Assembly: GCA_024763505.1 (NCBI GenBank)
Contig: JANTFI010000001.1
Coordinates: forward strand, 8,602 to 72,601
DNA: 64,000 nt
Direction: 5' to 3'
From: Gammaproteobacteria bacterium
GTDB lineage: Bacteria > Pseudomonadota > Gammaproteobacteria > GCA-001735895
Part shown: positions 1 through 64,000 of the stretch, in pieces
Layout of the letters: each line of letters starts with the position of its first letter
How positions within the stretch are numbered: the first letter of the stretch is position 1
Translations under genes and position numbers: made by a program
The notes under the pieces: generated by a model
What the model was told of the DNA's origin: nothing
The model's database searches: none
What the model saw: only the letters and a program-made list of their open reading frames with translations

Positions 1-1
1 C

Positions 2-787
2 GAGGTCGGCTATCAGGAGCCGGTCGATCTCAAACCGATTCGTGATGTGCTGGCGAAGCAGGGATTTGGCGATGCGATCGTGCAACATTTCGGCAGTGCC
101 AGTGAAGTATTATTGCGTCTGGTGCCGCACGAAGGGCAGAACAAGGCGGAGCTGAGCTCTGCAATCATCCCGTTACTGGAAGCGCAAAGTGACAAGGGTA
201 TGGATGTGCGCCGGGTCGATTTTGTCGGCCCGCAGGTAGGTGAAGAATTGCGCGATGATGGCGGTCTTGCCGTATTGTATGCCTTGTTCGCGATTCTGGT
301 TTATGTCTCGCTGCGATTCGAATACCGGTTTTCGCTGGGTGCGGTCGCGGCCCTGATTCATGACGTTACCATTACACTGGGTATCTTTTCGGTGTTGCAA
401 CTGGATTTCGACCTCAGTGTGCTGGCAGCGATTCTGGCGGTAATCGGCTATTCCCTGAACGATACCATTGTTGTGTTTGACCGCATCCGTGAAAACTTCC
501 GTAAGATTCGCAAGAAGAATGCCACCGAAGTGATCAACCTTTCGATCAATCAGACTCTATCTCGTACGCTGGTTACTTCTTTGACCACATTGCTGGTGTT
601 GTTTGCCCTGTACACGCTCGGCGGAGAAGTGATTGAAGCCTTTGCACTGGCGCTGATCATCGGTATTGTGGTCGGTACCTATTCTTCTATCTATGTAGCC
701 AGCGCCGGTGCTTTGGCCATGGGTGTCAGCCGGGCTGACTTGATGGCGCCCGAGAAAACCGACGACGATCTGGAAGCTCGCCCCTGA
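2..787 (+). CDS. secF: Protein-export membrane protein SecF. The 5' end is truncated by the window edge.
   Basis: The frame is open from nt 2. The translation aligns along its length with E. coli SecF (..GFRFEWRL.. / [23 protein letters not shown].. equivalents are present). The ORF track entry 47..787 is the same frame from an internal GTG. Confidence 0.9.
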   Translation, partial: [261 protein letters not shown]

Positions 788-943
788 GCTGAGTTTGGTG
801 GCTCAGGCGACAGCGTTACCGGCACACGCCCGAGTCAAGTGAAGTCAGAAGAATTTCGAGCGAGTTTCGTCCTCCTCCGGCTTCGCTGGTTTGCCGGTGC
901 AGCTAAGTGGCAGAGAAGTTTCCTGCTGTTCTGCGCTACAGCT

Positions 944-1543
944 TCAATCTTTCGTCCAGTCAAACTCCATTTGTCTTGCGGTTTTTTCGGCCAGCGACAA
1001 GCTGTGCAAACGGCTCACCAGATGCAGGCTCATGTCGATGCCGGCCGAAATGCCGGCAGAAGTCACGAAGCGCCCTTCATCTACCCAGCGCCGGTTCTCA
1101 CAGACTTGCAATTCAGGATAAAGGCGACGCAAATCTGGGATATCTTCCCAGTGTGTGGTGACGCTTTGCGTCTTGAGCACGCCCGCTTCAGCCAGCAAAA
1201 ATACACCAGTGCAAACCGAAGCAACCAGTCGCGCCTGTGCCGCCTGTTTTTGAATCCACTCCAGAACCGCAGTTTTGCTGATTTCGTTCCGATGGTCTCC
1301 GCCTGCGATGAGCAAGACGTCGATATCGGGGTGATTGGCGAAATCATAATGCGGCAGAACCCGGTAATCACCACGCGCCTTGACCACTTGACGTTTTTCT
1401 GCGATCAGCCAGACATGAAACAAGTCTGCGGATTCCGCCAGCCGGTTGGCGGTGGAAAAAACCTCGAAGGGGCCGGAAAAATCCAGCACTTCGGCTTCGT
1501 CATAAACATAGATGGCAATATTCATCGCAACGCTTGATTCCAT
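944..1543 (-). CDS. DJ-1/PfpI (ThiJ) family protein, class-I glutamine amidotransferase-like.
   Basis: 199 aa. IAGG...VCTG nucleophile-elbow cysteine context (VASVCTGVFLLAEAG) typical of the DJ-1/PfpI family. GAGG Shine-Dalgarno 5 nt upstream of the ATG at 1543. Confidence 0.75.
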   Translation of the reverse strand: MESSVAMNIAIYVYDEAEVLDFSGPFEVFSTANRLAESADLFHVWLIAEKRQVVKARGDYRVLPHYDFANHPDIDVLLIAGGDHRNEISKTAVLEWIQKQAAQARLVASVCTGVFLLAEAGVLKTQSVTTHWEDIPDLRRLYPELQVCENRRWVDEGRFVTSAGISAGIDMSLHLVSRLHSLSLAEKTARQMEFDWTKD

Positions 1544-1760
1544 GAAACCTCGAAATTGGCAGCATAGCGTAAAATTCCTGCAAAGGGGCAGTTGGCTAAC
1601 CGGGATTTGTCCTGCGCGGTTAATCAGACAGACGATGTAAAAGTCTACACAGGGCGTTGGCTGGAAAATTTACGCGCTAAGCCGGTCTTCAGAACCAACC
1701 GGCGGAAACCGTCTAATCGAAGTTACCGCCGGTTTGGCTGATACGCGGATGACGTGATTT

Positions 1761-2549
1761 CTAGACGGGGTTGCGCAGGGCCTTGAAGAAATTCTTGACC
1801 CCGCCTTTCAGAAAATAATAATTTTTGATACCCAGATCCTGCAGATAATACTGCAACCAGCGAACCTGTTTTCCGACTTCGTCATACACCAGTAACGGTT
1901 TGCCGGATTTTTGCACAGCCTTGAGAAATTCAAGTAATTTCTGGTTTTCATCCATCGAAATGCTTTCCTGCCGGTACGGAAAAAGTTCCAACAGACCGCG
2001 CTGGGTGGGTTCGCGAATATCCAGAACGACAGTATTGTCGGTGATTCTGGCATTGAATTCAGCCGGTTCAAGCAAGGATTTCTTGAAGTCATCCTTGCTG
2101 ATCAATTGGGATGGATTGATCGGGCTTTTTCCCAGCAAAGTGGCTTTGTCGGGATGGGCTCGAGCCCAGTCGAATACGCCGGAATCGTAGGCATAAACAT
2201 TTTTGAGCCCGGCATTCTGCGCCTTTCGCGCGGCCTTGTAGGATTTATAGCAGGTATGTCCATTGCAATAAAATACCAGTGGACGCTGATTGACAGACTG
2301 TAATTCTTTAATGGCGGAAACAAATCCGCTTTTATTGAGTGGAATGTGTACCGCATTGTTGATGTGCAGGGTTTTGAATTCCAGCGCAGAACGGACGTCG
2401 ACAATATCGACCTGATCGAAATTCTGATTCAATAGCTCGGTTTCATAAACCTGGATATGCGGGTAGGTTTTACGTCCCGGATAGTCATCGGCATGCGCCA
2501 GCATGGGTAACAAGCAGCCAATCAGACTGAAAACAAGGGTCATTTTCAT
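1761..2549 (-). CDS. Periplasmic tandem rhodanese-domain (sulfurtransferase-like) protein.
   Basis: 262 aa with an N-terminal signal peptide ([20 protein letters not shown]). Two rhodanese-like halves; the first has the CNGHTC active-site loop context ([11 protein letters not shown]). Confidence 0.7.
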
Positions 2550-2742
2550 GGTGGTTCCTCAAGGGAATATTGTTATGGGTTGATGTCTGCCCGGGATTCT
2601 CTTTCCGGGTACGTCTATTGTAGTGCAGATATTCGCCGGGCTCGGGAAAAAATTTTCGTACAAACCTTTTCGCGGACGGATGATTCAATTTGGCACGGTC
2701 TCTGCATTCTTTTCCGGGTACGCCCAACACAGGAGAAAATCA

Positions 2743-3527
2743 TGAATCAGGCTCTATGGATCGCCAAAACCGGTTTGGATGCCCAGCAAACCCGGTTGGC
2801 AGTCATTTCCAACAATCTGGCCAACGTCAGTACCGATGGCTTCAAGCAGTCGCGCGCCGTTTTCGAGGATTTGTTATATCAGAATATCCGTCAGGTCGGC
2901 GGCCAGACTTCGCAGGATACCCGCTTGCCCTCGGGCTTGATGCTGGGAACCGGAACCCGCGTGGTGGCGACTGAAAAGCTGCATACCCAGGGGTCGATTT
3001 CCAATACCGAGAATTCGCTCGATGTCGCCATTGATGGCAAGGGGTATTTCCCGATTCTGCTGCCGGATGGCAGCGAAGCCTATACCCGAGATGGCAGTTT
3101 CAAGATTTCGGATCAGGGGCAATTGGTCACCGCCAGCGGCTATGTTTTGCAGCCCGGCATTACCATTGCCGCCGATGCTCAGTCGATCACGATCGGTCAG
3201 GATGGTGTGGTTTCTGTCACCCTGCCGGGGCAAGCAGCTCCGCAGATCGTCGGTAACATCCAGATCACCAATTTCATCAATCCGACCGGCCTGCAGCCGG
3301 TAGGCGAAAACCTGTTTGTCGAGTCAGCCGCCAGTGGTGCCGGGCAGGCCGGAACCCCGGGGTTGACCGGTCTCGGAAAGTTACGCCAGGGCGCGCTGGA
3401 AGGGTCGAACGTCAACATCGTCGAAGAAATGGTCGGCATGATTGAAGCCCAACGCGCGTATGAAATGAATTCCAAACTGATCTCGACCGCGGACGGCATG
3501 ATGCAATACCTCAATAACAATATCTAG
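2743..3527 (+). CDS. flgG: Flagellar basal-body distal rod protein FlgG.
   Basis: 261 aa, near-colinear with E. coli FlgG ([44 protein letters not shown]..). AGGAGA Shine-Dalgarno upstream of the ATG at 2743. The longer track ORF 2580.. is an upstream extension. Confidence 0.93.
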
Positions 3528-3535
3528 GTGATGAA

Positions 3536-4225
3536 ATGACCTCCAGACTCAAACCGCTGACACTGCTGGCTGCCATTACCTTGTTGCTGCAAGCCTGTGC
3601 CGGAACCCGCATGCAGGTACAACCTGACCCGATGTTTGCGCCGGTCGATCTGAAAGCCGAGCAGTTTCAACCGGTCAATAATGGCTCGATCTTTCAACCC
3701 GGTCGTTCGGTTCGTCTGTTTGAAGACAGCAAGGCTTTTCGGATCGGAGATTTGCTCAGCGTGACACTGGCCGAGTCCACCAATGCGACCAAATCCGAGG
3801 CGACCAATACCGCCAAGGATGATAGTAATTCGATCGATGCCGGTACCATACTCGGTATAACGCCAACCTATAACGGGCAATCTTTCCTGAACAATTCGCT
3901 GTCTTCCAAGCGGGGTTTCAAGGGCAGCGGTGATGCTGCCCAGAGCAATAGCCTGTCCGGGCAAATCACGGTGATGGTCAGCGATATTCTGCCGAATGGG
4001 AATTTACAGGTGCGCGGGGAAAAAATCATCGGACTCAATCAGGGCTCGGAATTTATTCGTCTGACCGGCATCGTACGGCCGCAGGATGTCAGCTCGAGCA
4101 ATGAAGTCAACTCGACCAAGCTGGCCAATGCCCGAATTTATTATGGTGGCGGCGGCGTCATCGCCGAGGCCAATAGCAAGGGTTGGCTCAGCCGGTTTTT
4201 CAGCAGCCCGGTCTTCCCGTTTTAG
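3536..4225 (+). CDS. flgH: Flagellar L-ring lipoprotein FlgH.
   Basis: 229 aa. Signal peptide with lipobox (LLQAC). FlgH-like throughout. 8 bp after flgG. Confidence 0.9.
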   Translation: MTSRLKPLTLLAAITLLLQACAGTRMQVQPDPMFAPVDLKAEQFQPVNNGSIFQPGRSVRLFEDSKAFRIGDLLSVTLAESTNATKSEATNTAKDDSNSIDAGTILGITPTYNGQSFLNNSLSSKRGFKGSGDAAQSNSLSGQITVMVSDILPNGNLQVRGEKIIGLNQGSEFIRLTGIVRPQDVSSSNEVNSTKLANARIYYGGGGVIAEANSKGWLSRFFSSPVFPF

Positions 4226-4234
4226 GAGTCTGAT

Positions 4235-5338
4235 ATGAAACGATTAGCACAAATCATTGTACTGGCATTTCTGCTGGGCAGTCATCAGGCTCAGGCCGAG
4301 CGAATCAAGGATGTGGCTGAAATTCAGGGCGTTCGCAGCAACCAACTGGTCGGTTACGGATTGGTAGTAGGTCTGGCCGGCACCGGAGACCAGACTGCGC
4401 AAACCCCTTTTACCGTGCAAAGCCTGAAGAGCATGTTGTCGCAATATGGCATCACCTTACCGGCCAATGTGAATCCACAGGTAAAAAATATCGCCGCCGT
4501 CAGCATTCATGCAGATTTGCCCCCTTTTGCCAAGATCGGTCAGCGCATTGATGTCACGGTGTCGTCACTGGGTAATTCGAAGAGCTTGCGCGGCGGCAGT
4601 CTGCTGATGACTCCGCTCAAGGGCGCGGACGGACAAGTCTATGCGCTGGCGCAGGGCAATCTGGTGGTGGGCGGACTGGGGGTGGAAGGGGCCGATGGCT
4701 CCAGCGTCACCATCAATGTGCCCAGTGTCGGGCGGATTCCCGGCGGCGCGTCGATCGAGCGTGAAATCAATAATCCGTTTGCCGCCAGAGACCGCATCAC
4801 ACTGAATCTGAAACGGCCGGATTTCACTACCGCCAAAAGACTGGCCGATACCATCAACCGCGTGCTCGGGCCGGATAATGCCTTTCCGCAAGACAGTGTT
4901 TCGGTCAGCATCAATGCCCCGAAGGATATTTCCCAGCGGGTCGGTTACATGTCGTTTATTGAAAATCTGGAGTTCCAGCCGGGCGAGGCGGCCGCCAGGG
5001 TGATCGTCAATTCACGTACCGGCACGGTAGTAATCGGAAACCATGTGCGGGTGTATTCGGCGGCCGTGTCACATGGCAACATGACCGTCACGATCACCAA
5101 TACCAATCAGGTCAGTCAACCCAATGCGCTGTCCGAAGGTGAAACAGTGACCGGCCAGCAAAGTGATGTGACGGTGACTCAGGATGATAACCGCATGTTT
5201 CTGTTTAACACCGGAGTTTCGCTCGACCAGATTGTGCGGGCAGTCAATGAAGTCGGTGCGTCGCCGGGTGATCTGGTGGCGATTCTGGAGTCGCTGAAGC
5301 AGGTGGGTGCATTATCTGCTGAATTGATTGTGATCTAG
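4235..5338 (+). CDS. flgI: Flagellar P-ring protein FlgI.
   Basis: 367 aa, signal peptide. Conserved FlgI N-terminus ([29 protein letters not shown]). Confidence 0.93.
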
Positions 5339-5434
5339 TGATTTTCGTAACGAACCGATGGCAGGGACAACCGAAAAACCTGCCCGGTTACCGCGCAACG
5401 GGTTTTGCTGTGGTTTACTCCTGTATAGCCGGGT

Positions 5435-6106
5435 TCAGAGATCGACCCAGCGGCGTACCAGATTATTGAAGGTGGCACTGACCTTGCGGGTGGCTTCCTG
5501 ATCGGGTAATTGCTTGAACAGCATTTCCCGCGCCTGATTCAATTCATACAACATTTCGCGTTTGGCCGGGTCTCGCACGGTGCTTTGCGCCCAGGTTACA
5601 GCGACGTAACGCACGCCGCGGGTGACCGGCGCGACAAAATGCCGGCTGTGCGAGGGATACACTACAACGCTACCGGCCGCGAGTTTGATCTTGCGCTCGC
5701 CGTAGCTGTCGCGAATCACCAGTTCGCCACCATCATATTCATCCGGCTCCGACAAAAACACTGTCATCGAAAGATCGGTACGATACAGATCACCCTGTCC
5801 CATGATCGGGTCATCGACATGCTCACCATATTCCATGCCTGATTCATAGCGCGCGTAAAACGGAGCCGCGACGCGTTTCGGCCAGGCCACCGCCTTGAAT
5901 TTTGGATGCCGTACCAGATTTCCCATCACCAGTTCGTTGAGTTGATTGAAGTGCGCCGATTGTGGGTTCATTTCCTGATTTTTCTTGACGCCCCGAGCGA
6001 CCAAACCGGCTGACAGCTTGCCATCGACAAACGGAGAATCCTCCAGCAGTTGCCTGATTTTAGTCAGGTTTTGTGCGGATATTAAATGATCGATGGAAGC
6101 TAACAT
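5435..6106 (-). CDS. PKHD-type Fe(II)/2-oxoglutarate-dependent hydroxylase (YbiX/PiuC family).
   Basis: 223 aa. HxD...H iron-binding triad context (EHVDDP ... YPSHSRHFVAPV), size and layout as in the YbiX family. Confidence 0.7.
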   Translation of the reverse strand: MLASIDHLISAQNLTKIRQLLEDSPFVDGKLSAGLVARGVKKNQEMNPQSAHFNQLNELVMGNLVRHPKFKAVAWPKRVAAPFYARYESGMEYGEHVDDPIMGQGDLYRTDLSMTVFLSEPDEYDGGELVIRDSYGERKIKLAAGSVVVYPSHSRHFVAPVTRGVRYVAVTWAQSTVRDPAKREMLYELNQAREMLFKQLPDQEATRKVSATFNNLVRRWVDL

Positions 6107-6135
6107 GGGTATAATTCATCAATTGAAAACAGGAA

Positions 6136-6462
6136 TTGCCGATGATACTTAATATCAGTATTGAAGACCAAGCCTATGCGGTAGAAGTGCCGGATGATTT
6201 CGTTACCGAAGCGACCGATTTTTTCGCCACGCTCGACAAGGATATGGATCGCGGATGGCAAATGAGTCGTGACTGGGTTGACAATCCGGATACCGAGCAA
6301 CGTTGTCAGATTATTGCCGACCGTATCCTCGGCGCATTCGAACACGAAAACAAAAAATCATTAATCATGCTGTCGGCCTATATCCTCAACAAACTGCCGG
6401 GAACTAAAACTGTCTACATCGATACCAATGGCGAAATGCAAGGTACCTATTTTGAATCCTGA
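6136..6462 (+). CDS. Hypothetical small acidic protein.
   Basis: 108-aa ORF with protein-like composition, 30 bp downstream of a divergent gene. No recognisable domain. Confidence 0.35.
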   Translation: MPMILNISIEDQAYAVEVPDDFVTEATDFFATLDKDMDRGWQMSRDWVDNPDTEQRCQIIADRILGAFEHENKKSLIMLSAYILNKLPGTKTVYIDTNGEMQGTYFES

Positions 6463-6548
6463 GTGATTTATTAGCATGGAGTGATAAGTTATTAGCCGCT
6501 TTTGATCACATCCATATACTGGGGTTATGCCTATATCAGAGCCCCGTC

Positions 6549-8816
6549 ATGTCAGAAGAATTCCGTAAAAAAGCCCTCGATTATCACCGCTTGCCCAGAC
6601 CCGGCAAGCTGGCCATAACCTCAACCACTGCGCTGACCACACAAAGTGATCTGGCACTGGCCTATTCCCCCGGAGTCGCCTACGCCTGCGAAGAAATCGA
6701 ACAGGATGCCATCAAGGTCAGCGACTACACGGCCCGTAGTAATCTGGTGGCGGTGATCAGCAATGGCACGGCAGTACTCGGTCTTGGTCCGATTGGTGCG
6801 TTGGCTTCCAAACCGGTGATGGAAGGCAAGGCGGTGCTGTTCAAAAAATTCGCCAACATCGATGTCTTCGATATCGAAATCAATGAAAACGATCCGCTCA
6901 AACTGGCTCAGACCATCGAGCGGCTGGAGCCGACCTTCGGCGGCATCAACCTCGAAGACATCAAGGCGCCGGAATGCTTCATGGTCGAGGAATATCTGCG
7001 CGACAAGATGTCGATTCCGGTTTTTCATGATGACCAGCATGGCACCGCGATTGTGGTTGCCGCCGCGATGACCAGCGCTTTGTCGGTAGTCGGCAAATCG
7101 ATCGACCAGGTCCGGCTGGTTGCCTCGGGTGCCGGGGCGGCCGCGCTGGCTTGCCTGAACCTGCTGGTTTCGCTGGGATTGCCGCGAGAAAATATTATCG
7201 TAACAGACATTGACGGTGTGGTATTTGAAGGACGCGAGCAGGGCATGGATCCCTACAAGGCGCGTTATGCGGTGGAGACCCCGCATCGCACGCTAGCCGA
7301 TGCAATCGTCGGCGCCGACATCTTTCTGGGGCTGTCGGCGGCCAATGTTCTCAAGCCCGAATTGCTGCGCAGCATGGCGGATCATCCGATCGTGTTTGCG
7401 CTGGCCAACCCTAATCCCGAGATCAATCCGGATGAGGCACACCAGGTTCGGGATGATTTGGTCATGGCCACCGGGCGCAGCGATTTTCCCAATCAAGTCA
7501 ATAATGTGTTGTGTTTTCCCTTTCTGTTTCGCGGCGCACTCGATGTCGGGGCGACCGAAATCAATGAAGCGATGAAGATCGCGGCGGTTCATGCGATCTC
7601 CCGACTGGCCCGGGCTGGCAGTTCGTCCGATATTGTCAGCTCGGCCTATGCCGGAGCCAGCGAATCGCTGCGATTTGGTCCGAGTTATCTGATCCCCAAA
7701 CCCTTCGACCCCCGTCTGATTACCGAAGTCGCCAGTGCCGTGGCACAGGCGGCCATGGATAGTGGCGTGGCCACGCGGCCGATCGCGGATATGAGCGCCT
7801 ATCGCGATGAATTGACCGGGTTTGTCTATCGTTCCGGCATGATGATGAAACCGGTATTTGATCTGGCCCGTGAAAGCCGCCGCAAGGTGGTGTTTGCCGA
7901 GGGAGAAAACCTGCGTGTTCTGCAGGCGGTGGAAACCATTATCCAGGAAAAGATCGCCTATCCGATTCTGCTGGGTCGGCCCGATATCATCAAGCAGCAT
8001 ATTCGTAATTACGGTTTGCAAATGCGCGAAGATGAAGAGTTCGAAATCATTTACGACTTGCAGGAAGAAAAATATGCGCAGTGCTATCACGAAATCATGC
8101 AGCGGCGTGGCGTCACCGAGTTGGAGGCCCAATCGCTGGTGCGCTCGAATACCACGTTGCAGGCGGCCCTGATGGTTCGCCTGGGCGATGCGGACAGCTT
8201 CATCTGCGGTTCGGTCGGACGCTTCCATCATCACCTCAAACCGGTGATGAATGTCAATGGCGTCCGGCCGGAAGAGCATCGCTTTTCCACCCTGAATGTG
8301 CATATCCTCGACTCTGGCACGCTTTTTATTTGCGATACCCAGGTGGTGGAAGATCCGGATGCCGAGCAATTAGCCAACATGACTCTGGAAGCGGCGCGCG
8401 AAGTGGATCGTTTCGGCCTGAAGCCCAAGGTCGCCATGCTGTCGTATTCCAACTACGGCAATCGCAGCAGCCAGTCTGCCGCAAAGATGCGAGAAGCGCT
8501 GAAGTTGATACAGGCGCGCGAGCCGACGCTCGAAGTGGATGGGGAAATGCAGGCGGATTCCGCCTTGTCGGAAATCAAGCGACGCGAACGCTTTACCGGA
8601 AAGACCTTCAGCGGCAGTGCCAATCTGCTGATCATGCCGAATCTCGATGCGGCCAATATTACCTCCAACATGCTCAAAGTGCTGGGCTGCGGCGTGACCA
8701 TTGGGCCGATATTGATGGGCAGCCAATTGCCCGGCCATATTGTCAATTCCTCCATTTCCGTCCGAGGCCTGGTGAATATGACGGTGATGGCAGTGGTTCA
8801 CAGCCTGCAAAAATGA
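6549..8816 (+). CDS. maeB: NADP-dependent malic enzyme (malic enzyme domain plus C-terminal phosphotransacetylase-like domain).
   Basis: 755 aa. N-terminus ([36 protein letters not shown]) and the length are diagnostic of MaeB-type two-domain malic enzymes. Confidence 0.9.
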
Positions 8817-8956
8817 GTTCTTATTGATTTTGGGCTTTACCGCGTTGATTGCGATCGGTTGCCATGGTTATCAGCGATTGAACCACAAAGTCGGAAAAAT
8901 CTACGGGTTGATCTAGAATGATCAGTTGACTGAAAACTGAAATACGAGGTTGTTGG

Positions 8957-9580
8957 ATGAATGAAGTATTGAAAGCGTTGCATTTTCGCCATGCCTGCAA
9001 GAAGTTTGACCCGAACCGTCAGATTCCGGTGGATGACTTGCTCGCCATTCTGGAATGCGGCCGGATTTCGCCTTCCTCATTCGGCATGGAGCCATGGAAA
9101 TTTGTCGTGGTGCAGGACAGGACACTGCGCGAAAAATTACGCAAGGCTTGCTGGAATCAGATGCAGGTAACCGATGCCAGCGAAGTGGTGGTGATTCTGG
9201 CGCGGCCTGAAGATGTCAAACCCGACTCGGATTTTGTCAAGTACAAGTTTTCTCGCCGCAATCTCGACCCCGATGCCGAAAAGGCCTATCTGGCGCGATA
9301 TCGCAATCACCTCGAAACGGAAATCGAGCCGATCATGAGTTATTATGCCTGGACCTCCAAACAGTGTTATATCGCACTGGCGAATATGCTTACCGCCGCT
9401 GCCGCCACTGGCATCGACAGTTGCCCGATTGAAGGCTTCCACAAGAAAGAAGTCGAAGAAGTGCTGGAAATCGATGGCAAACAGTTTGAAGTTGCTGTGG
9501 TTTTCACGCTCGGCTACAGGGCGGGTGAACAATCTCCACAACTGCGATCTGATGCATCCGAAGTGATTGAATACCGCTGA
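8957..9580 (+). CDS. NAD(P)H nitroreductase family protein.
   Basis: 207 aa, nitroreductase fold signature at the N-terminus (RHACKKFDP...PSSFGMEPWKFVVV). Confidence 0.7.
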   Translation: MNEVLKALHFRHACKKFDPNRQIPVDDLLAILECGRISPSSFGMEPWKFVVVQDRTLREKLRKACWNQMQVTDASEVVVILARPEDVKPDSDFVKYKFSRRNLDPDAEKAYLARYRNHLETEIEPIMSYYAWTSKQCYIALANMLTAAAATGIDSCPIEGFHKKEVEEVLEIDGKQFEVAVVFTLGYRAGEQSPQLRSDASEVIEYR

Positions 9581-9710
9581 ATTGATCTACAACAAGTAAA
9601 GCTGAATTAGCACAGTAAATGCCTCGGGCAAGGATGCATCGAGTTAACCGGCTTGATTATACTGCGGACAAGGTTCGACTCTGAATCGAATCGTTCACCA
9701 GGAGGATGCC

Positions 9711-10160
9711 ATGATCACCTATCAACAGCTTTTCGAAGATATTCATAAAATCACTGAAATATCCAATGTATTTCTGTATCTGATTCGCGATCGCGCCATG
9801 TGCGATACCCAAATCACTTGTGACCTGTTTTTCGACTATGTCGACAGGGTCAATCATCATCTTGAGCTACAGGAAAACCACTTGTACAGCGCGATCCTGA
9901 GCGACGGCGATGATGCGGATAAAAAGGTCGCTGAAAATTTTATGTCCGGCTCGCAAGAGATCAAGAAAATTTTCAAGCAATACCTGAAAAAATGGTCGAA
10001 GGGTAACCGCAAGCACGAATTGCTGTTGGCGGATTATGACAATTTCACCCGGGAAACCGAAGAGGTTTTCGGTATGGTGCTGAAGCGAATTCAGGATGAA
10101 ACGGAACACTTATATCCTTTGATCCGACAACTCAGGGGTGATAACCAGCAGGTAGCCTGA
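9711..10160 (+). CDS. Hemerythrin-like (HHE cation-binding) domain protein.
   Basis: 149 aa. H..HxxxE-type spacing (VNHHLELQENHLY ... ETEHLYP). AGGAGG Shine-Dalgarno 7 nt upstream. Confidence 0.4.
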   Translation: MITYQQLFEDIHKITEISNVFLYLIRDRAMCDTQITCDLFFDYVDRVNHHLELQENHLYSAILSDGDDADKKVAENFMSGSQEIKKIFKQYLKKWSKGNRKHELLLADYDNFTRETEEVFGMVLKRIQDETEHLYPLIRQLRGDNQQVA

Positions 10161-10370
10161 TTCTGTGTGCAAAGACAGCTGACTACTGCCGGCAGGATTT
10201 ACGTCAGCCGCAGACTGCGGAAAGCGATATGTCGGTTGTTCAGGGCACTTTTGAAGACTGGTTTACAGTGGTGTTAGATCTTCTGGCAGAGTCTGCTCAT
10301 AGTAGGCTATGCCCGGCTAGAATTTCTGAATTCAGCTGATCTGGAACTTCAGGCGCAGGGCTGTCGAATT

Positions 10371-13298
10371 CTACAATTCGGAGCGGGGCGTCGAAGATGA
10401 ATTGCGGTGTTGTTTGAAAATGAAATCCGGTTTCAGCCAGTAGACCAGCAGCGGCAAAAACAGTAAAGCGATAAGTACATCGAGAATCAGCGCCTCTGCA
10501 ATATACAAACTGACTGACCAGGTATTGGCCAACTGGGTATTCATCAGAGGGATCACGCTGCCGATCAGCACCACGACTGAAATCACGATCGCCGAACCGG
10601 TGGTGCGCACGGTTTTGCACAATGCCCTTTGCCAGTCTTGTTGTTTTTGCATTTCCTCCCGCAGTCTCGAAACCATATATACCCCGTAATCGATGCCCAG
10701 CCCCATCGCGATACTGAGTGCAACCTGCACATGAAAGGCCAGATTGGCGGACCACTCCTTGATCGATGTCATATAGCCGGCCAGTCCATATTGTGTCATC
10801 AGTGTGATAAAACACAGTGCGACCAGCACGAAAGCGATAATCCAGGAGCGAAACATGATCGCCGTCATCAGGAAAACGGTCAGCGAAGTCATTGCCGGTG
10901 CATGCAGCCATTCGGCAAAAGCGACATCGCGGGTGGCCTCGGTAATGCCCAGAAAGCCACCGATTGCGGCCTTGCCATCGCGGATTGATTCTTCGGTAAC
11001 GACGGTTCGTTTTTCATTTCCAGTATTGACCACGATGGTTTCACCGGCATCGATGCCGAAGCGAACCTGATCCATGCCCGGATCACTGGCATGATCACGC
11101 AGGTAATTCTGGATATCGACCACTACCTGATGGGTTTCGACCGGATCCATCGTATTGATAAAACTGACGATTACGCCTTCATCCCAACTGTTGGTATTGA
11201 TAAAGGCATCGAGTTCGCCCGGACCGGTGCTGCTTTGCAGCATGGCATTATAGGTTTGCACCGTTTCATCGGCATCGGGCAGAAAATCCGGGTCCTGCGG
11301 ATCACTGTAGGCATAGCGATTCATCTGCATATGATGCAGCATCGGGATGGCAAACAGATTCATGTGGCTCATTGGGGATTCACCGGCCGGCGCGTTGAGC
11401 ATCATATTGATGGTTTTGACGAACTGGGTGTAGGAAGTCGAATAACCGACATAGGGATGGCGACGCAGCCAGTCTTCAAAATCAGACAAGGCCTTCAATA
11501 CGATCGCCTGATTGAATATGCCCTGCGGCGGGTCTTCCACTTCGTCATAGCATTGATCCGGCCCGATGATTCGCTCATCATCTTCGTTGCGTGAATTATC
11601 ACCGCACAACGGTAGAACGCCATATTTAGAGCGAACCACCAGATTGGCAGTAATCACGCCTGGCATCATGGTCGAAAATTCGTCCAGATCCTGAATGATT
11701 TTTACTTTTTCTTCGCCACTCAGTTTACCCAGCAGATATTCATCCTTGAACGCGGCACGCGGATAATTGATGCCTTTTTCCGCACCGGGCATGATGTCGA
11801 ATTCATCCTGAATGCGCGCGACTTCAGGGTCGCTGCGTCCGGCTTCGCCCGCCATGATCGCATCTACGCCCCGACCGAGTTCAGCGTAATGGGCGGATAC
11901 CCATAACAGGCCGAACACCAGTGCGACCGGAATCCATTTCATTCGGCCGGTCAGCAGACCTGCGACACTCTCTCCCAGATGTTTTTCCCAGGGACGCAGT
12001 TTTTCACCCTTTTTCAGCTTCGGCGGATACAGCGTCATCAACAGAGGGATCAGTGTAGTGGTGGTCAGAATCAGGGTCGACATGCCGAAGATACCGAAAT
12101 AGGCATAGGCTTTGTAAAAGGAAATATCGACGAATGAAATGGCAAAAAAGCCGTGCAGGTCGGTGCCGATCGACAACGATGCCGGTACGATGGTGGCGCG
12201 AATAGCGTGAAAGGCTGCCAGATCCGGATCCTTATGCTTGTGTAATTCCTGAACATAGCGGCGGGTGACCTGCATGGCATGACCGATGCCGATGGCGAGC
12301 AGCAGCATCGGGGTCAGAATCATCATGGTAGTCAGTTTGAACTGGGTCAAGCCCATCAGGCCGAGGGTCAGAATAATGGTCATGCCGACCCCGATAATCG
12401 GGAACAGGGAACAATTCCAATGGCGGAATTCATAGCGCAAAACCAGCAGGATGATGAGTAGCGAAATACCGAACAACCACGCCTTGTCCCAGACTTCTTC
12501 TACCATCGAGGCCAGAAAATAGGGTTCGCCTGACAGTAGAAACTCAACCCGGTCGCCATACTCGTCCTGATAGCGTTTTTGCAGCGCATGCACCTGGTTG
12601 ATCCAGTCGATGTAGTCTTCTTTCAACTCGTCGCCGAAATCACCAAGAATGAAGGTTGCGCGTGCCTGACACTGTTGATGTGCATACGCCACCGACTGAT
12701 TCGAAAGCACACCCTGTTCATCGACCAGTTGGCATCTTTCGCCGTCGGCATTCTGGTAATAAATCAGTAAAGGCTCCAGTACCGGATGGGTTTGTATGCC
12801 CATTTTGACGAAATCAATTTGCTGCTGCAGCTCGGCCGGGTCATCGGAAAAACCGTTGGCCGGAATCAGCCGCTTGAAATCCAGACTGCCGTCTTCGGCA
12901 ATGCCCAGTCGGCGCATGCGTGGAGCGGGAAGTCCGGCGAAATTTTCGGAACGGGCATAGCTCAAGGTGCTGACATCCTTGTAATATTGATCGAGCATGC
13001 TTAGAAACCACGGTTCGAATATATCGCCCGGCTGTTTTAACTTCAGCCCCCACACCATCACATTTCCCATGCCGTAAAAGCGTTCGTTATAGAGATTGGT
13101 GGCAATATAACGGTTGGATAAAGGCAGCAATGAATCCGGGTCGTTGCGCAGATTGACATCCTTGATGTAGAAGGCTGCCAGTACTGTGAAAGCAAACAGG
13201 GAAAGTATGATCAGCCAGCGATTTCGCAGGGCAAAGCGGGCATAGCGGTCCGCCAGGCTATCTTCCGGCTGGCGAATATATAACTCAGCGTTTGCCAT
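10371..13298 (-). CDS. MMPL/RND-superfamily exporter (12-TM, two large periplasmic loops).
   Basis: 975 aa. Two hydrophobic 6-TM bundles each preceded by a large soluble domain. The C-terminal bundle resembles MMPL/SSD family helices. Confidence 0.65.
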   Translation of the reverse strand: MANAELYIRQPEDSLADRYARFALRNRWLIILSLFAFTVLAAFYIKDVNLRNDPDSLLPLSNRYIATNLYNERFYGMGNVMVWGLKLKQPGDIFEPWFLSMLDQYYKDVSTLSYARSENFAGLPAPRMRRLGIAEDGSLDFKRLIPANGFSDDPAELQQQIDFVKMGIQTHPVLEPLLIYYQNADGERCQLVDEQGVLSNQSVAYAHQQCQARATFILGDFGDELKEDYIDWINQVHALQKRYQDEYGDRVEFLLSGEPYFLASMVEEVWDKAWLFGISLLIILLVLRYEFRHWNCSLFPIIGVGMTIILTLGLMGLTQFKLTTMMILTPMLLLAIGIGHAMQVTRRYVQELHKHKDPDLAAFHAIRATIVPASLSIGTDLHGFFAISFVDISFYKAYAYFGIFGMSTLILTTTTLIPLLMTLYPPKLKKGEKLRPWEKHLGESVAGLLTGRMKWIPVALVFGLLWVSAHYAELGRGVDAIMAGEAGRSDPEVARIQDEFDIMPGAEKGINYPRAAFKDEYLLGKLSGEEKVKIIQDLDEFSTMMPGVITANLVVRSKYGVLPLCGDNSRNEDDERIIGPDQCYDEVEDPPQGIFNQAIVLKALSDFEDWLRRHPYVGYSTSYTQFVKTINMMLNAPAGESPMSHMNLFAIPMLHHMQMNRYAYSDPQDPDFLPDADETVQTYNAMLQSSTGPGELDAFINTNSWDEGVIVSFINTMDPVETHQVVVDIQNYLRDHASDPGMDQVRFGIDAGETIVVNTGNEKRTVVTEESIRDGKAAIGGFLGITEATRDVAFAEWLHAPAMTSLTVFLMTAIMFRSWIIAFVLVALCFITLMTQYGLAGYMTSIKEWSANLAFHVQVALSIAMGLGIDYGVYMVSRLREEMQKQQDWQRALCKTVRTTGSAIVISVVVLIGSVIPLMNTQLANTWSVSLYIAEALILDVLIALLFLPLLVYWLKPDFIFKQHRNSSSTPRSEL

Positions 13299-14247
13299 AC
13301 TTTTTGAGGGTTCGTTCCGACCAGAAGTTGTCTGGCAAATCCTGGTTCAGCAGCACGGTGCTGCGCGGTACGAAAATCATGCTGTCGATGCCGCTGTCAT
13401 GAGTTACGGCATAGATATAACGCGGATACACCACGCGGGGGTCGGGCTGGTCCAGCGATTGCCAGTCGATATCAACGGTTTTGATCTTCTTGCCATCTTT
13501 GAAATACACGGTGCGATACAGCGCGAAGGTTTTGCTATCGACATAACTGATGCGGTCGTCATACCACCATTGCTTGAAATGGGTAGTGCTTTTGACTTCA
13601 TATACCTCTTTGCCCCGGTGGCCGCATTGCGATCCGGGTAAATTACGGGTATAGCGGTTGAGTTCCCAGGGGTTTAATTCCATCGCCAGCAAACACTCAT
13701 TGAATATGGATTTCCCCAGCAATTCATGGCTTTCGTGTTCGGGCCGACGTAACACCAGTTCGCCGTAGGTGAGGTTGGTGCCGACCCAGGTGTCGTCGTG
13801 AGCCGGTTCACTGATGCGGCGTGACTTTCGCAAGGAGGGTAGCCACAAAATCATCATGCCGGGTTTGGCCTTGTCGGCAAAACTGGTGTACAAAATGCCG
13901 GTGCCGCGGGCTTTGCCCGATTTGATGATAGCCATCTGCATGGAATCCAGCGCCGGATTTTTCGGGTTCGAGTTGCCCCAGGTTTCAAAGGTGTTGACGG
14001 TAGGACGACGGCCGGGTTTGCGCTTGGCCTTCGGCGGTCGATTGACTAGCATGGCAATGTCCTTGCCGTTTTTGCGACTGGCGGCATTTTGCACCAGTTG
14101 TCCATGCGCGATTGCATACACTTGCTGCGCGATCTGCAAACCGTTCAGTTCGCCTTGCGGATAGGGGATCGGTGTTTTTGCAGCAGCTACAGAAAAAACG
14201 GCAGAAAAACAACTAATTACAAGAATGCGTAATATTTTCTTAGTCAT
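13285..14247 (-). CDS. Outer-membrane lipoprotein-sorting (LolA-like) protein partnering the MMPL exporter.
   Basis: Signal peptide MTKKILRILVISCFSAVFSVAAA. Its stop overlaps the exporter start by 14 nt. LolA-like/MMPL pairing is a recurrent arrangement. Confidence 0.5.
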   Translation of the reverse strand: MTKKILRILVISCFSAVFSVAAAKTPIPYPQGELNGLQIAQQVYAIAHGQLVQNAASRKNGKDIAMLVNRPPKAKRKPGRRPTVNTFETWGNSNPKNPALDSMQMAIIKSGKARGTGILYTSFADKAKPGMMILWLPSLRKSRRISEPAHDDTWVGTNLTYGELVLRRPEHESHELLGKSIFNECLLAMELNPWELNRYTRNLPGSQCGHRGKEVYEVKSTTHFKQWWYDDRISYVDSKTFALYRTVYFKDGKKIKTVDIDWQSLDQPDPRVVYPRYIYAVTHDSGIDSMIFVPRSTVLLNQDLPDNFWSERTLKKYGKR

Positions 14248-14419
14248 GAATGTGAGTGTGCCATTTGCGCGAAATTCCGTCCACAATTGAAGTGGGTTAC
14301 GGCGGTTTTTTCACCATCCAGGTTAATGGAAATCATATAAAATGATTTCGCAAACGAGTGTTTCTGTTAATAGTTAGAAACTTAATAAATTATAAAATAA
14401 TTAAATAGGTTCGAAAGAT

Positions 14420-14881
14420 ATGAAAAAATTGCTGACCGCTCTGGTAATCGCATGGATGCTGGGAGCTTGCACCGGTGCGAATACGACACCGGAAGATGAA
14501 ATCCGCGAGTATATCGATCGCGGAATTGCAGCTGCCGAAAACCGCGATAGCGCCGAGCTTGCGGAGATGGTCGATGCGCAATATCAGGATAAAAACGGGA
14601 TGGACAAGAAACAGTTGCGCTCGATGCTGCACTTTTATTTCCTGCGGCATAAAAATATTTATCTGTTTCGCAAAATAGACGAGATCGTGCTTCTGTCGAA
14701 ACAGGCGGCTCATGTCAGTCTGTATGTGGCGATGGCCGGTAGCGCGATCAGTGATGCCAGCATGTTGGCGAATCTGCGTGCCCGGGTGTATCGCTTTGAA
14801 CTGGAACTGGTCAAACCGGATGGCGAGTGGCTGCTGAAATCGGCGCGATGGCAAGCGGCTTCGCCGGGCGATCTCCAGTAA
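14420..14881 (+). CDS. Lipoprotein of unknown function.
   Basis: 153 aa, lipobox LGAC at residues 13-17. Coding-like composition. Confidence 0.5.
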   Translation: MKKLLTALVIAWMLGACTGANTTPEDEIREYIDRGIAAAENRDSAELAEMVDAQYQDKNGMDKKQLRSMLHFYFLRHKNIYLFRKIDEIVLLSKQAAHVSLYVAMAGSAISDASMLANLRARVYRFELELVKPDGEWLLKSARWQAASPGDLQ

Positions 14882-14980
14882 ATCAGGTCAGCAGGTAATA
14901 CAGTAACGCGATCACCAGGCCTACGATCAGGATTTCCCGGGCACGCTTGCAGGTATTGCAGGGTTTCATGGTGTTGCGGT

Positions 14981-15574
14981 CTAAAACTTGCTGATGGCCT
15001 TGTCGGCATTCGACAGAATACGTGAACTTAGCTGTTGCGGATCGATGCTGCGTTCTCGATCACCCTGGCCGATCAGGTCTTCACGCATGTGCACCGTCAA
15101 CCGCGCCAGTGCTCGGGAGATATCGTCCGATTCGTCATCGTTTAGTGCCAGATCGGATACCGAAGCGGAAATTGCGGTGACAAAACGGCTGTATTCATCG
15201 AGTACGGAAGGAGAAGCTGCAATGGCTAGCCGGTGACTGAAAAATTCCAGATGTAACAAATCTCGTTCGGTCAGTTCGGCTCGAGCCAGAACCTGTTCGA
15301 GGTCCTGAATAATATCCATATAAAGCTCTGATTTCAGCTCCATATAACGCAGACTTTGTTCCTTTTTCAACTCGACTTCGGTTTGTTTGTTGAGCAGCAA
15401 AGCAGTGATCAGCACCGTCATCAGGGTGCCCATTACGATTAGCACAACTTCCTGAGCGAACGGGATGTCATCGGTAATCTTGTATTCGTATCGAAGCAAG
15501 ATATAACCGCCGATGATAATGATTGCAGTCAACAGCAAGAGCAGGAATTTATAGGCGGCGCGTGTGAAAGTCAT
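14981..15574 (-). CDS. Membrane-anchored hypothetical protein.
   Basis: 197 aa. Two N-terminal TM helices, then an acidic coiled-coil-like tail. Confidence 0.45.
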   Translation of the reverse strand: MTFTRAAYKFLLLLLTAIIIIGGYILLRYEYKITDDIPFAQEVVLIVMGTLMTVLITALLLNKQTEVELKKEQSLRYMELKSELYMDIIQDLEQVLARAELTERDLLHLEFFSHRLAIAASPSVLDEYSRFVTAISASVSDLALNDDESDDISRALARLTVHMREDLIGQGDRERSIDPQQLSSRILSNADKAISKF

Positions 15575-15746
15575 TACCAGAGAATCATTTTTGGGAAGGC
15601 TCGAGTATGCTGTTGGCGAAGAGGCTAATCAAGTCTCCGGGTGCAGAATTTATTTGCCTTGGCCCATTGAAACCACCTGATTCGCCCTTACTAATGCAAT
15701 AAGCAATTTTTAAGAAGTTCAACAGGAATAAACAGGAGAAAATAAC

Positions 15747-16265
15747 ATGAGCATGCAACAAAACGAAAAACTCGACCATATTCTCAAGGCACTGGATCCG
15801 ATCGAATTGGCACCGGCAGAGTATCCGCCAGCAGTGATCGTGCGCGAGTCAGATCGAGACGAATTGATGGCGCGGGTCAAAGAAAATGCACAAGCAACCG
15901 GCATTCAGCTGGATCAGGATCATTACGAAGTCATCGATTTCCTGTTTGATTTCTACAGCAATTGCTGCGCCCAGGATGACCCGGGATTTATCGATCCGCT
16001 AAATTACTGGAAAAAGGTCGACAAGATGCAAGCCAAAGACAGTAGTGACAATACCGAGCGATGCCCGTATGGACAGTTATCGTCAAGCGAGGCGCTGAAT
16101 GCCTGGCGTATCTATCGTGTTTTGGTCAAGGCATTCAAGGACAAGGGCGGTAAAAAACATCTATACACCCTGTTTCCTTTTGGTCCGATCTTTACCATTC
16201 ATTTACTGGCGCAACTGCCGCGTCTGTTGAATGATACCGATCGCCATTACGGCACCGCTTTTTGA
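15747..16265 (+). CDS. DsrC/TusE-family-like protein lacking the C-terminal catalytic cysteines.
   Basis: 172 aa. HYEVIDFLFDFY and KKHLYTLFPFGP...AQLPRL match the conserved HWEVVRFVRDFY / YLYRLFPKGP...AGLPKP blocks of E. coli TusE and A. vinosum DsrC. The protein ends ..RHYGTAF with no CxxxxxxxxxxC tail. Confidence 0.5.
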   Translation: MSMQQNEKLDHILKALDPIELAPAEYPPAVIVRESDRDELMARVKENAQATGIQLDQDHYEVIDFLFDFYSNCCAQDDPGFIDPLNYWKKVDKMQAKDSSDNTERCPYGQLSSSEALNAWRIYRVLVKAFKDKGGKKHLYTLFPFGPIFTIHLLAQLPRLLNDTDRHYGTAF

Positions 16266-16305
16266 TCGGTTCGAGCTTTCCCATGTAAAAACGGGGCAGG
16301 GTGGA

Positions 16306-17433
16306 TCACTCTGTCCCGTCACTGATTTTTGGCGGCGAATTCAGTAAAACACCGTCCGGCACATGCACGGTTGAAGTCGGGTATGCGATTTCGGCGCCAT
16401 GCCGGGTGATGATGGCACTGATCTGGAACAAGACATCCTGCTTGACCTCGTGGAATTTCACCCAGTTGGTGGTTTTGGTAAAGGTGTACACAAAGAAATT
16501 CAGTGACGAAGCAGCGAAGCTGTCGAAATTAACCATCAGGGTCTGGCTGGTATCGATCTCCGGGTGGTTCAGCAGCATCTCGCGCACCTCCGTGAGAATA
16601 TCTTCCAGCCTGTCCACATCATCATAACGCACACCAATGGTTTCATAGATTCGTCGGTGCGTCATGCGCGAAGGGTTGACCACTGCGATATTGGCGAAGG
16701 TCGAATTCGGTACATAAATCGGCCGTTTGTCAAAACTTCGGATGCGCGTCAAGCGCCAGCCGATATCTTCGACGGTGCCTTCGATATCGCGGTCAGGTGA
16801 TTTGATCCAGTCGCCGACAAAAAACGGACGATCGAGATAAATCATCAGTCCGCCAAAAAAATTGGCCAGTAAATCCTTGGCAGCAAAACCCACTGCAATG
16901 CCGCCGACTCCGCCAAAGGCCAGCACGCCTGAAATACTGAAACCCAGCGTCTGCAACATGACCAGCCCTGCGGTGATAATGATCGACAGGCGAATCAATT
17001 TGCCGATCGCCTCGACGGTCGAGCGGTCGTAGTTTTCATCCTGCGCCAGCCCGATCTCCACCAGATTCTGCTGAAAATTGCGGATCAGCCGAACCAGAAA
17101 CCAGCTCAGAGCAGAAATCACACCGATAATTCTCAGCGGCTCGACTGCATCGAACAGGCTGGAATGAGCCTCCTTGCCAGCGATATCGGCTGCAAAGGCC
17201 AAACCCAGTACCCAGATCAATAATGTCAAAGGCCGTTGCAGGGCATGTATCAGCGCGTCATCCCAGGGGTTTTCGGTATGCCTGAATTTATGCGCCAGCC
17301 GCTTTAGCAGTAGCCGTTGTACCAGATCCAGCGCCAGCGCCAGTAGCACCACGATAAACAGACGTCCGACCCAGCTATTGGCACCGGTCCAAACCTGCAG
17401 TTGGGCGATCAAATCATTTAATGAATTTTCCAT
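16306..17433 (-). CDS. Small-conductance mechanosensitive channel, MscS family.
   Basis: 375 aa. TM3 and the beta-domain signature (GGIAVGFAAKDLLANFFGGLMIYLDRPFFVGDWI) are typical of MscS-like channels. Confidence 0.85.
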   Translation of the reverse strand: MENSLNDLIAQLQVWTGANSWVGRLFIVVLLALALDLVQRLLLKRLAHKFRHTENPWDDALIHALQRPLTLLIWVLGLAFAADIAGKEAHSSLFDAVEPLRIIGVISALSWFLVRLIRNFQQNLVEIGLAQDENYDRSTVEAIGKLIRLSIIITAGLVMLQTLGFSISGVLAFGGVGGIAVGFAAKDLLANFFGGLMIYLDRPFFVGDWIKSPDRDIEGTVEDIGWRLTRIRSFDKRPIYVPNSTFANIAVVNPSRMTHRRIYETIGVRYDDVDRLEDILTEVREMLLNHPEIDTSQTLMVNFDSFAASSLNFFVYTFTKTTNWVKFHEVKQDVLFQISAIITRHGAEIAYPTSTVHVPDGVLLNSPPKISDGTE

Positions 17434-17448
17434 GGCAAAAAAAGAACA

Positions 17449-18939
17449 TCAGGAAGGAAAGGAAAAATTAACGCCTTCGCGGACACCGGATGACGGCCAG
17501 CGTTGGGTAATGGTTTTGCGGCGGGTATAAAAGCGTACGCTGTCCGGGCCATAGGCGGACAGGTCGCCAAACAGGGATTGCTTCCAGCCGCCGAAACTGT
17601 GGTAGGCCACCGGCACCGGCAGCGGCACATTGATGCCGACCATGCCGACCTGAATATGATCGCTGAAATAGCGGGCTGCTTCACCATCGCGTGTGAACAG
17701 GCAGGTTCCATTGCCGTAGGCATGGGCATCGATCAATTGCATTGCTTGTTGCAAGTTTTCTACCCGGACAATTTGCAGCACCGGGCCAAAGATTTCAGCC
17801 TGATAGGATTCCATTTCTGCAGTCACATGATCGAGCAGGGTACCGCCAATGAAAAATCCCTTTAGGTGGTTTTCGACCTGCACATCACGGCCATCGATCA
17901 CCACCTCGGCACCCTGTGACTCGGCACTGTCGATGAAGCCTTTGACCCTTTGCTGGTGCTCGGCGGTAATTAACGGGCCAAAGTCATTCGAGCGATCATC
18001 AAACGGGCCGGTTTTCAGCGTCTGCATTTTTTGACGCAAGCCGGAAACCAGTTGCTGCGCTGCCTGATCGCCGACCGCGACCGCCACGGAAATCGCCATG
18101 CATCGCTCACCGCTGGAGCCAAACGCCGCGCCGATCAGGGCGTTGACCGCATTGTCCATGTCTGCGTCGGGCATCACTACGGCATGATTTTTTGCGCCAC
18201 CCAGCGCCTGACAGCGTTTGCCGAGCTGCGCCGATTGCTGGTGAATGGCGCGCGCGACCGGGGTCGAACCGACGAAACTGATGGCTTGCACGCGATCATC
18301 CTGCAGCAGGCAATCGACCGCTTCGCGATCACCATTGATGACATTCATCACCCCGGCCGGCAAACCGGCCTGATGCAGCAATTGCGCAATAAAAAGCGCG
18401 GCGCTGGGATCTCGTTCTGATGGCTTGAGTACAAAACAATTACCGCAAACAATCGCCATCGGATACATCCACAGTGGCACCATCGCCGGAAAATTGAACG
18501 GCGTAATTCCAGCGACCACACCCAGCGGCTGAAATTCGCTCCACGAATCAATATCCGGGCCGACATTGCGACTGTGTTCCCCTTTGAGAATTTCCGGAGC
18601 GCAGCAGGCGTATTCTACATTTTCGATACCACGGTTGATTTCACCGATCGCGTCATGCGCGATTTTGCCATGTTCCTGCCCGATCAACTCTGCAATCTCG
18701 TCGATGTGTTGTTCCAGCAAATCACGAAAACGAAACATGACTCTGGCCCGTTTCAATGGTGGCGTAGCACGCCAGGCAGGGAAGGCGGCTTCGGCCGCTG
18801 CTACGGCTTTGGCGACGGTGTCGCCCGATGCCAGCGATACCTGACGAATCACTTCGCCGGTGGAAGGGTTGAAGACATCCTGGGTTCGATCATCACCAGC
18901 AATGATTTCTCCATTGATAAAGTGACCAATTGTATGCAT
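17449..18939 (-). CDS. mmsA: CoA-acylating methylmalonate-semialdehyde dehydrogenase.
   Basis: 496 aa aldehyde dehydrogenase with MMSDH-type motifs (FNPSTGEV..., active-site region ...CMAISVAVAVG...). Confidence 0.85.
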   Translation of the reverse strand: MHTIGHFINGEIIAGDDRTQDVFNPSTGEVIRQVSLASGDTVAKAVAAAEAAFPAWRATPPLKRARVMFRFRDLLEQHIDEIAELIGQEHGKIAHDAIGEINRGIENVEYACCAPEILKGEHSRNVGPDIDSWSEFQPLGVVAGITPFNFPAMVPLWMYPMAIVCGNCFVLKPSERDPSAALFIAQLLHQAGLPAGVMNVINGDREAVDCLLQDDRVQAISFVGSTPVARAIHQQSAQLGKRCQALGGAKNHAVVMPDADMDNAVNALIGAAFGSSGERCMAISVAVAVGDQAAQQLVSGLRQKMQTLKTGPFDDRSNDFGPLITAEHQQRVKGFIDSAESQGAEVVIDGRDVQVENHLKGFFIGGTLLDHVTAEMESYQAEIFGPVLQIVRVENLQQAMQLIDAHAYGNGTCLFTRDGEAARYFSDHIQVGMVGINVPLPVPVAYHSFGGWKQSLFGDLSAYGPDSVRFYTRRKTITQRWPSSGVREGVNFSFPS

Positions 18940-18965
18940 GCGCAGGTTCTCTTTCGCGTTGGTGG

Positions 18966-20285
18966 TTATGTTATTTCAGCCAGCGATTCAGCGATTGCGC
19001 CGACGATGTCATGGATCTGTTGTTCGGTTACGATAAAGGGCAAACCGAGTTGCAGGGTGTCGCCGCCGTAGCGCACATAAAAGCCTTTTTCCCAGCATTT
19101 CATCGCGACCTGAAAGGGCCTCAATGCGGGCTCACCGGGGGCAGCTTCCAGTGTTAAACCGGCGGCCAGACCAAAATTTCGAATATCACTAATCAGTGGA
19201 AGATCGCGCAAGCCGTGGATGGCATCTTCGAGAATCGGTGCCATGTTTTGCACGCGCTCGATCAGCAGGTCTTGCTGTAACAGATCCAGCGTGGCCAATG
19301 CGGCCGCACAGGCCACCGGGTGCGCAGAATAAGTGTATCCATGCATCAGTTCAACCAGATATTCTGGAGTATCGAGATACATGAAATGCTGATAGATATC
19401 ACGTTGCACGACGACACCACCGAGCGGTTGACTGCCATTGCTGATTTGCTTAGCAAAGGTCATGATGTCGGGCGTGACGCCGAACACTTCAGCGCCGCTG
19501 TAGCCTCCCATGCGGCCGAAAGCGGTAATCACTTCATCGAAAATCAACAAAATGTCATGTGCGCTGCAAATCTCGCGCAAGCGTTGCAGATAACCGATCG
19601 GAGGGGGGATTACGCCACCGGAACCGGCCATCGGCTCGACGATGACCGCAGCAATATTCTCGGCGCCATGCAGGGAGATCATTTCGAGCAGGGCGTCGGC
19701 GGTGTGCGCGCCATGTTGCGGTTGTCCGCGGCTGTAGCGATTTTGTTCCAACTGGGTCGAGGGCAGGTGGTCGGCTTGCAGGGTTTCGCCAAACGGATAA
19801 CGATTGGGGCCGATACCACCGACGCTGATGCCGCCAAAATTAACCCCGTGATAGCCCTTGATCCGCCCGATCAGACGAGCTTTGGATGCCTTGCCCTGGC
19901 TATGCCAGAAGGCGCGGGCTATCTTTAACGCGGTATCGACCGCTTCGGAACCGGAGCATGTGAAAAACACATGCTCAAGACCATCGGGCATCAGTGTTGC
20001 AATGCGGCTGGCCAGCTCGAATGAAAGAGGATGCCCGAACTGAAAAGCTGGTGAATAGTCGAGCGTGGCGATTTGCTGGCTGACCGCAGCGGTGATTTCT
20101 TCGCGCCCATGTCCGGCTCCACAATTCCAGAGTCCGGACAGGCCATCAAAAATCTCACGCCCGTGCTGATCGCGGTAAAAACAACCGCTTGCCGAGGTGA
20201 TGATGCGTGGATTCTGCCTGAATTCACGATTCGCCGTAAATGGCATCCAGTGGGCGTCTAAATTTTCCGGCACAAACGTCGTCAT
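18966..20285 (-). CDS. Class-III aminotransferase, omega-amino acid:pyruvate (beta-alanine-pyruvate) transaminase type.
   Basis: 439 aa PLP-dependent fold. Adjacent to mmsA as in beta-alanine catabolic operons. Confidence 0.8.
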   Translation of the reverse strand: MTTFVPENLDAHWMPFTANREFRQNPRIITSASGCFYRDQHGREIFDGLSGLWNCGAGHGREEITAAVSQQIATLDYSPAFQFGHPLSFELASRIATLMPDGLEHVFFTCSGSEAVDTALKIARAFWHSQGKASKARLIGRIKGYHGVNFGGISVGGIGPNRYPFGETLQADHLPSTQLEQNRYSRGQPQHGAHTADALLEMISLHGAENIAAVIVEPMAGSGGVIPPPIGYLQRLREICSAHDILLIFDEVITAFGRMGGYSGAEVFGVTPDIMTFAKQISNGSQPLGGVVVQRDIYQHFMYLDTPEYLVELMHGYTYSAHPVACAAALATLDLLQQDLLIERVQNMAPILEDAIHGLRDLPLISDIRNFGLAAGLTLEAAPGEPALRPFQVAMKCWEKGFYVRYGGDTLQLGLPFIVTEQQIHDIVGAIAESLAEIT

Positions 20286-20402
20286 CGGTTACTCGGCTAG
20301 GATCAATCGGCTGGTTCAAAATACCAGCGCTCACTCTACTGCAAAGCGGGTTTTAGTGGAATGATTTTAGCGGTGAGGCGAGTTATAAACACGGACAGGC
20401 AT

Positions 20403-20433
20403 AAAAAAACCCCGACTGAAATCAGTCGGGGTC
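20403..20433 (-). terminator. Rho-independent terminator downstream of ssrA.
   Basis: GC hairpin CCCCGACTGA-AATC-AGTCGGGG followed by a U7 tract on the minus strand, immediately 3' of the tmRNA CCA end. Confidence 0.7.
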
Positions 20434-20439
20434 TGGTAT

Positions 20440-43232: not shown

Positions 43233-44027
43233 ATGTTCCTGAGACACGCACAAAATGCGTTGACATTGTCCTGGTATTTGAGTGTCGCATTGGTTATTTA
43301 TATCGGTTGGTCAGTCCGAGAGCAACGCTATCTGTTGGCTGAATCGGGTATTGGCTATTGGCTTGGCATTATCGGCGGAGCCATGATGCTGTTGCTTCTT
43401 TATTATCCGGTTCGTAAACGAAAGCCACGCTGGAAATATTCCGGCTCGATCAAATTCTGGTTTCGCTTCCACATGTTTCTGGGAATCGCGGGTCCAGTAC
43501 TGATTATTCTCCATTCCGGCTATCGACTGGGATCACTCAATGGCACGGTCGCATTTTTCTGCATGTTGATCGTGGCTGGCAGCGGGCTGATTGGCCGCTA
43601 TCTGTACCGGCGTATTCATCATGGCTTGTATGGCGAAAAAATCCGCTTCGAAGAGCTGTATCACAAGGATCAAAGCTGGGAAGAAAAGCTCGCAGAACTG
43701 AAGAATAAATATCCCGAACCGGTGGAAAAGCTCGGTGTTATTGAATCTCAACTGGTACAACACGGAGCCGCTGCCAGCCGTTCTCTCTGGTTTTACCAGT
43801 CGATGCAGTGGCAGTTGCAGACATTGAAGCGACAAATCATTCAGCAGTTGGGAAAAAATTCCGCAGACAGCGCCGGATTTCAGCAACGAATTCAAAGCCT
43901 GAAATCGATCACCAGCCTCGGAGTCCACGAGATTCTGTTTTCATACTGGCATATCCTGCATTTTCCCTTATTCATCATGCTGCTCATCTCCGGCATTACT
44001 CATGTCGTCGTGGTGCATTTTTACTAA
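43233..44027 (+). CDS. Polytopic His-rich membrane protein, candidate b-type cytochrome / quinol-side electron-transfer subunit.
   Basis: 264 aa. About 5 TM helices with conserved-looking His pairs (FRFHMFLGIAGPVLIILHSGY, YWHILHFPLFIMLLISGITHVVVVHFY). Its stop overlaps the start of the first multiheme cytochrome. Confidence 0.45.
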   Translation: MFLRHAQNALTLSWYLSVALVIYIGWSVREQRYLLAESGIGYWLGIIGGAMMLLLLYYPVRKRKPRWKYSGSIKFWFRFHMFLGIAGPVLIILHSGYRLGSLNGTVAFFCMLIVAGSGLIGRYLYRRIHHGLYGEKIRFEELYHKDQSWEEKLAELKNKYPEPVEKLGVIESQLVQHGAAASRSLWFYQSMQWQLQTLKRQIIQQLGKNSADSAGFQQRIQSLKSITSLGVHEILFSYWHILHFPLFIMLLISGITHVVVVHFY

Positions 44028-45592
44028 TGAAAAGGTTATGGACCACATTGTTTCTGCTGGCTCTACTGGTTAGCCAATCGGCCTGGGGTATCAGTCTGGA
44101 AAACCTGTTCTCTCCGGGTGAATTGATCGACGGGCATGCCAAAATCCAGCAAGATTGCAAGCAATGCCATGTGCGCGGGCGTGATCTCACGCAAAACGAT
44201 TTGTGTCTGGATTGCCATGAAAAGGTTAGCGCCGATGTCCACAACCGCAAGGGGTTTCATGGTCGTAGCGAACAAGTGGAATCCGTACAGTGTCGATCCT
44301 GCCATACCGATCACAAGGGCAGGGATGCCGATATTGTGTGGCTGGATCAGGATCGCTTCAACCATGAAATGAGCGATTACCGGCTGATTGGCAAGCACCG
44401 GCAAGCGAAATGCGAGAGTTGCCACGAGTCAGACAAACATTATCGCGAAGCCCCCTCGGCCTGCATTGATTGCCACAAGAAAGACGACGTGCACAAAAAC
44501 AAGCTGGGTAAAAAATGCGGGTCTTGCCATAACCCGAAAGCCTGGAGCAGTGAACAATTCGATCATGACCAGACGGCATTCAAACTCCGCTTTGCCCATA
44601 AACAAGTCGCCTGCGATCTTTGCCATGTCGAAAACCGCTACAAGAAAACGCCGAAAACCTGTGTTTCCTGTCATGCCATCAAGGATGTTCACCAAAACCG
44701 TTTCGGTAATGACTGCAAAGCCTGTCACAACACTGAAAAATGGGAAAAGCCGCGCTTCGATCACGACCGCAATACGCGTTTCAAACTCGAATCCAGTCAT
44801 CGTTCGGTTGGTTGCAACGCTTGCCATGCGCGTACCCGGCAAGCCTTACCCGGAAAAAAATCCAGTCCCCGTCGCTGTATTGCCTGCCACAAGCTCGATG
44901 ATGTGCATCAAGGCGAAAACGGAAAACGCTGTGAGCAATGCCATGCCGAGGATCGCTGGTCGAAAAACAGCTTTGACCATGATCAGGACACGAAATTTAA
45001 ATTGCGCGGCGCTCATGCCAAGGCCAGTTGCGAATCCTGTCATCAGAAAGATTTACGCGGAAAGAAAACCAGCCCGGCCTGTTACAGCTGCCACCAGCAT
45101 CAAGATGCACACAAGGGCCAGGAAGGGGAATCCTGCGAAACCTGTCATAACGATAAAAGCTGGTGGTTGGAAGATGTGCGCTATGACCATGATTTAAGCG
45201 ATTTTCCGTTGCTCGGCCAGCATGCCGTGGTCGGTTGCGAAGCATGCCATTTGTCTTCCGCGTTCAAGGATGTCAAGCAAGCCTGTGTCGATTGTCATGC
45301 AGAAGATGACATCCACGATCAGACTTTGGGGCAAAAATGCCAGCAGTGCCATAACCCGAACGATTGGCTGATTTGGCAATTCGACCACAATCGAACCGAT
45401 TTCAAACTGAAAGGCGCGCATGAAAAGCTGCATTGCCGGCTTTGTCATAACCGGCCAATGGAAAATGCAGTCGAGCTCAAGCAGCAATGTATCGACTGCC
45501 ATCGTGCCGATGATGTGCACGATGGCAATTTTGGCGGCGATTGCGAGCGTTGCCATAACCAGACAGATTTTTCTGTCATTCAAATCAATTAA
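44027..45592 (+). CDS. Multiheme c-type cytochrome with 21 CxxCH motifs, built from 7 triheme (c7-like) modules.
   Basis: 521 aa. Signal peptide MKRLWTTLFLLALLVSQSAWG. 21 CxxCH motifs counted by eye. Recurring module FDHDxTxFKLxGAHxxxxCxxCH...CxxCHxxDDVHxxxxGxxCxxCH. Confidence 0.85.
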   Translation: MKRLWTTLFLLALLVSQSAWGISLENLFSPGELIDGHAKIQQDCKQCHVRGRDLTQNDLCLDCHEKVSADVHNRKGFHGRSEQVESVQCRSCHTDHKGRDADIVWLDQDRFNHEMSDYRLIGKHRQAKCESCHESDKHYREAPSACIDCHKKDDVHKNKLGKKCGSCHNPKAWSSEQFDHDQTAFKLRFAHKQVACDLCHVENRYKKTPKTCVSCHAIKDVHQNRFGNDCKACHNTEKWEKPRFDHDRNTRFKLESSHRSVGCNACHARTRQALPGKKSSPRRCIACHKLDDVHQGENGKRCEQCHAEDRWSKNSFDHDQDTKFKLRGAHAKASCESCHQKDLRGKKTSPACYSCHQHQDAHKGQEGESCETCHNDKSWWLEDVRYDHDLSDFPLLGQHAVVGCEACHLSSAFKDVKQACVDCHAEDDIHDQTLGQKCQQCHNPNDWLIWQFDHNRTDFKLKGAHEKLHCRLCHNRPMENAVELKQQCIDCHRADDVHDGNFGGDCERCHNQTDFSVIQIN

Positions 45593-45875
45593 CGGAGCAG
45601 TGGCGTCGGCTTTACATTGGGCGGATGGTCATTGAGGCAGTGGAAGGCAGGGATGCCTCGAGAACGGGAAAGGCAGTTTTTTTTGGTTATTGTGGTGCAA
45701 GCCTTGTGCGGGTTGATGCGAAAACTTCTCGCTTATTCACAACTGTACTTAGGCAATAACCCACCGGGGAATGAATCCACCAGAAAAAGATTTTACCACT
45801 GCAAGATCCCGAATTCGTTTCGACCTGAATACATTACTTCAGGCCGAACCGGTTTCAGCCACTGAGGAGACGATC

Positions 45876-48035
45876 ATGAAGAACCGCACCGAAATCCGGG
45901 TAGAGCCGCAAACCCGCATGCATTACCAGCCATTCGCGTGGTTGCTGTTGATGTTTGCACTGTTGCTTGCATGGCAAAATGCCAGCTTCGCGGCCCAGCA
46001 ACCTTTTGATCATGATGACACCCGTTTCCCGCTGGATTTTTCTCATGCGCGCGTCAGTTGTGATTCCTGCCATCTGCAAGGCGTTTTCAAGGGCACACCG
46101 GTCAATTGTTCGGGATGTCATGCCAGTGCCAGCCGCATTCAGGCCAGTAGCAAGTCGCCTTCGCATATCAATAGTTCGAATGATTGTGAATTCTGTCATC
46201 AAAGCGGCAACTGGAATGTCGTCACGCGTGTTGACCATTTTGCCGTCAGCGGCAGTTGCCAGAGTTGTCACAACGGCATCAATTCGATGGGCAAAAATCC
46301 GCAACATATCCAGAGCAGCAACCAATGTGATGATTGCCATGTCACATCGAGCTGGAGCAATGCGGTTTTTGATCATGCTGGTGTCATCGGCAGTTGCGTC
46401 ACTTGCCACAATGGCAGTATCGCCACGGGCAAGCATCCAAGCCATATCCTGTCAACCCAGAATTGTGAAGATTGTCATCGAACCATCAGTTGGAAACCGG
46501 CCAGCCGGGTCGATCATGACGCCGTCATTGGCAGTTGCAGCAGTTGTCATAACGGTGTGTTGGCAGAAGGCAAGAATGCCACCCATATTGCAACGACCGC
46601 TCAATGCGACGAGTGCCACAATACCGTGTCCTGGTCATCGGCGACCTTCAATCATGATGGTGTGACTACAGGCTGTTCGAGTTGTCACAATGGCGCTGCC
46701 GCCAAAGGCAAGCATCCACAACATATCGCTTCGACCAATGAATGCGAAGCTTGTCATGCGATCAATCGCTGGGCTCCGGCAACCCGGGTCGATCATGATG
46801 CCGTGAGCGGTAGTTGTTCCAGCTGTCATAATGGTGTGATTGCGACTGGCAAGAGCGCTGACCATTTGAATACAAGCAGTGAATGCGACAGTTGTCATAG
46901 CACGATCAACTGGAATTCGGCCAGTTTCAACCATGATGGTATTACCGATGCCTGTTTCAGTTGCCATAACGGTGTGCAGGAGACGGGTAAAACGCCGCAA
47001 CATATTTCGACCACCAATGATTGCGAACTATGCCATGCACCGTTTGGCTGGGCGCCAGCAACAAGGGTGGATCATGATGCAGTTACCGGCACTTGCTCCA
47101 GTTGTCATAACGGTGTGACTGCCATCGGAAAGAGTCCGCAGCATATTGCCACCAACAGCGAATGCGACAGTTGCCACAACACTATCAACTGGATCTCGGC
47201 CAATTTTACCCATGACGGAATCACGTCTTCCTGCTCGAGTTGTCATAACAGTGTGCAGGCGACCGGCAAGAATCCGCAGCATATAGCCTCAAGCAATGAC
47301 TGTGAACTGTGCCATACCAGCATCGGCTGGATACCGGTGACCCGGGTCGACCATGATGCGGTGAGTGGAACATGCTCGAGTTGTCACAACGGTGTCACGG
47401 CAACCGGTAAAACCGCCGCTCATGTCACGACCAGTAGCGAATGTGATAGCTGTCATACATCCACGGTAAGTTGGAGTACGGTGAATTTTGATCATGCGGG
47501 CGTAACCGGAAACTGTATCAGTTGCCACGATGGTATTACGGCCACGGGCAAGAATCCTCAGCATGTCTCTACCACTAACGAATGCGTGCTATGCCATTCG
47601 ACGGTGGGCTGGGCGCCGGTCCTCAAGGTTGATCATGATGCGGTGCTGGGATCCTGTTCGAGTTGTCATAATGGCACCGTTTCTACCGGTAAGCCGGCAG
47701 ATCACTTTGTCACTGTCAAGGAGTGTGACTATTGTCATTCCACCGTTTCCTGGCCGAGTCTGACCTTTACTCATCAGTCGGTGAATTACCCGGGTGACCA
47801 TCGCGGTTCACTCAGTTGCGTGAGCTGTCACACCGCCAACAGTGAAACCATGATCTGGCCGTTCCCGGCTTATAAGCCAGATTGCGCAGGCTGTCACGCC
47901 AGTGACTATCGACAAAACAAGCATGAAAACTTTAATAATGGCTTCTTCACGGTCAGTGAATTGAGAGACTGCACCGGTGCCTGCCACTCTTCTGCAGGGC
48001 ATCACCGGATTACTGACAGGAGTTGGGGAAATTGA
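45876..48035 (+). CDS. Multiheme c-type cytochrome with 27 CxxCH plus one CxxxCH, built from about 13 tandem paired-CXXCH repeat units.
   Basis: 719 aa. GAGGAG Shine-Dalgarno 7 nt upstream. Signal peptide. Repeat unit about 45 aa: HIxSSNxC[DE]xCH...W...[VF][DN]HDxVxGxCSSCHNGVxATGKxPQ. Confidence 0.85.
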   Translation: MKNRTEIRVEPQTRMHYQPFAWLLLMFALLLAWQNASFAAQQPFDHDDTRFPLDFSHARVSCDSCHLQGVFKGTPVNCSGCHASASRIQASSKSPSHINSSNDCEFCHQSGNWNVVTRVDHFAVSGSCQSCHNGINSMGKNPQHIQSSNQCDDCHVTSSWSNAVFDHAGVIGSCVTCHNGSIATGKHPSHILSTQNCEDCHRTISWKPASRVDHDAVIGSCSSCHNGVLAEGKNATHIATTAQCDECHNTVSWSSATFNHDGVTTGCSSCHNGAAAKGKHPQHIASTNECEACHAINRWAPATRVDHDAVSGSCSSCHNGVIATGKSADHLNTSSECDSCHSTINWNSASFNHDGITDACFSCHNGVQETGKTPQHISTTNDCELCHAPFGWAPATRVDHDAVTGTCSSCHNGVTAIGKSPQHIATNSECDSCHNTINWISANFTHDGITSSCSSCHNSVQATGKNPQHIASSNDCELCHTSIGWIPVTRVDHDAVSGTCSSCHNGVTATGKTAAHVTTSSECDSCHTSTVSWSTVNFDHAGVTGNCISCHDGITATGKNPQHVSTTNECVLCHSTVGWAPVLKVDHDAVLGSCSSCHNGTVSTGKPADHFVTVKECDYCHSTVSWPSLTFTHQSVNYPGDHRGSLSCVSCHTANSETMIWPFPAYKPDCAGCHASDYRQNKHENFNNGFFTVSELRDCTGACHSSAGHHRITDRSWGN
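46080..47720 (+). repeat. Intragenic tandem DNA repeats (about 135 bp unit, about 12 copies, diverged) encoding the paired-CXXCH modules.
   Basis: Recurrent ...gtcgatcatgatgc(g/c)gt...ggcagttgc(a/t)c(c/g)agttgtcataa(c/t)gg... segments at regular spacing through the gene. Confidence 0.7.
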
Positions 48036-48104
48036 TGCGGGCAGGCTTCGATGTTGTTGGCCGGGGTTTTCCTGCCAACCAGACCAAAAAGGATTTGAAA
48101 ACTG

Positions 48105-50234
48105 ATGATAATTAAAAAAATAGTTGCGGCACTCCTGTTGCTCGTGCTTGTCTGGTCTCCTGTTGCCATGCCAGCGGAAACTGTATTATCGGGTGTCGAA
48201 ATGGTTTTGAAAAAATCGGCCGGAACAACACATCTCAAGCAGTACACACTGATTCTGGCCTCTTATGAAAAAATGCCGGCCGGTACTGAGCTAAAAAAGT
48301 TGTCGCGTCTCGACAGTAACTGGGTTTATTTCACCAAAGTGAATGTAAAAAACCGGGTTTATTATCGCCTTGTGGTCGGAAATTATTCGACTCTGAAACA
48401 GGCTCGCAGCGTGCTTGCCGGGTTTCGCAAACAATTCAGCGGAGCCTGGATTCATAAAAGAGATACGTCAGAAATAAAACTGTTGGCTGTAAAAGTGCCG
48501 ATGCTGACCCGCCCATCGGTAACTCGGCCAGGTTCGAAAACATTGCCGGTCAAACCGGCACAAAAAGCAACGTCGTCGGTTACAAATTCCGATATGAAAA
48601 AGGAGCAAGCGCTTACCCGCGACGGGAGGCAATCCAGAAATGTTTTCGCCGAAAAACTGTTGTCGCAATCACGCCAACTGTTGCTGGACCGCAAATACGC
48701 GCAACTGGTTAAGGTCAGCAACAAGGTTATAGAAGTCGGCAATGCCGAACAAAAGCAACGGGGCATGCAATTCGCCGGACTGGCGCGAGAGCGGCAACGC
48801 AAGTTCGCTCAGGCGATTGCGATTTATAAGCGCTTTCTCGAGCAATACCCGGACAGTTCATTGGCACGCAAGATTCAATCCCGCCTGAATACCCTCAAAA
48901 CCATGAATCTTGAACCCAGAACCCGAATGGCCAGACGCAGCAAACAACGCAGTGATGATGGCTGGTCGCTGACCGGGTCCTTTTCCCAGTATTACCGTAA
49001 GAATTTCAATGACACGACCGAGAATGGAAATGAAGTGATCAATGATTCGCTACTTACTGATATCAGTCTGTACGCGCGAAATCGTACACAAAGCAGCACA
49101 ACTATCATCCGATTCGATGGAGGGCTGGTGAGTGATTTTCTGGATGATAGCAACGACAGCAACCTGAGTCGCGCTTCGCTGCGTTATACCAGCCACGATG
49201 CCGACTATGAAGTTATCGCCGGGCGCCAATCGAGAACGGCAAAAGGCGTACTCGGTCGATTCGACGGGGTGGTCTATAGTGGGCTGTCACATGAAAACTG
49301 GGATTACAGCCTGTATGCAGGCTTTCCGGTGCAATCTTCGTCCGATGGTTTCAAGTCCGCACGGCGTTTTATTGGCAGCAATCTCAGTCTGCAACCGGCG
49401 GAAAAAATGGAGCTGGATCTGTATCTGCTGTTTCAGCAAAACGAAGGCTTGACCGATCGTCAGGCGGTCGGCTCACAGCTGCAATACCGCAGTGACAAAG
49501 GGTTCCTGTTCACGATTTTTGATTATGATTTTTTCTATAAAGAGATCAATGACTTGACCGCGATTACGAATTATCGCTTCAGCTCTGTCCTGACTCTGAA
49601 TCTTACCCTTAACTACCGAAATTCGCCGACGCTTACGAGCTTGAACGCGATTCAGGGGCAGGGGGTGACTACATTCGAAGAGTTGACCCGTTTATACCCG
49701 GAGGATGAGATTTATCAGTTGGCCGCAGACCGGACCAGCAAAAGTAAAAATCTGTTTCTTAACGTCAGTTACCAAATCGATCAAGCGCACCAGCTCGATA
49801 CCAGTATTGCGGTTTCGCAAGTCGAAGAAACGGTGGCTTCGGGCGGCGTCGAAGCGGCTCCGGCCAGTGAGGATTTCAATCTATCGAGCAGCTACACCAT
49901 TAACGGTTATTTTCTGCCGGATGATTTCACCACCTTCGGGCTCAGATATTCTGACACCACGTCTTCCCACAGTCTGTCGTTTCGCTTGCGAGCACGGTTC
50001 AAGGGAAGTGAAGGATGGCGATATGATCCGAGACTCCAACTGGATTATCGCGAAAGTAAAACCAGCGGTGTTCAACAGTGGATTGTAAGGCCGAAATTCA
50101 AGGTCAAATATAAACCCAACAAGAAGACAAGCCTGGAAGCCAGTGTCGGCATCGATTATTCAAATTTTGATTTACCGGAGCTGGACGACCAACTGACGAC
50201 CAATTTCCTTATCGGTTATCTTTACCGGATATAA
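48105..50234 (+). CDS. Secreted SPOR-domain + TPR-like + C-terminal beta-barrel protein (putative outer-membrane component).
   Basis: 709 aa. Signal peptide. SPOR-like segment (VYFTKVNVKNRVYYRLVVGNYSTLKQARSVLAGFRKQFSGAWI). Helical TPR-like region. About 430-aa C-terminal region with alternating-hydrophobic, aromatic-rich beta-strand pattern ending ..IGYLYRI. Confidence 0.6.
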   Translation: MIIKKIVAALLLLVLVWSPVAMPAETVLSGVEMVLKKSAGTTHLKQYTLILASYEKMPAGTELKKLSRLDSNWVYFTKVNVKNRVYYRLVVGNYSTLKQARSVLAGFRKQFSGAWIHKRDTSEIKLLAVKVPMLTRPSVTRPGSKTLPVKPAQKATSSVTNSDMKKEQALTRDGRQSRNVFAEKLLSQSRQLLLDRKYAQLVKVSNKVIEVGNAEQKQRGMQFAGLARERQRKFAQAIAIYKRFLEQYPDSSLARKIQSRLNTLKTMNLEPRTRMARRSKQRSDDGWSLTGSFSQYYRKNFNDTTENGNEVINDSLLTDISLYARNRTQSSTTIIRFDGGLVSDFLDDSNDSNLSRASLRYTSHDADYEVIAGRQSRTAKGVLGRFDGVVYSGLSHENWDYSLYAGFPVQSSSDGFKSARRFIGSNLSLQPAEKMELDLYLLFQQNEGLTDRQAVGSQLQYRSDKGFLFTIFDYDFFYKEINDLTAITNYRFSSVLTLNLTLNYRNSPTLTSLNAIQGQGVTTFEELTRLYPEDEIYQLAADRTSKSKNLFLNVSYQIDQAHQLDTSIAVSQVEETVASGGVEAAPASEDFNLSSSYTINGYFLPDDFTTFGLRYSDTTSSHSLSFRLRARFKGSEGWRYDPRLQLDYRESKTSGVQQWIVRPKFKVKYKPNKKTSLEASVGIDYSNFDLPELDDQLTTNFLIGYLYRI

Positions 50235-50345
50235 ACGAATTAGCTGTGCCAGGCGTGCTATCTGGTGTTTTCATCGGCCTGATCTGACACCATCAAACCG
50301 GGTCATTAGAAAATACGTTTACAGGCCTCTCGATAGAAAGCTGTC

Positions 50346-51065
50346 CTATTTGCCCCGAATCTGGTTTTTCATATCCTTGTAATCGATATGGCGCACATCC
50401 TTGCCGTGCACCAGATATAACACGTATTCACAGATATTGGTGGCGTGGTCTCCAATGCGTTCGAGTGCGCGCGCGCACCAGGCTACACGCAGAGCATTCT
50501 TGATCGTGCGCGGGTCTTCCATCATGACGGTTATCAACTGGCGCATCAGCGCTTCGTATTCATTGTCGATCTTGGTGTCTTTCTTGATGGTTTTCAGTGC
50601 AGCCTGATCATCGACCCGGGCAAAGGCATCGAGCGCATTGTGCAACAACTTGCTGACCAGGTTGCCGAGATGTTCGAGCTTGGCGTAATCGGTCGAGGTC
50701 GAGCCTTCATCGATTAATTCCAGTTCGAACTGGCCCAGTTTTTCAGCCTGATCACCGATCCGTTCGAGATCGGTAATGGTTTTGATGATGGCGATAATCA
50801 GACGCAAGTCGGTGGCCGCCGGTTGACGTCGTGCCAGAATCTGCACGCACATTTCGTCGATCTTGACTTCCATCGAATTGACCACATGATCGCCTTCGGC
50901 GACTTGCCGGGCGACTTCAGAATTTGACTCCAGCAATGCCTGAATGCCGGAATTTACCTGGGTTTCTACCAGCCCGCCCATGGCCAGCACATGATTGCGG
51001 ATGTCTTCCAGTTCGCTGTCGAAGCGGCGAGAAATATGCCCGCCGATGGGTGATTCTTGATCCAT
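50346..51065 (-). CDS. phoU: Phosphate-specific transport system accessory protein PhoU.
   Basis: 239 aa, two PhoU repeats. Confidence 0.9.
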   Translation of the reverse strand: MDQESPIGGHISRRFDSELEDIRNHVLAMGGLVETQVNSGIQALLESNSEVARQVAEGDHVVNSMEVKIDEMCVQILARRQPAATDLRLIIAIIKTITDLERIGDQAEKLGQFELELIDEGSTSTDYAKLEHLGNLVSKLLHNALDAFARVDDQAALKTIKKDTKIDNEYEALMRQLITVMMEDPRTIKNALRVAWCARALERIGDHATNICEYVLYLVHGKDVRHIDYKDMKNQIRGK

Positions 51066-51080
51066 GCTTGTTCCTCTTGA

Positions 51081-51923
51081 TTATCCGAATTTGCCGGTAA
51101 TGTAATTCTCGGTCAACTGGTGACGTGGATTAGTGAAAATCTGATTGGTTTGCCCGACCTCGATCAATCGCCCGAGGTGGAAATAGGCCGTACGTTGAGA
51201 TACCCGCGCTGCCTGCTGCATCGAGTGGGTGACGATGGCGATGGTGAAGTTTTCACGTAATTCATCAATCAATTCCTCGATGGTCGCTGTGGCGATCGGG
51301 TCGAGTGCCGAGGCCGGTTCATCCATCAGGATTACTTCCGGGCTGACCGCGATAGTGCGGGCGATGCACAAGCGCTGTTGCTGGCCACCGGACAAACCGG
51401 TACCGGGGGCATCGAGGCGATCCTTGACTTCCTTGAACAGCCCCGCCTTTTGCAAACTGGTTTCAACGATTTCATCGAGTTCGGATGAATTACGCGCCAA
51501 CCCATGAATGCGTGGGCCGTAGGCGACATTATCGTAAATCGACTTGGGAAATGGATTCGGTTTCTGGAACACCATGCCGACCCGGGCGCGAAGCAACACT
51601 GGATCCATCGACTTGCCATAGATATTCTCGCCATCGAGTTTCAATTCACCTTCGACCCGGCAGATCGGTATGGTGTCGTTCATCCGGTTGAGAGAACGCA
51701 GATAAGTGGATTTTCCACAACCGGAAGGGCCGATCAGGGCGATTACTTCGTTTTCGGCGATATCCAGCGAAGCATCGAAAATCGCCTGCTTTTCGCCGTA
51801 GAACACGTTGACGTTGCGGGTGGAAAACTTGGCATTTTCAACCAGGTTTTCACCGATGGTCCCATCAAATTGAATATCCTGATGCGCATCGATAACCGGT
51901 GCTGTTTCATGTAATGTTGTCAT
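51081..51923 (-). CDS. pstB: Phosphate ABC transporter ATP-binding protein PstB.
   Basis: 280 aa. Walker [18 protein letters not shown], Walker B ILMDEP. Confidence 0.92.
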
Positions 51924-51983
51924 AAGACTGCTTTGAATCGTTAAAATTGAATAGCCGAAAAACGTTTATTGCTGCAAAACACG

Positions 51984-53249
51984 TTACCAGCGGCGCTCAA
52001 ACTGCTTGCGTAAATAAATGGCGATCGCATTCATGGTGACCAGAAATGCCAGCAATACCAGAATCGCGGCGGCCGTCAGCGCGGTAAAAGCTCGTTCTGG
52101 ACTGTCAGCCCAGAGATAGATTTGTACCGGCAATACGGTCGCCGAATCGAGTATGCCACCGGGCACATCGACGATAAAGGCGACCATGCCGATCATCAGC
52201 AACGGGGCGGTTTCACCGAGCGCCTGCGCCATACCGATAATCGCACCGGTGAGAATGCCAGGCATGGCCAGCGGCAGTACATGGTGAAATACGGTTTGCA
52301 TGTGCGAAGCGCCCAGTCCAAGCGCAGCTTCCTTGATCGAGGGTGGAACCGATTTAATTGCGGCTCGTGCCGAGATGATGATGGTAGGCAGGGTCATCAA
52401 CGACAAGACGATACCACCGACCAGCGGCGCGGAGCGAGGCATACCAAAAAAATTGATGAACACGGCCAGACCGAGCAAGCCAAAAACAATGGATGGAACT
52501 GCGGCCAGATTATTGATATTGACTTCGATAATATCGGTAAGCTTGTTTTTCGGTGCGAATTCTTCCAGATACACCGCTGCGCCGATACCGATTGGCAACG
52601 AAATCACCAGTGTGACCAACAGGGTCCAGAACGACCCGACCAATGCCCCCCGGATGCCGGCCTGTTCCGGTTCACGCGAATCACTGTTTTGAAAAAAGGT
52701 ATCGTTGAACCGGGTACGAATCTTGCCCTGATCCATCAATTGCTGAATCATTTCGGCCTGTTTCGGCTTGATCCGGCTGGTAGATTTTTTCAATTTATAA
52801 AAGGTGTCAACATCGTCATCGGCGGTCACCCACAAGCTGATCTTGCCTTGCTGGATCAGTTCCGGCTCGCTCAGAATCAAGTCTCGCAATTGATATTCGG
52901 CCCCGCTTGAGATCAGCCGATAGAGCAATTTCTTGTCTTTGCGTTTTTTGACGTCTGGAAAGACTTCACGCAAGGATTTTTTCAGTACGCCGCCAAAGTC
53001 GACGGTACGTAAACTTTCGGGATCAATACGAGTGTCTGGCTGCAACCCCAGGGTTTCCCAATCGATCGGAACCTGCAACTGAATCTCGGTTTTTTGGAAC
53101 GCCGGTAGTGCTTTTAACGTGATATCCAGCAACAAGGTAGCGAGAAACACAAAGCCGATCCACACGGCAATCTTGCCATACCATTGAAAGCGCTTTTCAC
53201 GTGCATAGCGTTTTTTCAGGCTCAGTTTGACCTGTTCGGTATTATTCAT
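51984..53249 (-). CDS. pstA: Phosphate ABC transporter permease PstA.
   Basis: Permease with EAA-like loop. Start taken at MNNTEQVKL (8-nt overlap with the pstC stop). The track ORF extends to 53291. Confidence 0.85.
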   Translation of the reverse strand: MNNTEQVKLSLKKRYAREKRFQWYGKIAVWIGFVFLATLLLDITLKALPAFQKTEIQLQVPIDWETLGLQPDTRIDPESLRTVDFGGVLKKSLREVFPDVKKRKDKKLLYRLISSGAEYQLRDLILSEPELIQQGKISLWVTADDDVDTFYKLKKSTSRIKPKQAEMIQQLMDQGKIRTRFNDTFFQNSDSREPEQAGIRGALVGSFWTLLVTLVISLPIGIGAAVYLEEFAPKNKLTDIIEVNINNLAAVPSIVFGLLGLAVFINFFGMPRSAPLVGGIVLSLMTLPTIIISARAAIKSVPPSIKEAALGLGASHMQTVFHHVLPLAMPGILTGAIIGMAQALGETAPLLMIGMVAFIVDVPGGILDSATVLPVQIYLWADSPERAFTALTAAAILVLLAFLVTMNAIAIYLRKQFERRW

Positions 53250-54612
53250 ATTGCTCTCGATATTTTCTGACGATGTGCAGGGCGAAGACATTCAATACCA
53301 GCGTGGTGACGAACAGCATCAACCCCAAAGCGAAGGCGGCCAGTGTTTTCGGGCTATCGAACTCCTGATCACCGGTCAGCAATGTGACGATTTGGACGGT
53401 TACCGTGGTGACCGCTTCCAGCGGGTTTGCGGTCAGGTTGGCCGACAGCCCGGCGGCCATCACTACAATCATGGTTTCACCAATGGCGCGGGACGCTGCC
53501 AGCAAAACTCCGCCGACTATGCCGGGCAGGGCGGCTGGAATAATTACCTGCTTGATCGTTTCCGATCGGGTTGCGCCGAGGCCCAGTGAGCCATCTCGCA
53601 TCGCTTGAGGCACGGCGGTGATGACATCGTCTGAGAGTGAGGAAACGAACGGAATAATCATTACGCCCATCACCACGCCAGCCGCCAGTGCGCTTTCGGA
53701 AGAGACATCAAGCCCGATAGACTGCCCCAGGTCTCGGATGAAGGGTGCGACGGTCAGGGCGGCAAAAAAGCCATACACCACGGTTGGGATACCGGCCAGA
53801 ATTTCCAGCGCGGGTTTGGCGGTTGCGCGAAACCGCTGGCTGGCATATTCCGACAGGTAAATGGCAGAGAACAGTCCCACCGGTACCGCGATCAGCAGTG
53901 CGATGGCTGAAATCAGCAGCGTACCGAAAAATAGTGGAACCGCACCGAAGGCACCGGAAGACCCGGCCTGGTCGGCGCGGATTGCGATTTGCGGGCTCCA
54001 TTTGGTGCCAAACACAAAATCGAAAAAATTGACTGACTGGAAGAAACGCAATGATTCGAACAATACCGACAGCACGATGCCGATGGTGGTGACGATCGCA
54101 ACGCCTGAGCAAATAAACAGTGCGACTCTGATGACGGTTTCGGTATGGCTGCGTGCTTGTGTCCTGAGCAGAGAATTGGTCATAGCATAGACAATGCCGG
54201 AAAGACCCAGCAACACCACCAGTACGGTCAGGATCCAGTTACTTTCCTGTTGCAATTGCTGGTAGCGATCGACCGCGCGAATCAACACCGGATCATCGCG
54301 GGTATCATTATTTTGAATCGCCAGCAGGATATCGTTCATGTACAGGTCGACCGAGGCATTTGACTGGGTCAACACCGATTGCGGCAGCACCTCGCGGATT
54401 TGTTCATGAATATACACGGGTTTGAGAGCGGACCAGGCGACTAACAGGATCAGCGCCGGTAATCCACTCCAGATGGCGGTGTAATAGCCATAGTGTTTGG
54501 GTAAAGCCTTCAGGCGCCCGTTTTTCTGAGCACGGGCTGCACGGAATCTGCCCGCAAGAAAGGCTAAAATCGATAAGCCGATTATCAGCAGAATTAGAAC
54601 AGATGCAGTCAT
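53242..54612 (-). CDS. pstC: Phosphate ABC transporter permease PstC (long form).
   Basis: 456 aa polytopic permease upstream of pstA. Confidence 0.88.
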   Translation of the reverse strand: MTASVLILLIIGLSILAFLAGRFRAARAQKNGRLKALPKHYGYYTAIWSGLPALILLVAWSALKPVYIHEQIREVLPQSVLTQSNASVDLYMNDILLAIQNNDTRDDPVLIRAVDRYQQLQQESNWILTVLVVLLGLSGIVYAMTNSLLRTQARSHTETVIRVALFICSGVAIVTTIGIVLSVLFESLRFFQSVNFFDFVFGTKWSPQIAIRADQAGSSGAFGAVPLFFGTLLISAIALLIAVPVGLFSAIYLSEYASQRFRATAKPALEILAGIPTVVYGFFAALTVAPFIRDLGQSIGLDVSSESALAAGVVMGVMIIPFVSSLSDDVITAVPQAMRDGSLGLGATRSETIKQVIIPAALPGIVGGVLLAASRAIGETMIVVMAAGLSANLTANPLEAVTTVTVQIVTLLTGDQEFDSPKTLAAFALGLMLFVTTLVLNVFALHIVRKYREQYE

Positions 54613-54722
54613 CAGGCGTGGTCAGGTAATGTGAAAAGGATGGGATTATACACAGCTTCAAGCAGGCACAAAAACAAATGCCCGCAATCGTGCGGGCACT
54701 TATAAGGTCATGACTATCCAGC

Positions 54723-55763
54723 TTACATTTTCAGCTTTTCAGAGTTTTTGACGCGCTTGCGCATAGCGGCACGGTCGGCCTTAGACAGTGGAATCAATCC
54801 CTTGTCGATCAGGTAACCTTCGTCACCGAAAGCGGCTTCACTGGTGAATTCGACGAGGTAATCCTGCATACCTGGGATGGCTTTTTTATGCGCATTCTTG
54901 ACATAAAAGAACAGTGGGCGAGAGATCGGGTAAGAACCATCGGCAATGGTTTCGAACTCAGGCGCTTCACCTTCCACAATGGAACCCTGTACATAGTCGT
55001 CATTCTGTTCGAGGAAAGAGAAACCGAAGATACCCATAGCTTTCGGGTTGCTTTCGAGCTTCTGCACGATCAGATTGTCGTTTTCACCGGCTTCAATATA
55101 CGCACCGTCTTCACGAACCGTGTGGCAGATCGACTTGTACTTCTTTTTGTCTTTCTTTTTCATCGCCTTGATCCAGTCAACCTTCTTGCAACCACCTTCC
55201 ATTGCGAGTTCGGCAAAAGCATCCCGAGTGCCGGAAGTCGGTGGCGGCCCAAGCACTTCAATCTTGTAATTGGGCAGAGACGGGTTCACCTGATTCCAGG
55301 TCTGGTAAGGGTTTTCAATCAACTTGTGACCACCTTTCGGATCCGGAACCTGTTTGGCCAGTGCCAGAAACATATCCTTGCGAGAGAGTTTGAATTGCGG
55401 GGCTTTTTTGGAGTTTGCAAAAGCGATTCCATCATAGCCGATCTGTATTTCAGTAATATCGGTAACGCCGTTTTTCATGCATTTTTTGTATTCAGAAGAC
55501 TTGATCGCCCGCGAGGCATTGGTGATATCCGGCGTATTCAGGCCTGCACCGGCACAGAACAGCTTCATGCCACCGCCGGAACCGGTGGATTCGATTTTGG
55601 GGGTTTTATGACCGCTTTTCTTGCCGAATTTTTCAGCTACTACAGTCGCAAAAGGATAAACCGTGGAAGAACCCACAATATTAATGGTGTCACGACCGGC
55701 GGCTTGTGCCTGTAGTGAAATCAAACTGCAACTGATCGCAGTAGCGAGAACCAGGTGTTTCAT
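54723..55763 (-). CDS. pstS: Phosphate-binding periplasmic protein PstS.
   Basis: 346 aa. Signal peptide MKHLVLATAISCSLISLQAQA. PBP fold motifs (GSSTVYPF, GSGGG). Confidence 0.9.
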   Translation of the reverse strand: MKHLVLATAISCSLISLQAQAAGRDTINIVGSSTVYPFATVVAEKFGKKSGHKTPKIESTGSGGGMKLFCAGAGLNTPDITNASRAIKSSEYKKCMKNGVTDITEIQIGYDGIAFANSKKAPQFKLSRKDMFLALAKQVPDPKGGHKLIENPYQTWNQVNPSLPNYKIEVLGPPPTSGTRDAFAELAMEGGCKKVDWIKAMKKKDKKKYKSICHTVREDGAYIEAGENDNLIVQKLESNPKAMGIFGFSFLEQNDDYVQGSIVEGEAPEFETIADGSYPISRPLFFYVKNAHKKAIPGMQDYLVEFTSEAAFGDEGYLIDKGLIPLSKADRAAMRKRVKNSEKLKM

Positions 55764-55826
55764 AAATACTCCTCAGTAGGATAGTGAATTGACATAAATC
55801 AGTGCGGCGCATTATCGGTGGTGAAT

Positions 55827-55844
55827 ATGACAGAAATGTTACAA
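55827..55844 (-). promoter_or_regulatory. Pho box upstream of pstS.
   Basis: Minus-strand TTGTAAC-ATTT-CTGTCAT (two 7-mers, 4-bp AT spacer; the second is a perfect CTGTCAT). About 64 bp upstream of the pstS ATG. Confidence 0.55.
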
Positions 55845-55941
55845 AAGAGAATGAATTGTTAAACAAATTCATCTAGCCTTGCGCAAAACCACGATAAACC
55901 TGTTTTCTTCCTGTCATCCAGCATTACGTCGAGCGGTATCT

Positions 55942-57510
55942 ATGGATCTTAAAAACATTAAACAGATCGAACAAGCCACTCAACCCAGCCAGGGCGAATT
56001 GTTCCGGCTTGGCATCGGATTTCTTTTTGTCATAATCATCCTGCTGTTCACCGGCTCTGCCTACGCCAGTATCGAGGGCGGATTTCTGCTGATTAGCGCC
56101 GCCATGATCGGTGGTTATATGGCGATGAATATCGGTGCCAACGATGTTGCCAATAACGTCGGACCGGCGGTGGGTTCACGCGCATTAACCCTGTTTGGGG
56201 CGATTGTAATTGCCGCGATTTTCGAAGCGGCGGGTGCCTTGATCGCCGGTGGCGATGTAGTCAGCACGATTAAAAAAGGCATCATCGATCCGTCCCTGAT
56301 TTCCGATACCGATACCTTTATCTGGCTGATGATGGCTGCTTTGCTGGCCGGCGCTATCTGGCTCAATATCGCGACCTATCTGGGTGCGCCGGTGTCGACC
56401 ACGCACTCGATCGTCGGCGGCGTGCTCGGAGCCGGCATTGCAGCCGGGGGCTTTGCCATTGCCAATTGGAGCAAAATGGGCATGATTGCGGCCAGTTGGG
56501 TGATTTCACCCATGCTCGGCGGTTTGATCGCCGCGTTCTTCCTGTATTTGATCAAGCGCAAGATCACTTACCGGACGGATATGCGGAAAGCCGCCAGTAA
56601 GGTCGTTCCGATTCTGGTTGCGATCATGGCCTGGGCGTTTTCGACCTATCTGATACTGAAAGGCTTGAAGAAGCTGGTGAAAGTCGATTTTCTGACCGCT
56701 CTTGGCATCGGGCTGGTGCTGGCAGTGGTGATTTATTTTATTGTAAGGCCGCTGATAGCCCGGGCTTCTCAATCCTTGAGTAATGACAAGGAAGGGGTGA
56801 ATCGGCTGTTTACCTTGCCACTGATTTTCGCCGCGGCTCTACTCAGCTTTGCCCACGGTGCCAATGATGTCGCCAATGCGGTCGGGCCGTTGGCTGCCAT
56901 CAATGATGCGATTTTACATGGCGGTGTACACCAGAAGGCGAGCATCCCGCTATGGGTGATGATGGTTGGAGCGATCGGCATCGCGATTGGCCTGGCCTTG
57001 TATGGACCGAAATTGATACGCACGGTTGGTTCCGAGATCACCGAACTGGACCAGATGCGAGCATTTTCGGTGGCGATGGCGGCGTCGATTACTGTCATTA
57101 TCGCTTCCCAGCTGGGGCTACCTGTCAGCTCGACCCATATCGCCGTCGGCGCCGTGTTCGGTGTGGGATTCCTGCGCGAATATCTGAAAGCCAGCTATGC
57201 CCAGATGGAAGATCAGATCGTGCAGCATCATCAAGGTAAGGATAAACAAGTGGTGGAAGCCTTTCTGGAAGATTTCAGACGTGCCAGCGTCGATGAAAAA
57301 GGCAAGTTGATCAAGCAGTTAAAGCAACACTCGGCCGACGCCGATCTCAGCCGTAAAGAGCGCAAGGCACTGGCCAAAGTCTATCGCAAGGAATTGGTCA
57401 AACGCTCGGCCTTGATGAAGATCGTGGCGGCCTGGCTGATTACTGTACCGGCTTCCGGCTTTTTGGCAGCGATCCTGTATTTCACCATACGCGGCATGCT
57501 GTTGCCCTGA
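55942..57510 (+). CDS. Inorganic phosphate transporter, PiT family, with large central cytoplasmic loop.
   Basis: About 522 aa from MDLKNIKQIEQ. Duplicated PiT signature GANDVANxVGP occurs twice (GANDVANNVGPAVG, GANDVANAVGPLAA). Confidence 0.85.
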   Translation: MDLKNIKQIEQATQPSQGELFRLGIGFLFVIIILLFTGSAYASIEGGFLLISAAMIGGYMAMNIGANDVANNVGPAVGSRALTLFGAIVIAAIFEAAGALIAGGDVVSTIKKGIIDPSLISDTDTFIWLMMAALLAGAIWLNIATYLGAPVSTTHSIVGGVLGAGIAAGGFAIANWSKMGMIAASWVISPMLGGLIAAFFLYLIKRKITYRTDMRKAASKVVPILVAIMAWAFSTYLILKGLKKLVKVDFLTALGIGLVLAVVIYFIVRPLIARASQSLSNDKEGVNRLFTLPLIFAAALLSFAHGANDVANAVGPLAAINDAILHGGVHQKASIPLWVMMVGAIGIAIGLALYGPKLIRTVGSEITELDQMRAFSVAMAASITVIIASQLGLPVSSTHIAVGAVFGVGFLREYLKASYAQMEDQIVQHHQGKDKQVVEAFLEDFRRASVDEKGKLIKQLKQHSADADLSRKERKALAKVYRKELVKRSALMKIVAAWLITVPASGFLAAILYFTIRGMLLP

Positions 57511-57540
57511 GCCTGACCGGTTGAGATTGCCTAAAGATGT

Positions 57541-57620
57541 GGCTCGGTCTAAGTCCAGTTATCTAGGTTCAGATATCTAGGTTCAGATATCTAGTTTCAG
57601 TCGTAACCCGAGCCGGATTT
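57541..57620. repeat. Three tandem 14-bp direct repeats (GTTCAGATATCTAG, each containing the palindrome AGATATCT) enclosed by a GGCTCGG...CCGAGCC inverted repeat, in the convergent pit/phoR intergenic region.
   Basis: Read directly: ggctcggtctaagtccagttatctag gttcagatatctag gttcagatatctag tttcagtcgtaacccgagcc. Confidence 0.7.
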
Positions 57621-58966
57621 CAAACATGTCCCTGATCGGGGATGGATGGCATGGGTGGTTCAAGTGTCGATGGCGTTGCCGGAATGGTCCGATAAGCCGG
57701 AAACGTCACACAAAAACGACTGCCCTGATTTTTCCGGCTGTCTATCGACAGTTTTCCACCATGCCGGAGCGCCGCCTGCTCGACGATGGCCAGCCCCAGC
57801 CCAGAGCCGGTAATTTGTCTGGCAGTGGTGGTTCGCCCCCGGTAGTAACGATTGGTCAGTAGCGGAATCTCTTTTTCATCCAGTCCTTCACCTTGATCTT
57901 CGACGTAAAATTGCAGTTCTCCCTGGTCGGTTTGGCTCCAGCCGACCCGAACCGGATGTTCCGCATCACTGTATTTCAAAGCATTTTCCAACAGGTTTTT
58001 GCAAATGCAGTGGATGTCTGTACTGTTGCCGCGCAATTTGTCAGTGGTCTCGTGGTGGCACTGCAGGCGCTCGGACCCGCACTGTACCGCCAAAGCCGAC
58101 AGCACCGATTGCATTGTCGCCCGGATATCGATCTCTTCGCCTTCGTCCGGCTGCAGGCTGGAGCTTTCGATTCGTGACAAGTGGAGTAAATCACGAATCA
58201 AGTCCTGCATGCGTCGGGATTGTTGATCGATCACGGATACTGACTTCTTGCCGATTTCGCTCAGCCCCGGCTCCATCTGCAAGATTTCGGCGTATCCGAC
58301 GATCGAAGTCAAAGGAGTTTTCATTTCATGGGAAGCATTGGCGATGAAATCTTTCAAGGCTTGTTGCAGTTTCACTTGTTCACTGATGTTGCGGATAATG
58401 ACCAGCCGCTGATTATCGCCGAAACTGACGATCTTGTACTGCAGGGTTTGCCGATGATCGAATGCGCAAGGGATTTCAATATGCGGTTGTGCATCCGGGT
58501 GATGCAGGTAGTCGAGAAATTCCGGCTGTCGTATCAAATTGCTGATAACCTGTCCCTGATCCTGACGCTGCAGCCGCAGTAAGGTCGTGGCGGCATCGTT
58601 AAACCAGACAATTTCGTACTGGCCATTCAACAACACGGTGGCGTCGGGCAGGGCAGCGATATTGGTATTGAGACGACGCAACAGTTCCTTGGTTTTTTTC
58701 TTGCGCTTGTTGTGAATCTTTTTCTGGCGGTAGAGATGTCGAATAATCAATCCGGCCAGCCCGCCATGGTCATCGACCTCGACCAGCTTTCCTCCTCTGT
58801 CCAACCATTTCTCGAGCGTATAGAGTTGGTAATACAGCATGCCTGTCAGGGCCAGTAACGGCAAGGCAAATGCGATAACCCAATTGCCAAGGGTCAGGCC
58901 GATGACCACTATTGCGAGCAACGTCAACAGTATCGGCGTTTTTTCGTATTGCCATATCTTGAACAT
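57620..58966 (-). CDS. phoR: Phosphate regulon sensor histidine kinase PhoR.
   Basis: TM helices, then PAS-like, HisKA (ASHEMKTPLTSIVGY) and HATPase domains. Start taken at MFKIWQYEK, overlapping the phoB stop. The track ORF extends to 59110. Confidence 0.85.
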   Translation of the reverse strand: MFKIWQYEKTPILLTLLAIVVIGLTLGNWVIAFALPLLALTGMLYYQLYTLEKWLDRGGKLVEVDDHGGLAGLIIRHLYRQKKIHNKRKKKTKELLRRLNTNIAALPDATVLLNGQYEIVWFNDAATTLLRLQRQDQGQVISNLIRQPEFLDYLHHPDAQPHIEIPCAFDHRQTLQYKIVSFGDNQRLVIIRNISEQVKLQQALKDFIANASHEMKTPLTSIVGYAEILQMEPGLSEIGKKSVSVIDQQSRRMQDLIRDLLHLSRIESSSLQPDEGEEIDIRATMQSVLSALAVQCGSERLQCHHETTDKLRGNSTDIHCICKNLLENALKYSDAEHPVRVGWSQTDQGELQFYVEDQGEGLDEKEIPLLTNRYYRGRTTTARQITGSGLGLAIVEQAALRHGGKLSIDSRKNQGSRFCVTFPAYRTIPATPSTLEPPMPSIPDQGHV

Positions 58967-58976
58967 GAGTGAGATG

Positions 58977-59663
58977 TTATCCCCGGGTTGAAAAGCTGTA
59001 TCCGGTACCGCGAACGGTTTTGATGCATTGGTCCAGTTTATAGGGTTTGAGTATCTTGCGTAAACGTAAAATATGGACATCGATGGTGCGATCACCCAGA
59101 TAAGCATCATCGCCCCATACTGCGGTCAATATCTGATCACGTGTGTAGACACGGTTTTCATGCAGCATGAAATATTTTAATAGCTGGTATTCCTTTTTCG
59201 ACAGGATGACTTCCTGGTCGCCGACCCATACCTGATGGTTTTCGCTGTTGAGGCTTAAATCACCGCTTTTCACCAGAAAGGTTTCTTCGTTATAGTGCGC
59301 AGGGCGCCGCAGCAATGCCTTGATTCGTGCGTGCAATTCGCGCAGCGATAACGGTTTGGTCATGTAGTCGTCAGCGCCTGAATCGAGTCCTTCAATCTTG
59401 TCTGTTTCTTCGGAACGGGCAGTCAGCATAAGGGTGGGGATCTGGCTGAATCCGCTTTGCCGGCGTAACCAGCGAATCAATTCGATGCCCGAACTGTCCG
59501 GCAGCATCCAGTCAACAATCAGGCAATCCGGCTTTTGTTCAGGGATCCGTTTCTTGGCCGTTTTGACATCAGCGCATTGCTCAACATGATAGCCCGCTTG
59601 GGTCAGCGACAGGGCGATCATTTCGCGAATCGGAGTATCGTCTTCAATTACCAGTATGTTCAT
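58977..59663 (-). CDS. phoB: Phosphate regulon response regulator PhoB (OmpR family).
   Basis: 228 aa from MNILVIEDDTPIREMIA. Receiver Asp context (LIVDWMLPDSSGIE). Winged-helix C-terminus. Confidence 0.9.
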   Translation of the reverse strand: MNILVIEDDTPIREMIALSLTQAGYHVEQCADVKTAKKRIPEQKPDCLIVDWMLPDSSGIELIRWLRRQSGFSQIPTLMLTARSEETDKIEGLDSGADDYMTKPLSLRELHARIKALLRRPAHYNEETFLVKSGDLSLNSENHQVWVGDQEVILSKKEYQLLKYFMLHENRVYTRDQILTAVWGDDAYLGDRTIDVHILRLRKILKPYKLDQCIKTVRGTGYSFSTRG

Positions 59664-59703
59664 GGTGGCTTCAGCGTAAATGGGCGTATTCCAGCAGTCC
59701 ATT

Positions 59704-59721
59704 GTTACAGTTGTGTGACAA
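59704..59721 (-). promoter_or_regulatory. Pho box upstream of phoB (autoregulation).
   Basis: Minus-strand TTGTCAC-ACAA-CTGTAAC, about 40 bp upstream of the phoB ATG. Confidence 0.5.
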
Positions 59722-59803
59722 TCGGGTCGGGTCGTATCAATTCCGGACTATCTTGTAATATACCCGAAACGTCAATCGCATAGACGCAAGGTCACCGAAT
59801 ACG

Positions 59804-60076
59804 ATGAAAGTCATCGAAATTATTGTCGATGCCGTCAACGCGACTCATTACTTGGCATTGCCGAACAGAATCACATTATCGATCTCAGGCCCGGCGCCGA
59901 GATTGAACAAGGGCAAATCCATTCACGCTTACGGGTACCGCCCGATCAGCACCTGGTCGTACTGGACGCCCGGCAGAAAGTGCACAATGCTGCGGGCAAT
60001 GAACAAATCGTCATCCTGCCGGTGGAATCGGCGATCAAGAGCGATACTGGCAGCAACTATGAAGAAGAATAAATAA
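59804..60076 (+). CDS. Small hypothetical protein. Reading frame is ambiguous (possible frameshift).
   Basis: Track ORF MKVIEIIVDAVNATHYLALPNRI... has a protein-like N-terminus but an Arg/Ser-rich tail. The +2 frame over the same 3' region reads the more protein-like ..IDLRPGAEIEQGQIHSRLRVPPDQHLVVLDARQKVHNAAGNEQIVILPVESAIKSDTGSNYEEE*. Confidence 0.3.
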   Translation: MKVIEIIVDAVNATHYLALPNRITLSISGPAPRLNKGKSIHAYGYRPISTWSYWTPGRKCTMLRAMNKSSSCRWNRRSRAILAATMKKNK

Positions 60077-60362
60077 GTTGGTTGAAAAGCTGTCAGTAAT
60101 TCCTTTTAGAAATTTCCGCGGTGGAAACTGGTGATACGTTTCGGGATATCAAGCCTCGTATCAAGCTGAAAGCGCACAAGGCTGGTCAATCACGACTGTT
60201 GTATATCCTGCTGTGGGCTTTCAATCTGTTTATTCTGATGACAATCACTTGTATTGCGCGCGAAAACCTCGATATGAAGCCGGATTTTGATCGACTAAAC
60301 CCGTCTAAATCCTTATAGTACGCGCTTTTTCCCACTCTGCGCTTCAACTCTGGAACACCGCC

Positions 60363-61958
60363 TTGATCTCAACCGCCAATATCACCATGCAGTTCGCTGC
60401 CAAACCCCTGTTTGAAAATATTTCCGTCAAATTCAGCGAAGGCAACCGCTATGGCTTGATCGGTGCCAATGGTTGCGGCAAATCAACCTTCATGAAGATA
60501 TTGAGTGGCGAACTCGAACCCTCGGCCGGCACGGTATCGTTTTCGCCCAATGAGCGGGTCGGGTCGCTGTCGCAGGATCAATTCGCGTTCGAAGAACACA
60601 GTGTCATCAACACCGTCATCATGGGTCATAAAGAACTGTGGGAAGTAAAACGCGAACGTGACCGCATCTATGCGCTGCCCGAAATGAGCGAAGCCGATGG
60701 CATGAAAGTGGCCGACCTGGAAACCGAATACGCTGAGATGGATGGCTATAGCGCCGAAAGTCGCGCCGGTGAATTACTGCTCAGCGCCGGTATCGAGCAA
60801 TCACTGCATTATGGCCCGATGAGTGAAGTCGCGCCCGGCTGGAAGCTGCGTGTGCTGCTGGTGCAGGCGCTTTTTTCTGACCCCGATATCCTGCTGCTCG
60901 ACGAGCCGACCAACAACCTCGACATCAATACCATCCGCTGGCTCGAAGGCGTACTGAATGATCGCAAGAGCACCATGATCATCATTTCGCATGATCGCCA
61001 TTTCCTCAACGCCGTGTGTACCCACATGGCCGATATCGATTACGGCGAACTGCGGATTTACCCCGGTAATTACGATGATTTCATGATCGCCTCGACCCAG
61101 GCGCGCGAACGTCTGCAATCCGAAAACGCCAAGAAAAAGGCCCAACTGGCAGAATTGCAACAATTCGTCAGTCGCTTTTCCGCCAATGCGTCGAAAGCGA
61201 AACAGGCGACTTCACGCGCCAAGCAAATGGAAAAGATAAAGCTCGAAGACATCAAGCCATCCAGCCGCGTCAGCCCTTTTATTCGCTTTAATCAGAAAAA
61301 GAAATTGCACCGACAGGCGCTGATTCTGGAGAATCTCGCCCACGGCTTCGATGAAACCCTGTTTGAAAGCGGAAACCTGATTCTGGAAGCGGGCAGCCGC
61401 CTCGCCGTGATTGGCGAAAACGGTGCGGGTAAAACGACCTTTCTGCGCCTGCTGGTCGATCAACTGCAGCCCAATGACGGCACGATTAAATGGTCGGAAA
61501 ACGCCACGCTGGGCTATTGCCCGCAAGACAGCACGGCTGATTTCGATAGCGATCTGAACCTGTTCGACTGGATGAGTCAGTGGCGTGGTGAAGATCAGGA
61601 TGAGCAAATCGTGCGCTCCACGCTCGGTCGCATGTTGTTTTCACGCGATGATTTCAAAAAGAAAGTGAATGTGTGCTCTGGCGGCGAAAAGAATCGCCTG
61701 TTGTTCGGCAAGCTGATGATGCTCGAAACCAATGTGCTGCTGATGGATGAACCGACCAACCATCTCGACATGGAATCGATCGAGGCGCTCAATCTGGCGC
61801 TGGAAAACTACGAAGGTACGCTGATTTTCGTCAGCCATGACCGTGAATTCGTGTCGTCGCTGGCGACTCGCATCATCGAGATCAAGGATAAAAAGCTCAA
61901 CGATTATCAGGGCAATTACGAAGACTTTCTTGCTCACCAGCTCGCGGCTGGACAATAA
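60363..61958 (+). CDS. ybiT: ABC-F family ATPase YbiT.
   Basis: 531 aa, nearly colinear with E. coli YbiT (..[40 protein letters not shown]..). Two ABC cassettes. Confidence 0.9.
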
Positions 61959-61989
61959 TTGCCTCCCTTACACTGCGCGGTCGCCATCC

Positions 61990-64000: not shown

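Follow-up and report, generated by a model that had tools for sequence, protein, structure and literature searches.

DsrC is the gamma subunit, or substrate-carrying partner, of dissimilatory sulfite reductase, and TusE belongs to the 2-thiouridine sulfur relay of E. coli. The penultimate cysteine of TusE takes sulfur from TusD, and CysB (Cys100) is the second arm cysteine of DsrC in organisms with DsrAB. Structures of DsrC include those from A. vinosum (1YX3) and D. vulgaris (2V4J, chain C). Many sulfur bacteria carry DsrC and TusE paralogs that lack the arm cysteines, and to our knowledge these have been given no function. The class RspA was reportedly first defined by Venceslau et al. 2014, and its definition as used here follows the DiSCo paper. 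Among the stress proteins, Hsp33 and RsrA are redox switches that work with Zn and thiols. In DsrC, Cys111 (CysA) was found to be the sole sulfur-binding residue and to be needed for the interaction with DsrEFH (Stockdreher et al. 2012, PMC3397948). DsrC paralogs lacking arm cysteines have been grouped as “RspA” within the DsrC/TusE/RspA family (PMC8477390), and the roles of such paralogs in A. vinosum were said in the genome paper of this bacterium to “remain to be established” (PMC3368242).

A narrow family with the DsrC fold

The gene studied here (Table 1) lies in a 64-kb stretch of DNA, which as a whole is called the window. It starts with ATG and encodes an acidic protein with a pI of ~5.2 and a net charge of -6 to -10. 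The two DsrC/TusE motif blocks claimed in the earlier note were both present in the ORF, as H59-YEVIDFLFDF-Y70 and H138-LYTLFPFGP147, together with L157-P158 and the C-terminus ...LLNDTDRHYGTAF. The protein matched the DsrC model PF04358 in two separate stretches with 30.6 bits (gathering cut-off 24.9, E=4.9e-7), and its homologs were also PF04358-positive in precomputed annotation, though those matches were marked “faint”. The lack of any DsrC-family HMM hit, which the earlier note had named as the result that would speak against its reading, was thus not what was seen with PF04358, but the score with TIGR03342 (TusE/DsrC/DsvC subfamily) was 33.5 bits and did not reach the curated cut-off of 53.5. 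The TusE model NF008562 gave 27.2 bits, also short of its cut-off of 191. When a family profile of 31 sequences was searched against the PDB sequences, A. vinosum DsrC (1yx3) was hit in two blocks at E=5.1e-9. DsrC was the best match by sequence and by structure, and the three-dimensional fold of the protein is that of DsrC. On these matches the protein is assigned to the DsrC/TusE superfamily as a paralog, as had been proposed from the motifs, and it fits the loosely defined “RspA” class, which has the DsrC fold and neither CysA nor CysB. No second DsrC-family gene was found among all ORFs of the window by hmmsearch with the family profile.

A search of 5.8 billion proteins found 75 relatives, nearly all of them 168-180 aa long and with 48-84% identity from end to end, and about 30 positions were invariant in the alignments of 31 and 44 sequences. 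The family is narrow, since a filter-free HMM search of 1.84 billion representatives at 50% identity returned 1 full-length cluster and a few fragments below 1e-30. All of the loci from species-representative genomes (37/37) belonged to marine, vent or sediment sulfur-oxidising Gammaproteobacteria, and the carriers include Thiotrichaceae, Chromatiaceae (with the complete genome CP037918.1), Sedimenticola, Thiohalobacter and Cocleimonas. The dN/dS of the gene was 0.06-0.12 in comparison with L011, L013 and L016, the related loci of the window's clade. The missed curated cut-offs of TIGR03342 and TusE might suggest a chance ORF or a decaying pseudogene that resembles DsrC at the motif level only, a reading of negligible probability, which is refuted by the homologs, the PF04358 match and the dN/dS. 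An Rfam scan of positions 15300-16600 at E<=1 gave zero matches.

One protein from a 1-kb metagenome contig, P0075 (96 aa), combined about 50 N-terminal residues that are unlike the family and match the DUF692/MNIO Pfam model with a last stretch of ~46 residues that is the C-terminus of the DsrC-like family. It is possibly an assembly or gene-call chimera and was not taken as a real fusion.

The internal insertion and the N-terminal segment

In the HMMER alignment to 1yx3, profile positions 47-71 corresponded to DsrC residues 55-79 and positions 128-163 to residues 87-127. Between these two blocks, profile positions 72-127 spanned DsrC residues 79-87, with ~48 family residues against 8 in DsrC. 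This insertion of ~40-48 aa makes up most of the extra length of the protein, and no counterpart of it was found in the alignment with DsrC or TusE. The AF2 model of the window protein gave residues 78-103 of the insertion a pLDDT <50, and in a second AF2 model, made for a family member with five cysteines, the insertion reached a pLDDT of 50-60, again of low confidence. The N-terminus is about 11-14 aa longer than that of DsrC and consists of a helix and a proline-rich LPPAEYPPA segment, which is contained in an invariant N-terminal segment of the family, L-x-P-(V/I)-x-L-P-P-A-(E/D)-Y-P-P-A. The N-terminal extension described in the earlier note is minor, and the N-terminus is remodelled and not just lengthened; the main extra length is the internal insertion of ~40 aa. 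A Lys-rich KAFKDKGGKK segment was also conserved in the family alignment.

Table 1. Coordinates of the gene, its parts, its flanking elements and recurrent features of related loci. Positions refer to the window unless a locus is named.
Feature	Position	Strand	Remarks
Sigma32-like promoter candidate, TTGAAA-N12-CCCTTACT	15667..15692	+	TTGAAA at 15667-15672, 12-nt spacer, CCCTTACT at 15685-15692; conserved block of the window clade
Shine-Dalgarno AGGAG	15734..15738	+	8 nt 5' of the ATG; read from the sequence
CDS of the DsrC-fold paralog	15747..16265	+	172 aa, stop codon included; ORF listing and sequence
DsrC block 1, residues 45-72, helix ...GIQLDQDHYEVIDFLFDFYSN	15879..15962	+	Best stretch of Pfam/TIGR; aligns to 1yx3 55-79
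Family-specific insertion, about residues 73-115, with C73, C74 and C106	15963..16091	+	Alignments
DsrC block 2, about residues 116-151, ...RIYRVLVKAFKDKGGKKHLYTLFPFGPIFTI	16092..16199	+	Aligns to 1yx3 87-127; MAFFT alignment agrees
Remodelled C-terminal arm, residues 152-172	16200..16262	+	HMMER alignment to 1yx3; MAFFT with canonical DsrC and TusE
Terminator-like hairpin (13 pairs) with T-run	16291..16329	+	Between the convergent DsrC-like and mscS genes; terminator scan
Divergent neighbour, 197-aa predicted two-TM protein	14981..15574	-	Syntenic with the DsrC-like gene across clades
Convergent neighbour, MscS-type mechanosensitive channel	16306..17433	-	Pfam MS_channel domains
TGTCA-N6-TGACA sites	L005 5788/5926/6538/9958/11916; L043 3986/4945/5869/6580/11989		
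TGTCA-N6-TGACA sites	L020 295/941/6542; L026 5783/5902/6539		Others exist
~348-aa HPF/sigma-like gene	L004 8572-9618; L033 6560-7606; L019 1650-2663		
~348-aa HPF/sigma-like gene	L025 4958-5995; L009 9655-10704; L034 4017-5054		

Replacement of the relay cysteines and a putative Cys/His site

The catalytic cysteines of the arm are absent, as the earlier note had stated, and the alignment with bona fide DsrC and TusE that it had suggested as a check showed what replaced them. Both by HMMER to 1yx3 and by MAFFT with DsrC and TusE, the invariant His152 aligned with CysB (A. vinosum Cys100) and the nearly invariant Asp163 with CysA (A. vinosum Cys111). Of the two cysteines of DsrC sensu stricto, the penultimate CysA is therefore represented by Asp163 and CysB by His152, and the penultimate cysteine that marks TusE has no equivalent either, with zero cysteines in the arm. 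The arm runs from His152 through LPRL to Asp163 and ends with the tail TDRHYGTAF; the 9 residues following Asp163 are conserved in the family as xDxHxGTA[FY], and H152, L157, P158, R159, L160, H167, G169 and A171 are invariant. Because both arm cysteines are replaced and sulfur binding in DsrC is the task of CysA alone (PMC3397948), a classical DsrC or TusE sulfur relay via the arm is, as judged from the alignments, excluded.

The description of the protein as Cys-less was not borne out, since it contains three cysteines, C73, C74 and C106. Across 31-44 sequences at 48-84% identity, C73, C106, H152 and H167 were invariant, and C74 was nearly so, with Thr in some members. C73/C74 and C106 bracket the insertion. 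Most family members carry two further Cys inside the insertion, giving the pattern CC-x~20-C-x6-7-C-x~10-C; both were lost together in the window's clade, and the window protein has CC-x31-C.

The filter-free search also revealed a wider and diverse group of DsrC-like proteins of 110-130 aa, which have no CysA and end in the tail ...LPxLxxxxDxxFGT(A/S)(F/Y). Among 50%-identity representatives of this tail-extended group, a CxxC or Cx4-5C motif at the C73 site was found in 7/9 proteins with His at the CysB position and in 0/46 of the others (Fisher p=1.8e-7, uncorrected for phylogeny). The Cys pair of the His-bearing proteins sits just after the FxxxY helix, exactly where C73 lies. Since the His at the CysB position covaries with the Cys pair, we infer that these residues would belong to one functional site, either a metal or a redox site. 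The window family, in turn, would have arisen by the insertion of about 40 residues between the two cysteines of the CxxC or Cx4-5C motif.

In Thiothrix and Thiolinea (L046-L052; e.g. L048 5854-6324 and L049 2934-3302), a 122-aa sister family was observed, which has a CxxC motif, a His in the place of CysB and an FGT(S/R)(F/Y) tail. Its genes adjoin those of a secreted Tyr/Gln-rich protein, of a protein with a BON-LysM (YgaU/Kbp)-like N-terminus, as recognised by eye, and of an EF-hand-like protein. This neighbourhood is of stress type, but different.

Genomic neighbourhood

Across the related loci, the DsrC-like gene sits in a heat-shock and thiol-stress neighbourhood, not among sulfur-metabolism genes. 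The 64-kb window contained no dsr, tus, mnmA or isc genes, and none was seen up to about 6 kb from the gene in 36 non-redundant related loci; specifically, tusA, tusBCD, dsrEFH, mnmA and iscS were absent from the 36 neighbourhoods. The association with dsrAB, dsrEFH or dsrMK that characterises DsrC sensu stricto was likewise seen neither in the window nor in the 36 loci. Directly downstream of the DsrC-like gene, dnaK was present in 12/36 loci, with scores above the DnaK equivalog cut-offs and in several loci at a distance of 24-54 nt, and yfdX, which elsewhere is usually next after dnaK, was present in 2/36. In 9/36 loci this place was taken by a gene for a protein of ~348 aa, 40-55 nt away. 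The architecture of this protein is unusual, with HPF/S30AE at the N-terminus and segments like sigma70 region 2/4 or PhyR-sigma at the C-terminus, the latter as sub-threshold matches. A trxC gene lay within the locus in 8/36 cases, a divergent kef-type (KefB/C) exchanger gene upstream in 8/36, and trxC-cbpA-cbpM with three hsp20 genes, again divergent and upstream, in 5/36. Genes of Crp-family regulators were found in 10/36 loci, and genes of an M48 peptidase, of copper resistance and of a metallo-beta-lactamase in single loci.

The order in the window's clade is CDGSH - DsbA-like - 207-aa membrane protein (opposite strand) - DsrC-like - mscS (convergent) - trxC, and the position of mscS, with trxC next, is conserved in L011, L013 and L016. 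Of this arrangement, the window itself has kept just the 197-aa membrane protein and mscS. Homologs of the 197-aa protein (38-44% identity, tblastn) were found near the DsrC-like gene in L013, L017, L018, L020, L039, L041 and L043, and also downstream of yfdX in clusters of Thiotrichaceae. This two-TM protein had zero matches in Pfam, NCBIfam or PADLOC, and the PADLOC defence models gave zero matches for the DsrC-like protein too. The neighbourhoods are variable, and in the window's clade, as in roughly one third of the loci, neither dnaK nor the HPF/sigma-like gene lies next to the DsrC-like gene. A search of the literature on DsrC paralogs in heat-shock contexts found nothing relevant. Rhodanese genes were observed near the DsrC-like gene in L013.

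The new cysteines and some of these neighbours could be taken to mean that the protein is still a sulfur carrier, with the reactive site moved from the arm to C73/C74/C106 and a persulfide shuttled under stress, for uses such as Fe-S repair, tRNA thiolation or sulfane-sulfur detoxification. The family is confined to sulfur-oxidising Gammaproteobacteria, its cysteines are conserved, including the vicinal CC, trxC (thioredoxin 2) is a frequent neighbour, and rhodanese genes occur near the gene of L013 and elsewhere in the window. This reading is unlikely, however, since the penultimate Cys, the basis of all DsrC sulfur binding and of the DsrEFH interaction, is lost here (PMC3397948), since none of the relay genes named above is present in the 36 neighbourhoods, and since the covarying His at the CysB position is more in keeping with a metal site than with the carriage of persulfide.

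The adjacent genes also suggest a partner-switch or anti-sigma-type modulator, which would act through the arm on the 348-aa protein, or on DnaK in the way that CbpM acts on CbpA, the cysteines being structural only. This would be an attractive alternative that overlaps with the main model set out below, but it is fairly unlikely. Homology of the protein to known anti-sigma factors, to GrpE or to CbpM was not found, the matches by which the 348-aa protein is called sigma-like are sub-threshold, and both candidate partner genes are missing from the adjacent position in the window's clade and about a third of the loci. It would be in agreement with the short distances to the HPF/sigma-like gene in the 9 loci and to dnaK in several, with the divergent cbpA-cbpM pair in 5 loci, and with the invariance of both LPRL(L/I/R) in the arm and the Pro-rich N-terminal motif.

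Several other genes of the window were observed in passing. The only sulfurtransferase-type gene seen in it encodes a double-rhodanese-domain protein between secF and flgG, flgH, flgI (1761-2549, minus strand). A molybdopterin oxidoreductase and a ferric-reductase-like membrane protein (25962-27505, plus strand) resemble an MsrP/MsrQ-type pair for the repair of methionine sulfoxide in the periplasm. Tandem multihaem cytochromes c of 594 and 754 aa (43808-48035, plus strand) have Cytochrome_C7, c3 and MtrC-like domains, and they are followed by a TPR protein and preceded by an Fe-S/flavin oxidoreductase (41794-43113, minus strand). Eukaryote-like architectures were represented by a 920-aa fusion of a Ser/Thr protein kinase with TPR repeats (33727-36489, minus strand) and by a 671-aa ankyrin/Sel1-repeat protein (39782-41797, minus strand).

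Promoter and operator motifs

The sole conserved block in four aligned divergent upstream regions was CA(T/C)TG(G/A)AA-N12-14-CCCCATA, which in L013 and L016 reads (T/C)TGGAA-N14-CCCCATA. Strict sigma32-type matches were present in 6/36 upstream regions, where 0.0096 per 160 nt would be expected. The sigma32-like match of the window is the weakest of the set, with 4/6 positions of the -10 element and a spacer of 12 nt. Around the gene of the window, a scan for sigma70-type promoters gave zero matches. From the sigma32-like element, the lack of a sigma70-type promoter and the hairpin after the gene, the window gene is read as a putative monocistronic unit of heat-shock type.

A near-perfect palindrome, TGTCA-N6-TGACA, was found upstream of the DsrC-like gene in 20/36 loci, 50-215 nt before the start and mostly at -75 to -130. 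The same box also precedes dnaK, the hsp20 and trxC operons, and PDZ and Usp genes, and across all loci there were 59 sites with <=1 mismatch where 16 were expected. It was present in 10/10 loci with a Crp-family gene, and a Crp-family gene was present in 0/16 box-less loci; these box-less loci, including the window's clade, show the sigma32-type element. Because the box tracks the Crp-family gene, and every locus has the DsrC-like gene, with or without the box, the Crp-like protein is the likely binder. Binding of the box by the DsrC-like protein itself was rejected, since the occurrence of the box follows that of the Crp-like gene and not that of the DsrC-like gene. As a further observation, the distribution of the box looks like that of a heat-shock/stress regulon under a Crp-family factor in Thiotrichaceae.

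These results bear on the view that the protein is a DNA-binding transcription factor of RspA type, which would bind through a helix-turn-helix-like portion of the DsrC fold and exert autoregulation on the stress island. Its basis would be the grouping of arm-Cys-less paralogs as “RspA” (PMC8477390), the constant place of the DsrC-like gene as the first after the regulatory region, and the conserved Lys-rich segment. We consider it quite unlikely, because the protein is acidic, because the operator tracks the Crp/Fnr-family gene (10/10 with the box and 0/16 without), because the box-less loci have sigma32-like promoters instead, and because no DNA binding by RspA proteins was documented in the literature found. 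The suggestion in the earlier note that such a paralog is regulatory or binding is still plausible in its general sense, but the context is one of stress loci and not of sulfur regulation, and the acidic pI and the tracking of the box oppose a DNA-binding regulator.

Discussion

The explanation that we prefer, tentatively and as a possibility short of a probability, is a stress-induced binding protein with the DsrC fold that would contain a Cys/His metal or redox switch and would not take part in a sulfur relay. This lineage-restricted protein no longer serves as a DsrC or TusE sulfur relay, and its arm has been lengthened by the conserved tail. C73/C74 and C106, which flank the loop of ~40 aa, would most likely form together with His152, and possibly with Asp163 or His167, a metal site (Zn or Fe-S) or a site of reversible disulfide formation. 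Expression would be controlled within a heat-shock/thiol-stress regulon, from a monocistronic gene with a sigma32-like promoter in the window's clade and through a Crp/Fnr-type box common to dnaK, hsp20 and trxC-cbpA-cbpM in other clades. The protein may then act as a stress-responsive binding partner or switch for the chaperone/thioredoxin machinery, to which it would dock by its conserved arm and by the proline-rich segment of its N-terminus.

A more specific form of this explanation, which is rather improbable, would make the protein a new kind of partner, gated by redox state or by metal, for DnaK or for the neighbouring HPF/sigma-like factor, so that a sulfur-relay fold would have been recruited into proteostasis in sulfur oxidisers. 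In that case docking into the partner would be by the arm (LPRLL...HxGTAF) or by the Pro-rich segment at the N-terminus, and the sensor of thiol, sulfane-sulfur or metal stress would be the Cys2-His site, part of which lies where CysB used to be. The preferred explanation, if confirmed, would mean that the DsrC scaffold, a globular core with a swinging arm, has been put to a use other than sulfur transfer, and it would advise caution in the annotation of metagenomes, where such paralogs should not be taken for sulfur-relay genes. The family provides a concrete and testable handle on one of the arm-Cys-less DsrC/TusE paralogs without an assigned function.

Comparison with known systems

With DsrC, the protein shares the helical fold and the blocks HWEVIxFLRxYY and YLYxLFPxGP...LP. 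It differs from DsrC in the change of CysA to Asp and of CysB to His, in the 9-residue tail of the arm, in the Cys-bearing insertion of ~40 aa after block 1, in the helix and Pro-rich segment that stand in place of the N-terminal beta-hairpin, and in the absence of dsr genes nearby. TusE of E. coli belongs to the same superfamily, as the weak NF008562 match indicates, and CysB is absent in both proteins; however, the essential penultimate Cys of TusE is gone here, the model score is 27 bits against 191, and there is no tusBCD or mnmA in the neighbourhood.

Hsp33 and RsrA are comparable by functional analogy only, all being small and cytoplasmic, with a conserved cluster of Cys(/His) residues, and placed in regulons of heat or oxidative stress near thioredoxin or chaperone genes. 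There is no sequence or fold relationship to them, the Cys spacing fits neither CXCX27-32CXXC nor HxxxCxxC, and no family or fold match of the window protein to the Hsp33 or ZAS anti-sigma families was found. The wider group of tail-extended DsrC-like proteins of 110-130 aa differs from the window family in lacking the insertion of ~40 aa, in being 50 aa shorter, and in its neighbourhood, which has a BON-LysM/YgaU-like gene together with the gene of a secreted Tyr/Gln-rich protein. Like the window family, it has no CysA and shows the common C-terminal tail, and a subset of the group also has the His at CysB, CxxC or Cx4-5C at the C73 site and a related P-rich motif at the N-terminus.

Follow-up and report, generated by a model that had tools for sequence, protein, structure and literature searches.

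The four genes at 43233-50234 on the (+) strand (g1-g4; all nucleotide positions follow the numbering of the window, which is the whole 64,000-nt stretch of DNA analysed) almost certainly form a member of the PCC3 class. We estimate a probability of roughly 0.6 that in this lineage the functional unit comprises six genes, a PCC3-class conduit which is fed by a flavoprotein and in which electrons more likely flow outwards. The sequence-only reading had presented the conduit as undescribed; the cluster corresponds to PCC3 of He et al. 2017 (PMC5566968). What goes beyond existing PCC3 papers is the linkage to a flavoprotein/ankyrin pair, the fusions in Planctomycetota, and the DamX-like SPOR and CpoB-like TPR domains on the barrel protein.

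Table 1. Features of the cluster and of its divergent neighbours, in window coordinates
Feature	Position	Strand	Basis or remark
Sel1 + ankyrin-repeat protein, secreted, 671 aa	39782..41797	-	Pfam, signal-peptide-like N-terminus
Fe-S flavoprotein, membrane-anchored, cytoplasmic, 439 aa	41794..43113	-	Pfam, solved relatives, neighbourhood
Divergent intergenic region, 119 bp, AT-rich	43114..43232	.	Presumed promoters for both operons
g1, PCC3 inner-membrane protein (IMP), 264 aa, predicted di-heme b carrier	43233..44027	+	Motifs, AF2
g2, 21-heme cytochrome c, PCC3 "periplasmic MHC", 521 aa	44027..45592	+	CxxCH count, Pfam
Spacer between g2 and g3, 283 nt	45593..45875	+	Sequence
g3, 28-heme cytochrome c, PCC3 "extracellular MHC", 719 aa	45876..48035	+	CxxCH count, repeats
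g4, outer-membrane protein, 709 aa	48105..50234	+	SPOR, CpoB-like TPR, predicted barrel

Sequence and ORF reading place all four genes on the (+) strand, in the order IMP, 21-heme cytochrome, 28-heme cytochrome and barrel protein. Every sequence feature that had been described for them earlier was found at the same coordinates, and the proposed anatomy (His-paired membrane protein, 21-heme and 27+1-heme cytochromes, SPOR/TPR/barrel protein) matches both the sequence and the Pfam hits. The presence of 21 or 28 CxxCH motifs in a single frame cannot be attributed to chance, for which the estimate is well below one motif in a protein of this size. The g1-g2-g3-g4 order, for which a synteny search had been suggested, was found again in dozens of genomes, across 80 genome loci examined.

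PCC3 was defined by He, Barco, Emerson and Roden (2017, PMC5566968) as an IMP, periplasmic and extracellular multiheme cytochromes and an outer-membrane barrel. We observed these four components in g1-g4, on one strand and in the published order. The published IMP is roughly 300 aa long and crosses the membrane five times; Wx3Hx13H occurs on both TM3 and TM5, and TM4 carries SGxxG (PMC5566968). With its 264 aa, g1 shows these motifs, and its AF2 model (pLDDT 84) has five long TM helices. For the periplasmic cytochrome, about 21 hemes (published median 21), repeats and a low residue-to-heme ratio are given, and for the outer one many hemes and an S/T/A/G-rich sequence made of repeats (PMC5566968). 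Accordingly, g2 has 21 CxxCH in seven units of ~68 aa, and g3 has 28 motifs, an S/T/A/G-rich composition and six 93-aa units. All four proteins were homologous to those of a named PCC3 cluster, that of Amphritea atlantica DSM 18887 (locus L057; E = 4e-31 for g1, cut by the locus end, 4e-163 for g2, 0 for g3 and 7e-86 for g4). This locus holds IMP, 21-heme and 63-heme genes and a porin homolog, and the heme numbers 21 and 63 are those quoted for this strain by He et al. (PMC5566968). The PCC3 clusters of Sideroxydans lithotrophicus ES-1 (Slit_0867-0870 and Slit_1446-1449) have the same four components, and the order in the window is that of Slit_1446-1449.

Compared with known PCC3 clusters, the one in the window is a fairly distant new member. 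Its porin shared 46-48% identity with that of the nearest species-level genome and 30% with that of Amphritea; members of this barrel family were found in at least 505 species-level genomes. PCC3 has later been surveyed in Gallionellaceae, Sideroxydans and Leptothrix. In the field it is generally taken for a possible iron oxidase connected to the quinone pool, and papers from 2022-2026 still term it "functionally unverified". The trans-envelope electron conduit proposed by the sequence-only reading is the same hypothesis that the literature holds for PCC3, and the b-type, non-NapC inner-membrane partner it suggested agrees with the published view. The PCC3 papers that could be searched contain no mention of the SPOR/TPR domains or of the flavoprotein/ankyrin partner.

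The protein g1 has five hydrophobic segments and two pairs of His, H80/H94 and H243/H257, which belong to the motifs W76x3H80x13H94 (nt 43458-43514) and W239x3H243x13H257 (43947-44003); S117GLIG is encoded at 43581-43595. The four His were invariant among homologs (n = 41), and the Wx3Hx13H/SGxxG motifs were kept in 39-41 of the 41. From its sequence g1 is predicted to be a di-heme b carrier. The helical insert (residues 129-230) is predicted to face the cytoplasm, because the K/R-rich loop 55-72 puts the TM2-TM3 loop there. The family is large (3,350 representative clusters, E ≤ 1e-3). Searches of g1 against Pfam and NCBIfam gave no match, with Ferric_reduct PF01794 giving no hit even at E ≤ 1, and an hhalign comparison of its family with MsrQ, a genuine Ferric_reduct protein encoded in the window, gave a probability of only 0.2. 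The IMP part of some fusions described below came just under the Pfam threshold for Ferric_reduct (25-26 bits, cut-off 28), as well as DUF4405 and Ni_hydr_CYTB.

The stop codon of g1 (TAA) and the ATG of g2 share one base (TAATG, 44025-44029), and g2 is translationally coupled to the IMP gene. We identified in g2 a Sec-type signal peptide, 42 Cys, all inside the CxxCH motifs, and 25 further His. Its repeated units are triheme and c7-like, with 24.8 residues per heme, and Pfam assigned Cytochrome_C7 (7e-26) and also Cytochrom_c3_2. Exactly 21 hemes were present in 40 of 42 orthologs.

The same two Pfam families were matched by g3, which contains 27 CxxCH and one CxxxCH (CTGACH, residue 699) and whose ATG is preceded by GAGGAG. 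Its composition is S 13.1%, T 8.9%, A 8.1% and G 6.8%. The six tandem units are tetraheme (approximately nt 46149-47825) and flanked by conserved N- and C-terminal domains; at the DNA level there is a 279-bp tandem repeat at 46768-47284. The C-terminal domain bears the CxxxCH, which is present in 33 of 47 orthologs, and the number of hemes in orthologs ranges from 7 to 73.

The gene g4 follows after a gap of 69 nt. It encodes a protein with a signal peptide and no Cys, composed of a SPOR domain (nt 48243-48452), a linker, a CpoB-like TPR region (48624-48902) and a barrel (48963-50228). Pfam detected SPOR at residues 47-116 (25.1 bits, cut-off 21) and TPR_6 at residues 225-251. The family profile matched the SPOR domain of DamX (2lfv, E = 1.8e-6), and the order of secondary structures in the model fits the SPOR fold (beta-alpha-beta-beta-alpha-beta). 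By Pfam gathering score and modelled fold this is a SPOR domain, a putative peptidoglycan binder. The C-terminal part had been read as a beta-barrel, and the model indeed gives a barrel of about 22 strands. A helical loop at residues 512-543 (nt 49638-49733) is highly conserved.

The flavoprotein combines a TM helix at its N-terminus with two 4Fe-4S motifs and a domain for FAD and NAD(P) that is TrxR/YpdA/FNR-like (Pfam: Pyr_redox_3 at 1.8e-44, Fer4_10/Fer4_7). Its closest solved relatives are YpdA and the TrxR-type ferredoxin-NADP reductases. Reading of the translation revealed no redox-active Cys pair and no Cys beyond residue 105. The Sel1/ankyrin protein (Pfam: Ank_2 E = 3.5e-75, Sel1 2.4e-11) is encoded in the same operon as the flavoprotein, since its start overlaps the flavoprotein stop by 4 nt. 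Homologs of the ankyrin protein adjoin the flavoprotein gene in 20 related genome loci and 5 metagenome loci; three further matches sit elsewhere in their genome loci. Of 36 evaluable genome loci, 33 have the flavoprotein gene divergent from and adjoining the IMP gene; it is missing there in L037, L067 and L069. Nor does it adjoin the second ES-1 cluster, which is flanked by genes for an HD phosphohydrolase and an aldolase. Slit_0866, compared by name only, is a candidate homolog in the flavoprotein context.

A reciprocal scan centred on the flavoprotein found the IMP adjacent (divergent or co-directional) or fused in 21 metagenome loci. Two loci, L102 and L104, contain both in one ORF. The best 120 database matches of the L102 fusion were all 580-876 aa long, nearly all about 740 aa, and covered 76-100% of it. 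Such fusions occur in at least 120 protein clusters, most of them from Planctomycetota, and the order of domains agrees with the predicted N-in topology of g1. In the fusion genomes the next gene encodes a g2-like cytochrome with 23-26 hemes, and its start overlaps the fusion stop. In the Planctomycetota cluster (L164, L165), the homologous flavoprotein, IMP domain and g2-like cytochrome, with this same overlap, are followed by a signal-peptide protein ending in ...RF and then by more multiheme proteins. A terminal ...RF is common in outer-membrane proteins. Unlike in the window, where the genes are separate, flavoprotein and IMP form a single polypeptide there, and the putative outer-membrane protein has no detectable kinship to g4 (hhalign probability 0.2) and neither SPOR nor TPR. 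We found no description of this fusion cluster in the literature. The sequence-only reading had listed the flavoprotein/ankyrin operon as a divergent neighbour. The divergence holds, but no other companion of the cluster is as conserved as this operon, which is part of a conserved PCC3 module. We consider it probable that flavoprotein and IMP are coupled.

It is likely that g1-g4 form a trans-envelope conduit, and the chain, which would lead from the inner membrane to the surface of the cell, probably contains about 50 hemes. The membrane-tethered cytoplasmic flavoprotein would pass electrons from NAD(P)H through FAD to two 4Fe-4S clusters. They would then cross the inner membrane in the 5-TM IMP through two stacked b hemes, the cytoplasmic-side one held by H80/H243 and the periplasmic-side one by H94/H257. 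The 21-heme cytochrome, of fixed length, would span the periplasm, and the 28-heme repeat cytochrome, whose length varies between species, would thread the ~22-strand barrel and reach past it. The SPOR and CpoB-like TPR parts may tether the assembly to peptidoglycan, and perhaps also to the periplasmic cytochrome, while a role in the periplasm, as scaffold or assembly factor, is probable for the secreted Sel1/ankyrin protein. We give an even chance to outward flow, in which NAD(P)H would supply electrons to an acceptor that is extracellular or insoluble. This direction is the likelier one because the input module is NADPH-oxidase-like and, on thermodynamic grounds, the membrane potential opposes inward electrons. 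Tentatively, and at somewhat under even odds, PCC3 would be the outer part of a split NADPH-oxidase-like enzyme rather than primarily a quinone-linked Fe(II) oxidase, with electrons of NAD(P)H entering a wire of ~50 hemes that the SPOR and CpoB-like domains tether to the peptidoglycan.

The published model runs inwards, and we consider it unlikely here. Electrons from extracellular Fe(II) or a reduced solid would pass the outer and the 21-heme cytochromes and reach the IMP, acting as a cytochrome-b-type quinone reductase that supplies the respiratory chain, with the flavoprotein separate or regulatory. He et al. 2017 (PMC5566968) proposed it from the presence of PCC3 in Fe(II) oxidisers and in hosts of Fe-rich habitats. 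PCC3 occurs frequently in Sideroxydans, one PCC3 copy of Sideroxydans CL21 showed higher IMP gene expression in iron-oxidising cells, and the adjacent flavoprotein gene is missing from some clusters. However, both PCC3 clusters of ES-1 were down-regulated on Fe(II), and the authors considered them uninvolved under their conditions; this fits poorly with a dedicated Fe(II) oxidase. We could identify no quinone site in the IMP, and its linkage or fusion to an NAD(P)-type Fe-S flavoprotein, which withstands rearrangement, is unexpected for a simple quinone reductase. The same linkage resembles the architecture of eukaryotic FRE/NOX and bacterial MsrQ-Fre (a flavin domain in the cytoplasm and a TM domain that binds two hemes through His pairs on two helices), and, as inferred from the topology, outward flow would dissipate the membrane potential rather than build it. 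Both observations would suit a reductase that stands outside energy metabolism and serves Fe(III) reduction for uptake, detoxification or reduction of soluble oxidants, or formation of reactive oxygen species at the surface, its heme chains just bridging the envelope. This seems quite improbable: about 50 hemes plus a barrel reserved for the purpose would be costly for assimilatory reduction, the 7-73 heme spread of the outer cytochrome suggests reach to solids, and no iron-uptake genes are conserved beside the cluster in related loci.

An arrangement in which no conduit crosses the outer membrane would confine both cytochromes to the periplasm, where they would store electrons or conduct them to periplasmic enzymes, and the barrel protein would be structural or serve transport, merely sharing the operon. 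A lipobox and known surface-export signals are absent from the sequences of both g2 and g3, the modelled barrel is no less similar to substrate porins and ushers of 18-24 strands than to MtrB, the conserved helical loop of g4 might block the lumen, and SPOR and CpoB-like domains are otherwise known in cell-envelope and division proteins. Nevertheless, homologs of g3 and g4 adjoin in nearly every locus, even where IMP and g2 are lacking (e.g. L051), and such pairing is the hallmark of porin-cytochrome systems; in addition, a fixed periplasmic gap would not permit the observed variation in heme number. We therefore regard a purely periplasmic role as very improbable.

The proposed flavoprotein-fed conduit can be compared with several known systems. 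It follows the logic of MtrCAB/MtoAB/PioAB, in which one multiheme cytochrome sits inside a barrel, another lies outside, and the genes for cytochromes and barrel are neighbours; the cytochromes of the window gave weak matches, at the level of heme motifs, to DmsE/MtrA and MtrC domain models. The cluster had been judged not to be a plain Mtr homolog, which is borne out by profile scores well under family cut-offs: membership in the MtrA/DmsE family (TIGR03508) was rejected at 97.1 bits for g3 and 17.8 bits for g2 (cut-off 192.2). The modelled barrel of g4, with its ~22 strands, is not of the 26-strand MtrB type. The cytochromes of those systems have 10 + 10 hemes against 21 + 28 here, the outer cytochrome of the window is not a lipoprotein, and the inner-membrane partner is a predicted b-type 5-TM protein in place of the NapC/CymA tetraheme.

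The likeness to NOX/ferric reductases (FRD, PF01794) and MsrQ lies in two His pairs with 13-residue spacing on two TM helices, which in g1 might stack two b hemes, and in a putative cytoplasmic FAD/NAD(P)H partner. Membership of g1 in PF01794 was rejected, as there was no significant sequence or profile similarity. The IMP has 5 TM helices instead of 6. Its flavin partner is of a TrxR/YpdA-like rather than FNR-like type and carries two 4Fe-4S clusters, and this module is N-terminal in the Planctomycetota fusions but C-terminal in NOX-type proteins. The proposed acceptor is a multiheme cytochrome, whereas in NOX/ferric reductase/MsrQ it is O2, Fe(III) or MsrP.

Another predicted conduit, PCC4 (PMC5566968), has an IMP with the same motif pattern, although the IMPs of PCC3 and PCC4 share no significant overall sequence similarity (PMC5566968). 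In PCC4 subgroup II the IMP gene is preceded by an Fe-S gene (pfam13247), and one genome has the pair annotated as a single gene (PMC5566968); this arrangement is, by analogy, a precedent for an Fe-S partner. Unlike the window cluster, PCC4 lacks an extracellular cytochrome and has three small ones in the periplasm, with 4, 5 and 10 hemes. The Uet complex of Ca. Tenderia, with undecaheme and triheme proteins, is also a predicted conduit.

PCC3 is among the most widespread predicted extracellular electron-transfer systems. If electrons derived from NAD(P)H enter through an Fe-S flavoprotein and a di-heme b protein, the expected direction, energetics and ecological role of PCC3 change. Sediment bacteria, sulfur oxidisers, relatives of tubeworm symbionts and Planctomycetota would then have in it an outlet for electrons, and it would allow widespread marine sulfur-oxidising and sediment Gammaproteobacteria to dump electrons on extracellular acceptors independently of quinones. 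The idea of flavoprotein entry is directly testable with three or four defined proteins, and the natural fusions are ready-made constructs for biochemistry.

Proximity to the Pho regulon had been offered as context, but Pho genes are not a conserved neighbour, since the sporadic weak matches in related loci are at the level expected for any ABC ATPase. The region 43114-43232 has one promoter-like site per strand, a number no higher than in shuffled sequence, and a search of these 119 bp for an inverted repeat found none. The spacer between the cytochrome genes is unusually long compared with known PCC3 clusters, as most related loci have a far shorter gap or overlapping ORFs. An Rfam search of 45593-45875 gave no match; the spacer folds with a hairpin and a U8 run, with a z of only -1.97.

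We listed the open reading frames of the cluster and counted their heme-binding motifs, and the four genes proved to be exactly as the sequence-only reading had described them (see the table). The stop codon of g1, which encodes the inner-membrane protein (IMP), and the ATG of g2, the 21-heme cytochrome, have one base in common (TAATG). A GAGGAG Shine-Dalgarno site precedes g3, the 28-heme cytochrome, and 69 nt separate g3 from g4, the barrel protein. The same reading took the cluster for an undescribed electron conduit. It was right in kind and wrong on novelty, as the components, the IMP motifs and homology with a known locus identify the cluster as porin-cytochrome c complex 3 (PCC3) of He et al. 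2017 (PMC5566968). That paper defined PCC3 by four components. Two are multiheme cytochromes: one is periplasmic, with a median of 21 hemes, and one extracellular, repeat-built and S/T/A/G-rich, with a median of 34. The others are a porin and a conserved IMP that is approximately 300 aa long, has five TM helices and carries SGxxG on TM4 and Wx3Hx13H on both TM3 and TM5. In g1 we found W76x3H80x13H94, S117GLIG and W239x3H243x13H257, and these diagnostic motifs were kept in 39-41 of 41 homologs. The known locus, L057 from Amphritea atlantica DSM 18887, showed strong homology with the window (g2, 4e-163; g3, 0; g4, 7e-86); its genes for 21 and 63 hemes equal the numbers quoted for that strain (PMC5566968).

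Features of the window, with positions in nt
Feature	Position	Strand or orientation	Basis
flgG, flgH and flgI (flagellar)	2580-5338
Rhodanese and DsrC-like genes (listed together)	1761-2549 and 15747-16265	- and +
tmRNA gene	20440-20814	-	Rfam RF00023, 205.7 bits
msrP and msrQ pair	25962-27505		Oxidored_molyb (msrP); Ferric_reduct PF01794, E 5.5e-19 (msrQ)
Secreted TSP3/PKD-repeat protein, 1158 aa, beside Ser/Thr kinase with TPR repeats, 920 aa	30125-36489	-
Secreted Sel1/ankyrin-repeat protein	39782-41797	divergent from g1
Flavoprotein, 439 aa	41794-43113	divergent from g1	Pfam, structure-relative comparison
g1 (IMP), 264 aa	43233-44027	+	ORF listing
g2, 521 aa, 21 CxxCH	44027-45592	+	ORF listing, motif count
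g2-g3 spacer, 283 nt	45593-45875
g3, 719 aa, 27 CxxCH and CTGACH	45876-48035	+	ORF listing, motif count
g3 C-terminal domain, residues about 640-719	47820-48032
g4, 709 aa, 0 Cys	48105-50234	+	ORF listing
Complete phosphate cluster: phoU, pstB, pstA, pstC, pstS, PHO4-type transporter, phoR	50346-59702	convergent with g4

Among genomes sampled at one per species, at least 505 loci encoded relatives of g4, and in the best 80 of these, L057 included, IMP, 21-heme cytochrome, variable-heme cytochrome and barrel protein was the usual order, so the synteny proposed for checking recurs as a rule. Membership in the Mtr, Pio or Geobacter Pcc systems was ruled out by family scores and by comparison of the barrels, and no NCBIfam model reached its own cut-off with the cluster proteins. 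We conclude that the cluster belongs to PCC3 as a new and fairly divergent member. This class has also been described in a survey of Gallionellaceae, with AlphaFold models, in Sideroxydans CL21 and in Leptothrix; its function is called untested in all these papers. Both PCC3 clusters of Sideroxydans lithotrophicus ES-1 were reported as down-regulated on Fe(II) versus thiosulfate.

The Pfam families Cytochrome_C7 and Cytochrom_c3_2 matched g2 and g3 alike. g2 consists of seven triheme units of approximately 68 aa each; g3 consists of six tandem 93-aa tetraheme units flanked by conserved termini, and a 279-bp tandem repeat in its DNA mirrors those of the protein. Both contain enough additional His for bis-His ligation of all hemes, and a lipobox is absent from both. 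We observed 21 hemes in 40 of 42 g2 orthologs, while g3 orthologs carried from 7 to 73. These counts fit a fixed periplasmic span (g2) and a free extracellular reach (g3). In the Mtr structure each heme accounts for approximately 9 Å, so that 21 hemes would extend over approximately 19 nm. The same argument was made by Hoover et al. The odd CxxxCH motif of g3 was retained in 33 of 47 orthologs. The C-terminal domain of g3 is outside the repeats and conserved among orthologs, and we consider it a candidate docking end.

The claim that g4 is a beta-barrel with SPOR and TPR domains was supported by Pfam (SPOR 25.1 bits, cut-off 21; TPR_6) and by an AlphaFold2 model obtained from 41 homologs (mean pLDDT 88). 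In the model, a beta-alpha-beta-beta-alpha-beta fold occupies residues from about 47 to 118 and TPR helices residues 174-266, both presumably on the periplasmic side. Between them runs a disordered linker (134-173), and the barrel region (287-708) has approximately 22 strands, as counted on the secondary-structure list of the model. Several residues invariant across the family are located in a helical loop at 512-543.

Beyond what is known of PCC3, we observed a conserved partner, namely the two genes divergent from g1; the reading frames of these two share 4 nt. At the N-terminus of the flavoprotein a TM helix precedes a K/R-rich stretch, so the body of the protein is predicted to be cytoplasmic. 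It combines two 4Fe-4S motifs with a FAD and NAD(P) domain of the TrxR/YpdA/FNR-like type that lacks a redox-active Cys pair. A homolog adjoined the IMP gene in 33 of the 36 genome loci with enough upstream sequence (all except L037, L067 and L069), and the ankyrin protein was next in line in most loci of sufficient length. The same layout, with Pfam labels, was present on L081, a contig annotated independently. Judged by this conserved gene order, the divergent operon appears to be part of the PCC3 system. No mention of such a partner was found in the searchable literature on PCC3; for PCC4, an Fe-S gene beside the IMP gene, or annotated together with it as one gene, was noted (He et al. 2017, PMC5566968). 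L037 carries two IMP paralogs (169-957 and 2038-2979) upstream of the cytochromes; the 2 kb available there contain no flavoprotein gene. On L081, a Sedimenticolaceae-like contig of 1.2 Mb (region 13303-22925), the genes after the PCC3 cluster, whose outer cytochrome has 1825 aa, encode a two-component system, a dockerin/SdrD-like protein of 2040 aa and two multicopper oxidases; a link to metal oxidation is possible. The flanks of the second ES-1 cluster were unrelated.

For the reciprocal test, metagenomes were scanned with the flavoprotein alignment. This gave 28 loci with a full-length Fe-S flavoprotein; a 29th match (L116) was left out, having a different architecture. An IMP homolog was found beside the flavoprotein in 21 loci, where the genes were divergent, co-directional (IMP, flavoprotein, cytochrome), otherwise rearranged in the same locus, or fused. 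It was not found within the available sequence of three (L084, L087, L090), and in four the flanks were too short to judge. In L102 and L104 a single ORF runs from the TM anchor through both 4Fe-4S motifs and the flavin domain to an IMP domain, in which both Wx3Hx13H motifs are present. When the L102 fusion was used as a database query, all 120 top-ranking clusters listed were proteins of 580-876 aa, nearly all of approximately 740 aa; they covered 76-100% of the query and came mostly from Planctomycetota. Since the linkage outlasts rearrangement and fusion occurs naturally, there is strong comparative evidence that flavoprotein and IMP work as one unit.

On two long Planctomycete contigs the stop codon of the fusion overlaps the start of a g2-like gene. 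These clusters (L164, 10001-19729; L165, 10001-17944) contain, in this order, the fused flavoprotein-IMP, a 23-26-heme cytochrome, an OMP-like signal-peptide protein of 553-557 aa ending in QKRF or QQRF, and further 7-22-heme proteins. They look like a parallel conduit, of which no literature description was found. No homology of g4 with the putative Planctomycete OMP was detectable (hhalign probability 0.2). Longer IMP-family proteins of our representative library were not flavoprotein fusions: one of P0399 and P0439 has an N-terminal SPOR domain and the other TPR repeats, the two domain types of the barrel protein, and the rest had no Pfam domain. The two may be genuine fusions or may result from faulty gene calling.

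By the positive-inside rule, the K/R-rich TM2-TM3 loop of g1 with its 100-residue helical insert would be cytoplasmic and the C-terminus periplasmic; the domain order of the fusions requires the same orientation. In this orientation one heme would be bound by H80 and H243 close to the cytoplasmic face and another by H94 and H257 close to the periplasmic face. Two hemes are placed in this way in cytochrome b and in ferric reductase/NOX domains, a parallel also found in He et al. 2017 (PMC5566968). Some fused relatives scored just below the Ferric_reduct and Ni_hydr_CYTB cut-offs. With the msrP/msrQ pair, the genome encodes a genuine di-heme protein of the FRD family at another site, and a profile comparison of MsrQ with the PCC3 IMP gave no similarity. 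Because g1 and g2 are translationally coupled, their products may form a stoichiometric inner-membrane complex, and g3 and g4, as neighbours, may encode the outer-membrane pair. The SPOR domain and the CpoB-like TPR domain of g4 plausibly anchor the barrel to peptidoglycan and to the periplasmic cytochrome. A role as scaffold or chaperone of the cytochromes is possible for the ankyrin protein; as a precedent, in Pseudomonas the periplasmic ankyrin protein AnkB reportedly supports the heme enzyme KatB. Outward electron flow from NAD(P)H would be favoured, because an inward electron would oppose the membrane potential and the potential of NAD(P)+ is low. The flavoprotein/ankyrin partner, the natural fusions and the SPOR/CpoB-like domains, the three comparative findings added here, point to an entry module resembling NADPH oxidase and together make PCC3 function testable.

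In most related loci the gap between g2 and g3 is far shorter than here or the ORFs overlap. The spacer contains a hairpin and a U8 run with folding energy marginally beyond shuffles (z -1.97), and could provide separate control of the outer module. Neither the spacer nor the divergent promoter region gave an Rfam family, significant structure or an operator-like inverted repeat, and promoter and terminator matches did not exceed the shuffled-sequence level.

A functional tie to the adjacent Pho/Pst genes was ruled out; related loci do not share this neighbourhood, which therefore looks coincidental. Homologs of the TSP3/PKD protein and the kinase were likewise not seen in related loci. The rhodanese gene, proposed earlier, was confirmed (E 9e-26), and the DsrC-like gene gave a weak, partial match (E 4.9e-7). 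The tmRNA was the sole Rfam family of the window.

Follow-up and report, generated by a model that had tools for sequence, protein, structure and literature searches.

A 21-heme periplasmic cytochrome of triheme units in a probable PCC3 gene cluster of an uncultured gammaproteobacterium

The gene at 44027–45592 on the forward strand of the window, i.e. the whole 64,000-nucleotide stretch of DNA analysed here, probably encodes the periplasmic cytochrome of a PCC3 cluster, a Sec-exported protein built of triheme units whose hemes would form a wire across the envelope. The assignment is based on the defining PCC3 motifs, on synteny and on the loci found in Gallionellaceae. The family is already known, and both the count of 21 hemes and the nanowire idea have been published before.

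The 21-heme cytochrome

The gene constitutes a single ORF of 521 codons plus stop, and its start ATG shares one base with the TAA stop of the upstream gene (TAATG), while at other loci a small gap is found between the two. Residues 1–21 (nt 44027–44089, forward strand) form a Sec-type signal peptide at the N-terminus, without a lipobox. The protein contains exactly 21 CxxCH motifs, in agreement with the number counted by eye in the preliminary description, and all 42 cysteines are located inside them; a motif scan of the 521 residues detected no CxxxCH, CxxxxCH or CxxCK variants. In the mature protein there are about 24 residues per heme, close to the value of one per 25 given earlier. Outside the CxxCH motifs another 21 histidines are invariant across 57 orthologues, indicating that all 21 hemes should be bis-His ligated. 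The protein has only three methionines (positions 1, 115 and 478), none of which recurs once per unit. Since a second histidine is conserved for every heme, the product is predicted to be a pure electron-transfer chain without a catalytic site, and an enzyme function was rejected as there is neither an open-site heme nor a CxxCK heme.

That the motifs are a chance cluster, or that the gene is a pseudogene or an assembly artefact, can be set aside with near certainty. The residues were shuffled 20,000 times, which gave a mean of 0.29 CxxCH and a maximum of 4 against the 21 found, and the reading frame is intact and carries its signal peptide. Full-length orthologues with 40–73% identity keep every cysteine and every axial histidine, an identical product is recorded in both NCBI and Logan, and the contig was independently assembled in Logan. 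Nothing was found in favour of such an origin. Full-length relatives are present in at least 533 species-representative genomes, the closest of these being 61% identical, and the family comprises 5823 database clusters at E≤1e-5. A phmmer search with the whole protein against the PDB sequences gave nothing significant.

Repeat architecture

The protein is made up of seven repeats of about 67 residues with three hemes each, six of them canonical and one a divergent N-terminal copy. Distances of 16–21, 18 and 32–34 residues from one CxxCH to the next recur along the chain, and the first triad alone departs from this spacing (16, 29 and 40). When aligned to each other the seven units share one three-heme register, which bears out the seven-fold triheme periodicity first proposed, and have the consensus W....FDH.....F.L...H....C..CH...C..CH...DVH....G..C..CH. 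The two motifs pointed out in the preliminary description, FDHD.T.FKL.GAH and DDVH, are borne out by six units (2–7) but not by unit 1, which is divergent and has no FDH. Each unit holds its three CxxCH within 66–76 residues, and units 2–7 each have three further invariant histidines. The pairwise identity is 34–47% among units 2–7 and 27–32% for unit 1.

Unit 1 (aa 22–104, 44090–44338, forward strand like all the units) is a divergent N-terminal triheme cap with heme cysteines C44, C60 and C89 and conserved histidines 37, 78 and 96, the last two of which take the place of the FDH motif. The Pfam families Cytochrom_c3_2 and Cytochrom_CIII both match this unit at aa 37–101, and in the homologues the unit 1 type is always found in the first position. 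Units 2 (aa 105–171, 44339–44539) and 3 (aa 172–238, 44540–44740) are canonical triheme repeats. Unit 4 (aa 239–310, 44741–44956) has a longer basic loop between hemes 1 and 2 and shows the lowest conservation of all the units. It is followed by unit 5 (aa 311–379, 44957–45163), which is the type best matched by the units that are most often multiplied in longer homologues. Unit 6 (aa 380–445, 45164–45361) belongs to the conserved C-terminal pair, and unit 7 (aa 446–521, 45362–45589) forms the triheme cap at the C-terminus and has an additional, nearly invariant His 469.

Among the 120 best homologues the heme counts are 21, 24, 27, 30, 33 or 36, with only two exceptions (20 and 37), and the count is 21 or 24 in all 78 genome loci that were read through. 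The counts thus go in multiples of three, indicating that the triheme unit is the step by which the length changes, and this supports the unit as the evolutionary building block. In the homologues units 1–2 and 6–7 are fixed at the ends and the number of middle units varies. No tandem repeat at the DNA level was found in the gene, indicating that the repeats are ancient, and a recent expansion of a DNA repeat was therefore rejected.

Gene neighbourhood and relation to PCC3

The PCC3 cluster of He et al. (2017) consists of an inner-membrane protein, periplasmic and extracellular multiheme cytochromes and an outer-membrane barrel (PMC5566968), and its function is still termed predicted in papers up to 2026. 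All four genes are co-located in the window, on the forward strand and in the order inner-membrane protein, 21-heme cytochrome, Ser/Thr-rich multiheme cytochrome and barrel. The same order is kept in loci of Gammaproteobacteria, of Thiodiazotropha and tubeworm symbionts, and of Thiobacillus, Gallionella and Sideroxydans, and to the syntenic genes of L045, L054, L065, L079 and L080, which are loci of Gallionella, Sideroxydans and Gallionellaceae MAGs, the identity is 40–44%.

PCC3's inner-membrane protein is described as having about 300 residues and five helices, with WX3HX13H in helices 3 and 5 and SGXXG in helix 4 (PMC5566968). In the window the corresponding gene (43233–44027, forward strand) is located directly upstream of the cytochrome gene, to which it is translationally coupled, and encodes 264 residues with five hydrophobic segments predicted to be helices. 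Both motif types are present, WX3HX13H twice (WFRFH..H at aa 76–94 and WHILH..H at aa 239–257) and SGXXG as SGLIG at aa 117, and they are kept in 73–74 of 76 homologues. The product is presumed to be a di-heme-b protein, and its gene adjoins that of the 21-heme cytochrome in 78 of 80 loci. A search of the PDB with its profile returned coiled-coil noise in a loop and nothing else.

In the periplasmic cytochromes of PCC3, which are rich in repeats and have been proposed to be wires, the median heme number is 21 (PMC5566968); for Gallionellaceae 21, 24 or 27 hemes are reported, and AlphaFold models that are long and linear have been described (PMC10734462). The protein of the window, with 21 hemes at about 24 residues per heme in seven repeats, agrees well with this description. 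It has the four-gene cluster, the membrane-protein motifs, the heme density and the abundance of repeats in common with the PCC3 periplasmic cytochromes, of which cyt-c_p Slit_1447 of Sideroxydans lithotrophicus ES-1 and the homologues in Leptothrix and tubeworm symbionts are examples. It differs from the known PCC3 systems in its host, which is from an uncultured gammaproteobacterial lineage, and in a barrel that carries an N-terminal SPOR domain and TPR.

The presumed extracellular cytochrome is encoded at 45771–48035 (forward strand) and has 28 heme motifs, 27 CxxCH and one CxxxxCH, with 23–24 residues per heme. Its content of Ser (12.7%), Thr (9.2%), Ala (8.1%) and Gly (6.5%) fits the PCC3 extracellular cytochrome, which has many hemes and is rich in the same four residues (He et al. 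2017, PMC5566968). The true start is probably an internal Met ahead of a hydrophobic segment near aa 56–73, and the gene contains an internal 279-bp tandem repeat at 46768–47284. All 80 loci have a homologue, whose heme number ranges from 4 to 80. The presumed outer-membrane barrel gene (48105–50234, forward strand) encodes 709 residues with a signal peptide, the SPOR domain, TPR and a C-terminal region of alternating hydrophobicity. Its homologues end in GYRxxF, an outer-membrane signal, with Phe as the last residue in 44 of 57, while the barrel of the window ends in Ile and not Phe. A barrel was found in 59 of the 80 loci, and many of the loci are truncated.

On the reverse strand there is a divergently transcribed gene (41794–43113) for a membrane-anchored Fe-S flavoprotein of 439 residues, separated by 119 bp (43114–43232) from the gene of the inner-membrane protein. 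In the flavoprotein basic residues follow an N-terminal helix, and the other parts are a ferredoxin-type di-cluster domain in which the second cluster motif is atypical, and a thioredoxin-reductase/YpdA/FNR-like FAD-NAD(P) domain. Its gene lies next to the cluster in 70 of the 80 loci, with 43–75% identity, and the product might possibly be a cytoplasmic partner of the cluster. Next to it, also on the reverse strand (39782–41797), is the gene of a secreted Sel1 and ankyrin-repeat protein of 671 residues, which is a conserved neighbour in the gammaproteobacterial loci and is present in 49 of the 80 loci overall. In the accessible PCC3 literature we found no mention of a triheme-unit rule, of fixed ends with a variable middle or of the Fe-S flavoprotein neighbour.

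Relation to c7 and other multiheme cytochromes

In the preliminary description the units were taken to be cytochrome c7-like, as in PpcA, and this holds only in the broad sense. The protein passes the Pfam model PF14522 (Cytochrome_C7), scoring 90.2 bits where 24.8 are required, the best match of the unit profile among solved structures is the Geobacter c7 polymer GSU1996 (3OV0) with an E value of 1.5e-5, and hhalign to an alignment of the PpcA family gives a probability of 68–89%. However, the NCBIfam model of the c7-type nanowire triheme domain (TIGR04257, nanowire_3heme) scores 16.4 bits (E 0.0076), below its cut-off of 40, the cytochrome c7 model NF043011 does not match, and a PpcA-family HMM over the whole protein gives -22 bits. 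PpcA itself appears in the unit-profile search with an E value of 0.58, and fold searches with the 21-heme cytochrome gave no structural match. The unit profile also matches nine-heme c3, MtrF, MtrA, HMC and OmcZ, just 10–100 fold more weakly than GSU1996, indicating that the signal is largely due to CxxCH spacing.

In the units the axial His and the heme motifs follow one another as H, H, heme, heme, H, heme, whereas c7 has H, H, heme, H, heme, heme; the c7 topology of His17, His20, heme I, His47, heme III and heme IV is thus not matched by the units. The c7 register is ambiguous, as the one first proposed and one shifted by a single heme score alike. The shift would give six c7-like domains plus two caps, one with two hemes and the other with a single heme, and the number of histidines in the end units fits both registers, with all 21 accounted for either way. 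The likeness to the PpcA family lies in three predicted bis-His hemes in about 70 residues, and in the shifted register also in His(c) and Ala-His(b), which align with His20 and Ala-His47, and in the Pro before the last heme, which aligns with Gly-Pro-Thr-Lys-Cys65. PpcA His17 has no counterpart even in that register, the 21-heme cytochrome has an inserted W..FDH..T.F.L segment, and the direct sequence match is not significant. As judged by sequence, the units show a remote resemblance to class III (c3/c7) cytochromes and may be remotely related to them.

Polymers of triheme units are known from Geobacter, namely GSU1996 and GSU0592 with 12 hemes (PDB 3OV0) and the nine-domain, 27-heme c7 polymer GSU2210 (PMC10138318). 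These are soluble periplasmic proteins with a similar number of residues per heme and with tandem units joined by short linkers, an arrangement shared by the 21-heme cytochrome with its seven tandem units. Since GSU2210 and the PCC3 cytochromes had already been published, novelty cannot be argued from a chain of seven domains. It is unlikely that the 21-heme cytochrome is a true polymer of this kind, whose seven PpcA-like domains would act chiefly as a soluble capacitor storing electrons in the periplasm and not as a fixed conduit. Three hemes per about 67 residues is the density of PpcA, the matches to PF14522, to GSU1996 as the top, though weak, PDB hit and to the PpcA family by hhalign point in the same direction, and a capacitor has been suggested for PCC3 (PMC10734462). 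On the other hand, TIGR04257, the curated model for the Geobacter polymers, is failed together with NF043011 and the PpcA-family HMM, and the matches to other multiheme cytochromes, only 10–100 fold weaker, point largely to motif spacing. The spacing and ligand order are different, the register is ambiguous, and each domain of GSU1996 has one His-Met heme (PMC10138318), which is absent from the 21-heme cytochrome with its hemes predicted to be all bis-His. Unlike the Geobacter polymers the protein is encoded within a porin-cytochrome operon, and the tight linkage to the membrane protein and the porin argues for a fixed complex.

Membership in the MtrA/DmsE or NrfB families was rejected with scores far below the cut-offs, 17.8 bits against 192 in the case of TIGR03508 (MtrA/DmsE decaheme). 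MtrA and MtoA of the MtrCAB and MtoAB systems (PDB 6R2Q) are analogous in being peptide-minimal bis-His wires encoded beside genes for a barrel and a surface cytochrome, and MtrA/MtoA is a weak profile match to the unit (E 6e-4). The 21-heme cytochrome has double the heme number of these decaheme proteins and a triheme instead of a pentaheme repeat. Unlike them it also has a dedicated inner-membrane partner, indicating that it may not need soluble shuttles.

Proposed path of the electrons

Motif content, repeats, conservation and synteny, together with the motifs in the products of the adjacent genes, are observed directly, and heme ligation, a linear chain with its length, contacts and a direction of electron flow are inferred. 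The 21-heme cytochrome would be exported by Sec and bind its hemes covalently, and these should form one continuous chain of roughly 15–20 nm. One end of the chain would contact the co-translated five-helix inner-membrane protein, the presumed di-heme cytochrome b, and the other would enter the outer-membrane barrel and meet the 28-heme surface cytochrome, so that the four proteins would constitute a fixed conduit across the envelope. The conserved end units should then be docking ends, and the variable middle units would alter the length in three-heme steps. Cytochromes carrying 21–24 hemes were proposed to bridge both membranes, with about 27 hemes covering 200 Å, and by the published relation of heme number to length 21 hemes correspond to about 155 Å, below a periplasm of 200 Å (PMC7096707). 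The AlphaFold2 model of the full-length protein, made with 57 orthologues, was too poor to serve as a guide to shape and length (pLDDT 56).

A doubtful alternative to the quinone-pool-tied pathway of Fe(II) oxidation is an outward conduit, in which NAD(P)H would be oxidised at the Fe-S flavoprotein, with the electrons going on through the di-heme-b membrane protein and the 21-heme wire to an extracellular acceptor, as a split analogue of the NOX/FRE ferric reductases. The flavoprotein gene remains beside the cluster at most loci (see above) despite rearranged gene orders, its domains would suit such a role, and He et al. noted the likeness of the PCC3 membrane protein to the ferric-reductase transmembrane domain (PMC5566968). 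This reading is drawn from the gene neighbourhood; the flavoprotein gene runs divergently at most loci, the second cluster motif is atypical, and PCC3 is overrepresented among Fe(II) oxidisers and symbionts that oxidise sulfur, for which inward flow is usually proposed (PMC5566968, PMC10734462). Quite tentatively, PCC3 might be a three-compartment conduit with the Fe-S flavoprotein as the cytoplasmic entry and the periplasmic cytochrome as a molecular ruler. Electrons would then pass from NAD(P)H by FAD and the Fe-S clusters to the di-heme-b membrane protein, the 21-heme wire and finally the barrel and surface cytochrome. The length of the ruler would be set in triheme steps, with 21 hemes in gammaproteobacterial and 24 in betaproteobacterial loci, and its end units would dock to the two membranes. 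If true, a three-compartment PCC3 would be a bacterial, envelope-spanning analogue of NOX/FRE, with an outward electron flow against the usually assumed Fe(II) oxidation.

Significance

The findings on the 21-heme cytochrome do not overturn current views. PCC3 is among the most widespread of the predicted systems for extracellular electron transfer, being found in iron-oxidising bacteria, in sulfur-oxidising symbionts and in a large number of uncultured Proteobacteria, and the window contributes a probable further member, whose host is an uncultured gammaproteobacterium. The hypotheses on these systems are sharpened as well, in that the length of the periplasmic wire shifts by whole triheme units between fixed end units, that a second histidine is conserved for all 21 hemes, and that the gene of the Fe-S flavoprotein accompanies the cluster.

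The gene and its repeat units

The 21-heme cytochrome is encoded by one ORF at 44027–45592 on the forward strand (521 codons and a stop), and its ATG overlaps the TAA of the upstream gene by 1 base (TAATG). At its N terminus the protein carries a Sec-type signal peptide, MKRLWTTLFLLALLVSQSAWG, and it has no lipobox cysteine. It contains exactly 21 CxxCH motifs, the number counted in its 521 residues in the preliminary description, and all 42 cysteines (42/42) are located inside them; 20,000 shuffles of the residues gave a mean of 0.29 motifs with a maximum of 4, and no CxxxCH, CxxxxCH or CxxCK variant is present anywhere in the protein. The motif-to-motif distances cycle through 16–21, 18 and 32–34 residues, except in the first triad (16, 29 and 40). 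Cut 24 residues ahead of every third motif and aligned with MAFFT, the seven units share a single three-heme register, as expected from the seven-fold triheme repeat proposed earlier, with the consensus W....FDH.....F.L...H....C..CH...C..CH...DVH....G..C..CH. Units 2–7 are 34–47% identical in pairwise comparisons, and unit 1 is divergent (27–32%) and lacks FDH, so that the motifs FDHD.T.FKL.GAH and DDVH, previously ascribed to every unit, hold for six. No tandem repeat was found at the DNA level within the gene, indicating that the repeats are old.

A homologue search with the protein gave 5823 clusters at E≤1e-5. In an alignment of 57 orthologues with 21 hemes and 51–73% identity, all heme cysteines and histidines are invariant, and so are 21 more histidines beyond the heme motifs, namely His 37, 78 and 96 in unit 1, and in each of units 2–7 the FDH histidine, a histidine 4–5 residues ahead of heme 1 and the DVH histidine. 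There are only three methionines, none of which occurs once per unit. We infer from these residues that all 21 hemes should be bis-His ligated, and such predicted ligation fits an electron-transfer protein without a substrate-binding heme.

Relationship to cytochrome c7

The protein passes the Pfam model PF14522 (Cytochrome c7 and related), scoring 90.2 bits where 24.8 are required, and likewise the c3 families PF14537 and PF02085 and the MtrC/MtrF domain model (44 against 30 bits). When a profile of 60 units was compared to PDB, the top match was the Geobacter dodecaheme c7 polymer GSU1996 (3OV0, E 1.5e-5), with nine-heme c3, MtrF, MtrA, HMC, OmcZ and STC matched within 1–2 orders of magnitude and the triheme cytochrome c7 PpcA itself at only E 0.58, indicating by the width of these multiheme matches that much of the signal is CxxCH spacing. 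Compared profile to profile with 30 aligned PpcA-family proteins, the units reached 68–89% probability; the PpcA query was checked against a database entry and is 100% identical. The model of the c7-type nanowire triheme domain, TIGR04257, failed with 16.4 bits against 40, NF043011 (cytochrome c7) did not match the protein, and a PpcA-family HMM scored -22 bits over its whole length. The axial order also differs, being His17, His20, heme I, His47, heme III, heme IV in c7 and His, His, heme, heme, His, heme in the unit. Each domain of the GSU1996 type contains a single His-Met heme (PMC10138318), whereas none is predicted in the 21-heme protein.

The best matches of the Pfam, TIGR04257 and PpcA models are all one heme out of step with the units as originally drawn. 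At residues 428–493, for example, the match covers the DVH histidine and third heme of one unit and then the first two hemes of the unit after it. In this shifted register the DVH histidine corresponds to His20, the Ala-His ahead of heme 1 to Ala-His47, and T-P-K-T-C to G-P-T-K-Cys65; His17 has no counterpart, and the segment W..FDH..T.F.L is an insertion with a replacement histidine. The two registers were scored alike by hhalign, with 88.8% over 39 columns for the original and 82.9% over 47 columns for the shifted one. If the shifted register is structural, the protein would consist of six c7-like domains, preceded by a two-heme cap and followed by a one-heme cap. The AlphaFold model of the full-length protein is poor (pLDDT 56), and a two-unit model from 85 repeat pairs reached pLDDT 83. 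The earlier notion of c7-like modules is thus partly supported, by PF14522 and by 3OV0 as top match, but not by TIGR04257, NF043011 or the order of axial histidines. We conclude that the unit is remotely related to class III cytochromes and resembles c7 in its heme density; it is a candidate c7 domain at most, and the protein is outside the Geobacter polymer family.

The PCC3 gene cluster

The porin-cytochrome gene cluster PCC3 consists of a porin, a cytochrome that is extracellular, another that is periplasmic, and an inner-membrane protein of about 300 residues carrying five helices, a pair of WX3HX13H motifs and SGXXG; the cytochromes, with median heme numbers of 34 (extracellular) and 21 (periplasmic), are repeat-rich with few residues per heme and were proposed to be molecular wires (He et al. 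2017, PMC5566968). The gene at 43233–44027 (+) encodes an inner-membrane protein of 264 residues with five hydrophobic segments, WFRFH-x13-H at residues 76–94, WHILH-x13-H at 239–257 and SGLIG at 117. The next gene downstream of the 21-heme gene, 45771–48035 (+), should encode the surface cytochrome, with 27 CxxCH and one CxxxxCH, a strict heme spacing of 23–24 residues and many Ser, Thr and Ala; its ORF start at 45771 is probably too far upstream. A 279-bp tandem repeat at 46768–47284, encoding four hemes and with 75% DNA identity, indicates that this cytochrome seems to be expanding more recently than the periplasmic one, and unlike the latter its homologues in other genomes have 4–80 hemes without a fixed step. 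It is followed by the presumed barrel gene (48105–50234, +), whose secreted product of 709 residues has N-terminal SPOR and TPR regions ahead of a C-terminal region of alternating hydrophobicity. The homologues end with GYRxxF, with a terminal Phe in 44 of 57, an outer-membrane barrel signature, and the copy in the window ends with GYLYRI instead. The peptidoglycan-binding SPOR domain hints that the conduit may be tethered to the cell wall.

In 78 of 80 homologous loci from species-representative genomes the membrane protein is encoded ahead of the cytochrome; all 80 have a second cytochrome after it, and 59 have the barrel, many of the loci ending early. They carry the labels Gammaproteobacteria, Thiohalomonadaceae, Chromatiaceae, Thiodiazotropha, tubeworm symbiont, Thiobacillus, Gallionella, Sideroxydans and Steroidobacteraceae, among others. 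The membrane-protein motifs are conserved in 73–74 of 76 homologues, and the distance from its stop to the cytochrome start is commonly -26 to +29 nt. The 21-heme protein is very probably the periplasmic cytochrome of PCC3.

Variation in length

Heme numbers in the best 120 homologues are 21 (57 proteins), 24 (32), 27 (20), 30 (3), 33 (5) and 36 (1), with two off the three-step, 20 and 37 (one each). In longer homologues, whose units were classified with seven type-specific HMMs, types 1–2 are almost always at the start and types 6–7 usually at the end, and the middle varies in its number of units, which score best as types 2 and 5 and more rarely as 3, 4 or 6. These multiples of three, together with the fixed ends and variable middle, point to the triheme unit as the unit of length change, with special end units. 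Orthologous units are 54–76% identical and paralogous units 33–48%, indicating that the seven-unit layout is ancient. Among the 78 species-representative loci read through, the cytochrome has 21 hemes in 69 and 24 in nine (L043, L044, L049, L050, L052, L065, L070, L077 and L079). All nine are labelled Thiobacillus, Thiobacillaceae, Sideroxydans, Gallionellaceae or Betaproteobacteria except L049 (Enterobacteriaceae), and the Gallionella-labelled and all remaining loci have 21; wire length therefore looks lineage-specific. The periplasmic subunit of Gallionellaceae has been described with 21, 24 or 27 hemes and long linear AlphaFold models (Hoover et al. 2023, PMC10734462).

Neighbouring genes

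Divergent from the cluster, 41794–43113 (-) encodes a membrane-anchored Fe-S flavoprotein of 439 residues, with an N-terminal membrane helix, basic residues, a ferredoxin-type cluster domain (one CxxCxxCxxxC and an atypical C-x5-C-x3-CP motif) and a FAD-NAD(P) domain similar to thioredoxin reductase, YpdA and FNR. A homologue with 43–75% identity adjoins the cluster in 70 of the 80 loci, including Gallionella and Sideroxydans, and is on the strand of the cluster in a few. Beside it, 39782–41797 (-) encodes a secreted protein of 671 residues with a signal peptide, Sel1 and many ankyrin repeats, found next to the flavoprotein gene in 49 of the 80 loci, most of them gammaproteobacterial, and undetected in those of Thiobacillus, Gallionella and Sideroxydans; as speculation, it might serve the long cytochromes as a scaffold or chaperone in the periplasm. 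He et al. (PMC5566968) make no mention of FAD, pyridine nucleotide or ankyrin, and in the PCC3 literature examined we found no description of the flavoprotein as a PCC3 part. Slit_1445, beside Slit_1446 by numbering, was not mentioned in the literature examined. The flavoprotein hints at a possible NAD(P)H-linked entry to the conduit, which would resemble a split NOX/FRE system.

The surroundings are ordinary chromosomal genes, such as purL, tmRNA and the pst-pho operon; the full-length tmRNA gene beside purL (20440–20814, -; Rfam RF00023, 205.7 bits) is an ordinary chromosomal marker. Four genes upstream of the cluster, at 30125–36489 (-) and 37448–39772 (+), encode a 1158-residue protein in which a PKD-like domain and bacterial TSP3 repeats occur, a 920-residue Ser/Thr kinase with TPR repeats, and nitronate-monooxygenase/FabK-like and arsenite-methyltransferase-like proteins, the last two without homologues found in the related loci.

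Predicted function

The host belongs to an uncultured lineage of Gammaproteobacteria; among species representatives the nearest is 61% identical to the protein, and no protein name is on record for it. The literature already covers the PCC3 cytochrome family, the number of its hemes and the idea of a wire, and longer c7-type polymers are known, such as GSU2210 with 27 hemes (PMC10138318). Possible additions to the PCC3 literature examined are the rule of triheme steps, the constancy of the ends around a variable middle, and the two c7 registers. Cytochromes of the periplasm that have 21–24 hemes might bridge both membranes, and about 27 hemes were estimated to cover 200 Å (Edwards et al. 2020, PMC7096707). 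A periplasm-spanning wire is the function we predict with moderate confidence for the 21-heme protein. Its presumed bis-His hemes would form one chain of about 15–20 nm, from the published relation of heme number to length, connecting the barrel and surface cytochrome with the membrane protein, a presumed di-heme-b protein, with the conserved end units docking at the two membranes and the middle units setting the length of the chain.

Follow-up and report, generated by a model that had tools for sequence, protein, structure and literature searches.

The gene at positions 45876-48035 (plus strand) of the window, by which we mean the whole 64,000-nucleotide stretch of DNA that was analysed, probably encodes a multihaem c-type cytochrome, the outer one of variable length, within a porin-cytochrome cluster of the PCC3 type; its host is a gammaproteobacterium that has not been cultured. 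Judged from motifs, haem counts, and gene order, the cluster is a member of PCC3, already described and widespread, and its 28-haem gene is ordinary in size.

The gene and its product

The gene is a single intact open reading frame of 2160 nt, with a GAGGAG Shine-Dalgarno sequence 6 nt 5' of the ATG, and is divided into the following parts.

45876-48035, plus strand: 28-haem multihaem c-type cytochrome gene, recognised by its open reading frame, 27 CXXCH motifs and one CX3CH motif, and Pfam matches
45876-45992, plus strand: predicted Sec (signal peptidase I) signal peptide, aa 1-39, ending …FAWLLLMFALLLAWQNASFA before AQQ, read from the translation
45993-46163, plus strand: N-terminal cap with haem sites 1 and 2 (CDSCH at aa 62 and CSGCH at aa 78, 16-aa spacing), kept in orthologues
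46164-47840, plus strand: repeat array of 12 two-haem units (haems 3-26, aa 97-655), delimited by unit alignment and lag-279 autocorrelation
46768-47284, plus strand: best-conserved part of the array, the sole Tandem Repeats Finder call (period 279, 1.9 copies, 75% matches)
47231-47293, plus strand: 63-nt stretch of the array absent from both Logan contigs (contig break)
47841-48035, plus strand: C-terminal cap and stop codon, with haem 27 (CAGCH at aa 670) and the CX3CH haem 28 (nt 47970-47987)

The 719-aa product contains 56 cysteines in total and 28 haem sites, namely 27 CXXCH and one CX3CH (CTGACH, aa 699-704), which bears out an earlier sequence-only reading of this stretch as encoding a 28-haem c-type cytochrome of doubled-CXXCH units. 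Successive CXXCH motifs are spaced by 16 and 26 aa, then 22 times by 23 or 24 aa, and finally by 31 and 22 aa, at about 24 aa per haem in the array and 25.7 overall (28 sites in 719 aa), in a protein that is 13% S, 9% T, 8% A, and 7% G. The CX3CH site singled out in that reading is real: across 60 homologues, the conservation of C699, C703, and H704 is 90% or higher, and the counterparts across orthologues read CTGACH, CSGACH, CAGACH, or CAGSCH. At the other end, the N-terminal cap (FDH…GF.LDG.H….C.SCH..G.F.GTP..C..CH) is common to orthologues with 16-43 haems. Among the 33 histidines outside the motifs, 26 are conserved at 80% or more and three more at 63-70%, and conservation across the homologues reveals no conserved Met beyond the initiator; about one extra conserved His per haem, combined with the lack of a conserved Met, agrees better with bis-His haems that transfer electrons than with a catalytic site.

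The cleavage site of the signal peptide was placed by the A-x-A rule, not by a prediction tool, and aa 20-35, within the signal region, are helical in the AlphaFold model. Antisense and out-of-frame open reading frames within the gene (e.g. 45855-46445 on the minus strand and 45955-46665 on the plus strand) are taken to be by-products of the repeat composition. The 283-nt spacer upstream of the gene (45593-45875) was considered as a regulatory element and rejected: it shows no conservation with the related loci L006 or L009 and no Rfam match, and its promoter- and terminator-like sites are no more numerous than expected by chance.

Among family profiles, the best match is Pfam PF14522 Cytochrome_C7 (113.1 bits against a cut-off of 24.8, in 8 stretches), followed by PF14537 Cytochrom_c3_2 (100.7 bits, cut-off 25). 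The paired-CXXCH family, for which a profile search had been proposed, is detected weakly: PF09699 Paired_CXXCH_1, a 41-residue model, scores 31.6 bits over the whole protein (cut-off 20.6), but no single stretch passes and Cytochrome_C7 describes the protein better. Several other families were considered and rejected, namely the DmsE/MtrA decahaem family TIGR03508 (97.1 bits against a cut-off of 192.2), the OmcA/MtrC family TIGR03507 (21.3 bits against 209.3, and no lipoprotein signal), the trihaem 'nanowire_3heme' family TIGR04257 (31.1 bits against a cut-off of 40, with a module of 2 or 4 haems here), and the NrfH and HmcA families, whose scores fall under the curated cut-offs. A PDB sequence search returned a marginal match only, to MtrA of 6R2Q (6r2q_A, E 0.003), and no match to OmcS, OmcZ, or OmcE.

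A conserved cluster, probably of the PCC3 type

The 28-haem cytochrome gene has the following neighbours.

39782-41797, minus strand: 671-aa protein of Sel1 and ankyrin repeats that starts with a signal-like hydrophobic segment
41794-43113, minus strand: membrane-anchored FAD/NAD(P)-binding protein with two [4Fe-4S] clusters (Pyr_redox_3/YpdA-like; Pfam, NCBIfam)
43233-44027, plus strand: 264-aa inner-membrane protein, putatively the di-haem-b member of PCC3, carrying WX3HX13H twice (aa 76 and 239) and SGLIG once (aa 117)
44027-45592, plus strand: 521-aa, 21-haem counterpart of the 'periplasmic' PCC3 cytochrome, with 21 CXXCH and a three-haem period
48105-50234, plus strand: 709-aa predicted outer-membrane protein (Pfam SPOR and TPR, AlphaFold2, Foldseek)

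The genes follow one another in the order inner-membrane protein, 21-haem cytochrome, 28-haem cytochrome, and SPOR-TPR-beta-barrel protein, and the synteny of the cluster is kept in about 80 genomes. The inner-membrane protein has the motifs WFRFH-x13-H at aa 76 and WHILH-x13-H at aa 239 and five hydrophobic regions in a crude hydropathy scan; W76, H80, H94, S117, G118, G121, W239, H243, and H257 are invariant in 29 homologues, and relatives occur in at least 578 genomes of the species-representative set. In the 21-haem cytochrome, spacings of about 16-18, 18, and 32 produce the three-haem periodicity. The 709-aa protein consists of a signal peptide, a SPOR domain (aa ~26-130), a disordered linker, TPR-like helices (aa 175-266), and a barrel at aa 287-708, modelled by AlphaFold2 (mean pLDDT 87.7) with about 22 strands by our count, and its Foldseek matches are ushers and porins (E 1e-10 to 1e-8). 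On the other side of the cluster, the gene for the Fe-S flavoprotein lies next to the cluster and is transcribed away from it in 67 of 85 related loci, and the Sel1/ankyrin gene adjoins it in 60 loci.

The likeness to PCC3 comprises four components in the same order, the motifs of the inner-membrane protein, the 21-haem partner, and an outer cytochrome that is built of repeats, is rich in S, T, A, and G, and spends about 25 aa on each haem. As described by He et al. 2017 (PMC5566968), the PCC3 inner-membrane protein is ~300 aa long with five TM, SGXXG on TM4 and WX3HX13H on TM3 and TM5, the 'periplasmic' cytochrome has a median of 21 haems, and the extracellular cytochromes are S/T/A/G-rich, with a very low aa-per-haem ratio. 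For the outer PCC3 cytochrome, haem counts of 10-35 are reported in Gallionellaceae and of as many as 85 in other groups (PMC5566968, PMC9900912). The founding PCC3 clusters are those of Sideroxydans lithotrophicus ES-1 and Leptothrix cholodnii SP-6. The gene order in the window matches that of Slit_1446-1449 of ES-1 (PMC11429942), order alone being compared; the PCC3 assignment rests on motifs, haem counts, composition, the modelled barrel, and gene order. There are differences, too. Here, the cluster belongs to a gammaproteobacterium not yet in culture, the barrel protein has N-terminal SPOR and TPR regions that set it apart from PCC3 as described, and conserved genes for the Fe-S flavoprotein and the ankyrin/Sel1 protein lie alongside, neither of which we found mentioned in the PCC3 accounts of He et al. 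2017 and Hoover et al. 2023. The function of PCC3 itself has been called 'functionally unverified' (bioRxiv 10.1101/2025.02.27.639646).

With MtrCAB and MtoAB of Shewanella and Sideroxydans (PDB 6R2Q), the cluster shares the logic of a haem-chain protein combined with an outer-membrane beta-barrel, and the similarity in sequence, in the match to MtrA and to the DmsE/MtrA model, is weak. However, the cytochrome here carries 28 haems against 10, it is without a lipoprotein signal such as that of MtrC, and the inner-membrane partner is of the di-haem-b type, not the tetrahaem CymA. The MtrB barrel has 26 strands, compared with the approximately 22 modelled in the window. The Geobacter c7-type polymers (the dodecahaem GSU1996, GSU0592, and GSU2210) are likewise tandem arrays of short bis-His c7/c3-type modules, but the module in the 28-haem protein is one of 2 or 4 haems, not 3, and a three-haem period is seen instead in the neighbouring 21-haem gene. 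The OmcS, OmcZ, and OmcE filaments share the proposed role, long-range electron transfer along stacked haems; their length, however, comes from polymerised subunits of 4-8 haems, whereas here it is a single polypeptide with internal repeats.

Proposed role and location of the cytochrome

Following Sec export and haem attachment, the 28-haem protein would form an elongated chain of tightly packed haems, about 22-28 nm in length if estimated at roughly 0.8-1 nm per haem from known haem wires. Such a chain would prolong the conduit that starts with the inner-membrane protein and continues in the periplasmic cytochrome, whose length is fixed at 21 haems; it would pass through the outer-membrane barrel or extend past it. 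Electrons would travel along it, inward or outward, linking the cell to a donor or an acceptor outside.

The 28-haem protein might conceivably be periplasmic rather than surface-exposed, a second wire or an electron store tethered near the peptidoglycan, such that the barrel alone, perhaps threaded by one end of the protein, contacts the outside. The signal region of the translation is without any Cys, so the cytochrome has no lipobox; the orthologues P0015 and P0113 begin with a SPOR domain that passes the Pfam cut-off of 21 bits (at 24.7 and 22.7), a peptidoglycan-binding domain that implies that at least that end is in the periplasm; the barrel protein in the window has its own SPOR and TPR on the periplasmic side; and the idea of such a store, a 'capacitor', has been raised by Hoover et al. 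2023 (PMC9900912). The contrast between the two cytochromes speaks for the surface. The first has 21 haems in 58 of 60 related loci, whereas the second ranges from 5 to 68 haems, with a median of 24, across 60 related syntenic loci, as would fit one subunit limited by the width of the periplasm and another that is not. Furthermore, the barrel gene always adjoins the orthologue of the 28-haem cytochrome in related loci, and an extracellular location of the outer PCC3 cytochrome was predicted by He et al. 2017 (PMC5566968). We consider a periplasmic location unlikely and prefer the outer position in the conduit.

An old, diverged repeat array

The array units alternate between an A type of 47 aa and a B type of 46 aa, which yields six four-haem super-units of 93 aa (279 nt), the last unit being degenerate, with an 8-aa insertion. 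Every unit retains its Cys and His residues, and the frame is intact. The sequence-only reading had proposed about 13 units of roughly 45 aa with two haems each. The consensus (H-I-x-S-S-N-x-C-x-x-C-H ... W ... [VF]-[DN]-H-D ... C-S-S-C-H-N-G-V-x-A-T-G-K-x-P-Q) does fit 12 units, and 13 can be reached if the divergent N-terminal pair is counted, but the true period is the four-haem one, the A/B alternation having been overlooked. The periodicity claimed at the DNA level reappears in self-comparison: DNA autocorrelation peaks at a lag of 279 nt, where identity in the array is 0.58 against a background of 0.27 +/- 0.025, and the protein autocorrelation peaks at 93 aa. Two words said to recur, GTCGATCATGATGC and AGTTGTCATAACGG, have only 1 and 2 exact copies in the gene, but with up to 2 mismatches the former occurs 5 times, spaced by 279, 279, 279, and 282 nt, and the latter 9 times; for either word, the mismatch-tolerant count was reached in 0 of 100 shuffles.

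What this periodicity does not imply is a set of young copies. Exact direct repeats in the gene reach 19 nt at most, so that no k-mer of 20 nt or longer occurs in it twice; pairs of super-units are 57-73% identical in DNA and 0.40-0.52 identical at third codon positions, the best 279-nt pair reaching 73% and the best pair of two-haem units 74%. Given that exact repeats are so short and third-position identity so low, the DNA similarity is mostly a shadow of protein conservation, not of recent duplication, and by this sequence evidence the array copies are old and diverged.

Comparison with orthologues points in the same direction. Haem number does differ between related genomes, as the sequence-only reading had anticipated: orthologues with the same caps have 16, 22, 26, and 43 haems, and the second cytochrome has 9, 14, 24, and 48 in syntenic loci with more than 60% identity in the inner-membrane protein, compared with 28 here. 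The further supposition that an array of this size is unusual is contradicted by the range across the 60 loci given above and, more broadly, by the relatives newly retrieved from the best 150 representative matches, 88 of 140 of which have at least 28 CXXCH and three of which have 120-131. At E <= 1e-30, 738 protein clusters match the 28-haem cytochrome. The nearest orthologue, L006, has 24 haems, 69% aa identity, and the same architecture, one clean in-frame 93-aa indel apart; the end units are orthologous by position, and the central units turn over. The super-unit that is extra relative to L006 is 72% identical to its best paralogue, below the 77-80% of orthologous units, which argues that it is not a recent copy. 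The 279-nt period is present in 11 of 15 orthologues tested. The array probably originated when a 279-nt block in the middle of the gene was duplicated in tandem, and its copy number drifts between species; since the copies are old and diverged, the gene itself is expected to be stable over short time scales.

The recombinational instability and phase variation suggested in the sequence-only reading amount to a very different proposition, namely, a contingency locus in which tandem repeats recombine or slip often, switching the length of the wire, or the gene on and off, between strains or cells. Apart from the copy number differences, this notion could draw on the long exact repeats in some orthologues (279 nt in L056, and 41-53 nt in L006, L030, L041, L051, and L077) and on the break of a short-read assembly of a near-identical population inside the array. 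In the gene at hand, however, with third positions near saturation, the longest repeat and the identity of the super-units leave the copies too dissimilar for RecA-dependent exchange or slippage to be efficient; every unit is a whole number of codons, such that a change of copy number alters length and provides no expression switch; the super-unit that distinguishes it from L006 is not recent; and a second assembly has neither an indel nor a mismatch in the covered parts of the gene. We regard a contingency locus as highly improbable here.

Reliability of the copy number

For the comparison of copy number, the near-identical material was the Logan assembly SRR19843167 only. It is 99.85% identical to the window and collinear with it, with no alignment gaps over the covered part, and within the gene neither an indel nor a mismatch is found across the parts covered. 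No close relative above 51% identity emerged from a scan of JGI metagenomes, the contigs of species-representative genomes lack the species of the window (best identity of the inner-membrane protein, 68%), and the 100% identical inner-membrane protein P0121 has no contig on record.

That the array was collapsed or expanded in assembly and the copy number is wrong, in line with the proneness to collapse that had been suspected, is hardly to be believed: although the source is apparently metagenome-assembled (the neighbours are recorded from an 88-kb NCBI contig), positions 47231-47293 are uncovered in the Logan assembly, and the exact 28-haem protein, with either start codon, is absent from a 15-billion-protein collection in which three neighbours are present, the absence of longer repeated k-mers leaves de Bruijn collapse without a substrate, both Logan contigs equal the window base for base, gapless, up to the break that leaves those 63 nt, the frame and all unit Cys and His residues are kept, and L006 has an equal architecture exactly one in-frame super-unit apart. 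On this comparison of sequences, the contig break inside the array is real fragmentation, and collapse is unsupported.

Implications

The conserved Fe-S flavoprotein partner suggests where electrons enter or leave the conduit. A bolder scenario, which we put forward only tentatively and consider somewhat doubtful, is that the PCC3-type locus is a six-gene module that leads from an NAD(P)H/FAD/2x[4Fe-4S] protein to the di-haem-b protein, on to the 21-haem 'ruler', and from there to a freely evolving outer wire. If so, the Fe-S flavoprotein would be a membrane-anchored cytoplasmic entry point feeding the ferric-reductase-like di-haem-b protein, in effect a bacterial NOX/FRE-like chain divided over separate proteins, with electrons avoiding the quinone pool; the outer wire would evolve in two- to four-haem steps, within the span of 5-68, tuned to the needed reach; the ankyrin/Sel1 protein would be a periplasmic scaffold or assembly factor; and the contig break could even reflect real length heterogeneity in the population.

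The hosts of PCC3-type clusters include iron oxidisers, gammaproteobacteria of sediments, and chemosynthetic symbionts such as Ca. Thiodiazotropha. For the annotation of such genes, the lesson is that periodic DNA follows from the repeats of the protein and does not have to mean instability. Taken alone, the 28-haem gene adds little to this picture; the comparison that it prompted yields constraints on structure and function that can be tested. One subunit is fixed at 21 haems in nearly all related loci and the other varies 13-fold; the 93-aa four-haem block is the period in most of the orthologues tested, and the sole clean indel seen is one such block; and the caps at both ends are conserved.

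Architecture of the 28-haem cytochrome

The 28-haem cytochrome gene, with a GAGGAG Shine-Dalgarno sequence 6 nt ahead of its ATG, is the third in a co-directional row, next to which two further genes lie on the opposite strand.

Genes of the cluster and its divergent neighbours
39782-41797, minus strand: Sel1/ankyrin-repeat protein with a signal-like N-terminus, beside the Fe-S flavoprotein gene
41794-43113, minus strand: membrane-anchored 2x[4Fe-4S] plus FAD/NAD(P) protein (Fe-S flavoprotein), divergent from the inner-membrane protein gene
43233-44027, plus strand: inner-membrane protein, 264 aa, with WFRFH-x13-H (aa 76), SGLIG (aa 117) and WHILH-x13-H (aa 239)
44027-45592, plus strand: first cytochrome, 521 aa, 21 CXXCH motifs in a three-haem rhythm
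45876-48035, plus strand: 28-haem cytochrome, single open reading frame, 719-aa product
48105-50234, plus strand: porin (barrel protein), 709 aa, with Pfam SPOR and TPR matches

The sequence-only reading had counted 28 haem sites in one frame, and this count is confirmed: besides 27 CXXCH motifs the product has one CX3CH (CTGACH, aa 699-704), and all 56 of its cysteines fall within these 28 motifs. Successive CXXCH motifs are separated by 16, 26, then 23 or 24 (22 consecutive distances), 31 and 22 aa. When unit boundaries are cut at the His seven residues ahead of every second motif, 12 two-haem units are obtained (aa 97-655, nt 46164-47840), which, together with a divergent N-terminal pair, agrees with the earlier estimate of about 13 units fitting one consensus. 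What that reading did not see is that the units alternate between an A type of 47 aa (W-x-P-x-x-R-V-D-H-D-A-V) and a B type of 46 aa (W-x-S-x-x-F-x-H-D-G-[VI]), so that the real period is an A+B super-unit of 93 aa, or 279 nt, with four haems. The predicted periodicity is detected by self-comparison, with DNA identity highest at lag 279 (0.58 in the array versus a background of 0.27 +/- 0.025 across in-frame lags) and a protein peak at lag 93. The two nucleotide words said to recur do so only as near-copies: exact copies number one and two, but with up to 2 mismatches there are 5 and 9 in the gene, spaced 279 nt or 138/141 nt apart, counts that were matched by 0 of 100 shuffles. Many antisense and out-of-frame ORFs of 70-236 aa also lie inside the gene (45855-47801, both strands); they most likely result from its biased, periodic composition and are not genes in their own right.

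The C-terminal CX3CH, singled out earlier as unusual, is retained as CTGACH, CSGACH, CAGACH or CAGSCH in homologues with the same conserved N- and C-terminal caps, and in an alignment of 60 homologues C699, C703 and H704 each reach at least 90% conservation; it is therefore a family feature, not an error. The protein also has about one extra conserved His per haem (26 at 80% or above and three at 63-70%), whereas the homologue alignment contains no conserved Met apart from the initiator, and no catalytic domain was found with Pfam and NCBIfam profiles.

A PCC3-type cluster with a length-variable, probably outer subunit

The anatomy of the neighbourhood is that of the porin-cytochrome cluster class named PCC3 by He et al. 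2017 (PMC5566968), in which the inner-membrane protein has five helices, SGXXG and two WX3HX13H motifs as the proposed binding sites of two b haems, and the extracellular cytochrome is rich in T, S, A and G, consists of repeat units and has unusually few amino acids per haem. The 28-haem protein resembles the latter, with S, T, A and G making up 37% of residues and 25.7 aa per haem. The gene order is identical to that of Slit_1446-1449 of Sideroxydans lithotrophicus ES-1, which encode an inner-membrane protein, a periplasmic cytochrome, an extracellular cytochrome and a porin (PMC11429942). As of 2025, PCC3 was called 'functionally unverified' (bioRxiv 10.1101/2025.02.27.639646). For the 709-aa protein, AlphaFold2 yielded a confident model (mean pLDDT 87.7) consisting of a signal peptide, the SPOR domain, a disordered linker, TPR-like helices and a beta-barrel of about 22 strands (aa 287-708), and Foldseek matched this model to ushers and porins with E about 1e-10. 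Between the two cytochrome genes lie 283 nt of non-coding sequence that include a T8 run (45593-45875); in two closely related loci, L006 and L009, a spacer of similar length is annotated as an 84-aa ORF that shows no conservation with the window, and most other loci have the two genes abutting or overlapping.

The surroundings are an ordinary chromosomal context, with a FabK/nitronate-monooxygenase-like gene, an ArsM-like methyltransferase gene (which also adjoins the ankyrin gene in L009) and the phosphate-uptake operon pstSCAB-phoU in the flanks at 37448-39772 (plus strand) and 50346-55763 (minus strand), and flgI, malic enzyme and purL farther out. A few kb upstream of the cluster, 33727-36489 (minus strand) encodes a 920-aa protein in which a eukaryotic-type Ser/Thr protein kinase is joined to a long array of TPRs.

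Arrays of this size had been thought unusual, a view that the relatives contradict. A word-indexed search recovered more than 2372 proteins at E <= 1e-10, with a modal haem count of 36 among the best 120, and HMMER, run exhaustively against 1.84 billion representatives, gave 738 clusters at E <= 1e-30; the 140 proteins newly retrieved among its best 150 hits have a median of 32 CXXCH motifs, with at least 28 in 88. Three giants among these (P0367, P0364 and P0487) carry 131, 129 and 120 CXXCH in 3274-3949 aa. Same-capped homologues have 16 haem sites (P0026, P0031, P0034, P0110), 22 (P0113), 26 (P0015) or 43 (P0002). Through alignment of the inner-membrane protein, we took 80 of at least 578 existing loci from species-representative genomes, all metagenome-assembled, mostly Gammaproteobacteria with a few Alphaproteobacteria, and including Ca. 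Thiodiazotropha, Thiogranum, Woeseiaceae and Steroidobacteraceae. In the 60 loci that are complete between the inner-membrane protein and porin genes, the first cytochrome has exactly 21 CXXCH haems in 58, and the second ranges from 5 to 68 haems (median 24). Ca. Thiodiazotropha orthologues have 41-68. The 279-nt lag is the top period in 11 of 15 orthologues tested. Judged by these motif counts, 28 haems is an ordinary size for this cytochrome family.

A 15-billion-protein collection contains the three proteins that flank the 28-haem protein on the same 88-kb NCBI contig but, with either start codon, not the 28-haem protein itself; the 622-aa L006 orthologue is not among the homology-search matches listed and lacks a Pfam record. 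Haem proteins rich in repeats may often go uncalled, or be too sparsely represented, in protein resources.

By analogy with c3/c7-type cytochromes, MtrA and GSU1996, all haems would be low-spin and bis-His-ligated in one continuous chain, whose 28 haems at about 0.8-1 nm each would give a length of roughly 22-28 nm. The fixed gap between inner membrane and barrel would be bridged by the 21-haem protein, and the 28-haem protein would run through the barrel or lie beyond it, its length free to vary; the invariant 21-haem partner beside a subunit of 5-68 haems fits this arrangement. A periplasmic 28-haem protein remains a real alternative: the signal-peptide-like N-terminus lacks a lipobox, the protein is not a lipoprotein, the orthologues P0015 and P0113 bear a SPOR domain, which is peptidoglycan-binding, at their own N-termini, and the barrel protein in the window bears SPOR and TPR. 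The two cytochromes of the cluster look like a fixed 'ruler' paired to a wire of free length.

Evolution and stability of the array

Copy number, conjectured to vary between strains, does vary between species. In the closest orthologous locus (L006/L007, GCA_026993695.1), where the inner-membrane protein is 77% identical and synteny is complete, the cytochrome has 622 aa and 24 haem sites and is 69% identical over an alignment interrupted only once, by a clean 93-aa gap equal to one A+B super-unit. With this as its nearest orthologue, the gene is a previously undescribed member of the known, bioinformatically defined PCC3 kind. Loci with inner-membrane protein identity above 60% have 9, 14, 24 and 48 haems. 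In a unit tree of three species, the three units at either end of the array are positional orthologues, and the central units cluster by type and partly by species (the units labelled R_u4 and R_u6 are 85% identical, and the L006 gene contains a 51-nt exact repeat), implying that the array grows and shrinks in its centre. The window's extra super-unit is not a fresh copy, given that its best paralogue is 72% identical, below the 77-80% between orthologous units. Some lineages are actively expanding the array, with an exact 279-nt internal repeat in a Steroidobacteraceae orthologue (L056, 12247-15156); the window gene is not.

Tandem Repeats Finder picks out a single stretch of the window gene, 46768-47284 (period 279, 1.9 copies, 75% matches). 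DNA identity is 52-74% between same-type units and only 30-54% at third codon positions (57-73% and 40-52%, respectively, for whole super-units), so that the DNA periodicity is mostly a shadow of amino-acid conservation. By this divergence, the copies are old duplicates, neither recently amplified nor homogenised.

The sequence-only reading had also warned of assembly collapse. The only near-identical material found is the Logan assembly of SRR19843167, two contigs of which match window positions 39230-47230 (L090, 99.84%) and 47294-51240 (L091, 99.87%) without gaps and, in the parts covered, without a mismatch inside the cytochrome gene. They do break inside the array, leaving uncovered 63 nt of its best-conserved part (47231-47293) in a short-read assembly of a population about 99.85% identical. 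No 20-mer at the break is repeated, and the 63-mer most like it elsewhere in the gene agrees at 49 of 63 bases; repeated k-mers do not explain the break, which could come from low coverage or a population variant. With every k-mer of 20 nt or more unique, the frame intact and all ligand residues intact, a collapsed or artefactual array is unlikely. Nor does the DNA support the proposed recombinational instability, in which phase or length would vary within strains: the copies are old and diverged, their longest exact direct repeat measures 19 nt, and the SRR19843167 contigs show neither gap nor in-gene mismatch in the parts covered.

A conserved Fe-S flavoprotein neighbour

Of 85 related loci, 67 have the Fe-S flavoprotein gene next to the cluster in divergent orientation and another 10 have it at some other place within 10 kb; the ankyrin protein gene adjoins it in 60 loci. 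The Fe-S flavoprotein has a median identity of 57% (inner-membrane protein 41%, porin 29%) and is by sequence the best-conserved component, more so than any of the core PCC3 proteins. He et al. (PMC5566968) and Hoover et al. (PMC9900912) mention neither gene in connection with PCC3. Taken together, the conserved Fe-S flavoprotein and the ferric-reductase-like His motifs of the inner-membrane protein suggest a possible split NOX/FRE-like chain that would start at cytoplasmic NAD(P)H and lead electrons out of the cell.

What the first reader, a model, noticed from the sequence alone, without database searches (positions are those of the whole stretch)
48105..50234. SPOR peptidoglycan-binding domain fused to a TPR segment and a putative outer-membrane beta-barrel
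Three parts are visible in the sequence:
- Residues about 30-130 read as a SPOR domain (VYFTKVNVKNRVYYRLVVGNYSTLKQARSVLAGFRKQFSGAWI). Established knowledge: SPOR binds denuded septal glycan, as in FtsN, DamX and RlpA.
- A Pro/Ser/Thr linker and a TPR-like helical region.
- About 430 aa of beta-strand-like sequence ending ..GYLYRI.

TPR plus barrel is the architecture of exopolysaccharide and secretin-type exporters (BcsC, PgaA, AlgK/AlgE logic). I do not know of a SPOR domain attached to an outer-membrane barrel downstream of multiheme cytochromes.

It could anchor a cytochrome-carrying outer-membrane complex to peptidoglycan, or target it to division septa.
Basis: partly seen in the sequence, partly recalled or inferred. 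Interest (0 to 1): 0.6.

Follow-up and report, generated by a model that had tools for sequence, protein, structure and literature searches.

The report
Peptidoglycan-tethered porin of a PCC3 cytochrome conduit
This gene encodes the outer-membrane barrel of an already-described but untested multi-haem "porin-cytochrome" electron conduit (PCC3), and it carries a cell-wall-binding SPOR domain that probably ties the conduit to the peptidoglycan layer.

Summary
The ORF at 48105-50234 (+), 709 aa, has a signal peptide, a SPOR domain (Pfam above threshold), a disordered linker, a YbgF-like TPR domain and a confidently modelled 22-strand outer-membrane beta-barrel.

It is not an unknown system. It is the "porin" of the PCC3 gene cluster proposed by He et al. 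2017. The window has the same gene order: an inner-membrane protein with the WX3HX13H/SGXXG motifs, a 21-haem cytochrome, a 27-haem cytochrome, then the porin. The protein is homologous over its full length to the porin of the named PCC3 cluster of Amphritea atlantica DSM 18887. 73 of 78 homologous loci have a multihaem gene directly upstream. There is no link to polysaccharide export.

What appears unreported in the PCC3 papers searched is the N-terminal module. SPOR is present in most of the family. In other PCC3 porins the same position holds AMIN (a clade) or LysM (one member), two unrelated peptidoglycan-binding folds. It remains inference: PCC3 function is untested, and the window protein has Ile where SPOR domains usually have Gln.

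Verdict: new member of a known kind, moderate interest.

The parts
48105..50234 (+). Target gene: PCC3 'porin', 709 aa, reading signal peptide - SPOR - linker - TPR - 22-strand beta-barrel
   Evidence: ORF. Domains. Homologous over its full length (aa 4-708, 30% identity) to the porin of the Amphritea atlantica PCC3 cluster.
48105..48176 (+). Sec-type signal peptide (about aa 1-24, MIIKKIVAALLLLVLVWSPVAMPA). It has no cysteine, so the protein is not a lipoprotein.
   Evidence: Read directly from the sequence. Modelled as helix 2-17.
48243..48494 (+). SPOR domain (Pfam match aa 47-116; beta-alpha-beta-beta-alpha-beta fold plus a trailing helix to aa 130)
   Evidence: Family conservation on the beta-sheet face: Arg at position 88 in 69/70, Tyr or Trp at position 86 in 68/70, Ser at position 53 in 67/70, Trp at position 115 in 70/70. 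The canonical beta1 Gln position (window I50) is Asn in 58/70 and Ile in 3/70, including the window protein.
48504..48623 (+). Disordered Pro/Ser/Thr/Lys-rich linker (aa 134-173)
   Evidence: pLDDT 35-48. Length is variable in the family (0-74 aa) and mean identity is 17%.
48624..48902 (+). Periplasmic TPR-like helical domain (aa 174-266)
48963..50231 (+). Outer-membrane beta-barrel, 22 strands (aa 287-708), ending in a beta-signal-like C-terminus
   Evidence: DSSP on the model. (matches to many solved outer-membrane barrels). The C-terminal residue is Phe in 60/70 family members and Ile in the window protein.
49626..49736 (+). Helical insert between strands 13 and 14 (aa 508-544). It is the most conserved segment of the protein.
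   Evidence: Helices 512-516, 524-530 and 533-542. Mean identity 56% and invariant P508, L510, A515, Q519. Its location, lumen or extracellular face, could not be determined.
45771..48035 (+). Variable, predicted extracellular multihaem cytochrome: 27 CxxCH motifs plus one CX3-4CH. The true start is probably an internal Met just before the signal peptide.
   Evidence: The corresponding gene in relatives carries 7-73 haem motifs.
44027..45592 (+). Conserved periplasmic multihaem cytochrome with 21 CxxCH motifs and a Sec signal peptide
   Evidence: A 21-haem ORF together with the inner-membrane protein is present in 36/44 loci that have 9 kb of upstream sequence.
43233..44027 (+). PCC3 inner-membrane protein, 264 aa, putative di-haem b
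41794..43113 (-). Divergently transcribed membrane-anchored flavoprotein with 2x[4Fe-4S] and an NAD(P)H-type Pyr_redox_3 domain. It is a conserved neighbour of the cluster.
   Evidence: Present in 34/44 loci with 9 kb of upstream sequence, and also in L003, L005 and L087.
39782..41797 (-). Sel1 plus ankyrin-repeat protein with an N-terminal signal or anchor. It is a frequent neighbour of the cluster.
   Evidence: Present in 24/44 loci.

Best explanation
The gene encodes the outer-membrane beta-barrel subunit of a PCC3-type porin-multihaem-cytochrome conduit.

Proposed mechanism:
- The 22-strand barrel gives a haem-packed cytochrome a path across the outer membrane. By analogy with MtrA in MtrB, the cytochrome inside the barrel is probably the invariant 21-haem periplasmic wire, which then contacts the variable 27-haem cytochrome.
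- The TPR domain, which is present in all family members examined, hangs into the periplasm as a docking or assembly surface for a partner protein.
- The SPOR domain sits on a ~40-residue flexible tether and binds peptidoglycan glycan strands. This fixes the outer-membrane end of the conduit to the cell wall. It may also recruit the conduit to septal, amidase-processed peptidoglycan, so that the long haem wire is threaded through the wall while the wall is being built.

Shown here: the domain architecture, membership of the PCC3 porin family, conserved synteny with the cytochromes, and replacement of SPOR by AMIN or LysM in other PCC3 porins.

Inferred: complex formation, which cytochrome occupies the barrel, actual peptidoglycan binding, septal targeting, and the direction and substrate of electron flow.
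For: PCC3 identity:
- The gene order IMP / 21-haem / 27-haem / porin and the IMP motifs match He et al. 2017.
- The homolog in Amphritea atlantica DSM 18887 lies next to 21-haem and 63-haem ORFs, the same haem counts published for that strain's PCC3 cluster.
- The ES-1 cluster Slit_1446-1449 has the same gene order.

Synteny:
- 73/78 loci have an ORF with at least 4 haem motifs within 1.5 kb upstream.
- 36/44 loci have the IMP plus a 21-haem ORF, while flanking genes differ between loci.

Structure:
- The model has pLDDT 89 and a 22-strand barrel.
- The family C-terminus ends in Phe in 60/70 members.

Peptidoglycan binding:
- SPOR scores above Pfam's threshold, and the family profile matches DamX, FtsN, RlpA and CwlC.
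- The residues aligned to FtsN W283 and R285 are conserved, and a beta4 Trp is invariant.
- The SPOR segment has a fixed length of 71-72 aa and 33% mean identity, against 17% for the linker.
- 118 of the top 150 representatives carry SPOR, 24 of them in two or more copies.
- A clade of at least 23 clusters has AMIN at this position, and one member has LysM. Both variants sit inside PCC3 clusters.

Precedent: PilQ AMIN domains recruit the type IVa pilus machine to future division sites (PMC5285504).
Against: - No experiment exists on any PCC3 component. In Sideroxydans ES-1 the clusters were down-regulated on Fe(II), and later papers still call the function untested.
- The window protein has Ile, and most of the family Asn, at the beta1 position where SPOR domains usually have the glycan-contacting Gln. 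Binding could therefore be weakened or altered.
- Some members have no N-terminal module at all: about 9 of the 150 top representatives, and SPOR is missing in 6/80 genome loci. Peptidoglycan tethering is therefore dispensable for the core function.
- A strongly conserved helical insert (aa 508-544) might occupy the barrel lumen. I could not inspect coordinates.
- No complex model could be made, so cytochrome insertion into the barrel rests on analogy with MtrAB.
Confidence: 0.6

Rival explanations
1. The barrel is a dedicated translocator or assembly pore rather than a permanent sheath. On this view the TPR-plus-barrel protein exports the large, non-lipoprotein extracellular cytochrome to the cell surface, by usher-like or Slam-like logic. 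Electron transfer across the outer membrane may then use another route, or the same pore afterwards.
For: - The 27-haem cytochrome has a Sec signal peptide but no lipobox, and the cluster encodes no other export route.
- TPR-plus-barrel is the layout of Slam and of polymer exporters.
- Weak TPR_Slam and YfiO/BamD-like TPR matches occur in the family.
Against: - No HMM match to the Slam barrel, usher or secretin families was found. The TPR_Slam match (E=0.18) is far below threshold.
- Barrel size and the 21-haem cytochrome are constant while the putative cargo varies from 7 to 73 haems. That fits a fixed structural pairing of barrel and 21-haem wire better.
- This rival is not mutually exclusive with the main explanation.
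Confidence: 0.2
2. The SPOR-like domain no longer binds peptidoglycan. Instead it serves as a protein-protein module inside the conduit, for example docking a cytochrome, the unassigned 'module X' protein or the ankyrin protein.
For: - The canonical Gln is replaced by Asn in 58/70 family members and by Ile in the window protein. Alcorlo et al. describe that Gln as the one highly conserved glycan-contacting side chain.
- The family has its own invariant residues: R88, G92 and W115.
Against: - Independent replacement by AMIN and LysM, whose common property is peptidoglycan binding, is hard to explain by a specific protein partner.
- The positions aligned to FtsN W283 and R285, which are required for septal localisation, are conserved.
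- According to Alcorlo et al., much of the SPOR-glycan contact is through main-chain atoms.
Confidence: 0.12
3. The protein is an exopolysaccharide or other polymer exporter of the BcsC/PgaA/PelB/AlgE type that merely happens to lie next to cytochrome genes.
Against: - No HMM match to any of these families at E<=1.
- No glycosyltransferase or polymer-synthesis genes lie in the module. Association with multihaem cytochromes holds in 73/78 loci across roughly 30-50% sequence identity to the window protein.
Confidence: 0.02

Closest known systems
PCC3 porin of the PCC3 porin-cytochrome c gene cluster (He et al. 2017, Front Microbiol 8:1584; e.g. Slit_0867 and Slit_1449 of Sideroxydans lithotrophicus ES-1, and the Amphritea atlantica DSM 18887 cluster)
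   Same: - The same four-gene order: IMP, 21-haem periplasmic cytochrome, larger variable cytochrome, porin.
- The same IMP motifs.
- Homology over the full length to the Amphritea porin.
- A predicted outer-membrane barrel.
   Different: - The published descriptions treat the protein simply as a porin, with 'up to 42' PRED-TMBB transmembrane regions. The PCC3 papers I read or searched do not mention SPOR, TPR or peptidoglycan.
- Here only aa 287-708 form the barrel (22 strands), and the first ~285 aa are periplasmic SPOR and TPR domains.
- The window's subclade lacks 'module X', which most other members carry fused or as a separate gene.
- I could not retrieve the ES-1 sequences to compare them directly.
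MtrB/MtoB/PioB of the MtrCAB-type porin-cytochrome complexes (solved structure 6r2q)
   Same: - A large outer-membrane barrel encoded next to a periplasmic and an extracellular multihaem cytochrome.
- The proposed working principle is the same: a haem wire insulated inside a barrel.
   Different: - No sequence-family match at E<=1.
- 22 strands in the model rather than the 26 I recall for MtrB (from memory).
- The cytochromes carry 21 and 27 haems rather than the decahaems of the Mtr system.
- SPOR and TPR periplasmic domains are present. As far as I recall, MtrB has no such domains.
- The partner extracellular cytochrome here is not a lipoprotein.
SPOR-domain division proteins FtsN, DamX, DedD and RlpA
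   Same: - The same Pfam family and the same beta-alpha-beta-beta-alpha-beta fold.
- Conserved positions aligned to FtsN W283 and R285.
- The expected ligand is denuded glycan, which is enriched at the septum (PMC6895207).
   Different: - Those proteins are inner-membrane anchored or lipoproteins that act in cell division. Here SPOR is fused to an integral outer-membrane barrel of a redox system.
- The beta1 Gln is Asn in most of the family and Ile in the window protein.
PilQ secretin with N-terminal AMIN domains (type IVa pilus machine)
   Same: - An outer-membrane channel of an envelope-spanning machine that carries an N-terminal peptidoglycan-binding module.
- One clade of PCC3 porins uses AMIN itself.
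- In PilQ, the AMIN domains recruit the machine to future division sites, described as 'preinstallation rather than retrofitting' (PMC5285504).
   Different: - PilQ is a multimeric secretin, not a monomeric beta-barrel.
- There is no homology outside the AMIN module.
- Localisation of PCC3 has never been examined.
TPR-plus-barrel exporters and translocators (BcsC, PgaA, PelB, AlgK/AlgE, Slam)
   Same: A periplasmic TPR region followed by an outer-membrane barrel in one system.
   Different: - No HMM match.
- Only one short three-repeat YbgF-like TPR unit rather than a long TPR solenoid.
- 22 strands in the model, more than I recall for those barrels (from memory).
- The genomic partners are cytochromes, not polymer synthases or lipoproteins.

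Membership tests
PCC3 porin (He et al. 2017) | Encoded in a cluster with a conserved inner-membrane protein, a periplasmic multihaem cytochrome (median 21 haems) and a larger extracellular multihaem cytochrome | tested here: met
   The window has the IMP at 43233-44027, a 21-CxxCH cytochrome at 44027-45592, a 27-CxxCH cytochrome at 45771-48035 and the porin at 48105-50234.
PCC3 porin (He et al. 2017) | Sequence homology to the porin of a cluster explicitly named as PCC3 | tested here: met
   30% identity over aa 4-708 to the Amphritea atlantica DSM 18887 ORF that follows 21-haem and 63-haem ORFs. Those are the haem counts published for that strain. The ES-1 and Leptothrix sequences themselves were not available for comparison.
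PCC3 porin (He et al. 2017) | The accompanying IMP has five TM helices, WX3HX13H on two helices and SGXXG | tested here: met
   W76-x3-H80-x13-H94, S117-G-x-x-G121 and W239-x3-H243-x13-H257 are invariant in 38 homologs. Hydrophobic segments and the helical model are consistent with this.
PCC3 porin (He et al. 2017) | Predicted outer-membrane beta-barrel | tested here: met
PCC3 porin (He et al. 2017) | Forms a trans-outer-membrane complex with the cytochromes and mediates extracellular electron transfer | not testable with these tools
   This has not been shown for any PCC3 member. No multimer or haem-aware modelling was available.
SPOR domain (PF05036) | HMM match above Pfam's gathering score | tested here: met
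   25.1 bits against 21 on the full protein and 29.7 bits on the isolated domain. 34/35 family members match.
SPOR domain (PF05036) | RNP-like beta-alpha-beta-beta-alpha-beta fold | tested here: met
   The model gives E47-54, H60-66, E74-81, E84-94, H97-108 and E115-118 at pLDDT about 89-95. The family profile matches the DamX SPOR structure 2lfv at E=2.8e-7.
SPOR domain (PF05036) | Conserved beta1 glutamine that contacts NAM/NAG (RlpA Q270, FtsN Q251, DamX Q351) | tested here: not met
   The aligned position is Ile50 in the window protein. In the family it is Asn 58/70, Ile 3/70 and Gln 1/70.
SPOR domain (PF05036) | Basic and aromatic residues on the beta-sheet face needed for septal localisation (FtsN W283 and R285) | tested here: met
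   The aligned positions are Tyr86 (Tyr or Trp in 68/70) and Arg88 (Arg in 69/70). The beta4 Trp115 is invariant.
SPOR domain (PF05036) | Binds denuded peptidoglycan glycan strands and localises to the septum | not testable with these tools
   There is only indirect support: AMIN and LysM occupy the same position in other PCC3 porins.
TPR repeat | HMM match above the gathering score and a helical-hairpin fold | tested here: met
MtrB/PioB porin family | Sequence-family membership (a Pfam or NCBIfam model for MtrB/PioB-type barrels) | tested here: not met
Exopolysaccharide exporters (BcsC, PgaA, PelB, AlgE) | Sequence-family match and location in a polysaccharide-synthesis operon | tested here: not met
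   No HMM match. The neighbours are cytochromes and redox proteins in the window and in 73/78 homologous loci.
Slam (TPR plus DUF560 barrel) | A DUF560 barrel match and a TPR_Slam match above threshold | tested here: not met
   TPR_Slam scores E=0.18, 12.7 bits against a cut-off of 35.2, and there is no barrel match.

The most novel reading that the evidence does not exclude
PCC3 conduits may be installed at cell-division sites. On this reading, the interchangeable SPOR, AMIN or LysM module on the porin recognises septal or otherwise exposed peptidoglycan. The rigid 21-haem periplasm-spanning wire is then threaded through the cell wall while the wall is being built, without a dedicated hydrolase, which would give pole-localised electron conduits.

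In addition, the conserved divergent NAD(P)H-type Fe-S flavoprotein, together with the ferric-reductase-like di-haem inner-membrane protein, would make PCC3 a split, envelope-spanning analogue of NADPH oxidases or ferric reductases. It would push cytoplasmic reducing power outward, rather than acting as an Fe(II) oxidase.
Probability: 0.25. Interest if true: 0.7.

Novelty: new member of a known kind. Interest (0 to 1): 0.5.

Why it matters
PCC3 is one of the most widespread predicted extracellular-electron-transfer modules. The family profile finds about 4,170 clusters at 50% identity, and at least 492 pattern-matched stretches among GTDB species-representative genomes encode a relative. It occurs in marine sediment Gammaproteobacteria, symbiont relatives and iron oxidisers, yet nobody knows what it does or how it is assembled.

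The 'porin' turns out to be a modular protein: a peptidoglycan-binding domain, a TPR domain and a 22-strand barrel. That gives concrete, cheap experiments, such as localisation of the SPOR/AMIN module, sacculus binding and point mutants. It also corrects the earlier picture of a giant 40-strand pore, and it suggests how a haem wire roughly as long as the periplasm is wide gets through the cell wall. The inconsistent database names for this family (BamD, TolA-binding protein, TPR protein, SPOR or AMIN domain protein) could be replaced by one annotation.

Tried and rejected
- **Exopolysaccharide exporter reading.** Rejected: no HMM matches, and synteny is with cytochromes.
- **Membership of the MtrB, Slam or usher families.** Rejected: only generic barrel similarity.
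- **Direct sequence search of the PDB with the full protein.** Found nothing meaningful.
- **Look-up of the window protein's own contig.** Not on record. The nearest relatives are unnamed Gammaproteobacteria MAGs.
- **AFDB50 fold search.** I wanted it to find named Sideroxydans or Leptothrix orthologs, but the library was unavailable.
- **He et al. supplementary tables.** The tables with porin details are not held. The ES-1 supplementary table carries no product names.
- **'Module X' as a divergent AMIN domain.** I suspected this for the ~115-aa module that replaces or precedes SPOR in many members. Not supported: no Pfam match, no PDB match and no hhalign match to a real AMIN sequence.
- **Promoter and terminator scan of the operon.** At chance level.
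Full report
**1. The observation**

The ORF at 48105-50234 (+) is real. It encodes 709 aa, with the quoted SPOR-like peptide and the C-terminus GYLYRI.

- **SPOR.** Pfam places SPOR (PF05036) at aa 47-116 with 25.1 bits, against a gathering score of 21.
- **TPR.** Pfam places TPR_6 at aa 225-251 with 27.2 bits, against 26.3.
- **C-terminal region.** Nothing in Pfam or NCBIfam covers aa ~290-709. The PDB holds no sequence relative of the full protein.
- **Model.** An AlphaFold2 model built on 70 homologs is confident (mean pLDDT 89.1). It shows:
  - a signal-peptide helix;
  - a beta-alpha-beta-beta-alpha-beta domain at aa 47-130;
  - a disordered segment at aa 134-173;
  - five helices at aa 174-266;
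  - a short disordered hinge;
  - 22 beta-strands from aa 287 to 708, interrupted after strand 13 by a helical insert at aa 512-542.
- **Beta-signal.** The family C-terminus ends in Phe in 60/70 members, the usual outer-membrane beta-signal. The window protein ends in Ile.

**2. What it is**

The two genes upstream are multihaem cytochromes with 21 and 27 CxxCH motifs. Before them lies a 264-aa membrane protein.

This is the arrangement that He et al. 2017 named PCC3. Their cluster has:
- a periplasmic multihaem cytochrome (median 21 haems);
- a larger extracellular one (median 34 haems);
- a porin.

Several observations tie the window to PCC3.
- The window IMP has W76-x3-H80-x13-H94, S117-G-x-x-G121 and W239-x3-H243-x13-H257. 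All are invariant in 38 homologs.
One is in Amphritea atlantica DSM 18887. There the homolog (30% identity, aa 4-708) follows ORFs with 21 and 63 CxxCH motifs. He et al. report those same haem counts for that strain's PCC3 cluster.
- In Sideroxydans ES-1 the published order Slit_1446 (IMP), 1447 (periplasmic cytochrome), 1448 (extracellular cytochrome), 1449 (porin) is the same as in the window.

The target is therefore a PCC3 porin.

**3. Strength of the association with cytochromes**

The following counts are for the 80 genome loci.

| Measure | Count |
|---|---|
| Loci with an ORF of at least 4 haem motifs within 1.5 kb upstream of the match | 73 of the 78 with at least 600 bp upstream |
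| Exceptions with the cytochromes slightly further away | 2 |
| Exceptions with too little sequence | 2 |
| True orphan among housekeeping genes (L083) | 1 |
| Loci with both the IMP and a 21-haem ORF | 36 of the 44 with 9 kb upstream |

- The second cytochrome varies from 7 to 73 haems.
- The barrel length is nearly constant (217-237 + 159-173 aa).
- Flanking genes differ between loci, so this is a mobile, self-contained module.
- No polysaccharide-synthesis genes accompany it.
- The family is large: 4,170 representative clusters at E<=1e-3 and 1,249 at E<=1e-30.
- Sources name its members inconsistently: 'SPOR domain-containing protein', 'AMIN domain-containing protein', 'BamD', 'TolA-binding protein' and 'TPR repeat protein'.

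**4. The N-terminal module**

SPOR is a stable part of the family.
- The segment is 71-72 aa long in all 69 aligned relatives. It has 33% mean identity, against 17% in the linker.
- 34/35 isolated domains hit Pfam SPOR.
- 74/80 genome loci have it.
- 118/150 top representatives have it, 24 of them with two or more copies.
- The family profile finds only SPOR proteins in the PDB: DamX at E=2.8e-7, then FtsN, RlpA and CwlC.

I compared the binding face with the structural and mutational literature (PMC6895207).

| Position | Family | Window protein |
|---|---|---|
| Aligned to FtsN W283 | Tyr or Trp in 68/70 | Tyr86 |
| Aligned to FtsN R285 | Arg in 69/70 | Arg88 |
| Aligned to FtsN S254 / DamX S354 | Ser in 67/70 | Ser53 |
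| beta4 Trp | Trp in 70/70 | Trp115 |
| beta1 Gln (RlpA Q270) | Asn in 58/70, Ile in 3/70, Gln in 1/70 | Ile50 |

The beta-sheet face is under strong selection, but one canonical determinant is not met.

The most informative result is comparative. In other PCC3 porins the same N-terminal position holds different peptidoglycan-binding folds.
- **AMIN.** A clade of at least 23 clusters carries AMIN (PF11741, up to 50.7 bits).
- **LysM.** At least one member carries LysM (PF01476, 48.6 bits).
- **Context.** Both variants sit in PCC3 clusters with IMP, multihaem cytochromes and, in one case, the flavoprotein.
- **Nearest relatives.** Over TPR plus barrel, the closest relatives of the AMIN clade carry SPOR.

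Three unrelated folds whose common property is peptidoglycan binding have been swapped at one position. That argues that peptidoglycan binding is the selected function.

About 9 of the 150 top representatives have no N-terminal module. Tethering is therefore an accessory to a TPR-plus-barrel core.

**5. Mechanism proposed**

- **Shown:** the architecture, family membership, synteny and the domain swaps.
- **Inferred by analogy with MtrAB:**
  - The barrel insulates a haem wire across the outer membrane.
  - Barrel size and the 21-haem cytochrome are constant while the other cytochrome varies. The 21-haem protein is therefore the likelier occupant.
- **Inferred from the model:**
  - The TPR domain is a periplasmic docking surface.
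  - The SPOR domain sits on a ~40-residue flexible tether and reaches the peptidoglycan layer.
- **Speculative:**
  - SPOR and AMIN both recognise septal peptidoglycan.
  - The cluster has no wall hydrolase.
  - The conduit may therefore be installed at division sites, as shown for PilQ through its AMIN domains (PMC5285504).

No PCC3 component has been tested experimentally. In ES-1 the clusters were down-regulated on Fe(II), and the porin and IMP were detected by proteomics at modest levels.

**6. Rivals**

- **Dedicated translocator for the non-lipoprotein large cytochrome.** This cannot be excluded and may coexist with the sheath role.
- **SPOR domain repurposed for protein binding.** This is made less likely by the AMIN and LysM swaps.
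- **Polysaccharide exporter.** This is effectively refuted by the synteny.

**7. Novelty**

The cluster and its porin have been known since 2017, so this is a new member of a known, though only bioinformatically defined, kind.

- In the searchable literature no paper combines PCC3 or 'porin-cytochrome' with SPOR.
- The PCC3 papers I read describe the protein only as a porin, with up to 42 predicted transmembrane regions.
- The modular reading (peptidoglycan-binding domain, TPR, 22-strand barrel) and the SPOR/AMIN/LysM interchange therefore appear to be undescribed details. Automated annotation already labels some members 'SPOR domain-containing protein'.
- The library searched does not cover all journals.

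**8. Other observations**

- **'Module X'.** A ~115-aa unassigned module is fused in front of SPOR in 62 of 85 related loci. It is often also encoded as a separate ~150-190-aa secreted protein between the large cytochrome and the porin. It is absent from the window and its subclade.
- **Flavoprotein.** A divergently transcribed, membrane-anchored 2x[4Fe-4S] NAD(P)H-type flavoprotein accompanies the cluster in 34/44 loci.
- **Ankyrin protein.** A Sel1/ankyrin protein accompanies the cluster in 24/44 loci.

Noticed in passing
window 41794-43113 (-): A divergently transcribed gene encodes an N-terminal TM helix, 2x[4Fe-4S] ferredoxin domains and a Pyr_redox_3/YpdA-like NAD(P)H flavoprotein domain. 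It is conserved next to the PCC3 IMP in 34/44 loci, but it is not among the four PCC3 genes described in the papers read. With the ferric-reductase-like di-haem IMP it suggests a split NOX-like electron route.
   Followed up: partly
window 39782-41797 (-): A 671-aa Sel1 plus multi-ankyrin-repeat protein with an N-terminal signal or anchor overlaps the stop of the flavoprotein gene. It is conserved beside the cluster in 24/44 loci. Its role is unknown.
   Followed up: partly
Related loci, e.g. L061 9489-9956, L087 9495-9980, L088 1903-2376, L086 554-1048; fused at the porin N-terminus in 62 loci: 'Module X' is a ~115-aa domain with the motif EIxIxFxxPxRYxxHxP ... LxLxFxRxVxFxV ... DxRS and no Pfam or PDB match. 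It occurs fused in front of SPOR and/or as a separate secreted ~150-190-aa protein between the large cytochrome and the porin. It is absent from the window and its closest relatives (L001-L017).
   Followed up: partly
window 49626-49736 (aa 508-544 of the target): A helical insert between barrel strands 13 and 14 is the most conserved stretch of the whole protein, with 56% mean identity and invariant P508, L510, A515 and Q519. That is unusual for a loop. It may line or plug the lumen, or contact a cytochrome.
   Followed up: no
window 45771-48035 (+): The 27-haem cytochrome consists of ~23-residue-spaced CxxCH repeats of the type ...VDHDAVxGxCSSCHNGxxAxGKxxxHIxTxxxCxxCH.... Its C-terminal tail (NYPGxH...CxxCH...PAYxPxCAxCH...) recurs in distant PCC3 clusters such as L086. 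The annotated ATG start probably lies upstream of the true start, because the signal peptide begins near residue 50.
   Followed up: partly
L083 (CP070738.1), L017 (CP070646.1): These are exceptions to the synteny. L083 has a module X-SPOR-TPR-barrel gene with no haem-rich ORF anywhere in 21.5 kb, among housekeeping genes. L017 has only a 9-haem ORF upstream and no IMP or 21-haem gene.
   Followed up: partly
window 20440-20814 (-): A tmRNA gene (Rfam RF00023, 205.7 bits), the only Rfam match at gathering threshold in the window.
   Followed up: no
window 30125-36489 (-): Two large genes lie in a region of strong negative AT skew. One is a 1158-aa protein with bacterial TSP3 repeats and a PKD-like domain. 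The other is a 920-aa Ser/Thr protein kinase fused to TPR_12 repeats.
   Followed up: no
window 50346-59110: A phosphate-regulon block lies directly downstream, convergent with the target: phoU-like and pstB-, pstA-, pstC- and pstS-like genes on the minus strand, and a PhoR-type histidine kinase at 57620-59110. In relatives the PCC3 module has different downstream neighbours, so this adjacency is probably incidental.
   Followed up: no
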